Notes under the pieces: model-generated | Told to the model about the DNA's origin: nothing | Databases searched by the model: none | The model's input: the letters and a program-made list of their open reading frames with translations, nothing else | Shown here: one piece after another, positions 1 to 64,000 of the stretch | Layout: every line of letters begins with the position of its first letter | How positions within the stretch are numbered: position 1 is the stretch's first letter | Source of the DNA: an uncultured virus (IMG/VR IMGVR_UViG_3300034200_002321) | Lineage: Duplodnaviria > Heunggongvirae > Uroviricota > Caudoviricetes | Virus record (IMG/VR): IMGVR_UViG_3300034200_002321 | Reading direction: 5' to 3' (one strand) | Length of the DNA stretch: 64,000 nucleotides | Translations under genes and position numbers: made by a program

Positions 1-160
1 TGCGGAGCACCGGGTTGTGCCTGAGGCATGCCGGGGAACTGCTGCGGAGCACCAGGGAACTGCTGCGGAGCACCAGGGAACTGCTGCGGAGCACCGGGTT
101 GTGCCTGAGGCATGCCGGGGAACTGCTGCGGAGCACCAGGGAACTGCTGCGGAGCACCGG
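1..160. repeat. Tandem 21-bp coding repeat (tgcggagcaccagggaactgc) with longer variant units
   Basis: Visible directly; encodes PGAPQQF / PGMPQAQ on the minus strand. Confidence 0.9.
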
Positions 161-188
161 GCGTAGCCGGGATTTGGTACGGCTGCAT
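1..188 (-). CDS. Partial CDS with Pro/Gln-rich repetitive N-terminus (MQPYQIPATPGAPQQFPGAPQQFPGMPQAQ...); probably the ssDNA-binding protein of the replication module
   Basis: ATG at 188 overlaps the upstream TAA (TAATG); frame stays open to the window edge; not in the ORF track. SSB identity is inferred only from position after DUF2800. Confidence 0.65.
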   Translation of the reverse strand, partial: MQPYQIPATPGAPQQFPGAPQQFPGMPQAQPGAPQQFPGAPQQFPGAPQQFPGMPQAQPGAP

Positions 189-1567
189 TACTCATCCTCT
201 CCTTCGTTATCAATCAACCACGTCTGTGCCGCCTCGGGCAACACCTGCTGCCCTTTGGCATCCTCTCGAACCAGCGCCAACCCTCGTATAGGTTGGTGCA
301 CGATGGCGTCTTGGACCAAGCTCCAATCTTGACGCCGCGACTTGATTATTTTTTCCGCCTGAGCGGGAGAGACCGGCTCTCGCCGCTCATAATCACCATC
401 CCCGTACAGCACAGTGAGCACCGCCACGACGTTTGCACCTGCGGCCCACGCACGGTGCCCGTACTTGGCGATCAGTTTGCGACCGGGGATGTTCACACCG
501 GCCACCGCTCTCTCGTACAAAGCCCGCTCGACACGGGACAGAAAGTCTCGCATCGCATCTGCTCTTTCCGAAAGCCACAGCAGCTGCTCAACGGTGAGAT
601 CTCTTGTCAGTGCGTACGAAGGCTGACCTGAAGCGTCATCGATGACACCGACACTGATCTCCTGCAGCACAGCATCCTGTTGCATCGGGCAAGTCATTGC
701 ACGAGGACAGTACTGGCAGTGCGGACCGGCTATCAGTAGCGATTCATCACCGGTTTGCAGTGGCAGCCGTAACCGGTGCCACCGTTCCAGCACAACATTC
801 GCGGTGTGACCGATCTTCTCATATGCAAGGTGTATGTCTGTCTGACCGGGTACAAACTTCGACACCGAAGGGTTGCACCGAGGCTGCACCACGACCTGCA
901 CCACACGTCGAACACGAGTGTCCGGCGCCTGTTGGGCCATCCACTCCATCACGAGAAGGGCATACGCTGTTGTCTGCAGCCCCGAAGCGTGGACGGGTTT
1001 TCGCCCAAACTTCAAATCGAGTATGCACAACACTCCCGTTTCCGGGCAATACAGCACGCAGTCTGCGGTGCCCCCGAACAAGGGGGTGCCTTGCTCGATC
1101 TCCGTATCGCCTGAAGGTGCACTCCAGAGGCCGCTTGTTCGTTCAGCCTCGGTGCTGACTCGCGGATCTGTCATGCTGTGTTCAGCAATCAGCTCACAAA
1201 CGGTACTAAGAAACAGCTGGACAGCGTCGACCATCTCAACGGTCACCGGGACAGGGGCTGTTGCTTCGGGATCAAACTCCGTCCACAACCTATCGACGAA
1301 GGTGGACGCCCATGAAATTGCAGTCTCAACGGCAATTCCCAGCGTCGTCTTACCGCCCCACGCATACCAAACGGGTATTGATTCTTTCTCCAAAGTAGGG
1401 TGAGACACACACACTCGTTTCAGTGTGAGGCAAAGAAGTGCGTGGCAACAAGACCCCTCTTCGCTGGCTGCGGAAGGTCGGGAAACAACAACCTGCCCGA
1501 ACAAACTACCCGGGCAGGTTGTCCACCGATCAGCAGATGAGGGGCCAAGCAGGTAGTGCTTAGCCAA
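188..1567 (-). CDS. DUF2800-type PD-(D/E)xK (Cas4/RecB-like) phage exonuclease
   Basis: PSSADRWTTCPGS, EGSCCH, GGTADC, ILDLKFG, Q..AYA and GPHCQYCP...CP motifs; TTG start at 1567 overlapping the upstream stop. Confidence 0.85.
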   Translation of the reverse strand: MAKHYLLGPSSADRWTTCPGSLFGQVVVSRPSAASEEGSCCHALLCLTLKRVCVSHPTLEKESIPVWYAWGGKTTLGIAVETAISWASTFVDRLWTEFDPEATAPVPVTVEMVDAVQLFLSTVCELIAEHSMTDPRVSTEAERTSGLWSAPSGDTEIEQGTPLFGGTADCVLYCPETGVLCILDLKFGRKPVHASGLQTTAYALLVMEWMAQQAPDTRVRRVVQVVVQPRCNPSVSKFVPGQTDIHLAYEKIGHTANVVLERWHRLRLPLQTGDESLLIAGPHCQYCPRAMTCPMQQDAVLQEISVGVIDDASGQPSYALTRDLTVEQLLWLSERADAMRDFLSRVERALYERAVAGVNIPGRKLIAKYGHRAWAAGANVVAVLTVLYGDGDYERREPVSPAQAEKIIKSRRQDWSLVQDAIVHQPIRGLALVREDAKGQQVLPEAAQTWLIDNEGEDE

Positions 1568-2324
1568 GGCGCACCCCCCGTGCATGCAGCGAAGCCTGCA
1601 GTGCGTTGTAGAGGACGGGTGCGTTGGCGTCAGTGAGCTGCGACAAGTTGCTCATGCCTGCCATGGCAATTGCATCCTGCACAGACTCTCGAGCGCCTGT
1701 CGCCGGACTGTTCACCAGTTGGATCACAAACCCGCGCACGTTCGCGGCGTTAAACTGCGGAGCTGGCTGTTGGACAGGCACCGCCTGTGGCACGGGTTGT
1801 GGAACCGGAAAGGCCGCGGGTTGTGGCGCAAACGCAGCCGTAGGTGCACCCGCAGTGAACGGGTTAAATTGCTGATTTGTGGTCAGATCCACGGCCACCG
1901 AGGTGGAGCTGACCGGATCGGGTGCTGGGGGAAACGTCCGCACGCCGGGCTGCCCGCCGGCTGGTGGCGTGTAGAGCGGCTGCTGCACAGGCAACACGGG
2001 GCCGGGGATGGCGTTTGGAAAACCCGGAGCCTGGAAAGCAGCCTGGGGCGGCTCCGCGGTGATTGGCGGAGCAGGGGCAGCCTCTCCTTTTTTTCGCCGC
2101 CCTCGTTTTGCAGGCGAGGGGTCGGCACCTGCTGGAGGCGTGGCAGGGGCCTCTGAATTCGTCACATCCCACTGCGACGTGGGTGGCAGCTGGCTGTGTT
2201 CGGCTTCCGGCAGGCCCAAGGCCGCCACACCGAAATTCACCCTCAGACCAGCCTTAAACAGAGCATGAAACGCCGGATCAACATTCGCCAGATCATGATC
2301 ATCAAACTGAATTGTAATCAACAT
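1560..2324 (-). CDS. Pro/Ala-rich hypothetical protein of the replication module
   Basis: AAGGAG RBS before ATG 2324; low-complexity middle, helical C-terminus. Confidence 0.7.
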   Translation of the reverse strand: MLITIQFDDHDLANVDPAFHALFKAGLRVNFGVAALGLPEAEHSQLPPTSQWDVTNSEAPATPPAGADPSPAKRGRRKKGEAAPAPPITAEPPQAAFQAPGFPNAIPGPVLPVQQPLYTPPAGGQPGVRTFPPAPDPVSSTSVAVDLTTNQQFNPFTAGAPTAAFAPQPAAFPVPQPVPQAVPVQQPAPQFNAANVRGFVIQLVNSPATGARESVQDAIAMAGMSNLSQLTDANAPVLYNALQASLHARGVRLG

Positions 2325-2415
2325 TGCCCACTCCTTTCTGGTAAAAAAGGGCGTGGGCAATGTAGCCGACAGCATCAACCCGAACAAATCACATTTGCCA
2401 GATTTTGGCAAATTC

Positions 2416-3282
2416 TCAGAGTGGGCGAACTGCTGACGGGATGGCTTTGTTGAGTGCGTCGTTCACGGGTACACCCCGTGCCGTCTGCGCCGCCCCATCA
2501 GCTGCAGTGACGGGAAACCTCGCGAGTAGTGGGTACAGCACCGGCGCTTCAAGCCCCTCATACAGCCTCTGCAAATTGGTTTCTGTGAAAAGGCCGTTGC
2601 TGCCCAGAGGGACAATCGACGCCTCAGCTCCTGGGTTCGATGGCGGAGCGTATGTCTGACGCACTTTTGCGAGGTCGAAGAGAAACTCTTCTTTGGTCAG
2701 CTCTGCTGCGGACAGCCCAAGCCACCGCGTACCGATGAGCGTGACGCACTCGCCCAGGAAGCTCCAAACGAGCTGTGCAGCTTCTACAGTCATGGTCAGA
2801 GGCAGGTTGTTGTCTGAAGACTGGTAGATGTTCGCAAGAGCGAACATCACCAGCTCGTTCAGGTCTTTCAGATCCTGATTTCGTACGATGTTGTTGAAGT
2901 ATGGGACGGGCGATATCACCCACGCGGCCGCGGCCGGCGAGACATGTCCACCCTCCAGCCGTGGCTGATTCGCAGGCACAGCCCGCTGCTTAAACGCGGT
3001 CTTGGCTTGGTTCAGCATGTCACACAGTCGCAACACAGTGTTAATTGACGGGTGGTGTTCCCGCCTCGCATCCACGTGCGTCATGACGTGAAACTGACAT
3101 TGATTGATTCTTCGCGCAATGCTGAGCCACGCCTTGTTCTGCGTGTACAGTCGATCGGCAAAGTTCGGCACCCCGAACCCGAGTCGACTCCACGGTTCGA
3201 CGTTAAACAGTAAAACGGAATCGCTGCCGAGAGTCTGGTCTTTGTCCCAGGTAGGGGTTGGGTCGACTGATGAAGCGGACAC
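2416..3282 (-). CDS. Hypothetical protein
   Basis: 288-aa ORF tightly packed in the operon. Confidence 0.7.
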   Translation of the reverse strand: MSASSVDPTPTWDKDQTLGSDSVLLFNVEPWSRLGFGVPNFADRLYTQNKAWLSIARRINQCQFHVMTHVDARREHHPSINTVLRLCDMLNQAKTAFKQRAVPANQPRLEGGHVSPAAAAWVISPVPYFNNIVRNQDLKDLNELVMFALANIYQSSDNNLPLTMTVEAAQLVWSFLGECVTLIGTRWLGLSAAELTKEEFLFDLAKVRQTYAPPSNPGAEASIVPLGSNGLFTETNLQRLYEGLEAPVLYPLLARFPVTAADGAAQTARGVPVNDALNKAIPSAVRPL

Positions 3283-3294
3283 AGTGTTCTCTTT

Positions 3295-4335
3295 CTACTG
3301 AACGATGGGTGGTGGTGGTGACGGCCGTCGAATGGCCTCTTGACCGTCAATTATGGCCGCAGCTACGCCCTCGATTTGGCGAACAACTGCGAGTGTTTGG
3401 TCATCGCGGTTGGCGTTAGCCACACGCTGCAACGCCTCGACGAACGCTTCGCCTTTGTAGTCAACAATCGTCTCAACATACCGAATTTGCGGCGTTGCAG
3501 GAGGAGTACCAGCGGTCCGCTGAACGATTGGGTTATTTGGTGTGGAGCCAACGGCGTCACGTTTTGCCTGCCGATAACGCCGTAATGCTTGGAACGCAAC
3601 GCCGGCAACGCCAACCAAGCTGGTTGGAATGGCGACGTGCGGTGCGAGTACTGTGAGAGCAGCCGCGCCAAGAGCTTTGGCGACACCGCCCCACTGTGCG
3701 GAGAGCCCGCCAGCGTTTGCGCTGACGGGCTCTGGGGTGTCTGACGGCTGGGCCGCCTCAGCTGAAGCCTGCTGCTGCAACTTCAGGTTTTGCAGGTCGC
3801 GAGCAAGCTGCTCCAGCTGTTGCTGAACTGCCGCACTTACACTCGGCTGCGGTGCAGCAGCTGCATTTGGTTGTGGTGCAGCAGGAGGGCTTGGTGCTAC
3901 GTTCTGCTGTGGTCGTACAGGTCGAGGTACGGCACCGACGGACTCTTCGGTGTCGTCGTCGATCGCAAACGCTGCGGCCAAGGACCGCCACTCCCCGCGA
4001 GAGTACCCCACACGCCGAGCTTGCACCACGCCTCTGCGCACATAGCAAAATGTTGGCAGGCGTGTGACTCGCATCGCCGCTGCAAACCGAGACACTTTCG
4101 GGTCTGACTGCCCTTGCGAGTCGGCCACGCACATCGGTATGAAATTTATGCCGTTCTCCTTCGACAACAGCTGTCGCAGCTGCGGGTTCTGCTTGTAGTC
4201 GTCGGAAAAGATTCGGCACGGCGGGCACTGATGCGAATGGAAGTAGTACACCGTCGCCTGCTGGGGCAGCTCGTACTCCTCCAGAGAAGGGGCTGCTTGT
4301 GTCGTCAGGCACAGCAGAATCAGCATCAACTGCAT
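3295..4335 (-). CDS. Exported thioredoxin-fold protein with Pro/Gln linker and C-terminal hydrophobic segment
   Basis: Signal-like N-terminus; YYFHSHQCPPCR (CxxC) and TRLPTF cis-Pro motif; GGAGG RBS. Confidence 0.75.
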   Translation of the reverse strand: MQLMLILLCLTTQAAPSLEEYELPQQATVYYFHSHQCPPCRIFSDDYKQNPQLRQLLSKENGINFIPMCVADSQGQSDPKVSRFAAAMRVTRLPTFCYVRRGVVQARRVGYSRGEWRSLAAAFAIDDDTEESVGAVPRPVRPQQNVAPSPPAAPQPNAAAAPQPSVSAAVQQQLEQLARDLQNLKLQQQASAEAAQPSDTPEPVSANAGGLSAQWGGVAKALGAAALTVLAPHVAIPTSLVGVAGVAFQALRRYRQAKRDAVGSTPNNPIVQRTAGTPPATPQIRYVETIVDYKGEAFVEALQRVANANRDDQTLAVVRQIEGVAAAIIDGQEAIRRPSPPPPIVQ

Positions 4336-4338
4336 AGG

Positions 4339-4851
4339 TCACCTCCGCAACCACCGGGGGACCAACCGCGACAATTGTCGCAGCAAGGACCCAGACAAAG
4401 AGAAAGAATCGCATTTCTTCGGCCTCCACACAAAACGACTGTGAAACCTGACGCCCAGCCACATGGCGCGACGTCGCCAACCGCTCACCTGCGAGCGGTA
4501 CAGAAGGAACAGAAACAGAGAGTCATTGATTTCTCTGTCTTGATAGGTCGCACTGGCATCACATAGTAAGTCATGGACAAGTGATGCCCACTGAAACATC
4601 GGATCTTTCGGCTTACCGATAACGAGTTGGGCAAACCACGGAATCGTGGCCCCGTCAAACTCATACCCCTCCGGCACGCTCATGCGGACCTGGTGAAGCC
4701 CATTGGCGTCAACAGGGACAATGGCGACCCATCTGTCAATAAACTTAAACCCGCGGAGGGTGTCGACTACAGGCAGCTGTTCGGGAAACACCACTCGCGG
4801 GGGTGATACGTCAAACCGGAGAGAGTGCCGTGAATGGGCTTCCAACATCAT
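4339..4851 (-). CDS. DUF1353 family protein
   Basis: VPEGYEFDGATIP, ASLVHDLLC, DSLF and MWLGVR motifs. Confidence 0.8.
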   Translation of the reverse strand: MMLEAHSRHSLRFDVSPPRVVFPEQLPVVDTLRGFKFIDRWVAIVPVDANGLHQVRMSVPEGYEFDGATIPWFAQLVIGKPKDPMFQWASLVHDLLCDASATYQDREINDSLFLFLLYRSQVSGWRRRAMWLGVRFHSRFVWRPKKCDSFSLSGSLLRQLSRLVPRWLRR

Positions 4852-5120
4852 TGCCTCCCGTGCACTACCTGAGGCGACACCTGATGCTCATCGCGGGTCA
4901 CGCGTGAGAGCAGGTTGAAGAACTGCATTCGTTCCTCGCGGTGGCTCGCCTCTATACGCTCATACCCGGCCTGGATCTCGCGGATATGCTCCGGTATCGC
5001 TCCAATTGCTGCGTATCCCACCCAGCAGACAGCCGCAAGGATGAGCACTAGCAAAGCGTTGCTGAAGCTGAGTCCAGTAAACCACTGAACGACAAGTTGA
5101 ACCGCTTTGTTGTCGGTCAT
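4848..5120 (-). CDS. Small membrane protein, possible holin
   Basis: One strong TM segment followed by a charged tail; lies at the end of the late operon. Confidence 0.5.
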   Translation of the reverse strand: MTDNKAVQLVVQWFTGLSFSNALLVLILAAVCWVGYAAIGAIPEHIREIQAGYERIEASHREERMQFFNLLSRVTRDEHQVSPQVVHGRQ

Positions 5121-5135
5121 GACACCCTCGTGGTG

Positions 5136-5609
5136 TTATGCAGGTTCCACTGTGATTGAAAGAAGGCCACTGCCCGTGGTCAGAGCTCCACTGAGCACCA
5201 GTGCCAGTCGGTCACCAGCAGCAAGCGTGAGGTTGGCTGCTGTGGCAGACAGAGCGATGGTTTGCACTGTGTGCGCGGTGCCGTTCAAGTTGATACCTGT
5301 GACTGAACTCTGAGCTGGCGTGGTGCCTGTGGTTGGTGTAGCGGTGCCAGTCGCCTTGCAGACGCATGCCGTCAAGGCCGCACCCTGCGCGATGTCAGGG
5401 GTGTACTGGATCCCCGTGACTCGCATGGCCCTCGGGGCGACAAACACGGTGTGAACGGTCTTTGACGCGTGCAACTCGATCTTCTGCTGGACACTGAGAG
5501 ACCCGTAGACCTCTACAAAGTTTCGATCGGCACGGCCGTACGCAGTGCGCACAGCAGCAGGACCCTGCGTTGCCTGAAACTGACCTTGCAACAGCGTCTC
5601 TCTGGCCAT
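5136..5609 (-). CDS. Hypothetical beta-rich Ala/Thr protein, probably virion-associated
   Basis: RBS present; composition typical of small structural proteins. Confidence 0.55.
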   Translation of the reverse strand: MARETLLQGQFQATQGPAAVRTAYGRADRNFVEVYGSLSVQQKIELHASKTVHTVFVAPRAMRVTGIQYTPDIAQGAALTACVCKATGTATPTTGTTPAQSSVTGINLNGTAHTVQTIALSATAANLTLAAGDRLALVLSGALTTGSGLLSITVEPA

Positions 5610-5692
5610 GGAAGCTCCCTATCCAAGCTCATTGGTTGTAACGAAGACTGCCGATGGGCGTATGCTAAGAGGGCCCCGCGGAAAGTGCAAGC

Positions 5693-8600
5693 CTAACGCT
5701 GCATTAACTCACGCAGCCTGTCTATCCGAGTCGGGACAGCCCTCTGGGCCTTCTCAGCTTTTTCGGTCTCTCGCTGTTGCTTTCTGAGAGCAGCCAAGAC
5801 CTTGCCAAGCTGTTCCAGTTTGGCGGCATCCTCAGCAGCCCCTGACTCCAACAGCCTCTTCTGCAGCTCGGCAGTCCCGCTGACCGTCGTAAGCGGACGA
5901 GCTCCATACTCGATCTGCAAAGCGTTGACTCTGTCTCTTATGTCTCGAATGATCTGCTCCTCGCTCACGGCTTCGACGCGTGTGCCGAGCAACAGCCGCA
6001 TCACTTTTTCCGTCGCCGAGCTACGGGCCGAGGGGTTGCTGATAACCCTGGCAGTCGACGCTGCTCGACTGAGCGGGGAAGCCGCGACCAAGCTCTCCAG
6101 CAACGGACCGCCGACCGGCTGTGGACGGCCAGATGGCGGCACGTCAACGACACCCGCATTCGCCAGGATGCGGCCGAGTGTTGGGTCGAGATCGTCAAGC
6201 CGGCGGCCGCCCATCGGGCCTTGTGAGTACAGAGAGGTGTTCGTTGCGTATTCGATCCACCACTTCATCGCTGGGTGCGCAGAGGAAGCAACCTGCTGCA
6301 TCAACCCCCGAACGTCACCCTGAATCGCATTCCCCGCATACTTGACTGCATCTTCGTGCATCAGCCCAAGGCTTGTGAGGTACCGCAGTGAACCGTCATT
6401 CGCGTTACCCAGTGGGATGGCAACCGTGTCTTGTAGCTGAAAAGGGACATACCCATCTTCGTCACCTTGACCCAGTCTCGCTGCTCTCACCGACATGCCG
6501 AGAGGGCCGCCGGGGTTCTGCACAAACTCCCGCAAAAACATCGGGATCGACTGGCGCATGAACGAGTAGAAGGGGATCAGTGTCTTCAAGTACTGCGTCT
6601 CGAACCGTGAAAAATTTCGCGGGTCTGAGTTAGTCAAGATCCTGTCTGTCTCAGCAAAAGCCTCAGACAACGTCCGACCTTTAGCGAGCTGCTCCAGTAC
6701 AACCGACATACGCACAGTGGTGTCAATGTTCGCTCGGAAGGAATTGACGACCTCGCTGAACACGTTGCCCTCGCTGCGTTGCACGAGACGGTTTTCGGAG
6801 GAACCGAAGTCCCGAGGTGGTCCTGGGAACCTTTGGCCGGTTGATGCAGCTTCCGCAGCAACGCTTGCAGTAGGTCGAGCTGTTTCACGTGTCCAGGATC
6901 CAGCAACATTCAGTGGGCTGAACGCGAAATTGCCGCTGAATGGCGTCAGCGCCCCCGGCTTACTGAGCAGGTCTCTCATCATGGCTGCTGCATTTACCGC
7001 CCCGGTAGCAACCGCTGTGGTGACCGGTGCGGATGTGGCTGCCGCACCTCCCTGTGGTATCCCTGAAAAGGGAATCCCGGACAGCACTGCCTCGGCCTGC
7101 CCGCTGTTCACGCGAGAGGCTTGGTCCGCAACTACAATGTTGGCGTGACGGGAGGGTGCCCGGTGGTGGGCCGCCCACAAAGCCTGCAGAGCACGGCCAC
7201 GCTGCCTGTTAATCTCCGCGGCAGAAGCACCAGCAACACCTGTGGTCCGCAGCAACGCATCGATCTCCGGGGGCACTGGGATGCCGAGAGCGTCAAAGTC
7301 TATCGGAGCGCCACGGGCAAAACTCAGTGCCGGTCGGCCGAACCGGCCAACGGCCGTCAGGGGGTTCACGTCGCCCATCACTGTGGCGTTGAACAGGCTG
7401 CTGACACCGTCACGGATAGCCGTGCTCAGAGACCACAACAGCCCGCTTTTCGTCGCCAGAGTCAGGTTGCTGATGAGCTTTAGCGGATCCGTCAACTCCG
7501 GCAGTGTCGGAGCGACAGCCAGCTCGCCGTAAGTCTTCAGCTGAGCTGCCACCTCGGCGGGTACGCCGAGGCCAAACACCTCCTGTCGCATCAGCTCGTC
7601 CGGAGACAGCGTGTTGACTCCTGTACCGACCTGAGCGGTGGGCCTCCGCAGCAAACCCTGACGCTCCCAGCGGGCTGCAATCTGGTCAGCAAAAGTGTTT
7701 CGCACGAGACGAGTACCAAACACGCTGTGCTCTGATCGAGGGTCTAATAGATCCCCGAGTGGGATGTTGGCTCGCGAGGTGTCGGAGGGTAGATAGCCAC
7801 TCACAACAGCACCCGCTGGGCTTGCCGCCACTTGCCGGCGTAGGTTTGTCACAGCCTCGATGAATCGGTCTGCATACGCGTACAACATTCTGTTCTTAGT
7901 GGTGTAGTCTGCCATGTCTACCAACGGGTTGTTGGTAAACATCTGCGTGAATCGCCGGTCACTGTGTTCTACCAGCTCGTCGGCGAGCGCTTCATACCGG
8001 TCACCCTGTGCAACGGTAACATCAGCCTCCAGCTCCGGTAGCGGGTTCTGTGTGAGCGGCGACACACCCGCCCGGTATTGATTCTCAAACTGCCGCATCG
8101 TGTCCAGCATCTGTCGCTGAGCGTCGTCGAAGCCAAGGGCCTGAAGGCTTTGGTCGTCCATGCGCAACAGAGCGTGGACTGCTGAGTTGCCAAGATCAAT
8201 ACCCTGTGGCACTGCGTTTGCCTGTGCTGAGGCGGCAACGGCTCTGTTGTAGAGAGTCAGCAGCCTGTCATACGTGCGGTGCCACTCAGGAACTGACCGT
8301 GAGATGCCGCCACGATTTGCGTCTCGCAGAGACCCGTCCGCTGCAACAGCGAGGACACCAGAGCCATCGTTGGCAGGCATTGCCATTGGCTGCGTGATAA
8401 CCTCTCCGTAGTTGCGAGCGATGGTTTGGTGGATGTCTGCTGCTGCGGCCTCATGCTGCAGCAGCGGCATCTGCGCCTGCCCAGCCGCCCACCGAGCAGG
8501 GTCGACATCGAGCATGGCGGCGTACCGACCAAACCTCGCGTCCAGTTGCGATGTGATCGTTGGCTGCACAATTACAGGGACAACAGCAGCACCCCTGGTG

Positions 8601-11212
8601 GGTTGGCGCAGGCCGAGGTACAAACGGTTTCCCGCCTGAATCGCTGCTTCAATTCTGTCGACTGCTTGTGTGTTTAGCAGAGGAGCGAGTGTTGGGTCTC
8701 GCTGCCAGGCTGGCCAGTTCTGTGCCGTCAGCTCCAGGTACGTCGCGTTGCCTTGCATCAGACCTGCAGCGATTCGTGCCGAGAACTGCGGGACGAAGGT
8801 GTTTGGTATCGTCGGGTGCGGTTGCACTCGAATACGCACGCCACTGTCATCGAGTAGGTTGGTGAACGTCCTCCAATTTCCTGTGCCTGCGTGGATGCCG
8901 GGGCCGGTCCCATTTGCTGCGGCCTGTACCGTCTGTGCGCGCACTCGGGCAAGAGCTGTCTGGGCATCTGCCAACGGAATGTACTGCGGGTACCGCATGT
9001 CAGCAGCGGCGCCCGGTCTGTTGGCGTGCAGCAAACGACTCCACTCCTCACGACCACCAGGCACCTGTCGAACCGGTTGAAACCCGTTGGCTCGCCAAAA
9101 ATCAGCCTGCTGCGGGTTGATGAAAGCTCGCAAAGTATTCGCACCGAAGGTCTCTGCAATCGGGCGCATCTCTGAGATCAGGTTTTCAACAACGCGGCGG
9201 CGGCGCGCCTGTACTCGCGTAACGGCCTCATCGATCGCAGGCCCGTTGACCTGCCGAAAGGTTTCGTATTGCGAAAACGCCGGGTCAGTGTCCATAGGCA
9301 ACCGCCCCTCGACAACGTCTTCGGCAAAGGCTTCGACCGGGGTCCGATACCTGGGGTCCGTGTTTGGAAGTGGGTTGAGAAACCGACTGACAGGAGACAC
9401 CTCGGACAGCACAGTGTCTTCGAGAAGCACACTGGCTTCCGAAAAAGGTCCCACGTCTACCTGCAGATTCGGCATGCCGGGTATGCTGGGAACAGTGCCA
9501 CCAGCCCCCGGGTCTGGGAATGAGATTCGAAGGTTGGCCGCAGCGTTGACCGGGGCTCCCGGGGTCACAAAGTCACGCAGCAACAGCTGCCCTGGCTGTG
9601 TCGGGTCGTCAACCAACCGCATCGGCATTTCCTGATGCGTAGATGACAGTGAAGTCACCATCTGCCGCCACAGATCCTCCGGCTCCAGACCAATAGCCTG
9701 TGCGATCGGTGCGACGTGGCGGACGCCTACGAAGTTCGGCAGGTAGGGCATCTGCAACGGCTCGCCAGGCACGGTCAGCAGCACAGGCGACACGTGCTGC
9801 TGAATGCGGTTGTACACCTCATCCCACATCTGATCGCCGTATAGACGGTTGATACCGGCATCGCCTTCACGAAAGCCGCCCAGCATCTGCTCTCGCTGAC
9901 CTGGGTTGTACGTGGCTTCAACGACTCCGCGGTATGTGCGCTTCCACGCATTCCAAGATCGCTGCAGCACAGCCTCTGCATACCGCGAGGTGTCGCCCTT
10001 TTGCCGCGGGAAAAACGCCTGAAACTGATCAAACCATTCTGGGATGTTGAAGCCCATCTGGGTCAACTCGGCTCGGCTCTGATCCATGGCCGTGCGAAAC
10101 CGGTCGAGAGAGGGTCTGAGTTCTTCTGGCACCGACACTTCGGTTTGCCGAAATACCGGAACGATATCCGACTCCAATCGCCAGTCCGCATCACCCACCA
10201 AGCGGATCCGCAGACCGTCCTGATATGTGTCCGCCACTTCGACTTCGCGCAGCCGTCCGGCAGGATCGCCTTCGAGACGCACCAAGTCTCCTTTGGTGAA
10301 CGCCGGCAGGGTGGGTCGAACCGCGGGGTCGACGGTCGGATCAAGCTCGCCTAGATACCGCCGGATTGCGTCATTGTTGGCCGCTACTCGCAGCGGAGAC
10401 CCCTCGGCAAACCAGTTCGCTGGGTCAGCCCTGTCTAACGTACCATCCAAATCAAGCCGGAACCCAAGATCTCGCGACTCCAGCAACAGCATCGCGGCCT
10501 GGCTCTGCACGCGGTCCATCGCCGTACGCCAGTCCTGTCGTGCAGCTTGGACGATGGGTTGAACATCCGGATGTGTCACACCCCAGCCAAACCGATCAAA
10601 CAACGCGGTCGCCTGCCTCTGAACCCCACCGAAAGCCCTGCGTATGGTCTGCATTCCGCCTTGTGAGAGAGGATCGAATGCTGCTTGCAGACCAGAACCG
10701 ATTGCCCGCATGACGGGATGGGCTCTGCTGGGGGATTCCGCTGCTGCACGAGCGACGTCAAGCTGTTGCGTGCGCGACGCGTTCGCTGCGTTTCGCACCG
10801 GCCGTGCGAAACGCGTCCCTCGGGCCAGCCAACCAGTGAGAGGGCCGAAAGGATCCAGAGCGAGTTCAGCGCCGAAGCCAGCCAGATCAGCGACCCCCTC
10901 CATGGGATCGCTGAGCCAGCCAGACATGCCTGTTTCTTTGTTCGCAGAAGTCAAGCCCCATCGTGTCAGCACATCTCGGCCGGAAAGCCGGTTTTCTGCA
11001 GAGAGAGGACTGGCCAGTTGGTCAAACCAATTTGACACAGGCTCCCCACCCGCGATGTCTCGAACGATTGAGCCGGGTAGGTCGAGAAAATTGCCGAGCG
11101 AGGCCACAGCCCCCAAGCCCGCCTCTCCGACTTGGCTGAGTAGAGAGGTAGGGCTTTGGCTTGTCGCGACCGGTGATGTTGTTTTCCGGAGAAGCTCTTC
11201 AAGCGTTGCCAC
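5693..11212 (-). CDS. Very large (1839 aa) probable internal virion/ejection protein
   Basis: Size and late-operon position; C-terminal FSRFE...LIPFYSFMRQSIP resembles podovirus-type ejection proteins; N-terminus shared with 29682..32615. Confidence 0.65.
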   Translation of the reverse strand: MATLEELLRKTTSPVATSQSPTSLLSQVGEAGLGAVASLGNFLDLPGSIVRDIAGGEPVSNWFDQLASPLSAENRLSGRDVLTRWGLTSANKETGMSGWLSDPMEGVADLAGFGAELALDPFGPLTGWLARGTRFARPVRNAANASRTQQLDVARAAAESPSRAHPVMRAIGSGLQAAFDPLSQGGMQTIRRAFGGVQRQATALFDRFGWGVTHPDVQPIVQAARQDWRTAMDRVQSQAAMLLLESRDLGFRLDLDGTLDRADPANWFAEGSPLRVAANNDAIRRYLGELDPTVDPAVRPTLPAFTKGDLVRLEGDPAGRLREVEVADTYQDGLRIRLVGDADWRLESDIVPVFRQTEVSVPEELRPSLDRFRTAMDQSRAELTQMGFNIPEWFDQFQAFFPRQKGDTSRYAEAVLQRSWNAWKRTYRGVVEATYNPGQREQMLGGFREGDAGINRLYGDQMWDEVYNRIQQHVSPVLLTVPGEPLQMPYLPNFVGVRHVAPIAQAIGLEPEDLWRQMVTSLSSTHQEMPMRLVDDPTQPGQLLLRDFVTPGAPVNAAANLRISFPDPGAGGTVPSIPGMPNLQVDVGPFSEASVLLEDTVLSEVSPVSRFLNPLPNTDPRYRTPVEAFAEDVVEGRLPMDTDPAFSQYETFRQVNGPAIDEAVTRVQARRRRVVENLISEMRPIAETFGANTLRAFINPQQADFWRANGFQPVRQVPGGREEWSRLLHANRPGAAADMRYPQYIPLADAQTALARVRAQTVQAAANGTGPGIHAGTGNWRTFTNLLDDSGVRIRVQPHPTIPNTFVPQFSARIAAGLMQGNATYLELTAQNWPAWQRDPTLAPLLNTQAVDRIEAAIQAGNRLYLGLRQPTRGAAVVPVIVQPTITSQLDARFGRYAAMLDVDPARWAAGQAQMPLLQHEAAAADIHQTIARNYGEVITQPMAMPANDGSGVLAVAADGSLRDANRGGISRSVPEWHRTYDRLLTLYNRAVAASAQANAVPQGIDLGNSAVHALLRMDDQSLQALGFDDAQRQMLDTMRQFENQYRAGVSPLTQNPLPELEADVTVAQGDRYEALADELVEHSDRRFTQMFTNNPLVDMADYTTKNRMLYAYADRFIEAVTNLRRQVAASPAGAVVSGYLPSDTSRANIPLGDLLDPRSEHSVFGTRLVRNTFADQIAARWERQGLLRRPTAQVGTGVNTLSPDELMRQEVFGLGVPAEVAAQLKTYGELAVAPTLPELTDPLKLISNLTLATKSGLLWSLSTAIRDGVSSLFNATVMGDVNPLTAVGRFGRPALSFARGAPIDFDALGIPVPPEIDALLRTTGVAGASAAEINRQRGRALQALWAAHHRAPSRHANIVVADQASRVNSGQAEAVLSGIPFSGIPQGGAAATSAPVTTAVATGAVNAAAMMRDLLSKPGALTPFSGNFAFSPLNVAGSWTRETARPTASVAAEAASTGQRFPGPPRDFGSSENRLVQRSEGNVFSEVVNSFRANIDTTVRMSVVLEQLAKGRTLSEAFAETDRILTNSDPRNFSRFETQYLKTLIPFYSFMRQSIPMFLREFVQNPGGPLGMSVRAARLGQGDEDGYVPFQLQDTVAIPLGNANDGSLRYLTSLGLMHEDAVKYAGNAIQGDVRGLMQQVASSAHPAMKWWIEYATNTSLYSQGPMGGRRLDDLDPTLGRILANAGVVDVPPSGRPQPVGGPLLESLVAASPLSRAASTARVISNPSARSSATEKVMRLLLGTRVEAVSEEQIIRDIRDRVNALQIEYGARPLTTVSGTAELQKRLLESGAAEDAAKLEQLGKVLAALRKQQRETEKAEKAQRAVPTRIDRLRELMQR

Positions 11213-11220
11213 GGACTACC

Positions 11221-14166
11221 TCAAAAGTCTGTTGGGAAGGGGGTGCGGATGCTGTCCCATTTTTTACTATCTTCCAAGGCTCGCTGTCTTGCGGCAGCTC
11301 TGCCTTCGTTAAATCGCCGTGCAAATGCTTGTTTTTGTTGCGACGTAAGATTGTTGGTATTCCGAAGCTCACGCATGGTGTCAAAGAAAGCCTCGCCGTT
11401 CGCATACATCTTGGCAGTGTCTTTATACTTGCCATCAGACCAGTAGCTGTCGTCTGTGGACGCACGCATGTATGTCCAGAGGTCCGCTACATCGCTCTCC
11501 CCAAGGTCTGTGGCAGTCTCGAACATATACGAATGCACTGCCCCCATCACAGAGGAAGGGTCGTCCACGTCCACACTTCGGTTTTGTGAAACGGCATGTA
11601 GAAAGGGTGACAACGGCGTCCCGTCGTCGCGAACACCAGTCACCAGGTTGCTGCGGATAGCCGCTCGATCCTGCTGGTTTTGTGCGGTGTTTGGTGCCGC
11701 CGTAGAAAGTACGCTCGGCGAGCTACCAGCACTGCTGTTGATCGGGTTTGCTGCCAGAGCAGTGGCAGGCAGCACACCGGCATTCACAGCCCGGACCAGT
11801 GCTGCGCGGTTACGGCGCTCGAGAGTTTTGTTTTTCTTGGCGGCAACACGTTCAGCTGCTGCGGCTTTTCGCGCAGGCAAGGAATCTCGTTTGGCCTGTG
11901 CCGACGCCTCAGCGGCACCCTCAAGACGGCGAAGCTCGTCCTGGAGGCCAGTGTTCCCCTCCAGCTGCCCTGTCTGGTTGAGGGCGCGGAGTGCCCCCAG
12001 CCTGTTCGTGCCATACACACCCGCGCTGTTACCCGGGCCCGCGAAACGCTCAGACTGCATGCCGTATGTCTTCCTGCGGCTCTGCATCGGGTCATCAGCG
12101 TATCTCAGAGTACCCTTGTACGCATCTGTCTCAGTCTCAGAGCCATCCAGCATGGCACGTGTCCGGTTCAGGTAAAACTCGTCATGACCGCCGGGGGCTT
12201 GCAGCCTCTCGTCGTTTGCGTCGAGTTGGGCAAGAGCTTGGCCTTGCTGGTATCTTTCATACCAGCCGCTGGGTGTTGCGTCGATACTGCCGGGCAGCAA
12301 CCCCGATGGGGTGTTCTGACCGCCCGTGACGTAGGGACTGTCCGGGGACAGGGCACCACCGGAAAGGTGTGCTCTGTTACGAATAGGGTTCATATCTGCG
12401 TTGGGGTTGCGACTGCGGTACTGTGCGATCTCTTCCTGGGAAGGAACAGGCCTTCTGTTCAGGATTGCGTCCCCGTGCGTACCTCGGCGCTGCGCATCTG
12501 CCATGAGCAGCTGCTTGTGTTCCGGTTTCAAACCGGCAAAATCTGGGTGTTCTTGCGCAAAATAGCTTCGCTCGAATTCAGGCAAGCCCATCATGCTTTT
12601 GCGTATATCGGCGGCTTTTTCGTGCGAAAAGGCTCTTTCTGGGAACCCCAATCTAAACTCGTCCAGCTTCTGAGTGATTTCTGCCAGGCTCTGATCCCAA
12701 TCTACTATTTGCTCCGAAGTCAGACCTTGACGCATGGCGTCGTCCGTCATGCGATCCACAGGGTTTTGCCTGCGGTTTGTGGGTGCGGGCTGTGGACCTT
12801 CACCCTCAACACCAAGGAAGGCGTTTCTCCGGGCACGGTCAAAGTCTGTCACCAGAGGGATCTGCTGACCGCTGCTAAACGGGGACCCTTGCATTGCTAG
12901 CATTGCTGCTGGTCCGATCCCAGACCCCACTGCCATCAGAGAAGGCATGATGCTTCGCATACCCGGCTCTAAGCTGTACTCGCTTTGTTGTAAAAACGAA
13001 GGAAGCTGGCCCCCTTCGTCCGACCCCCACGCCGGACGTTGCATCCGACTAAGTGCGTCGTGTCGCTGCTGCTCTTGCAAAAGGATGTCGGAAAAAGGCG
13101 GCGGTCCTGTCAAAGTAAAGAGGCCCGGCATACGCGACTGCAACTGTGATGCCGCCTGTGAATCAGCTGCCTGTTGCTCCCGGAGTTGAAACCCACTCAC
13201 CCGAGGAGGCATTCGCGGAATATCAACCGCAGCCTCGTTGATACTGACGACAGGTCTTCGTAAGGTCAGTACGTCGAATCCAGGGGTACTTATATCTGCG
13301 AGGGTTGGGAGAGGGCGTTTTGTCATCATCTCGTCGTGATACGGATCTAAAAACCTACCGGGCCGACCGGGTTGTGTGTATATCCTTTTTGGAGGGGCAG
13401 TTTCACGCGAGACAGCTTGGGCTCTGTCGGCGCGCAGCCCCAGAAGGCTTTCGGCATCTGCTCGTGGCGTACCCCCACCAACCTCCTCTCCGACAGCTGG
13501 TGGCTGTGGAAAAACAAACCCCGGCGGCTGCATCATTCCTGTCATGATGTATGGTGACCGCATCCGACGACGTGCTGTGATTGGGTTCATGGCATCAACC
13601 TCTGGTCCTACGGGCGTGAACGGGTGAAACATTTGCGACTGCGGGTGTGCACTTCGTGTCGTCAAGCCGACAGGCCACTGAGCGTCCACCAAACCTTGTG
13701 CGACAGTACCAACAATGCTCCAAGGCTGATTGCGGCGAGGGTCTTGCGCAGAGGCAAACGGTCGTGTAAGCGGATTGACTGCAGGCTGTGCCGGGTTGTA
13801 CGGGTTGGGTGCCGGACGTTTAGATGCGGACAGTGCAGCAAGCCTGGCTGATCTCTTCGCCCAAACCCCAGGCCGCCACGGAGTGTCGAAATACTCCTCG
13901 GCGGCCTTGTCAAAACCGTAGTCCTGAAGGCTCCGCCCATATCTCTCACTGGTCTTGCCAACATGACCCTCCCCCTCCTCAACCATCCGAATGGCTACTG
14001 AGGGTGAGTACCTGTGCGGCCACGATCCGTCGGGGTTGGCCAGTGCCCGCACGACAGGGTGGACCGCCACCCTGTCTGTGTCAAGGTAGCGGGCCGGTGG
14101 CCGTGGTTTCATTTTCGAGTAGTCGTAAACTGGACCCTTCGTGGGGTCGAAAAAAGCATCAGCCAT
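11221..14166 (-). CDS. Large Pro-rich probable internal virion protein (~981 aa)
   Basis: GGGAGG RBS before ATG 14166, which removes the overlap with the upstream gene; adjacent to the 1839-aa gene. Confidence 0.6.
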   Translation of the reverse strand: MADAFFDPTKGPVYDYSKMKPRPPARYLDTDRVAVHPVVRALANPDGSWPHRYSPSVAIRMVEEGEGHVGKTSERYGRSLQDYGFDKAAEEYFDTPWRPGVWAKRSARLAALSASKRPAPNPYNPAQPAVNPLTRPFASAQDPRRNQPWSIVGTVAQGLVDAQWPVGLTTRSAHPQSQMFHPFTPVGPEVDAMNPITARRRMRSPYIMTGMMQPPGFVFPQPPAVGEEVGGGTPRADAESLLGLRADRAQAVSRETAPPKRIYTQPGRPGRFLDPYHDEMMTKRPLPTLADISTPGFDVLTLRRPVVSINEAAVDIPRMPPRVSGFQLREQQAADSQAASQLQSRMPGLFTLTGPPPFSDILLQEQQRHDALSRMQRPAWGSDEGGQLPSFLQQSEYSLEPGMRSIMPSLMAVGSGIGPAAMLAMQGSPFSSGQQIPLVTDFDRARRNAFLGVEGEGPQPAPTNRRQNPVDRMTDDAMRQGLTSEQIVDWDQSLAEITQKLDEFRLGFPERAFSHEKAADIRKSMMGLPEFERSYFAQEHPDFAGLKPEHKQLLMADAQRRGTHGDAILNRRPVPSQEEIAQYRSRNPNADMNPIRNRAHLSGGALSPDSPYVTGGQNTPSGLLPGSIDATPSGWYERYQQGQALAQLDANDERLQAPGGHDEFYLNRTRAMLDGSETETDAYKGTLRYADDPMQSRRKTYGMQSERFAGPGNSAGVYGTNRLGALRALNQTGQLEGNTGLQDELRRLEGAAEASAQAKRDSLPARKAAAAERVAAKKNKTLERRNRAALVRAVNAGVLPATALAANPINSSAGSSPSVLSTAAPNTAQNQQDRAAIRSNLVTGVRDDGTPLSPFLHAVSQNRSVDVDDPSSVMGAVHSYMFETATDLGESDVADLWTYMRASTDDSYWSDGKYKDTAKMYANGEAFFDTMRELRNTNNLTSQQKQAFARRFNEGRAAARQRALEDSKKWDSIRTPFPTDF

Positions 14167-14215
14167 GGGTCGCCTCCCGAGAGGATCGTACCAGCCCCGG
14201 ACCGTGCCGTCTATC

Positions 14216-15298
14216 TCAGACGACCTGCCAGACTCTTGCCTCACCTGGGCAGACCACGTACACCCCGGTAAAACCAGCAAACGACCGAGTGTGGTCCCGG
14301 CCCAGTGCGACTGCGATTCTGTGCGACTGTTCCACACAGCTCTCCACAAAGATGGCGGGGAGACCGGTGTTTATCTGGTTCGCAGCCCAAGCGGCAAACA
14401 TCTCCGCCTTCCACTCGGGGGTGTACCTCGCCCGTCTCTCCTGCAGAGTTGGCTCCCCCCTCATCTGCAAAACGTCAACATCAATTCTCTTCTCCCGCAG
14501 CCACTGACGTGTCTCTCCTGCGTACTTGCGGAGGCGAGCAGTCACCACAAGCGGGATGCGACCGCGTCTGGGGGCGTATCGCAAAGGGGCGGTGCGCATC
14601 CAGGAAACGTACTGAGGTCCATCGTCATCGACAGCCGCGGGGCAGTCCTCGCACAACACTCCGTCAAAGTCGCACGCCATGCCTGGCAGAAAGACACTGT
14701 TGAACAGATTCCACTCCAAAAAGTGTGGGTATGGCAACGTCTCCGCCCACAGGTCAGGCATCCGCTTGCTGTCAGGCGCACAATACACCGTCGCCGTCGT
14801 CACCTGCGAGGCCGTCCCACGCACAATAGGAATCGTGTCCTGCAAACTGCGGCCTGTCATCGAAGTGTCGTCAACAACAAGCACATGCGCCGGACGATCT
14901 GTACCCTGCAGTCGAAACCCATGCCCCGCCGGAACAACATCCTTCTCGCTTTGCCGCACCACCAGCAGAGGTAGGTGCATCGTCATGGCAAGAATGGATG
15001 CCGATGCCAGACCGCTGCGAGACACCCCCGCAATGGCGTCCACGTCTGCCGGGATTCGCGGCAAGAGCTTCAGCGTGTCAACAGCTAACTGCTGCGTCGT
15101 GACAAACCGCACCGGAGACTGCGACTCTACGATTCGTGGAGCCAACTCTGCCAGTGCTGAAAGTCTAAACGCTGCTGTGCTGTACACCCGGCGGCGGCCG
15201 AAGGAGTCACGGCTGCCCAACAGCACCTGAGGAAACCGACTTGCCACAGCAGTGGCACTGCTCTCAGGAAACACTCCGAGAAAGACTCGATCACCCAT
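14216..15298 (-). CDS. Type I phosphoribosyltransferase fused to a HAD-family phosphatase
   Basis: GVSRSG and PRPP loop VLVVDDTSMTGRSL; HAD motifs CDFDGVLC, VVTAR, WKAE, FVES. Confidence 0.85.
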   Translation of the reverse strand: MGDRVFLGVFPESSATAVASRFPQVLLGSRDSFGRRRVYSTAAFRLSALAELAPRIVESQSPVRFVTTQQLAVDTLKLLPRIPADVDAIAGVSRSGLASASILAMTMHLPLLVVRQSEKDVVPAGHGFRLQGTDRPAHVLVVDDTSMTGRSLQDTIPIVRGTASQVTTATVYCAPDSKRMPDLWAETLPYPHFLEWNLFNSVFLPGMACDFDGVLCEDCPAAVDDDGPQYVSWMRTAPLRYAPRRGRIPLVVTARLRKYAGETRQWLREKRIDVDVLQMRGEPTLQERRARYTPEWKAEMFAAWAANQINTGLPAIFVESCVEQSHRIAVALGRDHTRSFAGFTGVYVVCPGEARVWQVV

Positions 15299-15647
15299 CG
15301 CCCACTCCCGCCCCTATCGCATGCTGAACAGCCCACCCAGCGCGGTTCAGCAGGCTCTTCCTCTCGTCACAACCGCACGGCCCCACCAACGCGGAGACTC
15401 TCTCCTCGGTGATGCCCACAGCAGACAACCCCCGTGATATTGCGTTGCCTATTGCAAAGCCAGAGGGCTCTCCTCCAGCCGCATGGATTGCGTCCTTGAT
15501 TGCAGCCACGCGGGAGCAACACGTTTCATCGGGCACTAATAGCCGACGCATGCCGGCACCAGTGATGCTGCCGCGTATCAGCTCTGAAAACTGAAGCGTC
15601 AAAGCTGACGCCTTGTCTTCTGGTATCTTACCTACAGCTTTGGGCAC
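15291..15647 (-). CDS. Small Cys-containing protein
   Basis: GPCGCDERKSLLN motif; overlaps the start of the PRTase-HAD gene. Confidence 0.65.
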   Translation of the reverse strand: MPKAVGKIPEDKASALTLQFSELIRGSITGAGMRRLLVPDETCCSRVAAIKDAIHAAGGEPSGFAIGNAISRGLSAVGITEERVSALVGPCGCDERKSLLNRAGWAVQHAIGAGVGDG

Positions 15648-15655
15648 ACACCACC

Positions 15656-16555
15656 TCAGTCTATTGGGAAGATTTCTGGAACGCCAAAGGAAGGATTACT
15701 GCCGTTAAAGGGGTCTACCGGCGAGTATGTCGTACCGCACCTCCAGTTTGGGGACCCAGGGCCGCCAAAGCCAGGCTCACAGTCCCGCACCCAAAGAAAT
15801 CGATGTGAGGTGCGACAGTTGTACCTATCCCCACCGGTAGCCAGCACAATGTCAGTCCGAAACTGTTGATACGCACAATACCCGAAAGCAAACGGGTAGT
15901 ACACAACCAGCAGCTCAAAAGCCTGCTCACGCACACCACCCGAAGTGGTCGTGCTTGCGACACGCACCACAAATCGCCGGGAGCCTTCAGAGCAGAAAGT
16001 ACCAATGCTACAAGGGTCCATCACATAGGGCAGGCCTGCGCAGCAGTTGCGGGGGTCTACTGGTTTTTCGTCCCGGTCTAGGCAACGGCAGCATTCAGTG
16101 CATATGGTGTCATCGCCTTGCACGAGTGAACACACTGGTAGCTCCTCACTCACCCAGCAGTTGCTGCATCCGTAGTTGGTCAGCAAAAACTCACCAACGT
16201 ATTTTGAGGAGGTGCAAAGGCCAAATAGGTTGTTGTCGTACCGTGGAGGGCGACCCATGCCGTATATGGGCGGCATCCGCAGCAGGTACCTCCTCTGAAA
16301 GTTGTTTTCGTACGCAAAGTTGCTGTTGCCAGGAGGAACCCAATTGCATATGGGCCCGGGAACCAAGTCAAAATAGCCGCTTGTCGTTTGGGTGCTGCAC
16401 GGAACATATCCAGCACCTCCGTTACTGGGGCGGACGCACACAGGACAACCCCGGTCTGTGACGCCGTTGACTCCGGACTCTGGCGCATACATGTGACTGC
16501 ACCGCTGCCGAAACATTCCAGGCTGCCTCAGCCATCGCACGCACTGCACAGACAT
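15656..16555 (-). CDS. Cys-rich putative tail-tip/receptor-binding protein (paralog 2)
   Basis: Many Cys residues; N-terminal motif shared with 16557..17357. Confidence 0.6.
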   Translation of the reverse strand: MSVQCVRWLRQPGMFRQRCSHMYAPESGVNGVTDRGCPVCVRPSNGGAGYVPCSTQTTSGYFDLVPGPICNWVPPGNSNFAYENNFQRRYLLRMPPIYGMGRPPRYDNNLFGLCTSSKYVGEFLLTNYGCSNCWVSEELPVCSLVQGDDTICTECCRCLDRDEKPVDPRNCCAGLPYVMDPCSIGTFCSEGSRRFVVRVASTTTSGGVREQAFELLVVYYPFAFGYCAYQQFRTDIVLATGGDRYNCRTSHRFLWVRDCEPGFGGPGSPNWRCGTTYSPVDPFNGSNPSFGVPEIFPID

Positions 16556-16556
16556 G

Positions 16557-17357
16557 CTACACCGCCGTCAGCGTTAGGTAAACGTAAAAATTGTTTACAA
16601 AGTTAGTGCTCGGCAGCAACCAAAACCAAGGGCTGCGCATTAGGGGAGTACCCGTCGAGTAAAAAGCTGCCGTGGGCCCGCCAGCGGAGGGCTGCCATGA
16701 TGAAGGTACCGTCAGACAGTCGTTACTGTATGCCGTGAACCTCAATATGTACTCTGTACTCGGCCTGCCAAACAAACCACACAGAGGGTGGCTGACAACA
16801 CTCCTCCAGTTCACACTCAGCACCCACAACACTTTGTTCTTGCTCGAATCCCACTGAACTTCGAGCTCAAACCGAGGGCGTGCCACAACCGGGGTGTCGA
16901 CTATGCCAGGGGATGTGCCATCCAAGCATGTTTGACTGAACGCATCTACCGGAGTCAAGTAGACGGTGGTGATTTTCTGCGAGTCGTTGTTGTCGTCAAA
17001 ATAGACCACCAACTCTTTCTCGGCTGACACCCACAGGCAGTCAACGTCTCCGTGATGAACCAGATCCCAGCTGTTTGCTGTGTAGCTGTTGGGTAGATTG
17101 GTATTCCACACCCACAATGGATCTGTATTTGGTTTGACCACACTACCAATCGACAACCGATATCGAAACTTGGCCCGCTCTGACGGAGGCGACCCGCTGA
17201 CCTGCGGGCAGGCGTCACAGGGCACCAACCCAGCACCAGGCAGTGGCGTCACACACACGGGGCACCCCGGAGTACCAACCATAGGCTCCATGGGTTGCGC
17301 ACATTCGGTCGAAAATGTGCCCACACCAGACAGCCAAGTGTAGCATCGCGTTGTCAT
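16557..17357 (-). CDS. Cys-rich putative tail-tip/receptor-binding protein (paralog 1)
   Basis: GCPVCV.P..GAG.VPC motif; follows the tail genes. Confidence 0.6.
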   Translation of the reverse strand: MTTRCYTWLSGVGTFSTECAQPMEPMVGTPGCPVCVTPLPGAGLVPCDACPQVSGSPPSERAKFRYRLSIGSVVKPNTDPLWVWNTNLPNSYTANSWDLVHHGDVDCLWVSAEKELVVYFDDNNDSQKITTVYLTPVDAFSQTCLDGTSPGIVDTPVVARPRFELEVQWDSSKNKVLWVLSVNWRSVVSHPLCGLFGRPSTEYILRFTAYSNDCLTVPSSWQPSAGGPTAAFYSTGTPLMRSPWFWLLPSTNFVNNFYVYLTLTAV

Positions 17358-17358
17358 G

Positions 17359-18141
17359 TCAATACCCTGGAGGAGTCACAGGTGTGTCGAGGCTAACGCA
17401 CAGCTGCAGCTCACTCTGCTCGCCGGGTGCTGGCAGAGACAGTGTCAGTGTGCCGTCAAGGATGACGCTGCTGGTGACGTCAGCACCCGTACCGTCTGTC
17501 ACTGTCAGGTAGTCGCCAACATCCAAAAACCAATCGCTGGAGGACTGTCGCCAAGTCATGGAGTAGACACCTGCAGGCAGTGTCACTGTGTACTGACCAA
17601 ACACCAAAACGACTGGGTCTTTGTATTCAACACTCCACCGTCTGACTGTTCTAATTGGGGGTGCGGTAGGGTCGTCCTGCTGTATTATCAGGTCGTACTC
17701 TTCAACACACTCACACCCACAGCCCGCATCATCGGGCGGTGATTTTTCACTGGCAGCCGGAATCACAGTTGCGACCCCGTTGACCGGTTGATGAACTACA
17801 CGAAAGCCAACACCTGCCGAAGACATGTACCACTGATCGATGACCGGTCCGACTTCCTGCCCAACGGCAACCAAGCCGTCAACCAACACGCTGCGGGGGC
17901 GGTCCCACAGCAGGCTTTCAGACATCTTTCCAGACGCGATAGGCTTAGAGCCGTTTACAAAAAACAAACCATACTTGGCGTTTGGCTTTCGCCCAAACGC
18001 AGACCCGGACTCGAACTGCCCTCGCATGTGCACCACGGCGTGCGCCGGTACCTCTTCCCCTGAAAGATTCTTCCAGGGAATGACCGCCGTCAAGCCCGTC
18101 GCGTCTCTCTGTACCTCAACTTGCGTCCTATTCTGCACCAT
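17359..18141 (-). CDS. Putative tail-tip/fibre adaptor protein
   Basis: Beta-rich with a GCGCEC linker; position. Confidence 0.55.
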   Translation of the reverse strand: MVQNRTQVEVQRDATGLTAVIPWKNLSGEEVPAHAVVHMRGQFESGSAFGRKPNAKYGLFFVNGSKPIASGKMSESLLWDRPRSVLVDGLVAVGQEVGPVIDQWYMSSAGVGFRVVHQPVNGVATVIPAASEKSPPDDAGCGCECVEEYDLIIQQDDPTAPPIRTVRRWSVEYKDPVVLVFGQYTVTLPAGVYSMTWRQSSSDWFLDVGDYLTVTDGTGADVTSSVILDGTLTLSLPAPGEQSELQLCVSLDTPVTPPGY

Positions 18142-19840
18142 CGCCCCACTCCCTGATTGCTCTTTGCTGCCATCTTATCACAGCTGGAACACCAAGAATA
18201 GCCATCGCATGGGCTCTTCTCACAGACGAGCTCGGCACCCCCCGGTCAAACTCGATCTGTCTTGAAGCGATCGTTCTGTTGACCGCGTGTGCCCCCTCGC
18301 CACAAGTCAAGATGTGTTGTACTTGCAGCACAGCACCGTCACATCGAAGGCCCAGTTGGGGTGTTGCATATGTGCAGTGCTGCCCCGCCTTTGGCGCCCA
18401 CAGTGACTGAGAGGCGTTGATCGCAGCCGTCGCTTTGGTGTCAAGAGACCCTTGGTTTGTGCTGACAGCCACCTGCGTCTGCGAAGCTGAATACTCAACT
18501 ACTGTCTTTTTCCTGTCTTCAAGCCGTATCGTGTGGTAGCCAACACCAGAAGCAGCCACCTCCTGCTGTGATTCAGCACACACAAGCGTGCCTGTGCTGA
18601 ACTGTCGCAACTCAAAGGTGCACTCTAAGTATAGCTCGGCAGGATACCACTTGCCTTCGTGTGTCAAAAAGATCGGTCGATTGAAGAACACCATGCCTTC
18701 CTCGCCGTCAAAGACGTGCGACCGTTTAACTCGATCTCCAACGGCCGTTGCGTCTGTGTTGGGTGGTGCAGCTGCGTTGTCGTCGTCCTCCTCTTTTGTG
18801 TATCGACCGTAAACCAAATATCGCCGGTACGACTCGTCTTCTCGGGTGTTATCTGCCGCAAGCAGATGGTTTTTTAGAGGCAACACCTGCCACCGTTGAT
18901 TGACCGTGCCGCTACCGTCGGGCATTGCCCAGGACGCTGGATTTGGGTCTGCTGGCGTGGCTGGAGATCCCGCCGCAAAACCCTTGATACGGTATGCTCG
19001 CCGAACATACCCATCTGCTTGCTCTTTGTCGTCGGCGTCAAGTATGCCCCCATCGGGTTGTACAGAGACGGGCGGTGTCAGCTCCCAGCCTTTAACTGGA
19101 TTTCCGTTGGCGTCAACGGCTCCGGTGTCAGGCGCGTAGCTTAGCTCGTTGATCGGCTTCCACGAGCCATCAGTCTCTCGACCGACTGCTTCGAGAAAAA
19201 ATCGGGCCTGCATCCAAGACGGTTCAAAAACAACCTTGGCCCATCGAGGGGGCACCGCCGGGTCAAACGCATCTGTGTACACAAACCGAAGAGTCGTCGG
19301 CAACGACAAACCAGTACCAAGTCTTACGACTTTGACTGGCTCAGTGCCAAACCCAAGTGTCAAAGAGTACCCGACAGAGTCCAACAACTGTCGAAGCTCA
19401 GTCAGCGGATCAGCGTTTTGCCAATGCACGGGGATGAAGTGGTCGTTTGGCAGCACGCTCACATTCGCCGAGGGTTCTCCGATTGCCGTCAAAAGCAAAG
19501 AAGCCATGTCGCGAAGTCCCAGAGGCCGGGACACACCTCCAGCTCTCGGAACATTGTAACTGCCGCTGACAGGTGCCGCTCGTGTCCACCACACTCGCCT
19601 GTCTTTCAGGACAATGTGGATCTGCCGGCCACCCCCGTCAAATCGAACAGAGCTGAGATCAATAAGACACTGAGGTAACGTAACTGACGTACCGTCCCAA
19701 GACATCGTCAGCGTACCCTGCGCCGGGAAGTTGGAATCCTGTGGAAGAGCCACCAGAGATGCCACGTCTGGGTCAAACCCGGTAGTCTGCGTATAGACGC
19801 AACTGACCGGTCGGAGGATTCCGGGGAAAGACCAAGGCAT
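18128..19840 (-). CDS. Putative tail hub/baseplate protein
   Basis: 570 aa; position and beta-rich N-terminus. Confidence 0.55.
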   Translation of the reverse strand: MPWSFPGILRPVSCVYTQTTGFDPDVASLVALPQDSNFPAQGTLTMSWDGTSVTLPQCLIDLSSVRFDGGGRQIHIVLKDRRVWWTRAAPVSGSYNVPRAGGVSRPLGLRDMASLLLTAIGEPSANVSVLPNDHFIPVHWQNADPLTELRQLLDSVGYSLTLGFGTEPVKVVRLGTGLSLPTTLRFVYTDAFDPAVPPRWAKVVFEPSWMQARFFLEAVGRETDGSWKPINELSYAPDTGAVDANGNPVKGWELTPPVSVQPDGGILDADDKEQADGYVRRAYRIKGFAAGSPATPADPNPASWAMPDGSGTVNQRWQVLPLKNHLLAADNTREDESYRRYLVYGRYTKEEDDDNAAAPPNTDATAVGDRVKRSHVFDGEEGMVFFNRPIFLTHEGKWYPAELYLECTFELRQFSTGTLVCAESQQEVAASGVGYHTIRLEDRKKTVVEYSASQTQVAVSTNQGSLDTKATAAINASQSLWAPKAGQHCTYATPQLGLRCDGAVLQVQHILTCGEGAHAVNRTIASRQIEFDRGVPSSSVRRAHAMAILGVPAVIRWQQRAIREWGDGAE

Positions 19841-19849
19841 GCCCTGCTC

Positions 19850-20608
19850 CTACACAATCGGTGGGATTGTAAACGAACTGAAGCCTTGTGCGGTGGTTGC
19901 CTCCATGACATACCGCCACTGCACACGATACATCTCATTTCCCTGCGGACTCAAATCCGCGGGTGCGTCGTACGTGATGACACGCATCTCTTCGTGTTCG
20001 ATTGATGGGTATAACGGTGACGGTATTGAGGGGTACGCTGTGCGACCAACGGCCTCGCCCTCTTGCAGGTACAGGAATGTGCTGGCGCTCTGTAGCTGCT
20101 GTCGCTGCGGCTCCCCGCTTTCCTGCGGAGAGTAGACCCACTTGGGGCCACCAGTGCCTTGAATCGACACCCGGTGCTTCCAGCTGTGCAACCCACTGCC
20201 TGTTCGCACTTCCGCGCGCAGAACAATCGCATACGTGCGCGCGTCGAGGTATTCGACCTGCTGGCCCCACGGCCCTTGGTCATACCGCGGAGGCATCAAC
20301 ACCTTCACGCCGCCGAATGTTGCCGCATTCGACAAGACGTGTCTTGTCGGAGTCGTACCGTCAGCCAGGTACAAACCAAAATCTTGGTAGTCGACAGCGT
20401 ACGCCTGTTCCATCGAAGCAAGAGCAGCAGTCAACGCCGCCTTGGTAGCCGTGTCGTTTGCACCTCTCGGGACGCGTTTGACTCCGAGAATCGTGTACTC
20501 ATACACAGTACCCATGCGCCGGCGCAAATCGTCGAAGATCGCCTGTGTGGAGATTCGCACGGCACACTCATCGACTGCGTGTGAATATGATCCGTACTTG
20601 AAGATCAC
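19850..20608 (-). CDS. Putative distal tail protein
   Basis: Position before the hub-like gene; GGGAGG RBS. Confidence 0.5.
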   Translation of the reverse strand: MIFKYGSYSHAVDECAVRISTQAIFDDLRRRMGTVYEYTILGVKRVPRGANDTATKAALTAALASMEQAYAVDYQDFGLYLADGTTPTRHVLSNAATFGGVKVLMPPRYDQGPWGQQVEYLDARTYAIVLRAEVRTGSGLHSWKHRVSIQGTGGPKWVYSPQESGEPQRQQLQSASTFLYLQEGEAVGRTAYPSIPSPLYPSIEHEEMRVITYDAPADLSPQGNEMYRVQWRYVMEATTAQGFSSFTIPPIV

Positions 20609-21474
20609 AGCACGTACCTCCCTTCAGGCTCGACAGGAAACCGTTTGGCTGTCGTGACAGCTGTCGGCTCGACAGGGGCCGTCGGCCGCAGCATCGGTAC
20701 GCTGTGTATCGTGAACGGCGGCAGCTGAACGCCGTCCATGATCCTCAGTCGATCGACTTTGGCGAACTCCCTGAGCACTGCGTTGACATCAGCACCTCTT
20801 GGAAAAACAAACTCTGCGTCGGCGGTGCGACCGGAAGACGTCTGCAGGTCGACAGGGTCTGCTGGGCGTGCGTGATTTTTTGGTTGCTGCAGAGGCACAG
20901 CAGACATCCCTACGACTGTCTCAAAAGGCAATTCAATCGCAGACTTTCCGCTACGGGTTGAGCCGCCTATCACCTCGGCAGGTATCCCCTCCACGATGCG
21001 ACTGGCATAGAAGTCCGCCGGCGAGGTCGACCGAGTCTGACCTAATGTTGGTTGGGCAGAGTCGCCCTCTCTCGCGAATGCTGCTCTCGCCTCTGCTGCC
21101 GGCGAGATGCTCTGCTGCGGCGGCAGTGGAGACACGTCGCCTCCACGAATGCTTTCCGCGTACGCAACAGTGGCGGCGGCACCGGCATCAACAGGGCGAA
21201 CAGCTGCAGATGCCTGCTCACCTACATTGAGAGACGGCAAGACTGCGTGCGCGGCGGATCCTGGTACTACTGGCTTTGTACTGAGGTGTGCTTGGCTGCT
21301 TTCAAAAGACTCAGGGTCCCGTACAACAGCCTCGGGAGTCGGTGCGGGCGGGGCTTGATCTGGGTCAGCCGATCGTATCAGACCCCACTGCTCCTGCAAA
21401 TGCTCTTGCGGAATCTCGGGCAGCGGGCCGGCTGTCTGCTGGAGCAAACGGATTAAATCGTCGATCACCGCCAT
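20605..21474 (-). CDS. Pro/Ala-rich hypothetical protein at the tape-measure position
   Basis: ~289-aa ORF; start uncertain, overlaps the upstream gene by ~110 nt. Confidence 0.55.
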   Translation of the reverse strand: MAVIDDLIRLLQQTAGPLPEIPQEHLQEQWGLIRSADPDQAPPAPTPEAVVRDPESFESSQAHLSTKPVVPGSAAHAVLPSLNVGEQASAAVRPVDAGAAATVAYAESIRGGDVSPLPPQQSISPAAEARAAFAREGDSAQPTLGQTRSTSPADFYASRIVEGIPAEVIGGSTRSGKSAIELPFETVVGMSAVPLQQPKNHARPADPVDLQTSSGRTADAEFVFPRGADVNAVLREFAKVDRLRIMDGVQLPPFTIHSVPMLRPTAPVEPTAVTTAKRFPVEPEGRYVL

Positions 21475-22093
21475 AATGCACAACCCAATTTATGGTCATC
21501 GAGTTTCTGGCAAACGTAGAACACCGCTGCAACAGCTTTGGTGTGTTGGCGCCGTACCGCCACCAATGCCGCCACGTCTTGGCAAACTGTTCGACCGATA
21601 ATCCGATAGGGTTGGCATACGATCCTTTGTCGCACCCCTGCCGGGTCTGGCATGGTACCGGAGTCCCTAGTGGCAGGTCAACCCGGTCACCACTTGCACT
21701 GTAGTACAGCTCGCCACTGCTGTGGTCAACAGAGTGCCTTCGACAGGTGTCACAGCTAAGCTCAGATAGGCGTGGCTTACTTATCTGCAGTCGAACAGTG
21801 TCAAACAGTCGACCCCACGCATCGGCTTCCTGCTCTCGCGTCTGTCGGAAGACAGAGAGCAGCAGATGGGATATCTGATGATCCTGTTCTTCTGGCAGAT
21901 TTGCCAAGTATCGATCAACCCGTTCAGCATCCAAACCGAACACGAACGGTGGCCGAAGTACTGATCGAAGGCAAGCTGCAGGGTTGGCTGTGACTTCCCG
22001 CAAAACACTCTGCTTGTCTGCGCACAGCATCGGCCTGTAGCAGCAGAAGCCGACGTCGACGGTGAAACCGTCATCGATCTCAGGAGGAATCAC
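21365..22093 (-). CDS. Putative tail assembly chaperone with Cys motifs
   Basis: GTGA overlap with the tail tube stop; CDTC..H and PC....C motifs. Confidence 0.5.
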   Translation of the reverse strand: MIPPEIDDGFTVDVGFCCYRPMLCADKQSVLREVTANPAACLRSVLRPPFVFGLDAERVDRYLANLPEEQDHQISHLLLSVFRQTREQEADAWGRLFDTVRLQISKPRLSELSCDTCRRHSVDHSSGELYYSASGDRVDLPLGTPVPCQTRQGCDKGSYANPIGLSVEQFAKTWRHWWRYGANTPKLLQRCSTFARNSMTINWVVHYGGDRRFNPFAPADSRPAARDSARAFAGAVGSDTIG

Positions 22094-22956
22094 GGCGATA
22101 CCACTCCGACGTTGAATACCGGAACCGTCGTCTGCCGAGCAGCTATCCACGTCTCAGGCAGTCGAATCTCCTCGGATGCGCCCTGAATGGGTGGTGCCTG
22201 TGGGTTGTTCACGGCTTTCGGCATGTTGATGGTGAAGGTGTCTGTACCGTTTGTGACGGCCAAAGACAACGCAGCACCAGCAGCACTGTCACGGTACGTC
22301 CAGTAGTGCCCTTTATTTGCCGCGGTATATGGGACTGAAAATGCCATCAGCACCTGTCGCGACCCCTGACCGATGTCACTGAAGGTGACGGCTCCGTTAA
22401 AGCTCGATACCAGGTTGCGACGCACAACCCAAACAAATCTGTCGAGGTCAAACGCGCCGGCCGCCAGAGTCGCAGTCACTCCTCCAGAAAACGGAAACAG
22501 TCTTTTCACCGTCCCGGCCGTGAAGACGTATGAGGAGTCTTCGACCTCGTCCTGAGCAACCCAAGTCGACTCTACCTGAACAGGCAGCGTGCCGATCTGC
22601 CCGCGAATCAGCAGCTGGTCAAGGTAGCATTTTTGGTATCGGTGAACGGCCCCTACCGCGTTGACTACGATCTCGACAAAACTCAGGCTTTGGTCGGCTG
22701 TGTAAGTGCCCGTTGCCAGCGTAGAACCGGCCAACGGCAGCAGCTGTTGAAGCAGCGGAATTGTCAGGTCGTGCACAAGCGAAAATCTGATGCGGCGAGC
22801 GCCCGTTCCCATTCGTTCAATGTTTGGATCAACATTGCCGCAAATGGCATCCGGGTTGACAACCCGGTCGACGTTTACGTCGGGCACCCACCGGGCGAAA
22901 CATTGTGTGCTGCCACCAATACTGACAGCAGCACTCACCCCAACGGACACTGGCAT
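22090..22956 (-). CDS. Putative major tail tube protein
   Basis: Size, beta-rich pattern, position after the terminator-like gene. Confidence 0.6.
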   Translation of the reverse strand: MPVSVGVSAAVSIGGSTQCFARWVPDVNVDRVVNPDAICGNVDPNIERMGTGARRIRFSLVHDLTIPLLQQLLPLAGSTLATGTYTADQSLSFVEIVVNAVGAVHRYQKCYLDQLLIRGQIGTLPVQVESTWVAQDEVEDSSYVFTAGTVKRLFPFSGGVTATLAAGAFDLDRFVWVVRRNLVSSFNGAVTFSDIGQGSRQVLMAFSVPYTAANKGHYWTYRDSAAGAALSLAVTNGTDTFTINMPKAVNNPQAPPIQGASEEIRLPETWIAARQTTVPVFNVGVVSP

Positions 22957-22967
22957 TTCTCACTCCC

Positions 22968-23501
22968 TCATCGGTTGTGCCGCACTATCACAAAAAACAC
23001 CAGCACACAGACCTGTTGGCTGTTTTCCAACAGGGGCCTCGCCTCGGCAGGGACTTTCTGCATGACTCCGCAGTAGTACGGATCATACACAGTCACATCT
23101 GAATCCTGCAAGAATGGGTTTGGCACAACGAGAATCGCCTTGCGAATCTCGTTGGCCCAAGCTTGGTATGTTACGAACTGCGCTGCTGGTGTGTGCGGTG
23201 TGTTGTCTATGATCTGCACCGCGACCTGCACTCGCTCGTCATGCTGCCTGTTTGTGCCTCCTCCAGTGTCGGAAACAGGCAGCAGCGTAACCCGAATGGC
23301 CGGCATGATGCAGTTCGCAAACCCAGCTGCTGTCCTGTTTGACGGGCTGCCTTCGGGCACTCTCCACACCTGCACAGCCTCGCTGCGCACGGACCGAATT
23401 GGCTCTCCGGCAACAGCCGTAAGCTGTCCCGCTGTCGCCAAGGCCTTGATCAAGGTGACAGTGCGATTCAGGATGTTGGCCTCTGGCGAAACTGCCATCA
23501 C
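22968..23501 (-). CDS. Putative tail terminator/neck protein
   Basis: Size, position, MPAIRV strand. Confidence 0.5.
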   Translation of the reverse strand: MMAVSPEANILNRTVTLIKALATAGQLTAVAGEPIRSVRSEAVQVWRVPEGSPSNRTAAGFANCIMPAIRVTLLPVSDTGGGTNRQHDERVQVAVQIIDNTPHTPAAQFVTYQAWANEIRKAILVVPNPFLQDSDVTVYDPYYCGVMQKVPAEARPLLENSQQVCVLVFFVIVRHNR

Positions 23502-24649
23502 GTCCTCCGCACGGTACCAAAGTCACCGAGACGATACCGCATCCACTCCCGCAGCTCCGGTCGCATTGAGGGGGCAAGCCTTGCGTCTGCGGTAAGTGCA
23601 TCAACAGTGGCCTGCTGGATTCTTCGCTGGGAAACCAACAGCTCTGATTGGTCGCCAACGGGTCTGGCGCCCATCTCAGACTCAATCAGCTTCTGCAACA
23701 ACACCGACATGGCGCCTTCTGCCACATCGATGTGAGACGACACGTTGTACGCAACGGCTGTCCTGCTCACCCCGGTTTCCCCGATCTCGACCGAAGTCGG
23801 GCTCAGATACGCCGTGATCAGGTACTCCGGTGATCTGTTAAACCGAACGTCTCCTGCCGAGATCTCGCCAAACGGTCCGGATGGCTGGCTGGCATCTTTG
23901 CTCAGTCGCAAGACACAACCAACCCACTCCTCTACTGCAACTGCGTTGGAGAACGTCACCACTCCGTTGCTGACAGACGCGGTTCCTGATTTTTCCAAAA
24001 CCACAAACCTCTCCGGCACACGCTGCTGGTACACATACCTCAACACCGATTCGTTGTTGACCTCTGTGGGGATCCACAGACACCACCGCCCCGGAAACCG
24101 CGGCGATGCAACAAGAGAATAGACGTTCGGAACTACCGGGCTCCAATTAAACCCGTCTTGGAGCCGCTGCGTTGTGAGCAGGTCGAGCCGACGCATCACC
24201 CAGTCGTTGCGGCTCTCGATGATCTGTGCAACATCACCAACCGTGTCTGACAGCGGATACAACACCTGTTGGGCCACGTACGACACGTTTGCGAGGTCGC
24301 TGGGCGGGTGCTGCCCCGACACCAATAGCAGCTGAGTGTCGCTTAGTCGCTTGTAAACTGGAAACCACGTCCCGTCGATTTTCACGTGCCACGCCTGCAT
24401 GTCCGCAGGCCACACAGCACCCTGCAGGGTTAGGGTGCGAGTGGACGCCGTGAAACTGACAGTACCCTCCGCCTGCTTGAGAGACAGGTTCAGTCCGCCT
24501 AGGCGAGCGAAGTAGTTCCACGCGTGCATGCTAAGCAGCCGAGACCACCCGTTGAGCACGGCAGTGTTTGCTTTTGCCTCCAAGGCACCAGCTAGCACGG
24601 TGTTCAACTGAGTCGCCAAGTGCGCAAGCATGTCTGCAAACGTGATCAT
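23498..24649 (-). CDS. Putative head-tail adaptor protein
   Basis: MITFADML...LNGWSRL...WNYF helical N-terminus typical of adaptors; downstream of portal. Confidence 0.6.
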   Translation of the reverse strand: MITFADMLAHLATQLNTVLAGALEAKANTAVLNGWSRLLSMHAWNYFARLGGLNLSLKQAEGTVSFTASTRTLTLQGAVWPADMQAWHVKIDGTWFPVYKRLSDTQLLLVSGQHPPSDLANVSYVAQQVLYPLSDTVGDVAQIIESRNDWVMRRLDLLTTQRLQDGFNWSPVVPNVYSLVASPRFPGRWCLWIPTEVNNESVLRYVYQQRVPERFVVLEKSGTASVSNGVVTFSNAVAVEEWVGCVLRLSKDASQPSGPFGEISAGDVRFNRSPEYLITAYLSPTSVEIGETGVSRTAVAYNVSSHIDVAEGAMSVLLQKLIESEMGARPVGDQSELLVSQRRIQQATVDALTADARLAPSMRPELREWMRYRLGDFGTVRRT

Positions 24650-24777
24650 TTAGGCACCTGTTGCGGCGTGGTTGTGGCTTCCAGCGTTTTCAGCAGCTGA
24701 AGCAGGTACTCAACCCCTTCCCCACTGCCGAGGGTTTCTCTCAGAGTTTTTTCAAGTGCTTGCATTTTTGCGGTCAT
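24646..24777 (-). CDS. Small 43-aa protein (MTAKMQALEK...QQVPK)
   Basis: Fills the gap exactly, with ATGA overlaps at both ends; not in the ORF track. Confidence 0.6.
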   Translation of the reverse strand: MTAKMQALEKTLRETLGSGEGVEYLLQLLKTLEATTTPQQVPK

Positions 24778-25466
24778 AAGCCTTCTCGTAACAAGGGGAT
24801 CTTGGACGCCGCCTTTTTAATCGACCCAAGCTTTCCTGGGTCGTCGATGACGGGGGCTTTCATCATCTGATCGGCTGTTACGTCAGGAGCTGCGTGGCGG
24901 TGTAGAATCTCCTCTCGAACGTCGCGAGGGTCAACCCCGTCGAACTCGCCAGTCTGAGCGTACACTTCTTGGATGTGCTGCATAGCGTACTCAGACATGC
25001 GGTCCTGCCGCACGACGGGTGCTTGCTGCTTGGGATGGATTTCCCAATCACCCTCTACCGTGCAGTTGCGGTCACGCATCGCCTGTTTCACAGAGTCCAA
25101 TGGGTGCTTGTGCGTCACTATAGCCGCGGGGTCTCCTGGGAACCTTGCAAGCCCTCGATACACAACAGCATCTGCTGGCAAGTCTTCGCCTGTCAGCCTA
25201 CGGTAGTTGTTGCGGTACAGGTTCAACATCGGCTCGCAGCCGCGAAACTGCTCTTGTACTGAAGGTGTGTTGGCGTGCAAAACGCGGTCGCAGATGCCGG
25301 CTGTCGGTGCTTTCCGCACAGCCAGCATCGCCGCAATGCGCACAGACTCACCACGCGAGATCATGCTGTTGAATGCTCGAACTGCGGGAGCACCAGCCCG
25401 CTGAACCGCAATCCACTGCATTTCATCCTGTGCGTTTTTGAATCGAGGGGGTTTGTTTGCGGACAT
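24774..25466 (-). CDS. Hypothetical protein
   Basis: ORF directly after portal; start uncertain. Confidence 0.65.
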   Translation of the reverse strand: MSANKPPRFKNAQDEMQWIAVQRAGAPAVRAFNSMISRGESVRIAAMLAVRKAPTAGICDRVLHANTPSVQEQFRGCEPMLNLYRNNYRRLTGEDLPADAVVYRGLARFPGDPAAIVTHKHPLDSVKQAMRDRNCTVEGDWEIHPKQQAPVVRQDRMSEYAMQHIQEVYAQTGEFDGVDPRDVREEILHRHAAPDVTADQMMKAPVIDDPGKLGSIKKAASKIPLLREGL

Positions 25467-27612
25467 CGTTGCGTTCCTGTTCAAAAATCAGCTGTTGCAG
25501 GTGTGCCTCGTCTGCCTGCTGCAACCTCTGCATGTGTTCGGTTTGCTGCCACTGCAGTCGTGCGGCCTGTGCCGGTGCCATACCCTGCTGTTTGTACTGA
25601 GTATCAACCAGTCTGCCAATAGCTCGGGCCTGCAAATCCTGGGCAGCGGCTTCGGCTTTCTGGATGTCTGCCTGTGTCTTTGCAGCCTCAAGTTGAGCCG
25701 CTTGCTGCTGCATCTGCAGCACGGCGGGGTCTGGCTGCGGCGGTTGCCACGGACCGATCAACAACGGCTCGATGTTGCGGATCTGCATCGCAGATGCGTA
25801 CAACTGCATAAACCCGTTGAGCGGGTCTGTGTTTCCCGTCTGTCCGGCGTACTGCTGAAGCACCGGCAGCCAGAACGGCGCGATCTTTTCGAGTTGTGCG
25901 ATGTCGCGGTCGCGGTCCGGACGTGCCATGTCTGTCGCTTCAACCGAGACGTCCACTTCTTGAATCATTCGGTCGAATGGCATGGACCGCACAAGCTGCT
26001 CCCAGCACATCGCGCCCCAATCGCCGAGCAATCCGGCAAGCTCTGGACCGGCCATGTACTGAGCAGACAGCCAGAGCTCTTTCTTGCCGATGTTTCTCAC
26101 CGCGGTTGCAACATCCTGTGCCATCTTCTCAGGGCGAACTTGACTTGCCTGCTGCCTCAGCGAGATGTCGGCAGTCACACGGGCCTGTCGCTGGCTGACA
26201 CCGTACGCCGTGTCATCAAGGCCTGTGGTCAGTTTGAACTGGTTGTCAAGATACTGGATCCACCCCAGCAGGTCACCCTGCACCTCAGGACGCCGGATAA
26301 ACTGCACGACTTGGTCAAGTGGCAAACCGGCGGCGCTGTTGACTTTGATGAAAGCTGGGTTCTGTTCGCTCTGAATGGCGGCCTGCACGTCCCCAACGAC
26401 GTGCTCAAGCGCTGCGATAATATCTCGGCGACGGTCCCACGACAGCTCCAGCATGGTGACCAACAACAGGTTCATCGCCAACAAAGCGCCAAGACCGGGC
26501 GTGAATGGAGCCATCGGCCACACCGTGTTCGAGATCGGGTAGAAATCGATCTGCTCGAAAGGCCATCGCCGGTCTTTCCACAGCTCAGAAACGGCCCCGA
26601 AGCGGCTTGTTCTCCACAACAAACAGCCTCGGATCATGTCTGCAGTTCCTTCCTTCACAACCGGTGGTGGCAGGTTGAGAGGGTGCGGCACGTTCATCGA
26701 CAGGGCCAAGTAGCAGTAGTCACCTGACAGCGCGTCTAACGCCTGCCCCAAGTCTGCACGAACGCCCGTTGTCCGGACACCAAGGCCGCACCGCGACCAC
26801 ACCTCATACCACTCCATCTGGTCTTCATAGACCTTTTGCTGCGCGGTGCTCTCCTGCAGCTTACGATACTCGGAACTGACACTTGTGCCCCGATCCGCGA
26901 GGTATCCTGGTGGGTACCCAAACCTGCGCTCCACCACGCTGATGGGCTCGACATGTCGGCGTGCACACCACCGCACGTCACGCAGCGTGGGGTCTTTGGC
27001 GTCCGGATCCAAAAACAGATTGTCTACCGTGTCGTGAAACGTGCCAACGCGTGGCTGCGAAGTAACTGGATCGGCAAACGTCTCCGTCCACAGTAATCCC
27101 CGACCAGTCACCAGCGCGTCCTGAATTGCCATCTGAATGTCTCGGACAACGCCGCCGGGGTGCTTTTCGACGATGTGTTCGAGGACTTTCTGGCACAGGT
27201 CCGCTCGCACTTGGTTGAGAGCTGCCTCCATCTGCTGTTGCTGCTGAATCTGCTCTAGGCTCGTTGAGTTGCTGACGCCCAGTGCTTGAGCGTACACCGT
27301 TTGATCTGGCTTAGAGCGAACCATGACCTGCCGAGAAGGGTGCCGCCAAAACAAACCGGGGCCTATGATCGCAACAAGGTCGGCAGCCCTGTTCAAGCTG
27401 ATTCGCATGGTTGGCTGCGCAAGGTCTGGGTAGAACTCGCTGCGAAACTCATCCTGCCACATCGCGTTCGGCGAGTTGCCCATGAAGTGCCGGCAGATTC
27501 GAGCTACTTTGTCAAACCGCTCACGAGACTTCTGTGCAGCCTGAAATCGTACGAACCACTGTGTGACCAGTGGCTGTAGCAGAAAGTTTTGAATGTCCTG
27601 CAAAGTGACCAT
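25423..27612 (-). CDS. Portal protein
   Basis: 729 aa after terminase; DALVTGRG, DNLFLDPDA, WYEVW motifs; Gln-rich coiled C-terminal barrel as in P22-like portals. Confidence 0.85.
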   Translation of the reverse strand: MVTLQDIQNFLLQPLVTQWFVRFQAAQKSRERFDKVARICRHFMGNSPNAMWQDEFRSEFYPDLAQPTMRISLNRAADLVAIIGPGLFWRHPSRQVMVRSKPDQTVYAQALGVSNSTSLEQIQQQQQMEAALNQVRADLCQKVLEHIVEKHPGGVVRDIQMAIQDALVTGRGLLWTETFADPVTSQPRVGTFHDTVDNLFLDPDAKDPTLRDVRWCARRHVEPISVVERRFGYPPGYLADRGTSVSSEYRKLQESTAQQKVYEDQMEWYEVWSRCGLGVRTTGVRADLGQALDALSGDYCYLALSMNVPHPLNLPPPVVKEGTADMIRGCLLWRTSRFGAVSELWKDRRWPFEQIDFYPISNTVWPMAPFTPGLGALLAMNLLLVTMLELSWDRRRDIIAALEHVVGDVQAAIQSEQNPAFIKVNSAAGLPLDQVVQFIRRPEVQGDLLGWIQYLDNQFKLTTGLDDTAYGVSQRQARVTADISLRQQASQVRPEKMAQDVATAVRNIGKKELWLSAQYMAGPELAGLLGDWGAMCWEQLVRSMPFDRMIQEVDVSVEATDMARPDRDRDIAQLEKIAPFWLPVLQQYAGQTGNTDPLNGFMQLYASAMQIRNIEPLLIGPWQPPQPDPAVLQMQQQAAQLEAAKTQADIQKAEAAAQDLQARAIGRLVDTQYKQQGMAPAQAARLQWQQTEHMQRLQQADEAHLQQLIFEQERNDVRKQTPSIQKRTG

Positions 27613-27622
27613 GGCTGTCTAC

Positions 27623-27937
27623 TCAGTCACGAAGGTTCATGAATTTGTACACACCGCGAGGCGCCCAGCAGCCCTTCTGTCGCACAAAATCGTTTGTCTG
27701 CAAAGCAGGGTCGCCGTACAACCGGCAACCTGCATACCGGGTCATACGAGCGGATTGGTCGTGCCCGCTGAAAACGATCAGGTCGACCAAACCGTCCTCG
27801 CCAATCGCAGTCACCGTCGCGACCTGCATTGGCTCTGTGACAACGGCGTTGGGCCACCAAAACACAGAGTCGCCCAAGGCAACTTGGAGTTTTTTCCCTT
27901 CAACAACTACCTCGCGGTACAGATCACCAAGCTTCAT
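27623..27937 (-). CDS. Small SH3-like hypothetical protein
   Basis: LGDSVFW...ATVTAI...VDLIVF; AAGG RBS. Confidence 0.65.
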   Translation of the reverse strand: MKLGDLYREVVVEGKKLQVALGDSVFWWPNAVVTEPMQVATVTAIGEDGLVDLIVFSGHDQSARMTRYAGCRLYGDPALQTNDFVRQKGCWAPRGVYKFMNLRD

Positions 27938-27945
27938 GGTACACC

Positions 27946-29685
27946 TTAATCAGGAGCTCCGAGGAGGACACCAGTTCGGATTCTACCACGTTTACGAGAC
28001 GCTGCCAAGCCGTCAAAATACTTCGTTTCTCTCTCGAACGCGGCCACCCATGGATCGCCCGCCTGCGCGGCGACAGGGTGTGGTTGATATACTGGGTGGC
28101 TGCCGGCCCAGTACTCCCCACAATCCAGCACGTCGTGAATCTGACCGTCTGCAAGCCTCTCCTTGACATCATCCTTGTGAACAGCTCGCATGGTGCGGGT
28201 CAGCTGTCGTACGAGGTGAGGGCATGTGTGCAACACGACTCGAAGCTGTGGGCGACCGCACGGACGGTCCGTTCGCATCCAACCACGAAGAGCGGTTGAT
28301 CGGGTGATCCACACAGGGTCCGCGACTTGGAAGTGAGATCCTGTGGTGTAGCAGGAAAGACCTTGCGCCAAGAAGTGCTGGCTGTAATGCGACATCACTC
28401 GTAGGTTGTGGCCCATAGGCGTCTGCTCTCCGGCCTTCTTGTCGATGATGAACCGGCGATATATTCGGTGCTTGTCAGCAAACAGAGCTCTCCTGGCAAT
28501 CTCACGAGCATCAATCCGTTCGACTGCGAGCTCTCGGTATATCACAAAATACGGCTCTCCGTCATCCCAGTAATCCGGGGTCGGTACGGCACCCCACAAT
28601 AGTGCAGGTCTTTGTGTACCCGGGTCCAAGATCAAGTCTACGGTCCAGTCAGAAGGGGCGTTCCAGTTGTTCTCTCGGAGAGCAACAGCAACTCTGTCTT
28701 CTGCTGAAACCTGCAGCCCGATTCCGTGCTTAGTCGTACTGAACTCAGGGTATGCGGCCGTGAGGTGCGTCGAAAACTCTCCGAGGTCGCGAGCTCGAAT
28801 CTGCGCATCAGTCCAACCGGCTCTTCGCAAGTCTTTCTGTCTTTGTGCAATGAACGGCGTCTTCGATCCAACAAACTGAAAATTCACGAAATCCGCCCGC
28901 GGTTTTTCTCCGCGAGCGACTGCGTCCATGTCTTCTGTCGTTCGTGCGTACAGGTCTGCCAATGCGCTGCAATTTGGGTCCGGCCAAGAAGACCAATACA
29001 GGCGGCCAGCACGGTCAGACAATCGGCTTTGCCATTCTGGGTAGTGATTGTCATTTTCGATTTCTTCGTCGATCCAGATACGGTTCACGGGGTCGCCGCG
29101 TTTGACCTTCGCGGTGGACGCATATGCGTATACAACACTCCCGTTTCGCAAAGTCATCGACGTCAGCTTATGCTCGCCGCGGTTCTCCCACGTTTCGCTG
29201 ACGACCATATCGTCGGGGATAAATGCAGGACCAGGCATGCGACGGGTGGGGTCGAGATCTTCGTCTCCTGGCACAACACCGGGAGCCCACGCCCGGATAG
29301 CCCCTGTCTTCTCGTCGACCACCACGTCGAATGCCCCCGGCATTCGCAATAGACGGTACAAGGTCTGACCGATGTGGTTGAGCTGCAAACCGATCATCCA
29401 CACGACGACTGGGCGGTTCTGCCAAGCAGGCTCCCGAACCCGAACACGGGTCCCGTCGTGGAATATGATCTCTCTGTCGAGTAGATACGCTGCGATGATT
29501 GCAGCGACAATCATGGACTTGCCCGACCGCGTACCTCCTCGCACAAGGATTTCAGTCGCATCGCAAGTGATCACAGGCTCTTGGTGCTTCGCAGGGCGAA
29601 ACACAGAGAAGGCGTCTTGTTGCTTGCGCTGCAAACGGGCAGCCGCCTGCAACGCCAGTGTGAGGTCTTTCTGTGTGAGCATCAC
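27946..29685 (-). CDS. terL: Terminase large subunit
   Basis: Walker A GGTRSGKS, Walker B WIDEE, RNase H-like LILDPG and HDVLDC. Confidence 0.9.
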   Translation of the reverse strand: MMLTQKDLTLALQAAARLQRKQQDAFSVFRPAKHQEPVITCDATEILVRGGTRSGKSMIVAAIIAAYLLDREIIFHDGTRVRVREPAWQNRPVVVWMIGLQLNHIGQTLYRLLRMPGAFDVVVDEKTGAIRAWAPGVVPGDEDLDPTRRMPGPAFIPDDMVVSETWENRGEHKLTSMTLRNGSVVYAYASTAKVKRGDPVNRIWIDEEIENDNHYPEWQSRLSDRAGRLYWSSWPDPNCSALADLYARTTEDMDAVARGEKPRADFVNFQFVGSKTPFIAQRQKDLRRAGWTDAQIRARDLGEFSTHLTAAYPEFSTTKHGIGLQVSAEDRVAVALRENNWNAPSDWTVDLILDPGTQRPALLWGAVPTPDYWDDGEPYFVIYRELAVERIDAREIARRALFADKHRIYRRFIIDKKAGEQTPMGHNLRVMSHYSQHFLAQGLSCYTTGSHFQVADPVWITRSTALRGWMRTDRPCGRPQLRVVLHTCPHLVRQLTRTMRAVHKDDVKERLADGQIHDVLDCGEYWAGSHPVYQPHPVAAQAGDPWVAAFERETKYFDGLAASRKRGRIRTGVLLGAPD

Positions 29686-32615
29686 TGCACCCCACCATAC
29701 TGATTGAACCGGCCGGCGGCTTGCTGCAGCAGATACTGCCCAATCGGACTCATGAGAGACGGCAGCTCAGACCTGTCAAGTGGCGACCGAGAGCGTGTCA
29801 CGCCAAACAGCTCCCCAAAGGCCTGCCGTGCACGCGGAGACGCCTGCATCAGCCTCTGAGGCATCATCGCACCGCCGCTTTGATAGGCGTCTTGCATGTT
29901 GCGTTGCAAACGGGACAGAGGGCCTTGCAGAGCTGGAGACGACGTGTTGACGCCCTGCAGCAGTGCTGCTTCGATGGCGTCCGCGACTTGCTCCTCGATT
30001 GCTTTTTGCTGCTGCATGCTGCCAACCATGTTTTGATTTGCAAACACATCCCCCCGCAGCCAATGCACCAGCTCGTGTGGAGCCGTTGCCGGGTTTGCCT
30101 GAGACCCAAACACCATGTCTCCCGTGAGGCCTTGCGGCTCTCGGAAAGACATGTCAACCCGTCCATACGCGTTCGGGGCGCGAACAATTTCTTCAGGAAA
30201 CACAGCAGATGCTTGCTCTGGAGAAGCAACCATGCCAACCGGGGACATCGGTCTTTCAGGTGTCGCAGGCGTCGACGGCGCAAAAGCACTGGCTTGGTTG
30301 GCACGAGACTGCCGCATACCTTCGACGATCTGCAACGCTGCGTCTCGGGCTTGCTCTGGAGTGGAATAGACGGGCCAGTAATCACTCTGCTCAGCCATCG
30401 CAGGGACCGCCCACTCCCCGTCAATTTTAGCCGCAAACCCCCGCATCGGCCGTATAAGCCGTCGGCGGTCTGCCGTCATGGAGACCGATCGTGGGTGGAT
30501 AGTGATTTCCGGATCCACTTGGTTGTAGTCTGAGGATCTCAACCGACTGTTGGCAAGTTGCCGGCTTTCGGTCGGTGTCAAACCACCAACCAACGATTCA
30601 ATTGCATCCTCCGCGCCTCGCTGTGCCTGTGTGGCGTTAATCTGTGCAGCCAAAGCTGCATCCGAGGCAAAGTCAGCCTGCTCACGCCGAAGCTCAGCAG
30701 CAACAGCACGAGCTGCAGACCCTCTCTGCGTGTCGATTTTGTTTTCCATCCGCCGTGCAGCTGCCGCCTGTTTGGCAGCCTCCTGTGCGGCCCGACGCTC
30801 AGCTTGCATTGCCTCTTGCCGAGGTCTAAGCGCAGCTTCCAACCGCTCAAGCTCTGGGTCTGCCTTCGTGGCCTTTTGTGTGACGGGATTCAGCACTGTA
30901 TCGTCAGGCTGAAATGCCACAGTCAGATCCTGAACGCCGGGGTTTGGTTTAGGTCGCAGAAGTCGACGTGCTTCTGTGGACGAAACACCTGACAAGGCTG
31001 TGTCTACAATGTCAGAAAGCTGCTGCTCTCCGCGAATGTTCTCTCTACGTAACGAAGCGTTGACCGCGCGGATGGCGGCGTCCAAGGGGTCCTCTGGTTT
31101 TTTAACTCGCGGTTTACGAACAGGCCTGGTCGTTGGTGCCGCTGGCGTTTCGACCGGCATCGGAGCTGGATCAGGCAGCACAGCCTCGATCGGGTTTTTG
31201 GGCGTTGCTTCAGTCACAGACTGCTGGGCCGCTGCTGCCATCGCAGCCTGTGCAGCAGGCCCGTCGGCCGCAGTCGGAGGAACGGCTTCACCCCGCGTAC
31301 GGTCCCAGCCTGTCCACTCCCACTGCTTGGTAATACCGTTCCACTTGTGCTTTTCTCTCCGGCCAAAAACAAGCTCTTTTTTGCTCGCCAGTTCGTCAAG
31401 GGTTGTCGCCGGCGTTTGAAGTAGAGCCATCTCTTGTGGAGTGAACATCTGCTCTACAGAAGGGTTCGTGCTCAACCAATTCTGCAACTCGCGATGACCC
31501 ATTTCAAGTCGCCGCATCTCTTCCGGCGTTACAGGTCGTGGCGTCCCTTTCGGCCAATACAGGTCCGCAATATCATCGTATTCGTACTGAGCGAGACGGT
31601 GATCGATAAGCGTTCTCTTGTGAATCTGATGCGGTCCAACAACGGGCTTTCGTAGATAAGCAAGCTCTTCTGGTGTGAAAATTTGCCGCCAACCGGGGTT
31701 GTCATTGACTTCGTCTACCATGAGCCGGTTTTTTTCTTCGTCTCGTATGAAACGGATAACATCGCTGTCTGGTAGGTGCGGGATGCTTCTTTTACGACCA
31801 ATTGTCGGATTCTCTGCAAAAAACGCGCGTAGTGCTTTCTCGGCCTCTGTTTTGTTGCCCAAATTTTTGAGCACAAAACCGGCGTCAGCACCCCCCTGTG
31901 TCAGCGTCCTAGCAATTACTTGCAATGGCACGCCTGAACGGCTTGCCTGATTCACAAAAAGCCCTATTTCTGGGTATGCGCGACCGAATTCATTGTGTTT
32001 TTGTACCTCCCAGTGATCTTTCCATGGGTATTCTAAAGTAACACCACTGGCGTCTCTGGTGTTTGCGACAGGCGACGACGGACCCCTCACTTGCAACTGG
32101 CCGTACACCCGATCCGGGTCGAGTTCCTTGTGCAGAATGGCAGCATCGGCCAAGTCAGCAAGGTCCTGCGACTGTTGTGCCGCTGTTACGGGCCCAAGCT
32201 GCTCCCGCAAAGCATCGCTCATCTCGGAGACCACTCGCTGCCGCTCGGGATGGCCTCGCAAAGCGTCTATACGTCTGTTGCGAGCGGAGGCCACACGCCG
32301 GCCTTTCAGTGCAGAGAACAACCGGCCAACTGGTATTGCGTTAAGTGGGTCGATAATCGCATCGACAGCAAAACCGGCGACGTCAGCAACCCCCTCCATG
32401 GGGTCGCTGAGCCAACCGGACATGCCCGTCTCTTTGTTCGCAGAAGTCAAGCCCCACTTGGTCAGCAGGTCTCGCCCCGATCGGCGACCGGTCGTTCCAA
32501 AGGGATCGGCCCACTGATCGATTGGGTTCTCACCCATCAGCAAATCGACTGCAGAGGACCGAGGGAGGTCGATTACGTTGAGAGCTCCCGACAGGACGTC
32601 CATGAAACCAACCAT
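29682..32615 (-). CDS. Large (977 aa) probable virion/ejection protein with a C-terminal zincin-like motif
   Basis: N-terminus homologous to the 1839-aa protein; HELVH...EEQVAD near the C-terminus. Confidence 0.65.
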   Translation of the reverse strand: MVGFMDVLSGALNVIDLPRSSAVDLLMGENPIDQWADPFGTTGRRSGRDLLTKWGLTSANKETGMSGWLSDPMEGVADVAGFAVDAIIDPLNAIPVGRLFSALKGRRVASARNRRIDALRGHPERQRVVSEMSDALREQLGPVTAAQQSQDLADLADAAILHKELDPDRVYGQLQVRGPSSPVANTRDASGVTLEYPWKDHWEVQKHNEFGRAYPEIGLFVNQASRSGVPLQVIARTLTQGGADAGFVLKNLGNKTEAEKALRAFFAENPTIGRKRSIPHLPDSDVIRFIRDEEKNRLMVDEVNDNPGWRQIFTPEELAYLRKPVVGPHQIHKRTLIDHRLAQYEYDDIADLYWPKGTPRPVTPEEMRRLEMGHRELQNWLSTNPSVEQMFTPQEMALLQTPATTLDELASKKELVFGRREKHKWNGITKQWEWTGWDRTRGEAVPPTAADGPAAQAAMAAAAQQSVTEATPKNPIEAVLPDPAPMPVETPAAPTTRPVRKPRVKKPEDPLDAAIRAVNASLRRENIRGEQQLSDIVDTALSGVSSTEARRLLRPKPNPGVQDLTVAFQPDDTVLNPVTQKATKADPELERLEAALRPRQEAMQAERRAAQEAAKQAAAARRMENKIDTQRGSAARAVAAELRREQADFASDAALAAQINATQAQRGAEDAIESLVGGLTPTESRQLANSRLRSSDYNQVDPEITIHPRSVSMTADRRRLIRPMRGFAAKIDGEWAVPAMAEQSDYWPVYSTPEQARDAALQIVEGMRQSRANQASAFAPSTPATPERPMSPVGMVASPEQASAVFPEEIVRAPNAYGRVDMSFREPQGLTGDMVFGSQANPATAPHELVHWLRGDVFANQNMVGSMQQQKAIEEQVADAIEAALLQGVNTSSPALQGPLSRLQRNMQDAYQSGGAMMPQRLMQASPRARQAFGELFGVTRSRSPLDRSELPSLMSPIGQYLLQQAAGRFNQYGGVQ

Positions 32616-32622
32616 CGGTACC

Positions 32623-33255
32623 TCACTTCACAAAGGACGCAGCCACCTCAAGCAGCATATCTGGGTCAACCTCACCGCATTGTAAGAGCATTTGGCGGCG
32701 GAAATCAGCATCGCCACTGACTCGAAGCATAGCTGCCTGGCTGGCCACCTGCAACAGCTCATCCTCGTTCATGCCGTCAAGCGGGTCTGTCGACCCAACG
32801 ATTTCGTCTCTTGATTGAACCAGCCGCAGGATCGCTTCGTAAAACCCCTTCAGTGTCTTGAAGTCAACGTCGTGAAACTGCCGAAGCTCATCAGGCTTGT
32901 GCTCTCCGCGGACCGCTTGAAAGTCCTGAACAAGCCGCTCAACAAACCCCGTTGGTCCTCCGAGCGCGTCCATCAGCGTATCTGCTATGGTCGTCACGTG
33001 AGGGGTCCCGCTGCGGCGAATCTCTGCAATCGCTGCATGAAACTTCGAGACTGTGGTCGGTGCCGGCGAAGTCAGCACCGCCAGCGTCCTTGCGTCCTGC
33101 AAAGGCTGCTGACAGCTGAGGCACACACCTTGCGCAGCCTGCGCCTCGGGAACAGGCAGCCCGCATATCAGGCACACCGTTCTGCCTGGAAAGCACAAAG
33201 AGGGTGGCTGCTGCGGCAACCACCCTCCTGAGGCATTCGCATTCTGGTCCATCAC
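32623..33255 (-). CDS. Putative terminase small subunit-like protein with N-terminal zinc ribbon
   Basis: CLIC...CLSC; helical body; position upstream of terL. Confidence 0.45.
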   Translation of the reverse strand: MMDQNANASGGWLPQQPPSLCFPGRTVCLICGLPVPEAQAAQGVCLSCQQPLQDARTLAVLTSPAPTTVSKFHAAIAEIRRSGTPHVTTIADTLMDALGGPTGFVERLVQDFQAVRGEHKPDELRQFHDVDFKTLKGFYEAILRLVQSRDEIVGSTDPLDGMNEDELLQVASQAAMLRVSGDADFRRQMLLQCGEVDPDMLLEVAASFVK

Positions 33256-33256
33256 G

Positions 33257-33373
33257 TCACGGCCGTGTCACAGGACGAGGCGGCTGGCCGCAGGCAGAGC
33301 CCGAGGTGATAACCTGAGCTGTTGACGTGCCGTGGATTCCGGCCGGAGCGGTACGGGGCTGCATCGGGTTCAA
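33257..33373 (-). CDS. Small 38-aa protein (MNPMQPRTAP...PVTRP)
   Basis: AAGGAG RBS, TTG start, stop just before the next gene. Confidence 0.45.
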   Translation of the reverse strand: MNPMQPRTAPAGIHGTSTAQVITSGSACGQPPRPVTRP

Positions 33374-33413
33374 CTTAACTCTCCTTGAAAATCGCTACTG
33401 ATTCGACATCAGA

Positions 33414-33941
33414 TCAGCAGCCGCGAACGGCTTGAAACGGCAGGTTGAGGTACACCCTGCACAGAGCTGTGGCGGACGCCGCAGCGGCAGCGCGACCGCT
33501 ATGGCCAATTGGATTTGTGCCGGCCGTACCGGCAACAAATGTCCCCGTGGCTCCTGTCTGCAGCAGAGCACCGTCCGTGAGTCCTCCGGTACCAACCAGC
33601 ACAGAGCACGGGCCCCCGATGATCAGCCAGAAGTAGCTTTTGTTGGGCACGGCTGCTGGGAGGTATGGGTCGACGATACCGTCGCAGATGCCGTTCGCAG
33701 CGCTGTTGGCTCCGACTGACTTACCAATCGCTCCGGCTTTGAAGGTGCACCCACTGCCGGGTGCGAGAGTGCCACCGGAATCGTTCTCAACAAGAACTGC
33801 ATAGATCGGCGTCTGCGACAGCAGGTTGTTGGCTTCTGCGCCCCACTGACGATCAGCAAAGCTGGCGACCTGCCCGAGAGCATTCACGTCGTTGAACACA
33901 TCGATCCTGCCTAAGCAGGCGTTGGGAGACATTCCCGTCAT
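33414..33941 (-). CDS. Putative capsid decoration/cement protein
   Basis: Gly/Ala-rich 175 aa right after the MCP; AGGAG RBS. Confidence 0.65.
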   Translation of the reverse strand: MTGMSPNACLGRIDVFNDVNALGQVASFADRQWGAEANNLLSQTPIYAVLVENDSGGTLAPGSGCTFKAGAIGKSVGANSAANGICDGIVDPYLPAAVPNKSYFWLIIGGPCSVLVGTGGLTDGALLQTGATGTFVAGTAGTNPIGHSGRAAAAASATALCRVYLNLPFQAVRGC

Positions 33942-34001
33942 ACAGCACTCCTGTAGAAGAAACTCATCAAAGCGTTGTTGTGTGGCTTGCGAACGATCCG
34001 A

Positions 34002-35147
34002 TCAGACGCGAATGAATCGGCAGAGAAACTTCGGTTGGAATTTGAAGTTTCCGTAGGAGGCGACGTAGTACAGGAACCCGTTTTTCTCCATCGAAAACTC
34101 AGGGCCTCGCGGGCTGTACATCTGGTTGTGCAGGAAGAAAGCGTGCATGTACTGCGGCAAGTACATGAAGGCGTTGCCTGCGGGCACTGCATAGTCTGTC
34201 GAGTACACAGCACCATCAACTGTCATCGTGTTGCCAGGAAACCCGAGATCTCCGTTGGTGTATGGCATGATCTGCCGGTTTTTGTCCCGAAAGTTTGCTT
34301 TCAGATCGGGCATCATCTCGGAAGACATCACCACCATTGGAGGAGCACCGTTAAGCGACTGACCTCCTCTGTGGATCATAGCGGTCTGTGCAAAACTGAC
34401 AGCTTCAACGGCGTTGGTGGCCCAAGTCGTACCACCAGTACCCCAAGCGGTCGAACCGTAGTTGACGATCAGAGGAGTCGTCGCGTCGTACTCACTTGTG
34501 CCCTGGCCGAATGGGAAGTCACGGGCCAGGCTGGCATTCGGTTTGGTCGGCAAATCAGCCGACCAAGAGCCACCAAGACTACCGAGGGCAAGGTTCTGCC
34601 CGCAGTAGCTGCCTGTGGGCAGCGCGATCTTATCAGCCGCGGTGACAGTGCCTGGGTCATATGACAATGCGGTGAGGATGCCCGCCATGTCTGCCGCGTT
34701 GGCTGGAGCATTGCCGTTCAGATAGAACGCGCGACTCAGTCTTTCGACCATGGCCTGTGCCAGATCACCTGATTTCTCGTTGTACCTGTTGGTGATGGCT
34801 TGGGGAGACCCGTTGCTGATCAACTCCTGAATCTCAGGCATGAAGTCGGTTGCACGGTATCCTCGATTGCCGATCTGGAACTGAATGAGGGTGTCCCAGT
34901 TTTGAAACTCGATTGGCGAGTTTTCGGTGGCAGTGGAGACAAGTGGCTGCCGTACGCGAGCTGCCCAGACCTGCGTATGGCTCTTGTGGTTGAACGTGAT
35001 GGATCCGTACTGCTGCAGCATGTTGAACGTGAGGAAGTTTCGGGCTGTCAGGTCACCGACATCCTTCCAATACTGCGGCATCACGGACCGAATCAGGTCG
35101 ATGTGCCCCGGGGCTGTTGACGGTACCAAAGTGTTTGTTGCGGGCAC
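34002..35147 (-). CDS. Major capsid protein
   Basis: 381 aa after scaffold; C-terminal LGFPG...DGAVYSTD...YVASYGN pattern of HK97-fold capsids. Confidence 0.8.
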   Translation of the reverse strand: MPATNTLVPSTAPGHIDLIRSVMPQYWKDVGDLTARNFLTFNMLQQYGSITFNHKSHTQVWAARVRQPLVSTATENSPIEFQNWDTLIQFQIGNRGYRATDFMPEIQELISNGSPQAITNRYNEKSGDLAQAMVERLSRAFYLNGNAPANAADMAGILTALSYDPGTVTAADKIALPTGSYCGQNLALGSLGGSWSADLPTKPNASLARDFPFGQGTSEYDATTPLIVNYGSTAWGTGGTTWATNAVEAVSFAQTAMIHRGGQSLNGAPPMVVMSSEMMPDLKANFRDKNRQIMPYTNGDLGFPGNTMTVDGAVYSTDYAVPAGNAFMYLPQYMHAFFLHNQMYSPRGPEFSMEKNGFLYYVASYGNFKFQPKFLCRFIRV

Positions 35148-35168
35148 AATCGTCTCCTAAGTAAAAGG

Positions 35169-36233
35169 TTACACAGCACGGTTTGGGTTGTTGACGAGTG
35201 CGGTCAGGTCAGGCAACCCTTGGTTGTTTCGTGGGATCGAACCGGCACCTGGCGCCTGAGCAACCTGCACCATCGAACCCGGTCTTGAAAATGCCGGATC
35301 AGTGGCTGGTGGGATGTTGGCAGACCACGGCTGCGGTGGCGATGCTGGTGCGGCAGCCGGTGCTACCGGCCTCAGATGCTGAGCGATCATTGCTGCTGCG
35401 TATTTGTGCAGTGCAGCCACGTCACGAACCCCAGATGCCGCAAGTTCGTCCCAAGCACGACCATACTCCTGCCCAACCGGAGTGGCTACCTCTCGGCCTG
35501 TGTCGTCTCGGGTGAACAGTATGCCGGCGTTTTGTTCGAGGAATTCGTCATACGGCTGCGGTGCCTGCGATGCAATCAGCTGCTGCATGGCTGCAAGCTG
35601 TCGCTGCAGCTGTTGCTGCTGCTGCTGAAGCGGCTCCACGAACTGCTTGAACGCGTTCATGCCGTATTTGCGCACAAAGCCCTCGGGGTCGGCGAGCTCG
35701 GCCTGTGCAGCTTGCGCCTGCGCCACTCGCCGGTTCAGCTGTTCTGCAACCCCATTCGCGAGTGGATTCGTGGCAATCCAGGTCCCGTTGCTGAACGTCA
35801 GCAGGCCCTGCTGCTGAAACATTTGCGCAGTGTTACTGAGCTGCTCTGTTGTAAACCCGTCGTTCGATTGTGCCGGCGTGGCTGGTGGCGCCTGTTGCGA
35901 GGCTGGCTGGTTGGGTCGTACTGCCGCAGATTCGGCAGCAGCGACGGCCCGCTGAGCGACCACAGCGAGTCGTTCAACAAGCTCATCGTCATTCGCAAAC
36001 TGTAGGCCCGGAGGCAGCAGACCTTTTTGCACTGCCCGCTCGTAGGCACTGGGCTGCGACGATGGTGAGCCCGAACCGGGGGCTGCGGGAGCAACCCCCG
36101 GTTGCGGGACGCTGGTGCCCACTCCTGCGGAAGTGGTCGGTAGTGCAGGCGGCTGCTGCGCAACCGGAACACCGGCGGCAGCAGCAACACTTTGCTGCAA
36201 GTTGGGGAGTGAGGGAAGAACACCAACAGACAT
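35169..36233 (-). CDS. Putative capsid scaffolding protein
   Basis: Pro/Gln/Ala-rich coiled-coil protein before the MCP; AGGAG RBS before ATG 36233. Confidence 0.65.
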   Translation of the reverse strand: MSVGVLPSLPNLQQSVAAAAGVPVAQQPPALPTTSAGVGTSVPQPGVAPAAPGSGSPSSQPSAYERAVQKGLLPPGLQFANDDELVERLAVVAQRAVAAAESAAVRPNQPASQQAPPATPAQSNDGFTTEQLSNTAQMFQQQGLLTFSNGTWIATNPLANGVAEQLNRRVAQAQAAQAELADPEGFVRKYGMNAFKQFVEPLQQQQQQLQRQLAAMQQLIASQAPQPYDEFLEQNAGILFTRDDTGREVATPVGQEYGRAWDELAASGVRDVAALHKYAAAMIAQHLRPVAPAAAPASPPQPWSANIPPATDPAFSRPGSMVQVAQAPGAGSIPRNNQGLPDLTALVNNPNRAV

Positions 36234-36369
36234 GAGAGCAACTCCTGTGCAAGAGGAAGGCAACCAGCGATCGGCTCCATTGGAGCAGATGCGAGATTGA
36301 CTGCACAGGGCTTACTCAGTACAAGGCGATCTGTTTCGTGTTTTTCCGTTTTCTCTGCAGGAGCTGGTT

Positions 36370-36570
36370 GTGCCTTCGCCACTTACAATCAAAGAGGCAG
36401 TTGGTTACTTGCGATCGCGTGGATATCCGGTTTGCGCCGACACCATACGAAAGTGGTGCACCAACAAACTACCTCGCAAGCGATCGCGGCTTCGGCACCA
36501 CAGAGTCGGCGGTCGCATCTACATCAATTCCGCGGCGCTGGACTCTCTGCTCCCCGCAGCACACGAATGA
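36370..36570 (+). CDS. Small MerR/excisionase-type HTH DNA-binding protein
   Basis: LTIKEAVGYL...CADTIRKWC...HRVGGRIYI; AGGAG RBS. Confidence 0.8.
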   Translation: MPSPLTIKEAVGYLRSRGYPVCADTIRKWCTNKLPRKRSRLRHHRVGGRIYINSAALDSLLPAAHE

Positions 36571-38056
36571 TCTTCGACATCAGCTCTGCGTCACCGTCTT
36601 TTGCAAGCATAGCAACGTCTACGTTCTCGCGCACAGAGCCAGGTAGCTTTCTGGCGGTCTCCAAGAACGCGAGTAGTTTCTTGGTTGCCCTGCCTAAACT
36701 CTGCATGTTGATCGGGTGCCGAACCCACTCGCCGTCAGGCAGTTTCGCCAGCGACTGTCGCACCGCCTCAACCACAGGTCCGTCGCCTTTCAACCTATTG
36801 CGGTATTCGACAACGGTGTCCCCTGTTGTACCGAATACAAGAGGCAGTCCTTGTGACGACAACCAGTCAGAGCAGACGGCACGAGCAGCCGACCTGTCGT
36901 CTCTGTACTGTTTTCGCACCAACAAGTATTTCATCCAAAGGCCGTACCTATCTTTCGGGGACATGACATCCTCGAAAGCATACGCTGTCTGTCGAGGCTC
37001 CTGCTGAATGGGACGAAGCACTTTCGGCAGGTACTGATCGCGGCAGGCGCCTCCTGCTGCTATCGACGCCAAAGCGGCGTGTCTCATGCTGCGAGAAGTC
37101 TCCTGTGACTCCATCTGCGCCATCATGGTCAGCGCCGACAACATCATCTCGCCATACACGTCTGACGTACGCATGCCGCTTTCAACGACCCAAATCGAAG
37201 CCCCTTTCTTGTGAATCGCCTGCATCTGATTGGCTGCATCCTGCATTGACCTGAACAGTCGATCTGCTCTCCACACGGCGACGACATCGCCGGGCTGTAG
37301 TGCCGCCAACAGCCGAGAACCTGCCTCTCTCTTTGGCAGTGCGGTCTTGAAGGCACTGGTACCTTCGTCCACAAAAAACGCAGAAATATCGCCGCATCTC
37401 TGCGAAAGCAAAGCTCGCTGGTGCTCCACGGTCTGCTCATCCGTACTGACGCGAACGTATGCCAAAATCCGCTGCTGTTTCTGCTCAGCAGGTACCGGTT
37501 TGTGCATTTCGACCAGCACCCGGCCAACACCAGACCCAAGAGGCAGCTGAGGCCCTTTGACGAATGAAGTCGGCGGTGCTTTCTTTGCACCACCCTTTCT
37601 GGACTCACGCACCCGAGCGCTGATCAGTTCGGATTTCATCTGGGCCATCACGCCCATCATCGACAACATCGCCTTTCCGCCAACGTCATCGAAACGCAGC
37701 GTTGGGTAGTCAAGGAAACGCATGTGTACGTGAGCCTGCGTCCAAGCCTCGGCTGTGTTGATCATGTCCGGCATTCTGCGGAACAGTCGATTGACTGCAG
37801 TGCAAACTACAGTGTCAAAGGGTCGCAGCACCGCCGACAACGCCCGACCTCCCGGACGACTTGCCAGCGGCTTCTTGAAAGCGCTGTGTCCCCCGTCAAC
37901 GAACACACCAGGCTTGCCACAGTTGGTTGCCTCACCCAGCACAAGGCCCTGCTGTTCGCAGTAAGACAGTGCGGAAAGGACTTGCCCTTCGATTGAGCTT
38001 CCCGTAGTCGCCTGCTCCAAAGTACTCACACGAGCGTAAATGTACGTTGGCATCAA
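36524..38056 (-). CDS. Serine recombinase with two tandem resolvase catalytic domains
   Basis: YIYARVST..Q / RPG / NRLFR and LAYVRVST..Q / R.AG / DRLFR, each followed by an E-helix. Confidence 0.9.
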   Translation of the reverse strand: MMPTYIYARVSTLEQATTGSSIEGQVLSALSYCEQQGLVLGEATNCGKPGVFVDGGHSAFKKPLASRPGGRALSAVLRPFDTVVCTAVNRLFRRMPDMINTAEAWTQAHVHMRFLDYPTLRFDDVGGKAMLSMMGVMAQMKSELISARVRESRKGGAKKAPPTSFVKGPQLPLGSGVGRVLVEMHKPVPAEQKQQRILAYVRVSTDEQTVEHQRALLSQRCGDISAFFVDEGTSAFKTALPKREAGSRLLAALQPGDVVAVWRADRLFRSMQDAANQMQAIHKKGASIWVVESGMRTSDVYGEMMLSALTMMAQMESQETSRSMRHAALASIAAGGACRDQYLPKVLRPIQQEPRQTAYAFEDVMSPKDRYGLWMKYLLVRKQYRDDRSAARAVCSDWLSSQGLPLVFGTTGDTVVEYRNRLKGDGPVVEAVRQSLAKLPDGEWVRHPINMQSLGRATKKLLAFLETARKLPGSVRENVDVAMLAKDGDAELMSKIIRVLRGAESPAPRN

Positions 38057-40299
38057 AGCACTCCTTCAGCAAAACGGTATGAAACAGGTTTGGTATCAGG
38101 CACCATGACAACCCAGCCGTGAGCCATGAACGTGCTCAACTCAGCTTCAGCTTCGGACTGCTTGATCCGAAAAAGCCTGTAGTACTCTCGCAGGGTCCAA
38201 GTGTCAGAACCTCGGTTTGCCAGCTTACGCGCTCGAGTCTGCATTGTATCTCGCATCACGTCTCCGAGAGCTTGACCCGAGCCCAGCACAGGGCCGGCAA
38301 GACGGCAGAACGCTTCATCAACTTTGGCGTCGAGATAGTGCTGCTTCCACCTCCACATCCACTCCACAAGCTCAATCGCGCGGCTGACCCACGTTCGCTC
38401 AACAGGTCCCTGTGTGGCTTCTCGAAGATCGTACGCACACCACACATTGTCTTCAGAAGCCATCTCAAGCCATTTGAGGACAGCCGACACCCGGAGCACA
38501 ATCTCGGCGTGTCTTGCAACGTCAGACTGCCAGGGATGCTCTTCAGGCCATGCGGTGGACACAGCCTCTGACTTTTTGTAGTCGGCGTACTGCTGCCACA
38601 AAACGAAAGCCTCTGCGTCCAAAGTCATCATGCACGGAACCGCACCTTGGCCGCTCCCAACACCATTGAAAGCCGCAAGACTGTTGTTGATCGAGGTGCG
38701 CACCAGCTCCAGCCGTTCGACAACTTTTGCCCACTGCTGCAGCCATGCAAAGTAGTGCTGCTGAGCTTCCTGTGTTGAGTGTCGAGGTGTGCTGCCAATC
38801 GGGTACACCATCATCCGCTGTACCAGTCCGTCCAGCAAATCAAGGCCTTGAATTTGCATCAGGTTGATTCGTTGAATCGCAGCGATCACCGAGAGGAACG
38901 GGCTGGGGACTATGATCGTGCCTGTGCCTTTCCGCTGGACCAGGATGCGGTCACCGCTCCAACATTTCAACCACAGACTACTGCCGACGCCTTCGCGGTA
39001 TCTCTCGAACATGCCCACGAAGTCTTTGCCCTCGGCGAGTGCCAGCAGCAACCCCCGAAGGTGCCGCCCCATTGTCGAAACCAAGGCCTCTGGGGTGGCG
39101 TCTGTCAGAAAGCGTTCGGAGTTGGACAGTGGAGCAAGCAAAGCCTTTATGACTCTACTTTTCCCCGCGCCACTCGCACCAACTCCGAACGTGTACAACT
39201 GCAAGCCAATCGGGTCGTGAGTCCCAGACGCACGGACCTGAACTGCGTTCCCCAAACACGCACTGGCGATCGTCAGAGAGCCGACAAGCATTAGGTTGCG
39301 TGGCATCTGAGCAGCCCTGCCTGCTTGGCTGGCCGCCTCTATCCGGGCAGGAAACACAGTCGTCGGCAGCTCAGAAGGCATTATGTCTTCCTGTCGCTGC
39401 ACAGACTGAGCCGTCAGTGCACTGGCCATCTCGTATGCAGCGCTCACGTCGAGAAGACGAAACTCCTCTGCCGGCATAGGCGGGCGGGTCAGCGGCGCCA
39501 CCATGTTCTGGATCTCGAGCGCACCTCGGTTCGGCTCGTTCCACGTCCCGACCCGTTGACTCACTGTGGTAAGCAGGTCAGACACCAACGACCGTGGCAT
39601 CCGCATGTCTACATACAGCAGCCGACTCAGCCTGAGCATGTAGTCGTGACGAACACCGGGACCTGGCAGGAAGCCGTCCTCATCCTCTGTCAGATCGATT
39701 GTCTGCCGGACAGCTGGCCTTTCGGCGGCCTTTTGCAGGAAAAAAGCTCGCAGGTTGTCCGGCATCTCTGCGATGACGGTCTCCCACGGAGCACAGCCAG
39801 GCAACCATGCGTAATACTCTCCGGTATCCGGGTGTACGCTCGGCGGGCACGCCGAGTACATTGATTTCGCCGCAGACCCCATGCGGCAGTCTAACGCACC
39901 AGCCTTAATGTTGGTTCTCTTAGTCGCTCCTAAGATAGGACACCAGCGAAACCAGTAGTGCACACCACGAGCGCTCTTGTACGCGACTGTCCTAGTGCCT
40001 GATGCCCGAATAAAACTGTCTAGGATAGCATTAGACTCGGCATCGTCTGGCTCTACGTCGACAAGCCCACTATCTTCGCCAACTTTAACTGCGATGTTCC
40101 ATAGAGTGTCTCCGTGAAACATCTGAGAGACGCGAGATGCGTCGTTTGTGGCTTCGGTTACCCACGATCTTCCGCGATCTTTGTCAAAAAGCCCCTCTCG
40201 GGGCACCTTGCTGCGAGGTTTCAGTGCGAACACGCGGATACCCAGCTGGCACAGCAGCTGAGCTGTGCCCAACAGGGCTGAACGATACTGCGACGACAT
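38053..40299 (-). CDS. Bifunctional primase-polymerase (Prim-Pol) fused to a DUF3987/YfjI-like P-loop domain
   Basis: KVP, NIAV, VDVE, GVHYWF, PPSVHPDTG; GASGAGKS, DATPEAL, RMM; AAGGAG RBS before ATG 40299. Confidence 0.85.
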   Translation of the reverse strand: MSSQYRSALLGTAQLLCQLGIRVFALKPRSKVPREGLFDKDRGRSWVTEATNDASRVSQMFHGDTLWNIAVKVGEDSGLVDVEPDDAESNAILDSFIRASGTRTVAYKSARGVHYWFRWCPILGATKRTNIKAGALDCRMGSAAKSMYSACPPSVHPDTGEYYAWLPGCAPWETVIAEMPDNLRAFFLQKAAERPAVRQTIDLTEDEDGFLPGPGVRHDYMLRLSRLLYVDMRMPRSLVSDLLTTVSQRVGTWNEPNRGALEIQNMVAPLTRPPMPAEEFRLLDVSAAYEMASALTAQSVQRQEDIMPSELPTTVFPARIEAASQAGRAAQMPRNLMLVGSLTIASACLGNAVQVRASGTHDPIGLQLYTFGVGASGAGKSRVIKALLAPLSNSERFLTDATPEALVSTMGRHLRGLLLALAEGKDFVGMFERYREGVGSSLWLKCWSGDRILVQRKGTGTIIVPSPFLSVIAAIQRINLMQIQGLDLLDGLVQRMMVYPIGSTPRHSTQEAQQHYFAWLQQWAKVVERLELVRTSINNSLAAFNGVGSGQGAVPCMMTLDAEAFVLWQQYADYKKSEAVSTAWPEEHPWQSDVARHAEIVLRVSAVLKWLEMASEDNVWCAYDLREATQGPVERTWVSRAIELVEWMWRWKQHYLDAKVDEAFCRLAGPVLGSGQALGDVMRDTMQTRARKLANRGSDTWTLREYYRLFRIKQSEAEAELSTFMAHGWVVMVPDTKPVSYRFAEGVL

Positions 40300-40325
40300 T
40301 GTGGCTCCTTCAAAAAGCGGCGCGG

Positions 40326-40343
40326 GGGTGTGACATTGTCGCA
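40326..40343. repeat. Quasi-palindromic site GGGTGTGACATTGTCGCA, copy 1
   Basis: 17/18 identical to 44508..44525; ~30 bp upstream of the primase start. Confidence 0.7.
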
Positions 40344-40419
40344 GCAAGGGTTTGCGGTGTCAACTGAGCTGCGTTTTGAGTACCTGTTTCCAGGAATCAG
40401 GGATTTTTGGGACTCGGTT

Positions 40420-40580
40420 TGACTGAGGTAATACATGCGTTTATATAATCAGCTCGCCGAAGGCGAGCTGATATATGTAACACTGGTATTACTAAAGTAA
40501 TACCAGTTTTACTTTGGTAATACTGGCATTCAAAACTGTCACGTGCGCCGTGACGTGACGTCTCGTGACAGCTGTGACAC
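40420..40580. promoter_or_regulatory. AT-rich divergent control region / candidate replication origin with two perfect inverted repeats
   Basis: ATCAGCTCGCC-GAA-GGCGAGCTGAT (40448-40472); ACTGGTATTACT-AA-AGTAATACCAGT (40482-40507); repeated GTAATAC and GTGAC words; TATAAT. Confidence 0.6.
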
Positions 40581-40914
40581 AACCGAATGTTGAGGGTTTC
40601 GTGGACACTTGCACAATCATCGGACACCACTGGTCTGAGACAGACTGCGTGACAGGCAGAGGTTGGCTGTTAGAGAGGACCTGCAGCCGCTGCGGTACTG
40701 TTGAAGTAAACAAGACGGGGTCTGTGCCGTCTGGATGGGCTGAAGTAGACATTGCCCAGTATCACTCGCTTGGGGTCACACACCGATCGCCATGGCCTCG
40801 GAAATACACAGAGTTTCCTGAAAACACAGTTTTTGTGATATCCGGCTGGATTTGCGTGTGTGCAGGACTGGCCTTGTTTGTCTTTGGTGTTCTCTAAGAC
40901 CGAGGAGAAGTATT

Positions 40915-41298
40915 GTGGTTGACGGTGAGCTTACTAATCGAGTAACGCGTGAAGAAGCCATCGAAGCTGTTTGCAGCTACATGGCTGGTATTCTGATTGC
41001 AAAGAACGCTGACTACGGCAACTCCAGTCAACGCAACCCATACCTCTGCCCACAGATATCAGCGCAAGCTGGGATCGAGGTGCGAATCAGCGACAAGCTG
41101 GCGAGGTGGCGACAGCTGTCAAAACCATCTGAATCGACCCAAAACCAGCCGCGGGTGGCTGAGTCTTTGGAAGACACCGTACTCGACACGATGGGGTACT
41201 GTGTCCTTTGGCTTTTGGCAGAGAGGCAAATGGTTCCTGGTGGCCATGTAGACAGAGCTATCACCGCGTTTTTGCAGAAGAAGAAGAGCGGCACATGA
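40915..41298 (+). CDS. DUF1599 (nucleotide-modification-associated, MazG-like) protein
   Basis: KNADYGNS, VRISDKLAR, ESLEDTVLDTMGY. Confidence 0.85.
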   Translation: MVDGELTNRVTREEAIEAVCSYMAGILIAKNADYGNSSQRNPYLCPQISAQAGIEVRISDKLARWRQLSKPSESTQNQPRVAESLEDTVLDTMGYCVLWLLAERQMVPGGHVDRAITAFLQKKKSGT

Positions 41299-41888
41299 GT
41301 GTTCTGGTTGCCTGCGAGTTTAGCGGTGTGGTGCGAGACGCGTTCCGCCGTCGAGGACACGTTGCGTACTCACTGGACATTCTGCCCGCAGAACCCTCAC
41401 CTTTCGCAAAGTACCACATCCAGCAGAGCCTCGAGCGCCTGCCTGCGACAATCGAGTGGGACCTTATCGTCGCCCACCCTCCGTGCACGTACCTCACTGT
41501 CTCAAACAACCGCGCCATGGCTTACGGGTGCCGCAAGTACACCGCGGATGAGGGGCAGAGGTTGCGGGAGGCCGGTGTCTCGTTTTTCAGGATGTGTACT
41601 CGGCTTCCGGCAAAGAGGTTGTGCATCGAAAACCCAATCGGCATAATGAGCACGCTGTACCGGAAGCCGGACCAGGTTGTGCAGCCGTGGCAGTATGGCC
41701 ATGGAGAGACCAAGGCGACGTGCCTGTGGCTGCACAACCTGCCGCGGCTGGTGCCAACAAATGTCGTCTCCGGGCGGGACAACCGGATTCACATGATGAG
41801 CCCCTCGGACGACCGGGGTAGGCTTCGCAGCATCACATACACAGGCATCGCCGAGGCGATGGCCGATCAGTGGGGAGTCCTGTTGTGA
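41295..41888 (+). CDS. Short phage-type C5 DNA cytosine methyltransferase-like protein
   Basis: VLVACEFSG, HPPC catalytic motif, IENP; ATGA-coupled start. Confidence 0.8.
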   Translation: MSVLVACEFSGVVRDAFRRRGHVAYSLDILPAEPSPFAKYHIQQSLERLPATIEWDLIVAHPPCTYLTVSNNRAMAYGCRKYTADEGQRLREAGVSFFRMCTRLPAKRLCIENPIGIMSTLYRKPDQVVQPWQYGHGETKATCLWLHNLPRLVPTNVVSGRDNRIHMMSPSDDRGRLRSITYTGIAEAMADQWGVLL

Positions 41889-42058
41889 AGAAGAAACCAT
41901 CTGTTGCGGCGGAAGCAAAACGCAAGGTGCAGGATGTCCTCGACACCGCCCAAGGCAGCGAGCTGGACGTCCTCCGCGAGTTTTACGAGCAGTTCAGCGA
42001 CCTTCTCGAAAGCTGGTCAATGCGTATTGCTGAGCTCGAAAAAGAGGTGTCAGAATGA
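41885..42058 (+). CDS. Small hypothetical protein
   Basis: Coupled overlaps at both ends. Confidence 0.6.
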   Translation: MKKKPSVAAEAKRKVQDVLDTAQGSELDVLREFYEQFSDLLESWSMRIAELEKEVSE

Positions 42059-42321
42059 AGCTGCTTTGCGTTGGCGGCCCAAGGGCAGGCGTATTCTTTG
42101 TCTTGAGCAATGGCGCTGCCAGTTGCAACAACTACCGACTGCCAAACGGATTGTGGTTCGACGACCGAGACGCGGACGGACGCAACGTACAGCACCATTA
42201 CACCCTGCAATGGGGCCAGACGGTGCTAGACAACGAGGTTGTCATCCAGTATGCATACCAAGGTGCGGTTGAGGTGTGTGGAGACTACCTACCAGCTCCC
42301 GAACCAAACACCACCAAATGA
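42055..42321 (+). CDS. Hypothetical protein
   Basis: GAGG RBS; ATGA overlap. Confidence 0.6.
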   Translation: MKLLCVGGPRAGVFFVLSNGAASCNNYRLPNGLWFDDRDADGRNVQHHYTLQWGQTVLDNEVVIQYAYQGAVEVCGDYLPAPEPNTTK

Positions 42322-42330
42322 GGTGATATT

Positions 42331-42819
42331 GTGAGACCGTTTCCGTCTTGGTGTGACGTACTATTCCTCGCATGCATTGCAGTGTTTGCGTTTACCATGC
42401 ACGCACTCACTGCAGACACGGTGCCTCCAACAGGGTGGACCACACCGGCGCACGTCGTAGAGGTGCATGACGGGGATACCGTGACTGTTGAGGTGGTGAC
42501 ACGGATGCGAGTCCGCCTCCTCGACTGCTGGGCCCCGGAAGTGGTCAAGGACCGCCGGGTTCCTGCGGCTGAGCAGGCGGCTGCCAAGGCTGCAGGTGAT
42601 GCCTCCCGCCAGCATCTGCAGCAGCTGGTGTCTCGCTCTCCCGACCGGTGCGTGCTGTTTGTCCCGCGGGCCGGGGACGACATAGGCGATAGCACCAGCA
42701 TGGGCCGTGTGCTGGGCCACCTCTGGCTTGCCGACGACCCCAATCGCAGTGTGTCTGAGCGAATGGTCGCTGCTGGACATGCAACCAAAGTCAAAGAGCC
42801 GTGGAGACCTCGCAAATGA
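42331..42819 (+). CDS. Thermonuclease (SNase-like) with N-terminal signal/TM segment
   Basis: VHDGDTV, RVRLLDCWAPE, GRVLG, MVAAGHA. Confidence 0.85.
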   Translation: MRPFPSWCDVLFLACIAVFAFTMHALTADTVPPTGWTTPAHVVEVHDGDTVTVEVVTRMRVRLLDCWAPEVVKDRRVPAAEQAAAKAAGDASRQHLQQLVSRSPDRCVLFVPRAGDDIGDSTSMGRVLGHLWLADDPNRSVSERMVAAGHATKVKEPWRPRK

Positions 42820-43268
42820 GCAAAACAGACAGACATGACGCTGATGTCGTCAACAGGCTTCAGCAACTCGCTGACGACCCCGACAAGATGCGGCTGTTGC
42901 TGGAGGCTTGCGGAGACGAATGGTGCTGTACGTTGCGGCAGCACATCGTCATGTATTCAGTACGCCACGCGAAGAGATACGGTGCCGTGTGCATCGAGCC
43001 TTGGGCTGTGATTGACGCGTTGCTTAAAGTGATTGACAGATTGCTTCAGCAAAATGCAAATCTCGGTGCTGAGCATGTGCTGCGAGCTGGGGGCCACTAC
43101 GTCATGCACAAGCAACACTATTTGGCCAGCGTAAAGGTCACCGAAGAGTTTCTGCGCAACGTCGACCCTTCGATGGTCGAAAACGCAATCGCAGAACATC
43201 TGGCCTGCATTTCGCAGAGTTTGTGCCAACAAGTCAGCGATATGAAACGAAAAGAGCAGGAGGCGTAG
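42816..43268 (+). CDS. Hypothetical protein
   Basis: ATGA overlap. Confidence 0.6.
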   Translation: MSKTDRHDADVVNRLQQLADDPDKMRLLLEACGDEWCCTLRQHIVMYSVRHAKRYGAVCIEPWAVIDALLKVIDRLLQQNANLGAEHVLRAGGHYVMHKQHYLASVKVTEEFLRNVDPSMVENAIAEHLACISQSLCQQVSDMKRKEQEA

Positions 43269-43300
43269 GTGTGCTCAACTCGAACTGATTGGAGGATGAG

Positions 43301-43516
43301 ATGCACGAAGGACCTTCACACACATTCCAGCAAGTAGTGCACCAAGACGAAGACGCTGAACGGCTGAAGAAAATCGTGATTGGCCGCGGTGGTGTTTGGC
43401 TTGGCGAAAAGGCCGTCCCCTGCTTAAACTACCAAGGTGTACCACTGTTCGGCCGGTTCAACATCGAATGCACATACCAGCTCGACAAACCGGTCGAGAT
43501 GGAGCTGCTGTGCTGA
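43301..43516 (+). CDS. Hypothetical protein
   Basis: GGAGG RBS. Confidence 0.55.
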   Translation: MHEGPSHTFQQVVHQDEDAERLKKIVIGRGGVWLGEKAVPCLNYQGVPLFGRFNIECTYQLDKPVEMELLC

Positions 43517-43540
43517 CTGTTTCTCAAAAGGAGGTGTGCA

Positions 43541-43894
43541 GTGTCGTCAAAGGTTGGTCTGGACATTCAGACTCGGCTCATTGAGCGGGGATTTCTGAAG
43601 CTTGATGCGTCTTTGAGTGCGTATGGTGGTGATGAGCTGCTGGATCTGCAGCAACGCGTTGCTACCGCCATCGAAGAAGTGCTGGATGGGTCTGTGCCTG
43701 GCTGGCGAGATCTGCCTGTACCGGAACGCCCGATTGATGGCCCGACTCTGCCTTTTCCTGAAGAAGCCCCGCAGAGCCCTCCTGCTGGTCGTAAGACACG
43801 AAAGAAGCCACCCACAGAGACCCTGCTGACCGAACCACCAGCTGAATCCCAGCAGGAGCTGCCTCCTGAGCAGGCGGCTGCTGTCGCAGAGTAG
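43541..43894 (+). CDS. Hypothetical protein
   Basis: AAGGAGG RBS. Confidence 0.65.
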   Translation: MSSKVGLDIQTRLIERGFLKLDASLSAYGGDELLDLQQRVATAIEEVLDGSVPGWRDLPVPERPIDGPTLPFPEEAPQSPPAGRKTRKKPPTETLLTEPPAESQQELPPEQAAAVAE

Positions 43895-43906
43895 AAGACG
43901 ATTGTT

Positions 43907-43992
43907 GGACCAGCGGCGGAGTTGGAGGAGCCGCACCGGACTGTAAATCCGGCACAATTGAAACGCAGCAGGTTCGACTCCTGCCTGGTCCA
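43907..43992 (+). tRNA. tRNA-Tyr (GTA), CCA not encoded
   Basis: Acceptor GGACCAG/CTGGTCC-A; D stem GCGG/CCGC; anticodon arm CCGGA-CTGTAAA-TCCGG; long variable region; T arm GCAGG-TTCGACT-CCTGC. Confidence 0.9.
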
Positions 43993-44008
43993 TTTCATGA
44001 GAGGCTTC

Positions 44009-44515
44009 ATGCTGTACCTCCCAAAACGATCCCTGTTCATCCACATCCCGCGGACGGGCGGCAATGCTGTCACCAGTGTGGTTGCGACGGTTGCTGCCGG
44101 TCGTGGTGTTGACTGTGTAGTGGCGACACAGCCGTGGATGCTGGGTTGGCCGTTTCACAGGCATGCCTCCTTGGCCGAGGTCGAGCTGTTCATACCCGAC
44201 CTCTTCGAGCTGTACATCTGGACTATTGATCGCCCCCTTAACGACCGCGTAGCGTCATACCTGCGATTGGTTGAGTTTGACAGGGCTCGGGGGGTTCACG
44301 AAGACCCGACATGCTCCGACAGCTGGCGACAGACACTGCTTGCTGACGACGAACAGGTAAAAGCGGCCTTCGGCCGCTTTGAGACCAGGCACTACACACT
44401 GTCTTTTCGGGGTGCGGCTGTGGACGTCGTGCCGTATGCAGAGCTGAGCTCTCGCTGGCCTGAGCTTGCTGCTCGCATGGGTTTGCCCGCAAACACGGTC
44501 CTGCCTCGGGTGTGA
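44009..44515 (+). CDS. Sulfotransferase-family protein
   Basis: FIHIPRTGGNAV PAPS 5'-PSB loop; DRPLNDRVASY 3'-PB motif. Confidence 0.75.
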   Translation: MLYLPKRSLFIHIPRTGGNAVTSVVATVAAGRGVDCVVATQPWMLGWPFHRHASLAEVELFIPDLFELYIWTIDRPLNDRVASYLRLVEFDRARGVHEDPTCSDSWRQTLLADDEQVKAAFGRFETRHYTLSFRGAAVDVVPYAELSSRWPELAARMGLPANTVLPRV

Positions 44516-44525
44516 CATTGTCTCA
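44508..44525. repeat. Quasi-palindromic site GGGTGTGACATTGTCTCA, copy 2
   Basis: Direct repeat of 40326..40343; followed by tandem TGTCACAAAG x2 (44567-44586). Confidence 0.7.
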
Positions 44526-44864
44526 CCGGTTTGCAGTAGTACCGGTGTAGAGAAGGTTGGGGCTTGTGTCACAAAGTGTCACAAAGAGCCGCAGGGAGTC
44601 ACTAGGTTAGCTAGTATTTCTAAAATTTGTAAAAACTCCGGCTGGTGTACCAAACCAATCACCCAGCTCTTGCAGGGTCCGGATACTCCCCCTTTTTCTG
44701 CCAGGTTGTAAACTTCCCTAGCAAGGGGGAATATTCGGTTTTTCTGTGTTTCTGCAATCCTAGCAAGGGTTGCGAGCGTTCGGGGGTGCTGATGGCAAGG
44801 GTTGGCGGGGGAATCCGCCATTGTCAGAAGCGTTTCCCCCTGCTCTTCCTGCTGCTTTCTGTCA

Positions 44865-45437
44865 CTAGGTTTGCAATCTCTCAACCGGTGTTTCGGTTGT
44901 GATGCTGAATCCGGCGCTGTCGGTTGGTAGTATTCGGGCGCTGGGTCCCGGCGTTGTCCAGTGGGCAAGTCTCGCGCGTCGGTCGTCCTCTTGTTGTTGT
45001 TGTCGTGTTAGTGGGGGAATCACTCGGAAGTTTTCAGGCGTGGTGCTGTACAGTTGCAGAACTTCAGTGACTACTGCCGCTAGTGTCTGTGCAATCATTC
45101 GCTCCGCTACGGCCCTTCCCGTTGGCGTTGCGGTTTCGTCGTGCTCCACTCCTCGCCGGAGTTGTTGCGAAGCGTGGGCGGCGACTGTCTGCAGTACGTG
45201 GCGCGCTGCGTCGGGTGCTTCTGAACAGGCTGCCTTCACAATCCAGGCCATAGGCTGCACGCGTGCGCGCGTGAAAACTCGGGCGTATAGCTCTCGGCCT
45301 ATCTCTTCCCGCTCTTCTGCGGTTGGTTCCCATTGCTGAATTTGGCGGTGTGCGATTGCGGCTAGTTGGGCGGGCGTGACGTGATGCGGTGTTGTCAGGT
45401 CGTCGATTAGGTTCGGGCTCGTGATGTGGTGCGGCAT
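44865..45437 (-). CDS. Hypothetical protein
   Basis: AAAGGA RBS; 190-aa ORF. Confidence 0.65.
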   Translation of the reverse strand: MPHHITSPNLIDDLTTPHHVTPAQLAAIAHRQIQQWEPTAEEREEIGRELYARVFTRARVQPMAWIVKAACSEAPDAARHVLQTVAAHASQQLRRGVEHDETATPTGRAVAERMIAQTLAAVVTEVLQLYSTTPENFRVIPPLTRQQQQEDDRRARLAHWTTPGPSARILPTDSAGFSITTETPVERLQT

Positions 45438-45517
45438 TGCGTCGGTTCCTTTCTGTGAAGCGGGCGAGAGGGAAGGGCTCGCAAGTTTACAAGCCCTCCC
45501 CTCTGCCGATGTCGTTG

Positions 45518-46324
45518 TTATGTGTTACGAGCGGCATTCAGGGCGTTTCGGAAACTGGCGTTGTGCTCCACCAGTGCTTTCCGAAACTCCTCCGGTGTTA
45601 CTCGTCGCGCTGCCTCGCCTTCCGCGTCTTGGATATGCCAGTGAACGTGTTCAGGCTTCAGAATGTCAATGAAACGCACGTTCCTGAATTTGTCGGGTTC
45701 GGGCGCTGCGGCGCTGCTGCTGCTGATGCCTCCGATGGTCACTGGCGCGGGTTCGGCGCCGGTCCGCCCTGGGCGCTGTGTCTGGTAAAGCCGTACACTC
45801 CGGGAGAATGCGGTCTTTCCCGATTGCTGCCAGGCAGCACACAGAACAACGGCAGGGGTGGGGTCGGCGTAAGCAAAACCGCTGGTCCGTCCGATTGTCA
45901 AGAGTTGCGTGGGGAGTCCGTCCGCGTTGGTCTGAGTTGCCGACATTGTCGGCGGGTGGTGTCGGTATGCGCGGGATTCGTCCGCGGTGTCTGCTGCGGC
46001 GATTTCCGCGAGTTTGGCGGCGCGGGCGGTTATCATGGTCTCCCATGTGATTGCGGGGATATGTTTTGCTGCGTCGGGTGGGATTTCCTTTTGCAATTGC
46101 TCTTTCGCCTGTTCAAGGTAGGTTGGGCGTTTTGTTGGTGGCGTTGCCGGTGGCGTTGCCGGTGGCGTTGCCGGTGTCGATGCTTTGGGTGCGCGTTTCT
46201 TTGCCGGTGGCGTTGCCGGTGGCGTTGCCGGTGGCGTTGCCGGTGGCGTGTTGGCAGCGGTTGGCAGCATTGCCTGAAGCGCGGCCAGTGTCTGAGCGAG
46301 TGCTGTGAGTGTTTGTGCGTCCAT
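45518..46324 (-). CDS. Hypothetical protein with ATPP repeats
   Basis: AAGGA RBS; 268-aa ORF. Confidence 0.7.
   Translation of the reverse strand: MDAQTLTALAQTLAALQAMLPTAANTPPATPPATPPATPPAKKRAPKASTPATPPATPPATPPTKRPTYLEQAKEQLQKEIPPDAAKHIPAITWETMITARAAKLAEIAAADTADESRAYRHHPPTMSATQTNADGLPTQLLTIGRTSGFAYADPTPAVVLCAAWQQSGKTAFSRSVRLYQTQRPGRTGAEPAPVTIGGISSSSAAAPEPDKFRNVRFIDILKPEHVHWHIQDAEGEAARRVTPEEFRKALVEHNASFRNALNAARNT
46135..46250. repeat. 12-bp coding tandem repeats (ttgccggtggcg) in two blocks
   Basis: Visible directly; encode (ATPP)n. Confidence 0.85.
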
Positions 46325-46409
46325 TGTTTGAGTCCTTAAAGCTGGTGATACCTTCCGCTCCGAAGTGGTGCGGCTAGGTTTGGCGTTGCCGTTTTCCAGT
46401 CGGCAGCAC

Positions 46410-46500
46410 CTGCTTTTAATTATATAATTTTCAGACTCTCTAGGTTAAGGCATTTTAAAAATTCTCTGAAATGATAAAATTGGGTGATATTATGGGCAGG
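46410..46500. promoter_or_regulatory. AT-rich divergent promoter region
   Basis: TATAAT/TAAAAT/TATTAT words in an AT-rich island between divergent genes. Confidence 0.55.
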
Positions 46501-46631
46501 GGATGCCGACTGTATGGTGGGCAGTCCCACCCTACGGGGGAGGACTTCTCCCACCTGACCGCGGCAGCCTATTATAGGGTGGAAAAGATTCTACCCCGGG
46601 GCCGCCTCGCCCTGCCATCGCCTAGGCAGAT

Positions 46632-46721
46632 AGGTGTCAGAAAGCGAAGCCGCGGCTTAATGCCTTGTATGAGGTGTTAGAAAGCGGAACTGCATGCCTT
46701 GTATGAGGTGTCGGAAAGCGG
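46632..46721 (+). repeat. Three direct repeats AGGTGTYRGAAAGCG
   Basis: 46632-46646, 46672-46686, 46706-46720; the last two share upstream ATGCCTTGTATG. Confidence 0.85.
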
Positions 46722-46734
46722 CATCCATATAAGA

Positions 46735-46781
46735 GCAGGTGTGGCCGACTGGTTCGGCGTGGCGTCGGCTGTCGTCGCCAC
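46735..46781 (+). promoter_or_regulatory. Dispersed intergenic element, copy 1
   Basis: GCAG-GTGTGGCC-GACTG plus hairpin, then TTGGAG RBS. Confidence 0.6.
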
Positions 46782-46810
46782 CCTCACGTCCTTCGACTTG
46801 GAGTCTCATT

Positions 46811-47023
46811 ATGACGCATTATTGTTTCTGCGGGGCCGCCATCGACCCTGACCGCTTCGACGCCGGCTTTGCCACCTGCATTCAGCATGGTGACAAGCAC
46901 AGGCATGCTGGATTCATGGTCTTCGACCACAAGACCGCACCACGTCTGGCCATTGTCCCTGTACGACCGGGGACTGAAGAGCCGCTGCGTCTCGCCCACC
47001 GCGCCAACCGACGATCACGGTAG
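46811..47023 (+). CDS. Small zinc-finger-like protein
   Basis: CFCG...TCIQH; GGAG RBS. Confidence 0.7.
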   Translation: MTHYCFCGAAIDPDRFDAGFATCIQHGDKHRHAGFMVFDHKTAPRLAIVPVRPGTEEPLRLAHRANRRSR

Positions 47024-47032
47024 GAGACGCTC

Positions 47033-47446
47033 ATGATCCGATGGTTTGATTGTGAAGCTGACGACGCAGGCCGCATCTGCGACAAGGCCTATCACATCGC
47101 TGAAATATGTGACATCTACATTCGCAGGAACAAAGAGCTGACCATACTGGCCTGTGACGACAGCGGCGACGTCGTCGGGGCTGTCTGGGTGTCGATTGAA
47201 GGAGACGAGTATGACTTTGATGTCTGTGTACACCCAGAGCACCGCAACCGTCGCCACGGTCTTGATTTGATTGAAGCAGCAATCAGGCATTTCGGCGACG
47301 TTCGGAGTGCATATATCGACCTCGACATGCACATCAAAGTCTGTGTGGTCAATCCGAAACTGGTTCGAGTGCTGGCCGCAAAATACGGTTTTGACATTGA
47401 GGCTGAGAAGCCATTAGTCACCATTATGACACTTCACTTGGAGTAG
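47033..47446 (+). CDS. GNAT-family acetyltransferase
   Basis: FDVCVHPEHRNRRHGLDLI acetyl-CoA motif A; VVNP..L..KYGF. Confidence 0.75.
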   Translation: MIRWFDCEADDAGRICDKAYHIAEICDIYIRRNKELTILACDDSGDVVGAVWVSIEGDEYDFDVCVHPEHRNRRHGLDLIEAAIRHFGDVRSAYIDLDMHIKVCVVNPKLVRVLAAKYGFDIEAEKPLVTIMTLHLE

Positions 47447-47449
47447 AAA

Positions 47450-47605
47450 ATGCTTTGGTACTACGCCGCACACAGTAGCGGATCAGACCCAAATGAACGC
47501 CATCTTACATTCGCAAGCTATGGTCACCGCGACGAGACCAAAGCGTCTGCTGAACAAACAAAGGCGCACAAAGCGACTACGAGGTACAACAAGAAGCGCA
47601 AGTAA
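47450..47605 (+). CDS. Small 51-aa basic protein
   Basis: GGAG RBS; stop immediately precedes element copy 2; not in the ORF track. Confidence 0.5.
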   Translation: MLWYYAAHSSGSDPNERHLTFASYGHRDETKASAEQTKAHKATTRYNKKRK

Positions 47606-47609
47606 CACT

Positions 47610-47661
47610 GCAGGTGTTGCCGACTGTGTGGTGCTGGCTGCTGTGGTCAGCACCGTCTTTT
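47610..47661 (+). promoter_or_regulatory. Dispersed intergenic element, copy 2
   Basis: GCAGGTGTTGCCGACTGTGTGGTGCTGGCTGCTGTGGTCAGCACCGTCTTTT. Confidence 0.8.
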
Positions 47662-47681
47662 ACTTTCAAAGGACCATTGAT

Positions 47682-48209
47682 ATGAACGAGAAGACAGAAG
47701 AATTCATTGCCGAGCTTGACGCGAGGCCGTTTTGCTGCAGCCCGGAAGTGGCTCGCAAGCTCCTGACCATGCTGTTGGCTCACGAGGCTGATCCAGACAA
47801 TCCAGCTAAAGTGCCACTGCGGTGGCATGATGCCGAGATCACAGCCTACCCCCACCCCGACACGGTGTGTTGTGGTAAGAGTGGTATGTACCGAATGGTT
47901 CTCGGCGGTCGCCCACTTCGGTGGGACGTCGTGGTGGTTGAGGAGCTGCAGCCTCTGACAGTGCTCAAAAACATCCGAGTTCGCCGGAAAAGCAGCGTGA
48001 CCAAATTCGGCGTCAGTGACTGCAGCGAACAGGCGGTCAAGACTGCAATCAAGATCGCTGCTGAGAAGCACAACGTCAACCCGAACGACATTCAGTGGAC
48101 GATCGATAACATCGACGAGGGAGTTGGCGACGTGCACCTTATGCACGTCAAACAGACACCTTGGAGCGAGTGGCGACAGCAGCAGGAATCCCCCGTTGCT
48201 GTCTCATAG
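47682..48209 (+). CDS. Hypothetical protein
   Basis: AAGGA RBS before ATG 47682. Confidence 0.7.
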   Translation: MNEKTEEFIAELDARPFCCSPEVARKLLTMLLAHEADPDNPAKVPLRWHDAEITAYPHPDTVCCGKSGMYRMVLGGRPLRWDVVVVEELQPLTVLKNIRVRRKSSVTKFGVSDCSEQAVKTAIKIAAEKHNVNPNDIQWTIDNIDEGVGDVHLMHVKQTPWSEWRQQQESPVAVS

Positions 48210-48259
48210 GCAGGTGCTGCCGACTGTGTGGTGCTGGCTGCTGTGGCCAGCACCGTTTT
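48210..48259 (+). promoter_or_regulatory. Dispersed intergenic element, copy 3
   Basis: Near-identical to copy 2; starts right after TAG. Confidence 0.8.
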
Positions 48260-48283
48260 GTGTTTTTCTTGGAGACAATCACA

Positions 48284-49240
48284 ATGGCGTCAATTGGTAA
48301 AATCATCTGGGCTCATTTCGACGAGCAGAATGCTAAGGCAAAAGCTGCTGATGCACGGCAGCAGGGAGATGAAGCGGCAGCAGCTGCCGCTGATGCTGAA
48401 GCGGATGAGGCCGCGAAGGCCAAGGCTCTGGCTGACGCTCAGATGACCTTGAAGATGTCGGTGATGCACACAATCACCTGCACCTGCGGTGACATCCTGG
48501 ACCAGAGGACAGCCCGAGTGTTTCAGATTCACGGTCACGTTCGCCGTGTCCTCTGCCCTCGGTGTGCAGAGCAAGTTGTGACAAGGCTGCGGGAGAAGGA
48601 TGCCTCTCGGTTGTCACAAGAGGATCAGGATACTATTGCAAACATGCAGGTGCTTTGGTGGAAACGTGGTGCCCAGCCCCTGAGGGAGGCTGAATTTGAC
48701 AAACCCAAAAAACCCAAGGCACCGCGTGGCACTGGTAAGAAGGCGTTCGCCAGTGTTCTCCGAGTGCTGGAGACACATAGCAAAAAGGGCCAGTCAGGGG
48801 CTGCTCAGGCTCATCTGGATCATGGCTTGGTGATTTCATACGCGTTTTGGATTCAGTTGCCACCAGAAAGCCCGCTGCGAGCTCCTACTGCGATTGCCGG
48901 CGAACGGAACCGCGATTACGAGTGTATGGTACGCAGCGTACAGGAATGGAAACGATCACCCCAAGTGGCACCCCTGACTATCGATGTCAACCCACAGAAG
49001 ATGGACGGTTGCTGGGGTCACGTGGTGAGACACGAAGGCAAGCCGGTGACTCGCACATTTGTCGATGCGAAATATCTTGAAACCATTTGCGAGTTCACCG
49101 ATCTCGGTGGTCTGATCAGCTGCTGGGCGACGGAAGAGATCAAAGCAGATCAGCCGTTGCGGTGCCAGATTCTTATCCTCGATCCCGGCAACAACGTGGT
49201 CGCTGGGGTCATGCCATTCTACGAACGGGAGGTGGTTTGA
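48284..49240 (+). CDS. Hypothetical protein with zinc ribbon
   Basis: CTCG...CPRC; GGAG RBS. Confidence 0.7.
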   Translation: MASIGKIIWAHFDEQNAKAKAADARQQGDEAAAAAADAEADEAAKAKALADAQMTLKMSVMHTITCTCGDILDQRTARVFQIHGHVRRVLCPRCAEQVVTRLREKDASRLSQEDQDTIANMQVLWWKRGAQPLREAEFDKPKKPKAPRGTGKKAFASVLRVLETHSKKGQSGAAQAHLDHGLVISYAFWIQLPPESPLRAPTAIAGERNRDYECMVRSVQEWKRSPQVAPLTIDVNPQKMDGCWGHVVRHEGKPVTRTFVDAKYLETICEFTDLGGLISCWATEEIKADQPLRCQILILDPGNNVVAGVMPFYEREVV

Positions 49241-49384
49241 GTGCGATTCTTCAATGAGGCACAGGCGTGGCGGTATCTGAAACACAAATACCCAGCAGCC
49301 GTGCAGCGGCAGTATCGAGTTGTCCCCTGCAATCAGCCAGCTGATTGCGGGGGGCTTTCTTTTCACATTGTCCAAAGGAAATAG
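49241..49384 (+). CDS. Small 47-aa hypothetical protein
   Basis: GGAGG RBS; fills the gap. Confidence 0.4.
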   Translation: MRFFNEAQAWRYLKHKYPAAVQRQYRVVPCNQPADCGGLSFHIVQRK

Positions 49385-49388
49385 AGTT

Positions 49389-49829
49389 GTGAAGTACAAA
49401 GAAGTTGTGGAGACCTTGTTCAAACTGTTGGCTGTGGCAAACGCAGCAGATGCAGACGATGCCGCCGATTGGCAGGCACCGAAAGATGCGAATCAGAGAG
49501 ACGGGCTGTTTGGTGACATACATAAAGCCATCCTCCGAATTGCCGGGAACGACGTGCTCGATCACTGGGCCGCAAGCGGCGAGGTAGAGATGCGACTTTG
49601 CCGCCGGACGCTCCAGCAGCACGACGATCGGTATGCGAAGGCGTGGTATGTTCGCATGCCGAGAGAGTTCCATGCACTCGGACCATACAGGTTCAAGAGC
49701 CATGTCACGGCAGAACACGCAGTCGAACTGGTCATTGCCCAGTTCGGACTCCCGCCCGCTGAGGTCTGGCCGGATGGTGAGACGACGGAGGGAAACATGT
49801 ACGAGTACGACTACACGTATACGGAGTAG
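49389..49829 (+). CDS. Hypothetical protein
   Basis: AAGGA RBS; its 3' end is duplicated at 50621-50734. Confidence 0.65.
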   Translation: MKYKEVVETLFKLLAVANAADADDAADWQAPKDANQRDGLFGDIHKAILRIAGNDVLDHWAASGEVEMRLCRRTLQQHDDRYAKAWYVRMPREFHALGPYRFKSHVTAEHAVELVIAQFGLPPAEVWPDGETTEGNMYEYDYTYTE

Positions 49830-50188
49830 CAGAGGTCGCCGACTGGTACACTGTCGACCGGTGTGGTCGGCAGCTAACTTTTTTCTTGGAGAAAAACATG
49901 TTGCATGAACAGGCTGAACAGATCCTCGCAGAGGTGACCACACTCCCCCTGCGGAACCCAGATGATTTCATCGATGCAGTTCTCAATCGCATCCCTCTCG
50001 ACGATGATCCTGATGGCTGGTGTATTGAAGACCTAAGCTTGGACGAGTGGAGTGGCGAACATGACGGGGTCCGGTACTTGTACCGGAACAACGGGGATTA
50101 CAATCGCGATACATCTCCTGTGTTCTGGGTACACCAGCCACTTACGCATGACGAGCCCATCAAGTTCGGCTACAGCCCGTGGCCGCCG
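49716..50188 (+). repeat. ~470-bp segmental duplication, copy A
   Basis: Highly similar to 50621..51078. Confidence 0.9.
49829..49884 (+). promoter_or_regulatory. Dispersed intergenic element, copy 4
   Basis: GCAG-AGGTCGCC-GACTG plus hairpin and T6. Confidence 0.65.
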
Positions 50189-50239
50189 GGATTGCAGAAC
50201 ACATTTTTGGACGCTGAACGAAAGGGACAACGACCATGA
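49898..50239 (+). CDS. Acidic hypothetical protein (short paralog)
   Basis: First ~97 aa nearly identical to the N-terminus of 50789..51913. Confidence 0.7.
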   Translation: MLHEQAEQILAEVTTLPLRNPDDFIDAVLNRIPLDDDPDGWCIEDLSLDEWSGEHDGVRYLYRNNGDYNRDTSPVFWVHQPLTHDEPIKFGYSPWPPGLQNTFLDAERKGQRP

Positions 50240-50508
50240 TGATTCAAGAACTGATCGAACGCCTGGAAAAACTCCGCGAGCTCCACGGACCGGACTGCGA
50301 AGTCCGCTTGATGACTCAACCGACGTGGCCGTTCCAGACGACCATTGGCGGGATTGTGAGCTCGGAAGAGATTCACCGGGCGGATGCGGAACGTTGTAGA
50401 CCATTCTATGCGATAGACGACGATGGCGACGCTCCGCCGGAGGTGGTCTTCCTCCTCGAAGGCACCCAACTCAGGTACGGATCCAAGTCCGCCTGGAATC
50501 TGGTCTGA
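50236..50508 (+). CDS. Hypothetical phage protein
   Basis: ATGA overlap; ELIERL...EVRLMTQPTWPF...YGSKSAW. Confidence 0.7.
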   Translation: MMIQELIERLEKLRELHGPDCEVRLMTQPTWPFQTTIGGIVSSEEIHRADAERCRPFYAIDDDGDAPPEVVFLLEGTQLRYGSKSAWNLV

Positions 50509-50523
50509 ACCGGGAGCCACGAC

Positions 50524-50734
50524 ATGCCACGCCTGAGTTGCCTGAAACCCGGCACTCGATTCCGGGTGCCCGAACTGGACCTGACAGCGACGCTGCTGAT
50601 GGTGAACGAATGCCGGGCAGCACGCAGTCGAACAGGCCATTGCCCAGTTCGGAGTGGCACCCTCTGAAGTCTGGCCGGATGGTGAGACGACGGAGGGAAA
50701 CGAGTATGAGTACGACTACACATACACTGAGTAG
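50524..50734 (+). pseudogene. Truncated ORF (MPRLSCLKPGTRFRV...VNECRA) joined out of frame to a start-less 3' remnant of the 49389..49829 gene
   Basis: GGGAG RBS and ATG 50524; the remnant frame (HAVEQ...YTYTE*) has an in-frame TGA at 50603 and no start before the homology begins. Confidence 0.6.
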
Positions 50735-51078
50735 CAGAGGTCGCCGACCGGTGTGGTCGGCAGCTAACTTTTTTGTGGAGAAAAAAAGATGTTGAATGAA
50801 CAGGCTGAACAGATCCTCGCAGAGGTGGCCACACTCCCCCTGCGGAACCCAGATGACTTCATCGATAGGGTGCTCGATCGCATTCCTCTCGACGACGATC
50901 CCGATGGCTGGAGTATTGAAGAGCTGGACTTGGACGAGTGGGCTGGCGAACGAGACGGGGTCCGGTACTTGTACCGGAACAACGGGGACTACGATCGCGA
51001 CACATCACCTGTGTTCTGGGTACACGAGCCGCTCACGCATGACGAGCCCATCAAGTTCGGCTACAGCCCGTGGCCGCC
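50621..51078 (+). repeat. ~460-bp segmental duplication, copy B
   Basis: Highly similar to 49716..50188. Confidence 0.9.
50734..50774 (+). promoter_or_regulatory. Dispersed intergenic element, copy 5 (15 nt shorter than copy 4)
   Basis: GCAGAGGTCGCCGACCGGTGTGGTCGGCAGCTAACTTTTTT. Confidence 0.65.
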
Positions 51079-51913
51079 AGCACAAGCCGCTCTCCGGGCG
51101 GCGTACTGTGAGAAACACAAACGAAAGGAATGCCCGCACTGCCAGGCTCTCATCCACCAAGACTGCGTCAGCTGTCCAAGCTGTGATCGGTACCTCGACA
51201 CTGGCGGCCCTGTGGTTCCGGTTGAAAACGTGCTGCCGGAGGAGAGTTGGTACTGTCTGGAGGACGGCGGCAGCGATCGGTATCGCTGGGTGTACGGTCA
51301 GCTCCTTCCAACAGACGACCCCGGGGTGCTGGTAATCGAGTTGGATGTACTGCCGTCTGACGGCCGGCGAGACCACGATGCACCGGAACAGTGGTGTGTT
51401 ACAATTCGGTTTGCCATGCCCGACGGGGTGCGCAAGCAGGACCGGCAAGCCATGTTTGCGTCTCTGGGCATTGAGTCGTGGACGCCAACAAGCAATCGAT
51501 TTGCAGTTGAAGAGGTCTGGGAGGGTGCTGTTGACATACCGAAAAAGCACCAGCGTCGGCTGGGCTGGAAGGGAGTGCAACTTGTCCCTGGCGGGAGCGT
51601 TGACCTCTGTATGTTCAGCGAGTATGCAGATGCACGTCGTTGGTGCAACGAGCGTAACAAGTGGTTTGCTCAGGCTGTCAAAGCCATGGCTTGCTTGGAC
51701 TACGGACTGTCGGCTGCGTTTTGGCAGTCCACTGGGTACTGCCCGTCGAGGCTCGTGGCCGCCGCCCGTGAAGAGGCTGCTGGCATCCACATAATCATGA
51801 CAGGGTGCAGCCTTGACAAACCACAGAATGGGGTTGGTGCAACCGGCTGGGAGACTTGCCGCGGCTACGATGTCACCAAGGCGGTAAAGAGGGCCTTGAA
51901 AGAACAGAAGTAG
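50789..51913 (+). CDS. Multidomain hypothetical protein (long paralog) with double zinc ribbon
   Basis: CPHC...CPSC after the shared N-terminal domain. Confidence 0.75.
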   Translation: MLNEQAEQILAEVATLPLRNPDDFIDRVLDRIPLDDDPDGWSIEELDLDEWAGERDGVRYLYRNNGDYDRDTSPVFWVHEPLTHDEPIKFGYSPWPPAQAALRAAYCEKHKRKECPHCQALIHQDCVSCPSCDRYLDTGGPVVPVENVLPEESWYCLEDGGSDRYRWVYGQLLPTDDPGVLVIELDVLPSDGRRDHDAPEQWCVTIRFAMPDGVRKQDRQAMFASLGIESWTPTSNRFAVEEVWEGAVDIPKKHQRRLGWKGVQLVPGGSVDLCMFSEYADARRWCNERNKWFAQAVKAMACLDYGLSAAFWQSTGYCPSRLVAAAREEAAGIHIIMTGCSLDKPQNGVGATGWETCRGYDVTKAVKRALKEQK

Positions 51914-51932
51914 ACTGGCTCTTGCCTGACCA

Positions 51933-51982
51933 GCAGGGGCGGCTGACTGTGTGGTGCTGGCTGTCGTGGCCAGCACCTTTTT
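51933..51982 (+). promoter_or_regulatory. Dispersed intergenic element, copy 6
   Basis: GCAG-GGGCGGCT-GACTGTGTGGTGCTGGC...GCCAGCACCTTTTT. Confidence 0.8.
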
Positions 51983-52001
51983 CCTTCTTGGAGGAGTGAA
52001 T

Positions 52002-52184
52002 ATGACATACTATTACGGTAGCGAATACCCACGAGAGCCGCTCATCATCCGATTCTGGAGCACGCAAGGACATTTTGCGGCATGGGACATCGTCGCCAGC
52101 GCCTGCGTCGGCATTTGTACTCCTCGGCTGTTGGTGATGACAAGCCCCGCGTTTGTGGTTCCCGCCGTGGAGGTGCAGCAGTGA
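52002..52184 (+). CDS. Small hypothetical protein
   Basis: GGAGG RBS. Confidence 0.5.
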   Translation: MTYYYGSEYPREPLIIRFWSTQGHFAAWDIVASACVGICTPRLLVMTSPAFVVPAVEVQQ

Positions 52185-52549
52185 GTATCCACGGGTGTAT
52201 GGTGGGCGTGACTGTGATTCATTCCCACAGCAAATGCGAGGCGTGTTCAGATACTGGGCTCGACCCAGAAACCAATTGGGACGCCTGCCCGCGGTGTCAT
52301 GGCGCAGTAAATGGCACGCCGGTAGTCTACTTGGTTCTCGGCGGACAGGAAATTACCGGCCAAAAAAGGCTGCGGCTACTTAACCCGCCATCGTTTGACA
52401 GCAACTACTATTCAGGCCTGTTCGGCGTGACTATCTGGAGCACAGGCGACCGCGTGATGATCGGTGAAAAACACTGGGCTAATCGCGTCGGCTATACGGC
52501 AATTCAGTTGGCTCAACAACCAGTTCCGCCTGTGGAGGTGCAGCAGTGA
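52181..52549 (+). CDS. Hypothetical protein with DnaJ-like Zn motif
   Basis: CEACSDTG...CPRCHG; GTGA overlap. Confidence 0.6.
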   Translation: MSIHGCMVGVTVIHSHSKCEACSDTGLDPETNWDACPRCHGAVNGTPVVYLVLGGQEITGQKRLRLLNPPSFDSNYYSGLFGVTIWSTGDRVMIGEKHWANRVGYTAIQLAQQPVPPVEVQQ

Positions 52550-52686
52550 CAAAACCATACACCGCCAAATTCCTCGCAGCCGAAAAGCGCCGGACCACGA
52601 TCCACGACCACCAGCGCCGTATCTGCGTGCTGAAAGAAGCAGCCCGTCAGATCAAAGAAAGGGAGACACGTCGTGAAAAAAGTTAA
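52546..52686 (+). CDS. Small 46-aa basic protein
   Basis: GGAGG RBS and GTGA overlap; not in the ORF track. Confidence 0.5.
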   Translation: MTKPYTAKFLAAEKRRTTIHDHQRRICVLKEAARQIKERETRREKS

Positions 52687-52861
52687 ACTCAAGTACCCCA
52701 TATTCCTCAAAGGAAAAGGCCTGCCAAAAGATGGGGTGTGTGTGCTCAACGAAGGGCAGGAAGTCGAAGTCCAACAGCTGGGCAACAACCTTGTCGAGAT
52801 GACAGCCACGTATCGCGGCAAACAGATCACGTGGCGCACACTTGACAGTGTGTATTGGTAG
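52673..52861 (+). CDS. Small SH3-like hypothetical protein
   Basis: GGGAG RBS. Confidence 0.6.
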   Translation: MKKVKLKYPIFLKGKGLPKDGVCVLNEGQEVEVQQLGNNLVEMTATYRGKQITWRTLDSVYW

Positions 52862-52927
52862 CAGGTGCTGGCGACTGTGAGTGTGACCGCTGGCCAGCTG
52901 CGGCTGGTCAGTGTCGTGTTCACTTTT
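52861..52927 (+). promoter_or_regulatory. Dispersed intergenic element, copy 7
   Basis: GCAG-GTGCTGGC-GACTGTG plus a different hairpin and T-tract. Confidence 0.7.
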
Positions 52928-52949
52928 GTTTTCTCTTGGAGAGACTCTT

Positions 52950-53462
52950 ATGAGATGGAATACAGATTACCAACGAGTGCTTCCGCGGGACCTGTTCAAC
53001 GAGGCTGCCCTGCTCAAGTGCTTGGGCAAGGTGGCCTTGTGGATCCACGAGGGGATGCTGCCCCTGCTTACGGTTGAACACACCCCAGTGGGTGTCGGCG
53101 ACCAGCACACACAGGGCTTTGATGTTCGGCTGACTGAGTGTGGCTACCTGTTCGCTGGTAGTCTCAGGTTCTACCTGTGCGGCCGTCTGGCGGATTCTCT
53201 TGGGCTGTCAGTGTCGCACCTGTCACAGCTTAGGAGTGGGATACATCCGTGGACGAAAGAAGTCCTGTTTGTCAGCCCATACAACAGTCGTGAGCCGTGG
53301 CCGCTGCTCTGGTGCTGGAGCTATGATGGAGACATGCTGCCAGTGTTCGCATATGACGGCGAGCCAGACCCGGATTTTCTGGCGGCGATGAGGACGCCGC
53401 CGGCCACAACAGAAGTCAATGACGCTTTGCTGACGTTCTTGGAGGGCGATAGTGATGGTTGA
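52950..53462 (+). CDS. Hypothetical protein with an internal HTH-like segment
   Basis: YQRVLPRDLFNEAALLKCLG; LADSLGLSVSHLSQLRSG. Confidence 0.7.
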   Translation: MRWNTDYQRVLPRDLFNEAALLKCLGKVALWIHEGMLPLLTVEHTPVGVGDQHTQGFDVRLTECGYLFAGSLRFYLCGRLADSLGLSVSHLSQLRSGIHPWTKEVLFVSPYNSREPWPLLWCWSYDGDMLPVFAYDGEPDPDFLAAMRTPPATTEVNDALLTFLEGDSDG

Positions 53463-53781
53463 GATTATGATTAACACTGACATCGACGCACCAGGCTGCC
53501 CGTGTGAGATCCTCGGAATCTGCGATGGTGAGGAGATCGGATCTATTCTGGTACAGACTGACTGGGACTATCCGGGATTCGCTCAGTCGTTTGGCTGGAC
53601 GCTGCAGAAGGTGCAAAAGTCCCGCCGTCGTAAGTGCAGTCACGACGGGACTGATGGGACGGTTCGCTGCCCTTCGTGTGGCGTAGAGCCGGGGCAGTTC
53701 ATTGCAGCTGCCTACGAATTCTTGGTCAGCAACGACGGGTTGCGGGCCGTTGACCCAGGATATTTTGATAGTGGAGGATGA
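53455..53781 (+). CDS. Hypothetical zinc-ribbon protein
   Basis: CSH...CPSCG; GGAGG RBS. Confidence 0.65.
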   Translation: MVEIMINTDIDAPGCPCEILGICDGEEIGSILVQTDWDYPGFAQSFGWTLQKVQKSRRRKCSHDGTDGTVRCPSCGVEPGQFIAAAYEFLVSNDGLRAVDPGYFDSGG

Positions 53782-53782
53782 C

Positions 53783-54328
53783 GTGGATTTAGACACACCA
53801 AACGACGTCAAAGCGTTGGCGTTGTCGGCTGATCGTGCTTGGCTTCTTGCCAGACTGCGAGACAGCCAAAGGATGACTGACACGCCATACAACGAGCTCC
53901 TGCGGGGTAGTTCGTTCGACTTTCAAAGCAAACGACTTTGCGGGCGGCATGGTTTCACCTTGCAATGGAAGCTGAGGAGGCGACCTGACCAGCCAATCGA
54001 GTATGACAACCAACAGGCCTCTGTTGGCATTGTTACGCTGGATAAGAAGGAAGGCTACTCTTCAGTTTATCGAAGGATTTGGGGGTCGCTGCTTCCCGAC
54101 GGTTGCTTAGGGCCTGTGGTGGTCCACCCGGTCCGTTTTATCGGTCGATCGCGGGGTGCATGCGGTCTTTGCTTGATCAGAACACACACAGTGCATGATC
54201 CTTTGGGGGAGCCGGATGCCGCTCGGCAAGAGCTGGCTGGCCTGTGGGAAATACACCAAGACTTTGGTGTCGATGTAGACACACAACTCAGACATGTGCA
54301 TGGCCCGTTTATCCGCCGTTCTTATTAA
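53783..54328 (+). CDS. Hypothetical protein
   Basis: GGAGG RBS. Confidence 0.6.
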   Translation: MDLDTPNDVKALALSADRAWLLARLRDSQRMTDTPYNELLRGSSFDFQSKRLCGRHGFTLQWKLRRRPDQPIEYDNQQASVGIVTLDKKEGYSSVYRRIWGSLLPDGCLGPVVVHPVRFIGRSRGACGLCLIRTHTVHDPLGEPDAARQELAGLWEIHQDFGVDVDTQLRHVHGPFIRRSY

Positions 54329-54339
54329 AGGAAATTCTT

Positions 54340-54660
54340 GTGCGCAAAACAACACCACCCCCTGAGGTAGTAGACAGCAAGCTACGAGAGAGGCTTGAGC
54401 AGTATGTGCTGGATCACCACGCGATCCATATCATTCCAGAAAACACGCTGGAGCATTTTCTTCTGGTCGCAACGCCGCCAGTGAGAGACCAGCTGTGGAC
54501 TGTCGTGTTTGCCCTTCCGTGGGAACAGTTGAGAGCTCTTTACTCTCCGTCGAGCAACTGTGAGCCTTTTGAAGAATCTGTGAACAAGTACGCGGTCGAG
54601 ATCGCCACCTGTGTGTGGTCTCGTGAGTTTTCAAAACGGTATCCAACAGGAGAACGCTGA
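54340..54660 (+). CDS. Hypothetical protein
   Basis: AAGGA RBS. Confidence 0.55.
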   Translation: MRKTTPPPEVVDSKLRERLEQYVLDHHAIHIIPENTLEHFLLVATPPVRDQLWTVVFALPWEQLRALYSPSSNCEPFEESVNKYAVEIATCVWSREFSKRYPTGER

Positions 54661-54677
54661 CTTTTTGGAGGGACCAC

Positions 54678-54881
54678 GTGCCTGCTGTCGTTAGTACTGG
54701 TGCTGCTATTGAGAGTTTTTGTTACTTGACACTCAGAGAAGCGGTCGAAGTTGTTGCGTTTTTTCGCTCACTCGGCTGGGTTGTGTCCGAACCCATCCAA
54801 ACTTCAAGCCGCGAGCTGGGTTGGCAGCCGGATTGTTACGTTTACGTGCTTCACGCTGTTCACCACTCCCGTATTGATTAG
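54678..54881 (+). CDS. Hypothetical protein
   Basis: GGAGG RBS. Confidence 0.55.
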   Translation: MPAVVSTGAAIESFCYLTLREAVEVVAFFRSLGWVVSEPIQTSSRELGWQPDCYVYVLHAVHHSRID

Positions 54882-54900
54882 TTTTTCTTGGAGAAAAAAT

Positions 54901-55740
54901 ATGTCTGTTCAGCAGCTCACACCCGCGACAATTGACATGACACTGTGGGTTTCAACATACGCAAGTCAGTACCACCCCGCTCCGTGGGAGGCCGATGTCT
55001 GGCACTACGGACCTATTACGTCAGAGAATGGCCCTCTGCGAGTGGGACTTGATGTCTGGTCTGCGGTCTCCATGCTGCGGGCAGCGGACCTGAGGTATGC
55101 GGTGGAGTACCTCAATGATCTGGCCTACTGGGAGAGGTATAAGGACGATCGCAGACCTGCCTGGCTGCCACCCAGCCTGCTGATCTGGAGCGAACCCCCA
55201 GAGACAATCCAGTATCTGAATACTTGGTGGCATCGAAATTTTTCGTGGCGGTGCAGCAAGCACCAGTCACCGGAGCACGCCGGTGACGGGTCTCTCATCT
55301 ATCTGATGCTGGGGTGTGCAGACGCAACCCGTATGCAAGCTGCAACTGGCACCTTGCGGCCAGAGCACTACGACCGGGTGCTCATGTACTGTAAAGCCGC
55401 TGAGTGTTGGCGGTACAACACCATTGAAGGTGTTGATTTGTTGCGAGCCGAGCTGAACCTTGCGACAGCGGCAGGTCGCACGCCTGAACAAGCTGTTTTT
55501 GACATGCGGCAGGCAGACCTGGAGGCCTTTGAGCTCTGTGTGCACAGTAAGCACAAAGACGCATACGTTCGCTGGCTCAGAGGGTTGCAGGATGACGACT
55601 TGCGCAACATGTACTACACGCCGATGACGCACAACCCCCTGTGTGTTGCAGATCGAATTGAAAAGCAGCTTGGCATCATCTACCGAACGCTGTGTCATCA
55701 GATGCCGGGGTATGCTAATGCACCTTGGAATAGCCGTTAG
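54901..55740 (+). CDS. Hypothetical protein
   Basis: TTGGAG RBS before ATG 54901. Confidence 0.7.
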   Translation: MSVQQLTPATIDMTLWVSTYASQYHPAPWEADVWHYGPITSENGPLRVGLDVWSAVSMLRAADLRYAVEYLNDLAYWERYKDDRRPAWLPPSLLIWSEPPETIQYLNTWWHRNFSWRCSKHQSPEHAGDGSLIYLMLGCADATRMQAATGTLRPEHYDRVLMYCKAAECWRYNTIEGVDLLRAELNLATAAGRTPEQAVFDMRQADLEAFELCVHSKHKDAYVRWLRGLQDDDLRNMYYTPMTHNPLCVADRIEKQLGIIYRTLCHQMPGYANAPWNSR

Positions 55741-55742
55741 AA

Positions 55743-55801
55743 GCAGGTGACGGCGACTGTGTGGTGGGTCGGTGATGGTCACCGACCCACGTTTCTTTTT
55801 T
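55743..55801 (+). promoter_or_regulatory. Dispersed intergenic element, copy 8
   Basis: GCAG-GTGACGGC-GACTGTGTG plus perfect hairpin GTGGGTCGGTGA/TCACCGACCCAC and T-tract. Confidence 0.75.
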
Positions 55802-55816
55802 CGATTGGAGCTTTGT

Positions 55817-56587
55817 ATGGACTTGTGCAAGAAAACAAAAGAACACCCGGACTGGGTCAATACTGCAACAGGAGCGCACGTGCTCTTCGTCGACAGCATC
55901 TATCGCCTGGCGTACAGGAAGCTCGACGAAGGCGGGTCGTACTTGTTGGAGACGCCGCCGAAAAGGCTTCTGAGGTGGTTCTATACCGACGCCACTGAAG
56001 ACGAAAAGCAAACGCTGTCCGAGGTTCACGCGTGTATCGAACAGTTTGGGCAGGGTCTCCACATCAACAACAGCCCACTCGGTGTGTTTGTTTTGATGTA
56101 CAACGTCATGAACGGCAGGGCAGATCGGCTGCACACGGTGCTGGACCAAGGCATGCTGTCTCGTTTTGAAAAACGAATCCTCAAGAAAGACGGCACTCTG
56201 ACTAAAGAAGCACGTGCGGTCTTGGAGAGGACTGTGACTCCCGAGGTGCGGTATTGCCGGCCGTTCTACACCATCGACGGAGTGCTTCCCGAGCCACCGT
56301 ACTACCGGTGTGGTTTTTACGCATCACCACGCTACAACAAGCTGTATTTGCGTCTTGATACCAATTTTGCTGTGACACGAACAGACACATACAACGGAAA
56401 TCAAACACGAGAGATACTTTTGGCAGACACTGACAATGGGGTTGTGTCAAACATCCACCTGTGGTTCACCCCTCGGCGTACTGACTGGACTGAAATCGAA
56501 GTACTTGCGCTCAAGGCACGAACAAAAGAGCTGCGAGCCGCGTATGAGCGAAGCCGCAGTCTGGCCGACGAATTTCCTGACTACTGA
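55817..56587 (+). CDS. Hypothetical protein
   Basis: TTGGAG RBS before ATG 55817. Confidence 0.7.
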   Translation: MDLCKKTKEHPDWVNTATGAHVLFVDSIYRLAYRKLDEGGSYLLETPPKRLLRWFYTDATEDEKQTLSEVHACIEQFGQGLHINNSPLGVFVLMYNVMNGRADRLHTVLDQGMLSRFEKRILKKDGTLTKEARAVLERTVTPEVRYCRPFYTIDGVLPEPPYYRCGFYASPRYNKLYLRLDTNFAVTRTDTYNGNQTREILLADTDNGVVSNIHLWFTPRRTDWTEIEVLALKARTKELRAAYERSRSLADEFPDY

Positions 56588-56612
56588 CCAATCACAAACG
56601 AGGAGTGTTGTT

Positions 56613-56900
56613 GTGCGAGTCACCATGGTGATGTCATCTAAACCAAACTCAAACGAGCTACACCTGAACTGGTCCGCCGATGAGTACAACAAGGACGCAA
56701 GTCTGCAGAGCACATATGCTGTTGGACAGAAGTTCCAACGGATCACACAAGCCAGCGCGAAACTTTGCATCGGCTTTCCGGGGCCTTGGCGGGTCCAATC
56801 GCACAGTGCCAACGAAGATTCCAGCGTGACTGTAGTCCTCGTAAAACACAAGCGGGTCCGAAAGCCAAGCAGTGCAGGGTCTGGCTTTTTCTGCCGGTAA
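56613..56900 (+). CDS. Hypothetical protein
   Basis: GAGGAG RBS; start uncertain. Confidence 0.5.
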   Translation: MRVTMVMSSKPNSNELHLNWSADEYNKDASLQSTYAVGQKFQRITQASAKLCIGFPGPWRVQSHSANEDSSVTVVLVKHKRVRKPSSAGSGFFCR

Positions 56901-57004
56901 ACACGAAGACATACCAATGCTCTTTTTGTAGAGCATCGGTACTGGTTCAAATATCAACTCTCGTAATAAGGACACACTGATGCCAAACAAAAAACCAAGA
57001 CAGA

Positions 57005-57235
57005 GTGTACGAGCTGTACGATAAGTTTGAGGCTGCTGTGGAAGAGACGCAGGGCTGGGGTTCGGAGATCGAATCAGAGCTGACTACTCTGTTGGACCCT
57101 GAATGCTACGCCGTTGAAGAATCCCGTCTCAGCACTATCGAGTCAATAGAGACGAGTGTGAAGGCGCTGCGGACGTACCTCCGCACTCTCAAACGTGTGT
57201 CTGCAAAAATCGTGGATCTCAAAAAAGCCAAGTAG
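57005..57235 (+). CDS. Small coiled-coil protein
   Basis: Helical ORF followed by a T-tract. Confidence 0.55.
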   Translation: MYELYDKFEAAVEETQGWGSEIESELTTLLDPECYAVEESRLSTIESIETSVKALRTYLRTLKRVSAKIVDLKKAK

Positions 57236-57274
57236 CTTTTTTGCTGGTATTTTTCTTATTCTCGGAGACTATCG

Positions 57275-58021
57275 ATGGCAGGATATTTGTTCTATGACGG
57301 GCCGTCTATGCTGGACGGAGCCCCGATCATTGGCGTAGCAACCACTGGCAGCAAAAACTCAAAGACCGGGCCGCTGCTGCAGACGTGGATTCTTCTGAGG
57401 GACCAACACCCGTTTGTCGGAGCACACACCGGAGAGGATGCTTCTGTCTGCGGTGACTGTCCACTGCGTGGTCTTGTCGTCAACAGCCGCAACAAGCACC
57501 GATCGTGCTATGTGCAGATCCACAGAGCCCCTGCAGCGGTGTGGAAGGCACATCGTCGCAGCCCCTACCCGCCACTGCCCAAACAGAGTGCGCTGTTGAA
57601 AGCGTACTCTGTGCGAATTGGTAGCTACGGAGACCCCGTGGCGATCCCAATCCATTATTGGGAGAGGCTTTGGTCTCTCTGTGCAAACGAAGTGAGACCG
57701 GGATATACTCACCAGTGGCGAGACAGTCGTTTCCGGCACTGGTCTCGGCATCTCATGGCCTCAGTGGAATCTGAGGCAGACGCTATCTCAGCTCGCATCG
57801 CTGGGTGGCGCACATTCCGGCTGATTCCATCGGTCGATCAGATATCCTCGGAGGAGATCCTGTGTCCCGCATCGCCGGAAGCCGGCAACAAAGCCACGTG
57901 TTCCACCTGTGGAGCGTGTGACGGTAAAAAGTCAGAGTCAGACGGGCGCCGCAGTGTAGCGATCGTCCTGCATGGCTCATTCAACCGTGTGAAATCCGCA
58001 AAGGCGGCGCACATCATCTAG
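57275..58021 (+). CDS. Cys-rich phage protein of the Gp88-like / radical-SAM-related type
   Basis: NSKTG, CGDCP...CYV, RIGSYGDP, GYTHQW, MASVES, GWRTF, CPAS...CSTCGAC...HG. Confidence 0.7.
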   Translation: MAGYLFYDGPSMLDGAPIIGVATTGSKNSKTGPLLQTWILLRDQHPFVGAHTGEDASVCGDCPLRGLVVNSRNKHRSCYVQIHRAPAAVWKAHRRSPYPPLPKQSALLKAYSVRIGSYGDPVAIPIHYWERLWSLCANEVRPGYTHQWRDSRFRHWSRHLMASVESEADAISARIAGWRTFRLIPSVDQISSEEILCPASPEAGNKATCSTCGACDGKKSESDGRRSVAIVLHGSFNRVKSAKAAHII

Positions 58022-58025
58022 GAGA

Positions 58026-58445
58026 TTGGTCTTGTACCGAGTTCTTTTGCATTTTGCTGACGGGTATATGTACACAATGAATGTCGACAGCGAATGGGCG
58101 GAGGTGCTTGAAAGGCTGATGTTGGCTGACATCATCTGCCCCGACGAGGTCGAGCGCAGAGTCACTCGCATCTCTCAGCACCTCACGGACAACGAGGTGT
58201 GTTCGCACCTGTTGAACGCACAGTCCTGCATCAGCAAGCATTTTGCGACATACCCAGCAGTGACTTGGAGCGTCGACCTGAGAAACCGCATCGCTGTCTC
58301 ATCTGTCGGGTGCACACTGACCGTGTCCGTACCGGATACAGATGAGCCGAACGTCACCTGCTTACGTGTCGCGATTGGCTGTCTTCGCGACTCGGAAGCT
58401 CACCGGATTCTGCATGCTGCTGGAGTGCCGGCGTGCCTTACCTGA
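58026..58445 (+). CDS. Hypothetical protein
   Basis: ORF in operon; start uncertain. Confidence 0.55.
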   Translation: MVLYRVLLHFADGYMYTMNVDSEWAEVLERLMLADIICPDEVERRVTRISQHLTDNEVCSHLLNAQSCISKHFATYPAVTWSVDLRNRIAVSSVGCTLTVSVPDTDEPNVTCLRVAIGCLRDSEAHRILHAAGVPACLT

Positions 58446-58771
58446 TTGAGATAGCCAACGACCCCCCACTCGTTGTGCTCAGGCACGGCGAGTGGGATTC
58501 TTTCGACGCGATCAGGGCACAAGACCTGTCTATCAATTGGCCAGCTGCAAGAAGCTGCACCACTTGGAACAGGCTGGTAGATGTGCCTGTGCCGCTGCAG
58601 AAATGGTATCGCCTGCTTGTTGAAGAATTCAGCAACAGGCTGTACCTCTGTGAAAACGGCTCTGTGTGGACCACCGCTGTCTCCCCCGACGGGGTGCGGT
58701 GGGCCACGAAACCTGTCAGGTTCCACGCGAACATGACATACCTGTATGACTTTGCCATTCGAGAGGTGTGA
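58433..58771 (+). CDS. Hypothetical protein
   Basis: GGAG RBS. Confidence 0.55.
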   Translation: MPYLIEIANDPPLVVLRHGEWDSFDAIRAQDLSINWPAARSCTTWNRLVDVPVPLQKWYRLLVEEFSNRLYLCENGSVWTTAVSPDGVRWATKPVRFHANMTYLYDFAIREV

Positions 58772-58772
58772 C

Positions 58773-58967
58773 TTGTCAGAAAAAGGATTAGTGCTGACTG
58801 TACCTGTTGGCCGTCATGCTGTCATCAACCCAGGCCCTAACCAGCTGAAGGTGGAGGTAGCACGCGTTTCGGGTGATAAGGTACGACTGAGATTCCTTGG
58901 TGACCGAGAGTGTTACAAGGTCATTCGTGATTCACTCGTACACGAAGAGGATGTTGACATTGTCTGA
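58773..58967 (+). CDS. CsrA/RsmA-like RNA-binding protein (divergent)
   Basis: LVLT..VG...VI....LKVEVARVSGDKVRLRF matches the CsrA beta-strand pattern. Confidence 0.65.
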   Translation: MSEKGLVLTVPVGRHAVINPGPNQLKVEVARVSGDKVRLRFLGDRECYKVIRDSLVHEEDVDIV

Positions 58968-59106
58968 GATCATCGCTGGATACGCAGTCCCCACGGCGAT
59001 GCTGGTACTCGTTGCCGGTGTCGTTGTGAAGGCCTGCGTGACGTTGTGGGGTGTGCATCAAACCGAAAAAACTCAAGGATACCGGAGGGTCAAATGGCGA
59101 AAATGA
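58960..59106 (+). CDS. Small membrane protein
   Basis: Single TM helix and basic tail. Confidence 0.45.
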   Translation: MSEIIAGYAVPTAMLVLVAGVVVKACVTLWGVHQTEKTQGYRRVKWRK

Positions 59107-59666
59107 GCGACCGTCCACGGGACTGCCGAGACTGGCAGCCTTGGTGGCGGCATGTTGTGATGGTTGACGTTGAAAAGAACACATGTGAAGCTGTCGTGTG
59201 GGAGATCTGCCGCTCCCGTGCCAACCGTTGCTGGATGATACGCAGCGTCACCGTGCATTTGCAGGGACACCAGGAGCAACGATCACCCGGCGCGAGTCGG
59301 TGTGTGCCTGTCGAGGTGGGCCACCAGTGCTACGGGTTGGCACTGGCATATGACTCGCAAGCGAACCAGGCAGCGACTCCCGACCTGTTCAAGACAGGGA
59401 TCCCCTTTGCTATAGAGCCAGAGCCCCAAGTGGTCCTGCAAGACTCTTGGTTCGATGGCCGACCACACAAGATTGTTTGGCCTCCCGGTGTGTTCGCGCT
59501 GCACATGGCGTTGCGTAGGGCCTGCCGAACGCGGCGTGTGCGGTGCAACATCAGCGTCACCAAACCGCCCAGTGGGTGGATCGTGAAAAACATCGTCCCC
59601 GAAACACCAGCAGAGCTGCTGTTCTGCACAACAGGAGCGGCATGTGCCACACGTCATCCCCGATGA
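59094..59666 (+). CDS. Hypothetical protein
   Basis: GGAGG RBS. Confidence 0.55.
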   Translation: MAKMSDRPRDCRDWQPWWRHVVMVDVEKNTCEAVVWEICRSRANRCWMIRSVTVHLQGHQEQRSPGASRCVPVEVGHQCYGLALAYDSQANQAATPDLFKTGIPFAIEPEPQVVLQDSWFDGRPHKIVWPPGVFALHMALRRACRTRRVRCNISVTKPPSGWIVKNIVPETPAELLFCTTGAACATRHPR

Positions 59667-60381
59667 GCCTTGGCCAGACCGCCCACAACCGTCGGACTCT
59701 AAACCTGAGTCGCAGTACGACCAATACGGTGATGGGCAAACGTGGGAGTTTAGTCAGCCCCAAGACTGTAAGAACGTCGGCCACCTGCAGATCACGCTTT
59801 TGCGTCATGCAAAAATCCGCGGGTGGAACGTGCGCAGTAGCGTGAGCGGGGGCCGGCTGCGGTTTCAACGGCTACCGCTGCTGCCTGTTGTGATCGAGAT
59901 GTGGGTGCCTTTTGAGCTCTACCTACTGCTCAGCAGGGCAGACCGGCTGGACCTCGAAACAGATTGGGGGTGTGTCCAGCACCTCTCCGCACTGGCTGCT
60001 GCCTTTGCGGCCGGAGACTGCAGTGCGGTCTTCCCCGAGTCAAACAGGAAGACTGCCCTGCGCCACCTGCACGAGGTGCAAGCTCATCTGATGCGAGGCT
60101 CGGACAAGCATTTGTATGCGACTCCGATCACCAGTGCGGTCAGCTGCCTGTGTTCCTCTGCAAAACACGATCAGAGGCGGGACTTGGCAATGGCAACGCA
60201 CGTTCTTGATTCGTTGGAGTTTTCATTGACGTACTGGCTTGTTGACGCGTGTCGCGAGTGTTTTGCGGCAGCCCCGAATCCGGTTGTATTCGTACCACCA
60301 ACTGACCGGGTGCTGAGAGGTCCTGACTTAGGCCCTCAAGGCATGCTCGTGTCGTGGTATGGAGCCAGCCGCACATTGTAG
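59644..60381 (+). CDS. Hypothetical protein
   Basis: AGGAG RBS. Confidence 0.6.
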   Translation: MPHVIPDEPWPDRPQPSDSKPESQYDQYGDGQTWEFSQPQDCKNVGHLQITLLRHAKIRGWNVRSSVSGGRLRFQRLPLLPVVIEMWVPFELYLLLSRADRLDLETDWGCVQHLSALAAAFAAGDCSAVFPESNRKTALRHLHEVQAHLMRGSDKHLYATPITSAVSCLCSSAKHDQRRDLAMATHVLDSLEFSLTYWLVDACRECFAAAPNPVVFVPPTDRVLRGPDLGPQGMLVSWYGASRTL

Positions 60382-60395
60382 GAGAGGAGTAGTCC

Positions 60396-60749
60396 GTGTC
60401 CCAAGACACACCCATTTCAATCAGAATGCGTGGCTTTGCGCGGTTGAGCAGGAATTATCGACAGCGGCTGATCCGAGAAGCTAAGGACGCACAGCGGCTT
60501 TTTAGAAATCTACCAGAGCGACAATGCTGCTGGGGCGGCCTGACTATCGCAGAGATGGAGAAAGCACACATTATGTCGCAAGACTGGGAATCCCGTCGGC
60601 AGCAGGCCGTGTCTGAACTGCTGAGCCGCGGGTACACTCTCGGCCGGAAGAAAGACCCAAGCGGTACGTTCCGCACCGGGTGGTGGTGTGATAGCCGCTG
60701 GATCGCAGAGACAGCGGAAGAGGCCCTTCGTCTCGTCAACGGTAACTGA
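60396..60749 (+). CDS. Hypothetical protein
   Basis: GAGGAG RBS. Confidence 0.6.
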   Translation: MSQDTPISIRMRGFARLSRNYRQRLIREAKDAQRLFRNLPERQCCWGGLTIAEMEKAHIMSQDWESRRQQAVSELLSRGYTLGRKKDPSGTFRTGWWCDSRWIAETAEEALRLVNGN

Positions 60750-60764
60750 AGAAAGGTTTGTTGC

Positions 60765-61040
60765 ATGCCAACTCCAAAGAGCATCATAGATCTGTCCGTA
60801 TCAATCCTCAACGAGTCGTTTGATAAATACAAGACTGCCTGCTACGGAGACAGAGAACTACCGGCGGATCAGCTGCACGAGGTAAGGCGTGCTTACCTGA
60901 GTGGGATGATCTGGTATGTATCGAAGATGGAGCATACGTCACTGATGTTGCCAATCCTCTGCGAAGCGGTCGCAAAGATACTGGAGCTCGACTCCAACAT
61001 CACCGCAGCGATTGATAAATCGCCTGTGAAAGACGGCTGA
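60765..61040 (+). CDS. Hypothetical protein
   Basis: AAAGG RBS; last plus-strand gene. Confidence 0.6.
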   Translation: MPTPKSIIDLSVSILNESFDKYKTACYGDRELPADQLHEVRRAYLSGMIWYVSKMEHTSLMLPILCEAVAKILELDSNITAAIDKSPVKDG

Positions 61041-61065
61041 CACTGTCTCGGCTTGTGCCGTGGTT

Positions 61066-61097
61066 CACGCCCCGGAGGTCGGCCGGGGTGTTTCTTT
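61066..61097 (+). terminator. Probable intrinsic terminator
   Basis: CGCCCCGG-loop-CCGGGGTG followed by TTTCTTT at the convergence point. Confidence 0.6.
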
Positions 61098-61247
61098 GAG
61101 ACAACCAGCAAGGAGAGGCGGGAGGCATCAGATGCAAAACCACAATGTTGATATCGCAATGGTGCTCATGGTGTTGGCAGTAGTTGCCAACACAGCTGCA
61201 GTCGCGATGATCGTATGGGAGCTTATTCGCCTGTGGTGACTCAGCGG

Positions 61248-62690
61248 TCACCTCGCGGCCGGTGCATACCCCTTTAATCGAGCGTAGTCCCGAAGGTGCA
61301 GCAGCAAGTCGTCCTGCATCTCGACCTTGTCTGAAATCCGCTGCCAAATGAGCTCGTGGACCGTTCCTTTGGCGCACAGTTTATGGATCCGGACGGTCGA
61401 ACCAACGCCCATGCGCCACACACGAGCGTTGAACTGCTGGTAGTACTCGCTGCTGTCCGTCGGTCCAAACCAAACGATGTCCCGGCAGCTGCCCTTCTGC
61501 ATGTTCACCCCATGAGCCATCGACATGGGGTGAACAGCCAGCACGTTCGGGCGGAGCGTGTCGCTGTTCCACCGTTCGACAATGTCCGCAGTTTCACGGG
61601 CCGACACCCCACCGGCAACCCACCGCATCCCGGGGAACGCGCGGCGAAGGCTCTGCAACTCGTGTGTGAAGTGGAAGGCCACCAGCAGTGGCTTGCGATT
61701 CAGCTCTTCGTGCAGATCCACCACCGCGTCTACCATCTCACTGTGCACCTGATGGGCCTGTTTCTGCTCGTCGTAGATATGCCCGCTGGCGATCTGCCGA
61801 CAACACATATATTTTGCTGCGGCGTTACTCGCCTCGCGAGGGTCGCCACTCTGCAGCGTAACAAACATTCGTTTTTCCATATCCTCGTACGCAGCGCGTG
61901 CGCTTGGTGGCAGGTCGACGTACACCAGCTTTTCGATCTTTTGCGGCATGCTGAGATAGTCCTGTATGTCCAGCCGCAGGCACATGGGTGCTACTTCCTG
62001 ATCGAACCGCCCCTCGTATGCAGGGTGAATGGTCCATCGGTTGTGGTCGCGGTCCCCCTCCGCTGCACAGAACCTCCGGCGAAAAGTTGTCACATCTTTT
62101 CCAAGAGGACATTGTTCCCCGTTGAGTAGCCACAGCTGAGGGAACAGGTCCACTTTGTTGTTCGGTGTCGGTGTGCCGTTCATGATCACCTTGAACGGGA
62201 TGCTCTGTGCCAGCTTTCGCATCGCGATTGATCGCTGGGCACTCCACGTACGAAAGCTGCCGCTCTCGTCAACCACCAGCAAATCCCACGGAAGCCTTTC
62301 GCGACCAGCAACACTCTTAGCCAGCCAATCCATCGCATCCCTGTTAATTATGTGAATGTTTGCCTGCGTGGCGAGCGCTTTGCGACGGTCGAACACATTC
62401 CCCACAGCCACGGCGTGCGTCATATGCCGGAAGTTGCTCCAGGTTGCAACCTCGGTTGGCCAAACGTGCCTGCACACGGTTTTCGGCGCCACGATCAGGG
62501 TGCGTGACGGGAACCCAAACTCTCGCATCTGCCGGATCCACTCCAACACGATGGCCGTCTTGCCCATGCCGGGGTCCAGGAACAGCGCACCGCCGCCACT
62601 ACTGTTACCGGAAAGCAGCGTGCGATTGTGCAGGAATTTTATGGCGCTTTGTTGGTACCGGAGAGGCGTCCACTCTTTCATCATTATCAC
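61248..62690 (-). CDS. SNF2-family helicase
   Basis: LDPGMGKT, LIVAP, VVDES, NGTP, HGVNMQ, QFNARVWRMG. Confidence 0.9.
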   Translation of the reverse strand: MIMMKEWTPLRYQQSAIKFLHNRTLLSGNSSGGGALFLDPGMGKTAIVLEWIRQMREFGFPSRTLIVAPKTVCRHVWPTEVATWSNFRHMTHAVAVGNVFDRRKALATQANIHIINRDAMDWLAKSVAGRERLPWDLLVVDESGSFRTWSAQRSIAMRKLAQSIPFKVIMNGTPTPNNKVDLFPQLWLLNGEQCPLGKDVTTFRRRFCAAEGDRDHNRWTIHPAYEGRFDQEVAPMCLRLDIQDYLSMPQKIEKLVYVDLPPSARAAYEDMEKRMFVTLQSGDPREASNAAAKYMCCRQIASGHIYDEQKQAHQVHSEMVDAVVDLHEELNRKPLLVAFHFTHELQSLRRAFPGMRWVAGGVSARETADIVERWNSDTLRPNVLAVHPMSMAHGVNMQKGSCRDIVWFGPTDSSEYYQQFNARVWRMGVGSTVRIHKLCAKGTVHELIWQRISDKVEMQDDLLLHLRDYARLKGYAPAAR

Positions 62691-62976
62691 TCCAGAATAG
62701 TCTTACAAAAGCAACGGCCTCTTTGCCTGTGTGGCACACGGCGGCACAGTACCCGTTCGCAACCAACCAGCTTATCTTCCGCTGCTGGCAGCTGGCGACG
62801 ACGCTGCCTTCTTTCTTTGGCCGTTTCATTTCGATGTACAGCGGGTAGCCAAGACCCGGAATGAGCACCATTCGATCTGGCCACCCCTTGTCCGCCTTCA
62901 CCACGAATTTTACGCACTGGATGCCGCGAACCTTACACCACCGACGGAGGTATCTTTCGTGCGCACTTTCTCTCAC
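62605..62976 (-). CDS. VRR-NUC nuclease
   Basis: RES..E, GWPDR, IEMK, Q motifs. Confidence 0.85.
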   Translation of the reverse strand: MRESAHERYLRRWCKVRGIQCVKFVVKADKGWPDRMVLIPGLGYPLYIEMKRPKKEGSVVASCQQRKISWLVANGYCAAVCHTGKEAVAFVRLFWSDNDERVDASPVPTKRHKIPAQSHAAFR

Positions 62977-64000
62977 TTCCCGTACCTCCGCATCGCCTTC
63001 GTCTCACAGGCCACCTGCAGGCCTGCCGCCCAGCCTGGCGTCTCGCACATCAGCTGATCAAACCTGTCGACAGGCAGTGGCGAGTCAGACACCACCTCAT
63101 CGTGGACGCTGAGGACGACAGGGTACCCCGCGTTTTCAACTCGCTGGATCGCCTGCTTCAACAGGTCACAGGCCACAGCCTGCGTGATGTTTTCCGCAAT
63201 CGTGCCGCCCCATGTCGACTGGACAGCCCATTTGTGAGTAACAGAGTCTTCGGCCCAGTAGTAGCACTCATACCCCGCCCCCCGCCCTCCCCTTCTCGGC
63301 ACCTCTTCGACACCAGCACGCTGATACCACAGTAGCCGACCGCTGGGCAGCTGAATGACAAGGGCTTTCCTCTGTTCGTCGTAGAAGAATACACACTTCC
63401 CGGCGTGCACTGCTGTCTTCTTGACCACAGAGCGAACCCATGCCGCTTCGTACACTCTCCACAGTGCCGGGATCTCTTTATACGTCGTGCGGTACAGGTC
63501 GACGATAGCTTTGCTTCTATCGTCCTCCAGCTTCCAGTTGTATGGCGGCAACGCTGCTGTTGCCTGAAACTTACTGGGCTGGCCATTCCGGGCAGTGCCG
63601 CCCATCCCGTATTGGAGTGCCAGCACGGCAACTTTACCTAGTTGTCGCTCAGGGGCCGACTTTGCAATTGAGTCTTCGGCGACCCCAAAAATCCTAGCCG
63701 CAAACTGCCGGTACGGACAACGTTTCTCCATGAACGCGCGCTGCATCATCTCGCAATCCGCAAGCCAAGCGACAGCCCTTGCCTCAATAGCATTAAAGTC
63801 GCTGACGAGCAGCATGTTGCCGGGTGACGGAAGCAGCAGTGTCCGGATCGCATTGCTGATTCGCTGCAGCGGTTTTCCAGGCAAACGCTCCCCCCGTCGC
63901 AGAGTCTCGTGCAGCTTCTCTGCTTCCTCCTCTTTTGGCACGTCCCTGGGCAGGTTGTGCGGCTGCCACCCTCGGCCAGCCCATCGACCTGTGCTGGCGC
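62973..64000 (-). CDS. Family A DNA polymerase (5' part outside the window)
   Basis: TGRWAG..QPHNLPR, motif A SDFNAIEAR, motif B RQLGK...LQYG, motif C VHDEV; frame open to the edge. Confidence 0.92.
   Translation of the reverse strand, partial: ASTGRWAGRGWQPHNLPRDVPKEEEAEKLHETLRRGERLPGKPLQRISNAIRTLLLPSPGNMLLVSDFNAIEARAVAWLADCEMMQRAFMEKRCPYRQFAARIFGVAEDSIAKSAPERQLGKVAVLALQYGMGGTARNGQPSKFQATAALPPYNWKLEDDRSKAIVDLYRTTYKEIPALWRVYEAAWVRSVVKKTAVHAGKCVFFYDEQRKALVIQLPSGRLLWYQRAGVEEVPRRGGRGAGYECYYWAEDSVTHKWAVQSTWGGTIAENITQAVACDLLKQAIQRVENAGYPVVLSVHDEVVSDSPLPVDRFDQLMCETPGWAAGLQVACETKAMRRYGK

What the first reader, a model, noticed from the sequence alone, without database searches (positions are those of the whole stretch)
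46735..55801. Eight-copy fixed-spacing intergenic element dividing the early region into cassette-like gene units
Seen: at 46735, 47610, 48210, 49829, 50734, 51933, 52861 and 55743 the motif GCAG-N8-GACTG recurs with invariant spacing (a CAG-N10-CTG dyad; GACCG in copy 5). Six copies start within ~5 nt of an upstream stop codon. Each is followed by a GC-rich hairpin, a pyrimidine/T tract, an RBS (mostly TGGAG) and a start codon. The hairpin sequence differs completely between some copies (2/3/6 vs 7 vs 8) while the structure is kept. Known parallels: promoter-stem-loop cassettes in T4-like hyperplastic regions, integron attC sites, T7 RNase III sites, and nut/put antitermination sites. Inference: either a phage-wide regulatory unit (protein site plus attenuator or processing site) or a recombination module that shuffles accessory genes. 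The duplication spanning copies 4 and 5 shows this region does rearrange.
Basis: partly seen in the sequence, partly recalled or inferred. Interest (0 to 1): 0.85.

Follow-up and report, generated by a model that had tools for sequence, protein, structure and literature searches.

The report
Repeated box-plus-hairpin linker between phage genes
An uncultured freshwater phage separates groups of its small early genes with ten copies of one signal, a fixed 17-letter box followed by a stable RNA hairpin, and distant relatives keep the signal while all the genes between copies differ; it is a new form of a familiar kind of phage gene punctuation.

Summary
GCAG-N8-GACYG occurs 11 times against 2.05 expected. 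Those two sit directly after the -10 elements of two divergent sigma70-like promoters.

All ten copies are intergenic and point the way of transcription. Internal copies run from a stop codon (usually their own TAG) through the box, a GC hairpin and a T-rich tract to the TTGGAG ribosome site. The scanner calls six of the eight internal copies terminator-like.

Two 65-kb relatives (portal 54% identical) share no accessory gene with the window. They still carry a homologous element (AGCAGGTCYGGCCCG plus a three-tier hairpin with a UGCG loop). Its stem covaries (11 of 19 pairs compensatory). The sense RNA folds at least as well as the antisense in 17 of 17 copies.

Between those two relatives the elements are 97-99% identical but in a different order, and the genes between them are unrelated. 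They are therefore mosaic junctions.

The element lacks an internal sigma70 promoter (unlike PeSLs), attC cores, boxA and any Rfam match. Most likely it is RNA-level elongation punctuation read by an unknown factor, with cassette exchange as a by-product. The mechanism is unproven.

The parts
46397..46413 (-). Leader copy of the box (GCAGGTGCTGCCGACTG, identical to the 48210 copy) at the start of the leftward early transcript. The 89-nt leader runs down to the ATG at 46324.
   Evidence: The -10 TATAAT of the leftward promoter ends at 46419, 5 nt before the box.
46419..46448 (-). Leftward sigma70-like promoter (TTAACC-18-TATAAT, 10 of 12 matches).
   Evidence: It drives genes 45518-46324 and 44865-45437, which codon usage favours on the minus strand.
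46466..46493 (+). Rightward sigma70-like promoter (CTGAAA-16-TATTAT with an extended -10 TG).
   Evidence: It lies in the most AT-rich 40-mer of the window.
46496..46734 (+). Leader copy of the box (46496-46512) and a roughly 220-nt structured, apparently non-coding leader with three AGGTGTnnGAAAGCG repeats.
   Evidence: No convincing ORF. No Rfam match.
46735..46810 (+). Element copy: box, two small hairpins, TTGGAG, then ATG at 46811. No T tract.
47610..47681 (+). Element copy: box, GGTGCTGGC hairpin, T tract, ribosome site, then ATG at 47682.
   Evidence: (terminator-like at 47628-47656).
48210..48283 (+). Element copy: box, hairpin, T tract, TTGGAG, then ATG at 48284.
   Evidence: (terminator-like at 48228-48256).
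49829..49897 (+). Element copy. The 3' half of the box is the 5' arm of the hairpin.
   Evidence: (49851-49873). It lies inside the duplicated block.
50734..50788 (+). Element copy (GACCG variant, shortened hairpin). It is preceded by a 42-codon remnant paralogous to the end of gene 49320-49829.
51933..52001 (+). Element copy: box, hairpin, T tract, TTGGAGG, then ATG at 52002.
   Evidence: (51953-51977).
52861..52949 (+). Element copy with the long three-tier hairpin and C(UGCG)G loop. It is the copy most like those of relatives G002 and G003.
   Evidence: It is the only window hit of covariance model R1 (54.5 bits).
55743..55816 (+). Last element copy: box, 12-bp hairpin, T tract, TTGGAG, then ATG at 55817.
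   Evidence: (55764-55790).

Best explanation
What it is. The element is a family-conserved intercistronic linker of the early operons. It reads: (T)AG stop, a 17-nt box (AGCAGGT..GSC..), an extra-stable RNA hairpin, 8-15 nt that are often U-rich, a ribosome site and a start codon.

Proposed mechanism. Host RNA polymerase starts at two divergent sigma70-like promoters at 46.4 kb, so each early transcript begins at or within a few bases of a box copy. Along the roughly 10-kb rightward operon every gene group (1-6 genes) ends in another box and hairpin.
- The hairpin folds in the sense transcript.
- In this phage 5-6 of the 8 internal copies are also intrinsic terminators or attenuators.
- The box is the sequence-specific site where an unknown factor acts on the elongating polymerase or its nascent RNA. 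The factor is encoded by the host or by the conserved phage core. The logic resembles nut, put or ops sites, and it would decide how far transcription runs and how each gene group is expressed.
- Because the same roughly 20-nt box and the ribosome-site end recur at every junction, the elements also serve as short homologies at which gene groups are exchanged.

Shown: repetition, intergenic position, co-orientation, hairpin covariation and strand bias, terminator-like anatomy, promoter-adjacent leader copies, and mosaic junctions in relatives.

Inferred: that the box binds a factor, that the factor acts on elongation, and whether the box works as RNA or as DNA.
For: Real and non-random. 11 hits against 2.05 expected. 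10 of 10 true copies are intergenic. 10 of 10 are co-oriented with the genes downstream.

Leader copies. They stand 2-5 nt after the -10 hexamers of both divergent promoters. By eye the same layout holds in G003, as nutL/nutR and putL/putR stand in both early operons of lambdoid phages (recalled).

Need for read-through. No sigma70-like promoter was found on the + strand between 46.5 and 58.1 kb, yet 6 of 8 internal copies are called terminator-like. Expression of about 9 kb therefore needs read-through.

Hairpin works as sense RNA.
- The sense fold is at least as stable as the antisense fold in 17 of 17 copies (sum -423 against -360 kcal/mol; 48 against 16 G.U pairs).
- In 9 sequences from three genomes 90.6% of cells pair, against 36-47% when the partner is slid.
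- 11 of 19 pairs show compensatory change, and 0 of 500 shuffles reach the observed score.

Box under selection. The core AGCAGGT..GSC is kept between clades that share no accessory ORF.

Hairpin apex. It carries YUGY, complementary to the invariant GCAG, in 11 of 13 distinct hairpin types against 2.6 expected. The only variants are C/U. The types are not independent.

Cassette side. Element-only islands are 97-99% identical and reordered between G002 and G003.
Against: - No trans-acting factor was identified. No N-like, Q-like, NusG-like or sigma protein appeared in Pfam, PHROGs or NCBIfam.
- With the -10 hexamers that the scanner picks, the predicted starts at the two promoters fall inside GCAGG, so leader RNAs may lack the first bases of the box. 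This fits a DNA site better.
- In 4 of 10 window copies the 3' half of the box is itself paired in the first hairpin (46413-, 46735, 49829, 50734). That is awkward for a single-stranded RNA site.
- In G003 the scanner of 4 internal copies terminator-like. By eye only about 2 have T-rich tails. Termination is therefore not the conserved property, and antitermination cannot be the whole story.
- A processive factor loaded once at the leader would not need a site before each hairpin.
- There are no RNA data.
Confidence: 0.35

Rival explanations
1. DNA-level operator in the manner of mycobacteriophage stoperators. A phage DNA-binding protein binds the asymmetric box, shuts the two early promoters where the box overlaps the start site, and blocks elongating polymerase at each intergenic copy. 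The hairpins would be a separate RNA feature sharing the same gaps.
For: - The box is asymmetric. Two copies overlap the predicted start sites of divergent promoters, and 8 lie in short intergenic gaps. All 10 are oriented with transcription. These are the defining traits given for L5-type operators and stoperators (PMC9283540, passages read).
- The 3' half of the box differs between clades while the 5' half is kept, as expected for diverging specificities.
- Box conservation does not depend on whether the RNA is paired there.
- The phage has a serine recombinase and an excisionase-like HTH, so it may be temperate.
Against: - No repressor candidate was found. The leftward-operon proteins have no HTH hit and no PDB relative.
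- No accessory protein is shared between clades that share the box core.
- Copies are confined to 9.4 kb instead of spread over the genome.
- The tight link to a covarying RNA hairpin, and the apex complementary to GCAG, would be left unexplained.
- A separate palindromic operator-like set exists at 40480-40530.
Confidence: 0.2
2. Plain RNA punctuation with no dedicated factor. The hairpins stabilise the upstream message against 3' exonucleases, or insulate the next ribosome site, as REP elements, T4 CUUCGG hairpins and T7 RNase III sites do. The box is kept mainly by copying and recombination among elements.
For: - The hairpin is sense-strand specific and covaries.
- C(UGCG)G is a UNCG-type stable loop (recalled).
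- The hairpin ends a constant 8-15 nt before the ribosome site.
- The G003-type stems are about 19-21 bp with internal loops, like RNase III substrates (the comparison is recalled).
- T-rich plus TTGGAG is the general start region in this phage, also without the element (family D9).
Against: - The box core is kept across clades in which every flanking gene and most hairpin sequences have been replaced. This argues for selection on the sequence itself.
- Leader copies at the very 5' end of primary transcripts have nothing to process.
- The window hairpins of 10-12 bp are short for RNase III.
- The strict YUGY apex suggests specific recognition.
Confidence: 0.15
3. Each copy is an internal promoter of an unrecognised type (host polymerase with a phage factor). 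Every gene group would then have its own start, as in PeSLs or the phiC31 early promoters.
For: - Cassette modularity would be best served by a portable promoter.
- The leader copies coincide with start sites.
- Copy 46735 has TATAAG 1 nt upstream.
Against: - None of the 7 copies from 47610 to 55743 has a sigma70-like promoter, and their upstream sequences share nothing.
- The box precedes the hairpin and T tract, so transcripts would meet a terminator within about 50 nt.
- The distance from box to T tract varies (24-47 nt), which excludes a two-block promoter.
- No phage RNA polymerase or sigma was found, and the giant proteins are not conserved in relatives.
Confidence: 0.08
4. Dedicated site-specific recombination site. 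The box and hairpin would be an attachment site for cassette capture and excision, like an integron, with the promoter-adjacent copies acting like attI. It would be run by the conserved tandem-domain serine recombinase.
For: - It is a co-oriented array behind a promoter, with a conserved core plus a hairpin of variable sequence and conserved structure.
- Promoter-adjacent copies exist.
- Elements are the junctions of reordered, unrelated gene sets in G002 and G003, and one crossover maps to an 8-nt window at the box-hairpin border.
- The recombinase is conserved between clades (39% identity) and has two catalytic domains.
Against: - attC cores are absent in 8 of 8 copies, and there is no tyrosine integrase.
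- Serine recombinases use double-stranded sites (recalled).
- None of the 15 joints listed from contigs of 4 metagenome runs links one element to another (5 more joints were not shown). Their breakpoints lie in genes.
- The G.U bias of the hairpin points to RNA.
- Short-homology recombination explains the junctions equally well, as shown for PeSLs (PMC2839356, passages read).
Confidence: 0.07

Closest known systems
PeSL (promoter-early stem-loop) cassettes of T4-type phages (PMC2839356, passages read; PMC4122927, abstract and outline read)
   Same: [quoted passage not shown] Both contain a terminator-type stem-loop and a ribosome site, flank ORFan genes in a plastic region, and serve as junctions of insertions, deletions and replacements between related phages.
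   Different: [quoted passage not shown] Here only 8-15 nt separate the hairpin from the ribosome site, and none of the 7 copies from 47610 to 55743 has a sigma70-like promoter. Instead a 17-nt GC-rich box lies upstream of the hairpin, and the same box stands at the two true promoters. Mini-circles were not tested.
Operators and stoperators of cluster A mycobacteriophages (L5, TipsytheTRex; PMC9283540, passages read)
   Same: Both are asymmetric short sites found at early promoters and in short intergenic gaps, with an orientation that follows the direction of transcription. Both vary between related phages.
   Different: No cognate repressor was found. Copies number 10, not 20-30, and are confined to one operon region. 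They are coupled to an RNA hairpin. The site is 17 nt long, not 13.
nut (lambda) and put (HK022) antitermination sites
   Same: Both are cis elements placed just downstream of both divergent early promoters in operons that contain terminators. Both have a single-stranded box followed by a hairpin.
   Different: No boxA sequence is present and the loop is not of the boxB type. No N-like protein was found. Here copies precede every internal hairpin, which is not known for nut or put.
T7 early-region RNase III sites, REP elements and T4 CUUCGG hairpins (recalled)
   Same: All are intercistronic stable hairpins in a long early transcript made by host polymerase. The G003-type stems are about 20 bp with internal loops.
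   Different: A conserved sequence box lies upstream, and copies stand at the transcript 5' ends. Most window hairpins are only 10-12 bp.
SAS/ESAS repeats of cluster K mycobacteriophages (PMC3203893, passages read)
   Same: Both are oriented repeats tied to the start regions of a subset of genes, partly with an upstream inverted repeat, and in both the function is unknown.
   Different: The SAS is a 13-bp motif that includes the ribosome site. Here the conserved box is 50-70 nt upstream, at the preceding stop codon.
Integron attC sites (recalled)
   Same: Both form a co-oriented cassette array behind one promoter, with hairpins conserved in structure and variable in sequence.
   Different: The RYYYAAC and GTTRRRY cores are absent in 8 of 8 copies. 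There is no IntI. The strand bias of G.U pairs points to RNA.

Membership tests
PeSL regulatory cassette | Intergenic module from the upstream stop to the downstream ATG, with a stem-loop that terminates transcription | tested here: met
   Modules are 55-89 nt. 6 of 8 internal window copies are called terminator-like. Only the anatomy was tested, not the activity.
PeSL regulatory cassette | Strong sigma70-like early promoter with an AT-rich upstream region inside each module | tested here: not met
   None of the 7 copies from 47610 to 55743 has a promoter-like site. Only 8-15 nt lie between hairpin and ribosome site.
PeSL regulatory cassette | Copies are junctions of gene gain, loss or replacement between related phages | tested here: met
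   G003 against G002: element-only matches of 76-88 bp at 97-99% identity, reordered, with unrelated genes between them. The same was not seen in the window's own population variants.
PeSL regulatory cassette | Excised mini-circles formed by recombination between copies | tested here: inconclusive
   No listed joint in contigs of 4 runs links two elements. Contigs drop rare forms, and 5 joints were not shown.
Stoperator system (cluster A mycobacteriophages) | Asymmetric site at promoters and in short intergenic gaps, oriented with transcription | tested here: met
   2 copies at promoters and 8 in gaps; 10 of 10 co-oriented.
Stoperator system (cluster A mycobacteriophages) | Cognate monomeric repressor (HTH plus a second DNA-binding domain) | tested here: not met
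   No such protein appeared in Pfam, PHROGs or NCBIfam, nor among PDB relatives of the promoter-adjacent genes. A very divergent protein could have been missed.
Stoperator system (cluster A mycobacteriophages) | Binding blocks initiation and elongation | not testable with these tools
   Needs binding and reporter assays.
Lambda-type nut site | boxA consensus (CGCTCTTA-like) upstream of a boxB hairpin | tested here: not met
   The full rrn-type boxA is absent. GCTCTT occurs 3 times in 46.3-56 kb, one of them 11 nt before the 51933 box and none inside a box.
Lambda-type nut site | A copy just downstream of each divergent early promoter | tested here: met
   46397-46413(-) and 46496-46512(+), 5 and 2 nt after the -10 hexamers.
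Lambda-type nut site | N-type arginine-rich antiterminator encoded early | tested here: inconclusive
   No family hit. Such proteins are short and poorly conserved.
Integron attC | R''/R' core sites (RYYYAAC ... GTTRRRY) | tested here: not met
   0 of 8 internal copies hold either core.
Integron attC | Adjacent IntI tyrosine integrase | tested here: not met
   No tyrosine recombinase appeared in the Pfam scans. The only recombinase is of the serine type, 8 kb away.
Intrinsic (Rho-independent) terminator | GC-rich hairpin directly followed by a T tract | tested here: met
   Window: 47610, 48210, 49829, 51933, 52861 (partial stem) and 55743 are called; 46735 and 50734 are not. G003: 0 of 4 are called.
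Any Rfam family | Covariance-model match | tested here: not met
   Window 40000-62000 at E up to 1 gave only a tRNA and a weak overlapping hit. Nothing matched at the elements.

The most novel reading that the evidence does not exclude
The box and hairpin form the attachment site of a phage-borne, integron-like cassette system. The promoter-adjacent copies act as primary insertion sites next to the two early promoters. Internal copies delimit captured ORFan cassettes. The conserved serine recombinase with two tandem catalytic domains, a single-chain pseudo-dimer suited to an asymmetric site, moves the cassettes. The same RNA then punctuates expression.
Probability: 0.07. Interest if true: 0.9.

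Novelty: new variant of a known kind. Interest (0 to 1): 0.5.

Why it matters
- Early regions of uncultured phages are full of ORFan genes whose expression logic is unknown.
- This signal outlives every gene around it. Two clades with 54% identical portals share no accessory gene, yet they keep the box, the hairpin architecture and the promoter-adjacent copies.
- That makes the element a handle for finding early operons and cassette borders in metagenomic phages.
- It is also a compact test case for how phages keep newly acquired genes expressible.
- If the box proves to be a distributed loading site for an elongation factor, or a recombination site, it would add a new mechanism. If it is only a stabiliser and attenuator, it is one more family of phage gene punctuation.
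- Notes from this scan list several similar hairpin cassettes in other uncultured phages (unchecked), so the general kind is common.

Tried and rejected
Searches that found nothing:
- Close relatives in the INPHARED phage collection: none by megablast of 46300-56300 or by tblastn of the 1839-aa protein.
- The exact 24-nt pattern in metagenome and genome collections: 0 hits.
- A 19-nt pattern in viral contigs: 5 single hits, not examined further.
- The G003-type 16-mer in viral contigs: 13 loci. The 8 outside G002 and G003 lack the hairpin and are chance hits.
- Ten partial relatives' contigs do not reach the accessory region.
- The 374-aa early protein has no relative in viral contigs.
- SNF2-anchored searches gave only short metagenome contigs, or G001, G002 and G003 again, and no bacterial genome. 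No prophage or host was found.
- No whole genome is held for the window.

RNA and read data:
- No RNA holder listed among 20 runs.
- The contigs of 4 runs show no box-to-box joint among the 15 joints listed.
- Covariance model R1 found 2 new G002 copies and one hairpin-only copy in G003. It found nothing convincing in the loci from other phage and metagenome contigs among its 38 sources; the best such hit was 17 bits, E 0.2.

Ideas rejected:
- sigma54, ECF or two-block promoter: spacing is wrong or variable (by eye).
- LexA box: the half-sites are in the inverse order.
- Small ORF through the box: the G-every-third-base pattern holds only in the window type, and the frames are inconsistent.
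- Suppressor tRNA reading the TAG: the only tRNA is Tyr-GTA.
- Antisense or seed target inside the phage: only chance 9-10-mers.
- A virion RNA polymerase among the giant proteins: they are not conserved in relatives.

Protein searches:
- The CsrA-like protein was not found.
- Phmmer of the two leftward-operon proteins against the PDB gave nothing.

Full report
**Context.** The window is almost a whole phage genome of about 66 kb.
- Pfam finds a P22-like portal, a weak large-terminase hit, a primase-polymerase with DUF3987, a family A DNA polymerase, an SNF2 helicase, a DUF2800 nuclease, a serine recombinase and a small HTH.
- A 24.7-kb IMG/VR record (G001, 98-99% identical) joins the window's right end to its left end through about 2 kb. 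It does not cover the element region.
- The phage collection holds nothing similar.
- Runs that hold the stretch are freshwater and lake metagenomes. No RNA holder is listed.

**The observation.**
- GCAG-N8-GACYG occurs 11 times against 2.05 expected, and 0 of 100 shuffles reach 11.
- All eight reported places are confirmed.
- The hit at 62050(-) lies inside the SNF2 gene and shows no wider similarity. I treat it as chance.
- The consensus extends to GCAGGTGnnGCCGACTGTGTGGTG. With up to 3 mismatches the 17-mer finds no further convincing copy.
- All 10 copies lie in the 7.6% of the window that I call intergenic.
- From 46325 to 59045, 8 of the 12 gaps of 39 nt or more hold at least one copy. 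There is none beyond 55.8 kb.
- My gene calls rest on ribosome sites, start codons and a codon-usage score. They are heuristic.

**Anatomy of an internal copy.**
- The order is: stop codon, box, GC hairpin, a mostly T-rich stretch, (C)TTGGAG, start codon. The whole is 55-89 nt.
- Six copies start within 5 nt of the stop. Five of the 6 genes before an element end in TAG, against 14 of 69 other genes (p=0.003). In relatives the motif reads TAGCAGG, so the stop codon belongs to the element.
- The scanner calls 47610, 48210, 49829, 51933, 52861 and 55743 terminator-like. It does not call 46735 or 50734.
- Hairpins fall into unrelated sequence types (47610/48210/51933; 49829/50734; 52861; 55743; 46735) while the fold is kept.
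- T-rich plus TTGGAG is also the start region of genes that have no element (family D9). The T tract is therefore partly a translation feature.

**The two extra copies change the picture.**
- Between them (46414-46495) lies the most AT-rich stretch of the window, with two divergent sigma70-like promoters.
  - Leftward: TTAACC-18-TATAAT, ending at 46419.
  - Rightward: CTGAAA-16-TATTAT with an extended -10 TG, ending at 46493.
- The boxes begin 5 and 2 nt after these -10 hexamers. Each early transcript therefore starts at the box or within it.
- Codon usage supports two leftward genes (45518-46324, 44865-45437). It also supports a separate rightward operon at 40565-44515 with its own promoter and palindromic operator-like repeats.
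- No sigma70-like promoter is found on the + strand between 46.5 and 58.1 kb. The rightward early genes therefore look like one long unit punctuated by the elements.
- Between the leader copy and 46735 lies a structured, apparently non-coding stretch of about 220 nt with three short repeats.

**Relatives.**
- Portal searches found two complete IMG/VR genomes, G003 (64.8 kb, terminal repeats) and G002 (66.7 kb), with a 54% identical portal.
- Structural and replication genes are shared with the window. Between primase and SNF2 (window 40.3-61.2 kb) no protein is shared, by tblastn or by all-against-all blastp of ORFs.
- The window's exact motif is absent there. Both genomes nevertheless have their own element: (T)AGCAGGTCYGGCCCG, then after 2-4 nt a three-tier hairpin of about 19-21 pairs closed by C(UGCG)G, then TTGGAGG and a start codon.
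  - G003 has four internal copies plus one hairpin-only copy.
  - G002 has seven internal copies: five seen, and two found with covariance model R1.
- By eye, both have leader variants on both strands of a divergent intergenic region, again right after TATAAG- or GATGAT-like hexamers. The scanner does not call promoters there.
- The window copy 52861 has the same three-tier hairpin, the same loop and the ..TCGTGTTCAC tail. It aligns with the G003 type as AGCAGGT(G)CTGGC and is the only window hit of R1.
- The elements of the two clades are therefore homologous, although every gene around them differs.

**RNA or DNA?**
- The hairpin behaves as sense-strand RNA.
  - The sense fold is at least as stable as the antisense fold in 17 of 17 copies (sum -423 against -360 kcal/mol), with 48 against 16 G.U pairs.
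  - On nine sequences from three genomes, 90.6% of cells pair, against 36-47% when the partner is slid. Eleven of 19 pairs show compensatory change, and 0 of 500 shuffles reach the score. The sequences are related, so the shuffle count is not a probability.
- The hairpin apex carries YUGY (CUGC, CUGU or UUGC) in 11 of 13 distinct hairpin types, against 2.6 expected. YUGY is complementary to the invariant GCAG of the box, and the only variation seen is C/U. That is what pairing with G would allow, but it could equally be a protein-recognition loop. The hairpin types are not independent.
- For the box itself the evidence is split.
  - Its link to the RNA hairpin points to RNA.
  - Its constant place 1-5 nt after -10 hexamers points to DNA.
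  - So does the fact that its 3' half is paired in 4 of 10 window copies.

**Cassette question.**
- G003 and G002 are 84-96% identical in shared genes. In the element region the only matches are the elements themselves.
  - G003 31767-31842 matches at 97.4%.
  - G003 33095-33182 matches at 97.7%.
  - G003 35347-35425 matches at 98.7%.
  - They stand in a different order, with unrelated genes between them.
- One G002 copy has the upstream gene and box of G003's fourth copy but the hairpin of its first. This places a crossover between box position 9 and the first hairpin base.
- Other borders of homology blocks fall at start codons or gene ends.
- In the window's own population the picture differs. 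Contigs of four runs show these variants:
  - a variant lacking the 49.7-50.6 kb duplication (joint 49480 to 50613, in 2 runs);
  - a 563-nt stretch replaced by 702 letters (52052 to 52616, in 2 runs);
  - several smaller deletions.
  All have breakpoints inside genes, and none joins one box to another. Only 15 joints were listed; 5 more were not shown.
- The 49829/50734 duplication spans the element, from mid-gene to mid-gene, and leaves a 42-codon gene remnant.
- The elements are thus junctions of old mosaicism, as PeSLs are. I see no sign of ongoing, site-specific excision.

**What it is not.**
- No Rfam family matches.
- No attC cores, and no boxA inside the box.
- No internal sigma70 promoter.
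- No phage RNA polymerase, sigma, N-, Q- or NusG-like protein or repressor appears in four libraries.
- The only tRNA is Tyr-GTA.
- There is no complementary target inside the phage.

**Mechanism.**
- My best reading (0.35) is an RNA-level punctuation module in which the hairpin attenuates or terminates. It also stabilises and insulates the neighbouring cistrons.
- In this reading the box is a loading or recognition site for an elongation-control factor. It is present at the start of both early transcripts and again before each hairpin.
- Among the proteins shared between the clades, the only evident DNA-binding candidates are the 66-aa excisionase-like HTH and the recombinase.
- Against this reading: G003-type copies mostly lack T tracts, and a processive factor would need only one site.
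- Rivals:
  - a stoperator-like DNA operator (0.2), which fits the promoter-overlapping copies and the orientation rule described for L5-type phages (PMC9283540) but lacks a repressor;
  - plain stabiliser or insulator hairpins, with the box kept by copying (0.15);
  - internal promoters (0.08);
  - a dedicated recombination site (0.07).

**Novelty.**
- The kind is known: conserved regulatory linkers between ORFan genes of a phage early region that double as recombination junctions (PeSLs; PMC2839356, passages read; PMC4122927, abstract read).
- Notes of this scan list similar hairpin cassettes in other uncultured phages (unchecked leads).
- New here are:
  - the GC-rich box in place of a promoter;
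  - its presence at both true promoters;
  - the built-in TAG;
  - the loop complementary to the box;
  - survival of the element across clades that share no accessory gene.
- I did not search the literature for this exact sequence. The four paper searches targeted the comparators only.

Noticed in passing
window 36524-38056 (-): The serine recombinase has two tandem catalytic domains in one 510-aa frame (YARVSTLEQ near residue 8 and YVRVSTDEQ near residue 200). An unassigned tail of about 165 aa follows. The fused form is kept in G002 and G003 (39% identity over residues 2-485).
   Followed up: partly
window 40421-40530: A strong sigma70-like promoter (TTGACT-17-TATATA) is followed by a perfect hairpin and by three operator-like half-sites (ACTGGTATTAC / GTAATACCAGT / GTAATACTGG). 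It stands ahead of the 40565-44515 operon. This is a second regulatory system, unrelated to the box.
   Followed up: no
window 46513-46734: The leader between the first two rightward box copies is structured and apparently non-coding. It holds three copies of AGGTGTnnGAAAGCG and two of ATGCCTTGTATGAGGTGT. No Rfam match.
   Followed up: partly
window 45922-46272: Tandem 12-nt repeats (GGTGGCGTTGCC on the + strand) encode TPPA repeats in the first leftward gene. Their number differs between metagenome variants (joints 45922 to 46145, 46157 and 46226).
   Followed up: no
window 53186-53256; G001 8140-8209: A 69-70-nt stretch inside gene 52950-53462 is absent in 2 of 4 runs. It has an inverted 86% copy in the roughly 2 kb of genome outside the window. 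Contigs also join 53231 to about 60488 on opposite strands. It may be a small inverted-repeat insertion.
   Followed up: no
window 1-161: Short tandem repeats at the window start match G001 9012-9302 in several registers.
   Followed up: no
window 40540-40580, 44570-44590, 33250-33275, 21765-21780: TGTCAC/GTGACA words recur in other intergenic gaps, for example GTGTCACAAAGTGTCACAAAG. They may be sites of another regulator.
   Followed up: no
window 46811-47023; G003 31114-31251; G002 (homologue of the latter): The first gene after the rightward leader is a small cysteine-rich (zinc-ribbon-like) protein in each clade, with cysteines at similar positions. No detectable sequence similarity and no family hit.
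   Followed up: partly
window 43906-43993 (+): A tRNA-Tyr (GTA) lies inside the 40.5-44.5 kb operon.
   Followed up: no
window 49322-49355, 57220-43 and 58465-58496 (+): Three strong terminator-like hairpins stand in the same rightward region without the box. The one at 57220 is a symmetric A6/T6 hairpin that could work in both directions.
   Followed up: no
L030 15826-15877 (G003 35826-35877): A hairpin-only copy of the G003-type element has the three-tier stem and the TTTCGTGT tail but no AGCAGG box. Box and hairpin are therefore separable modules.
   Followed up: partly
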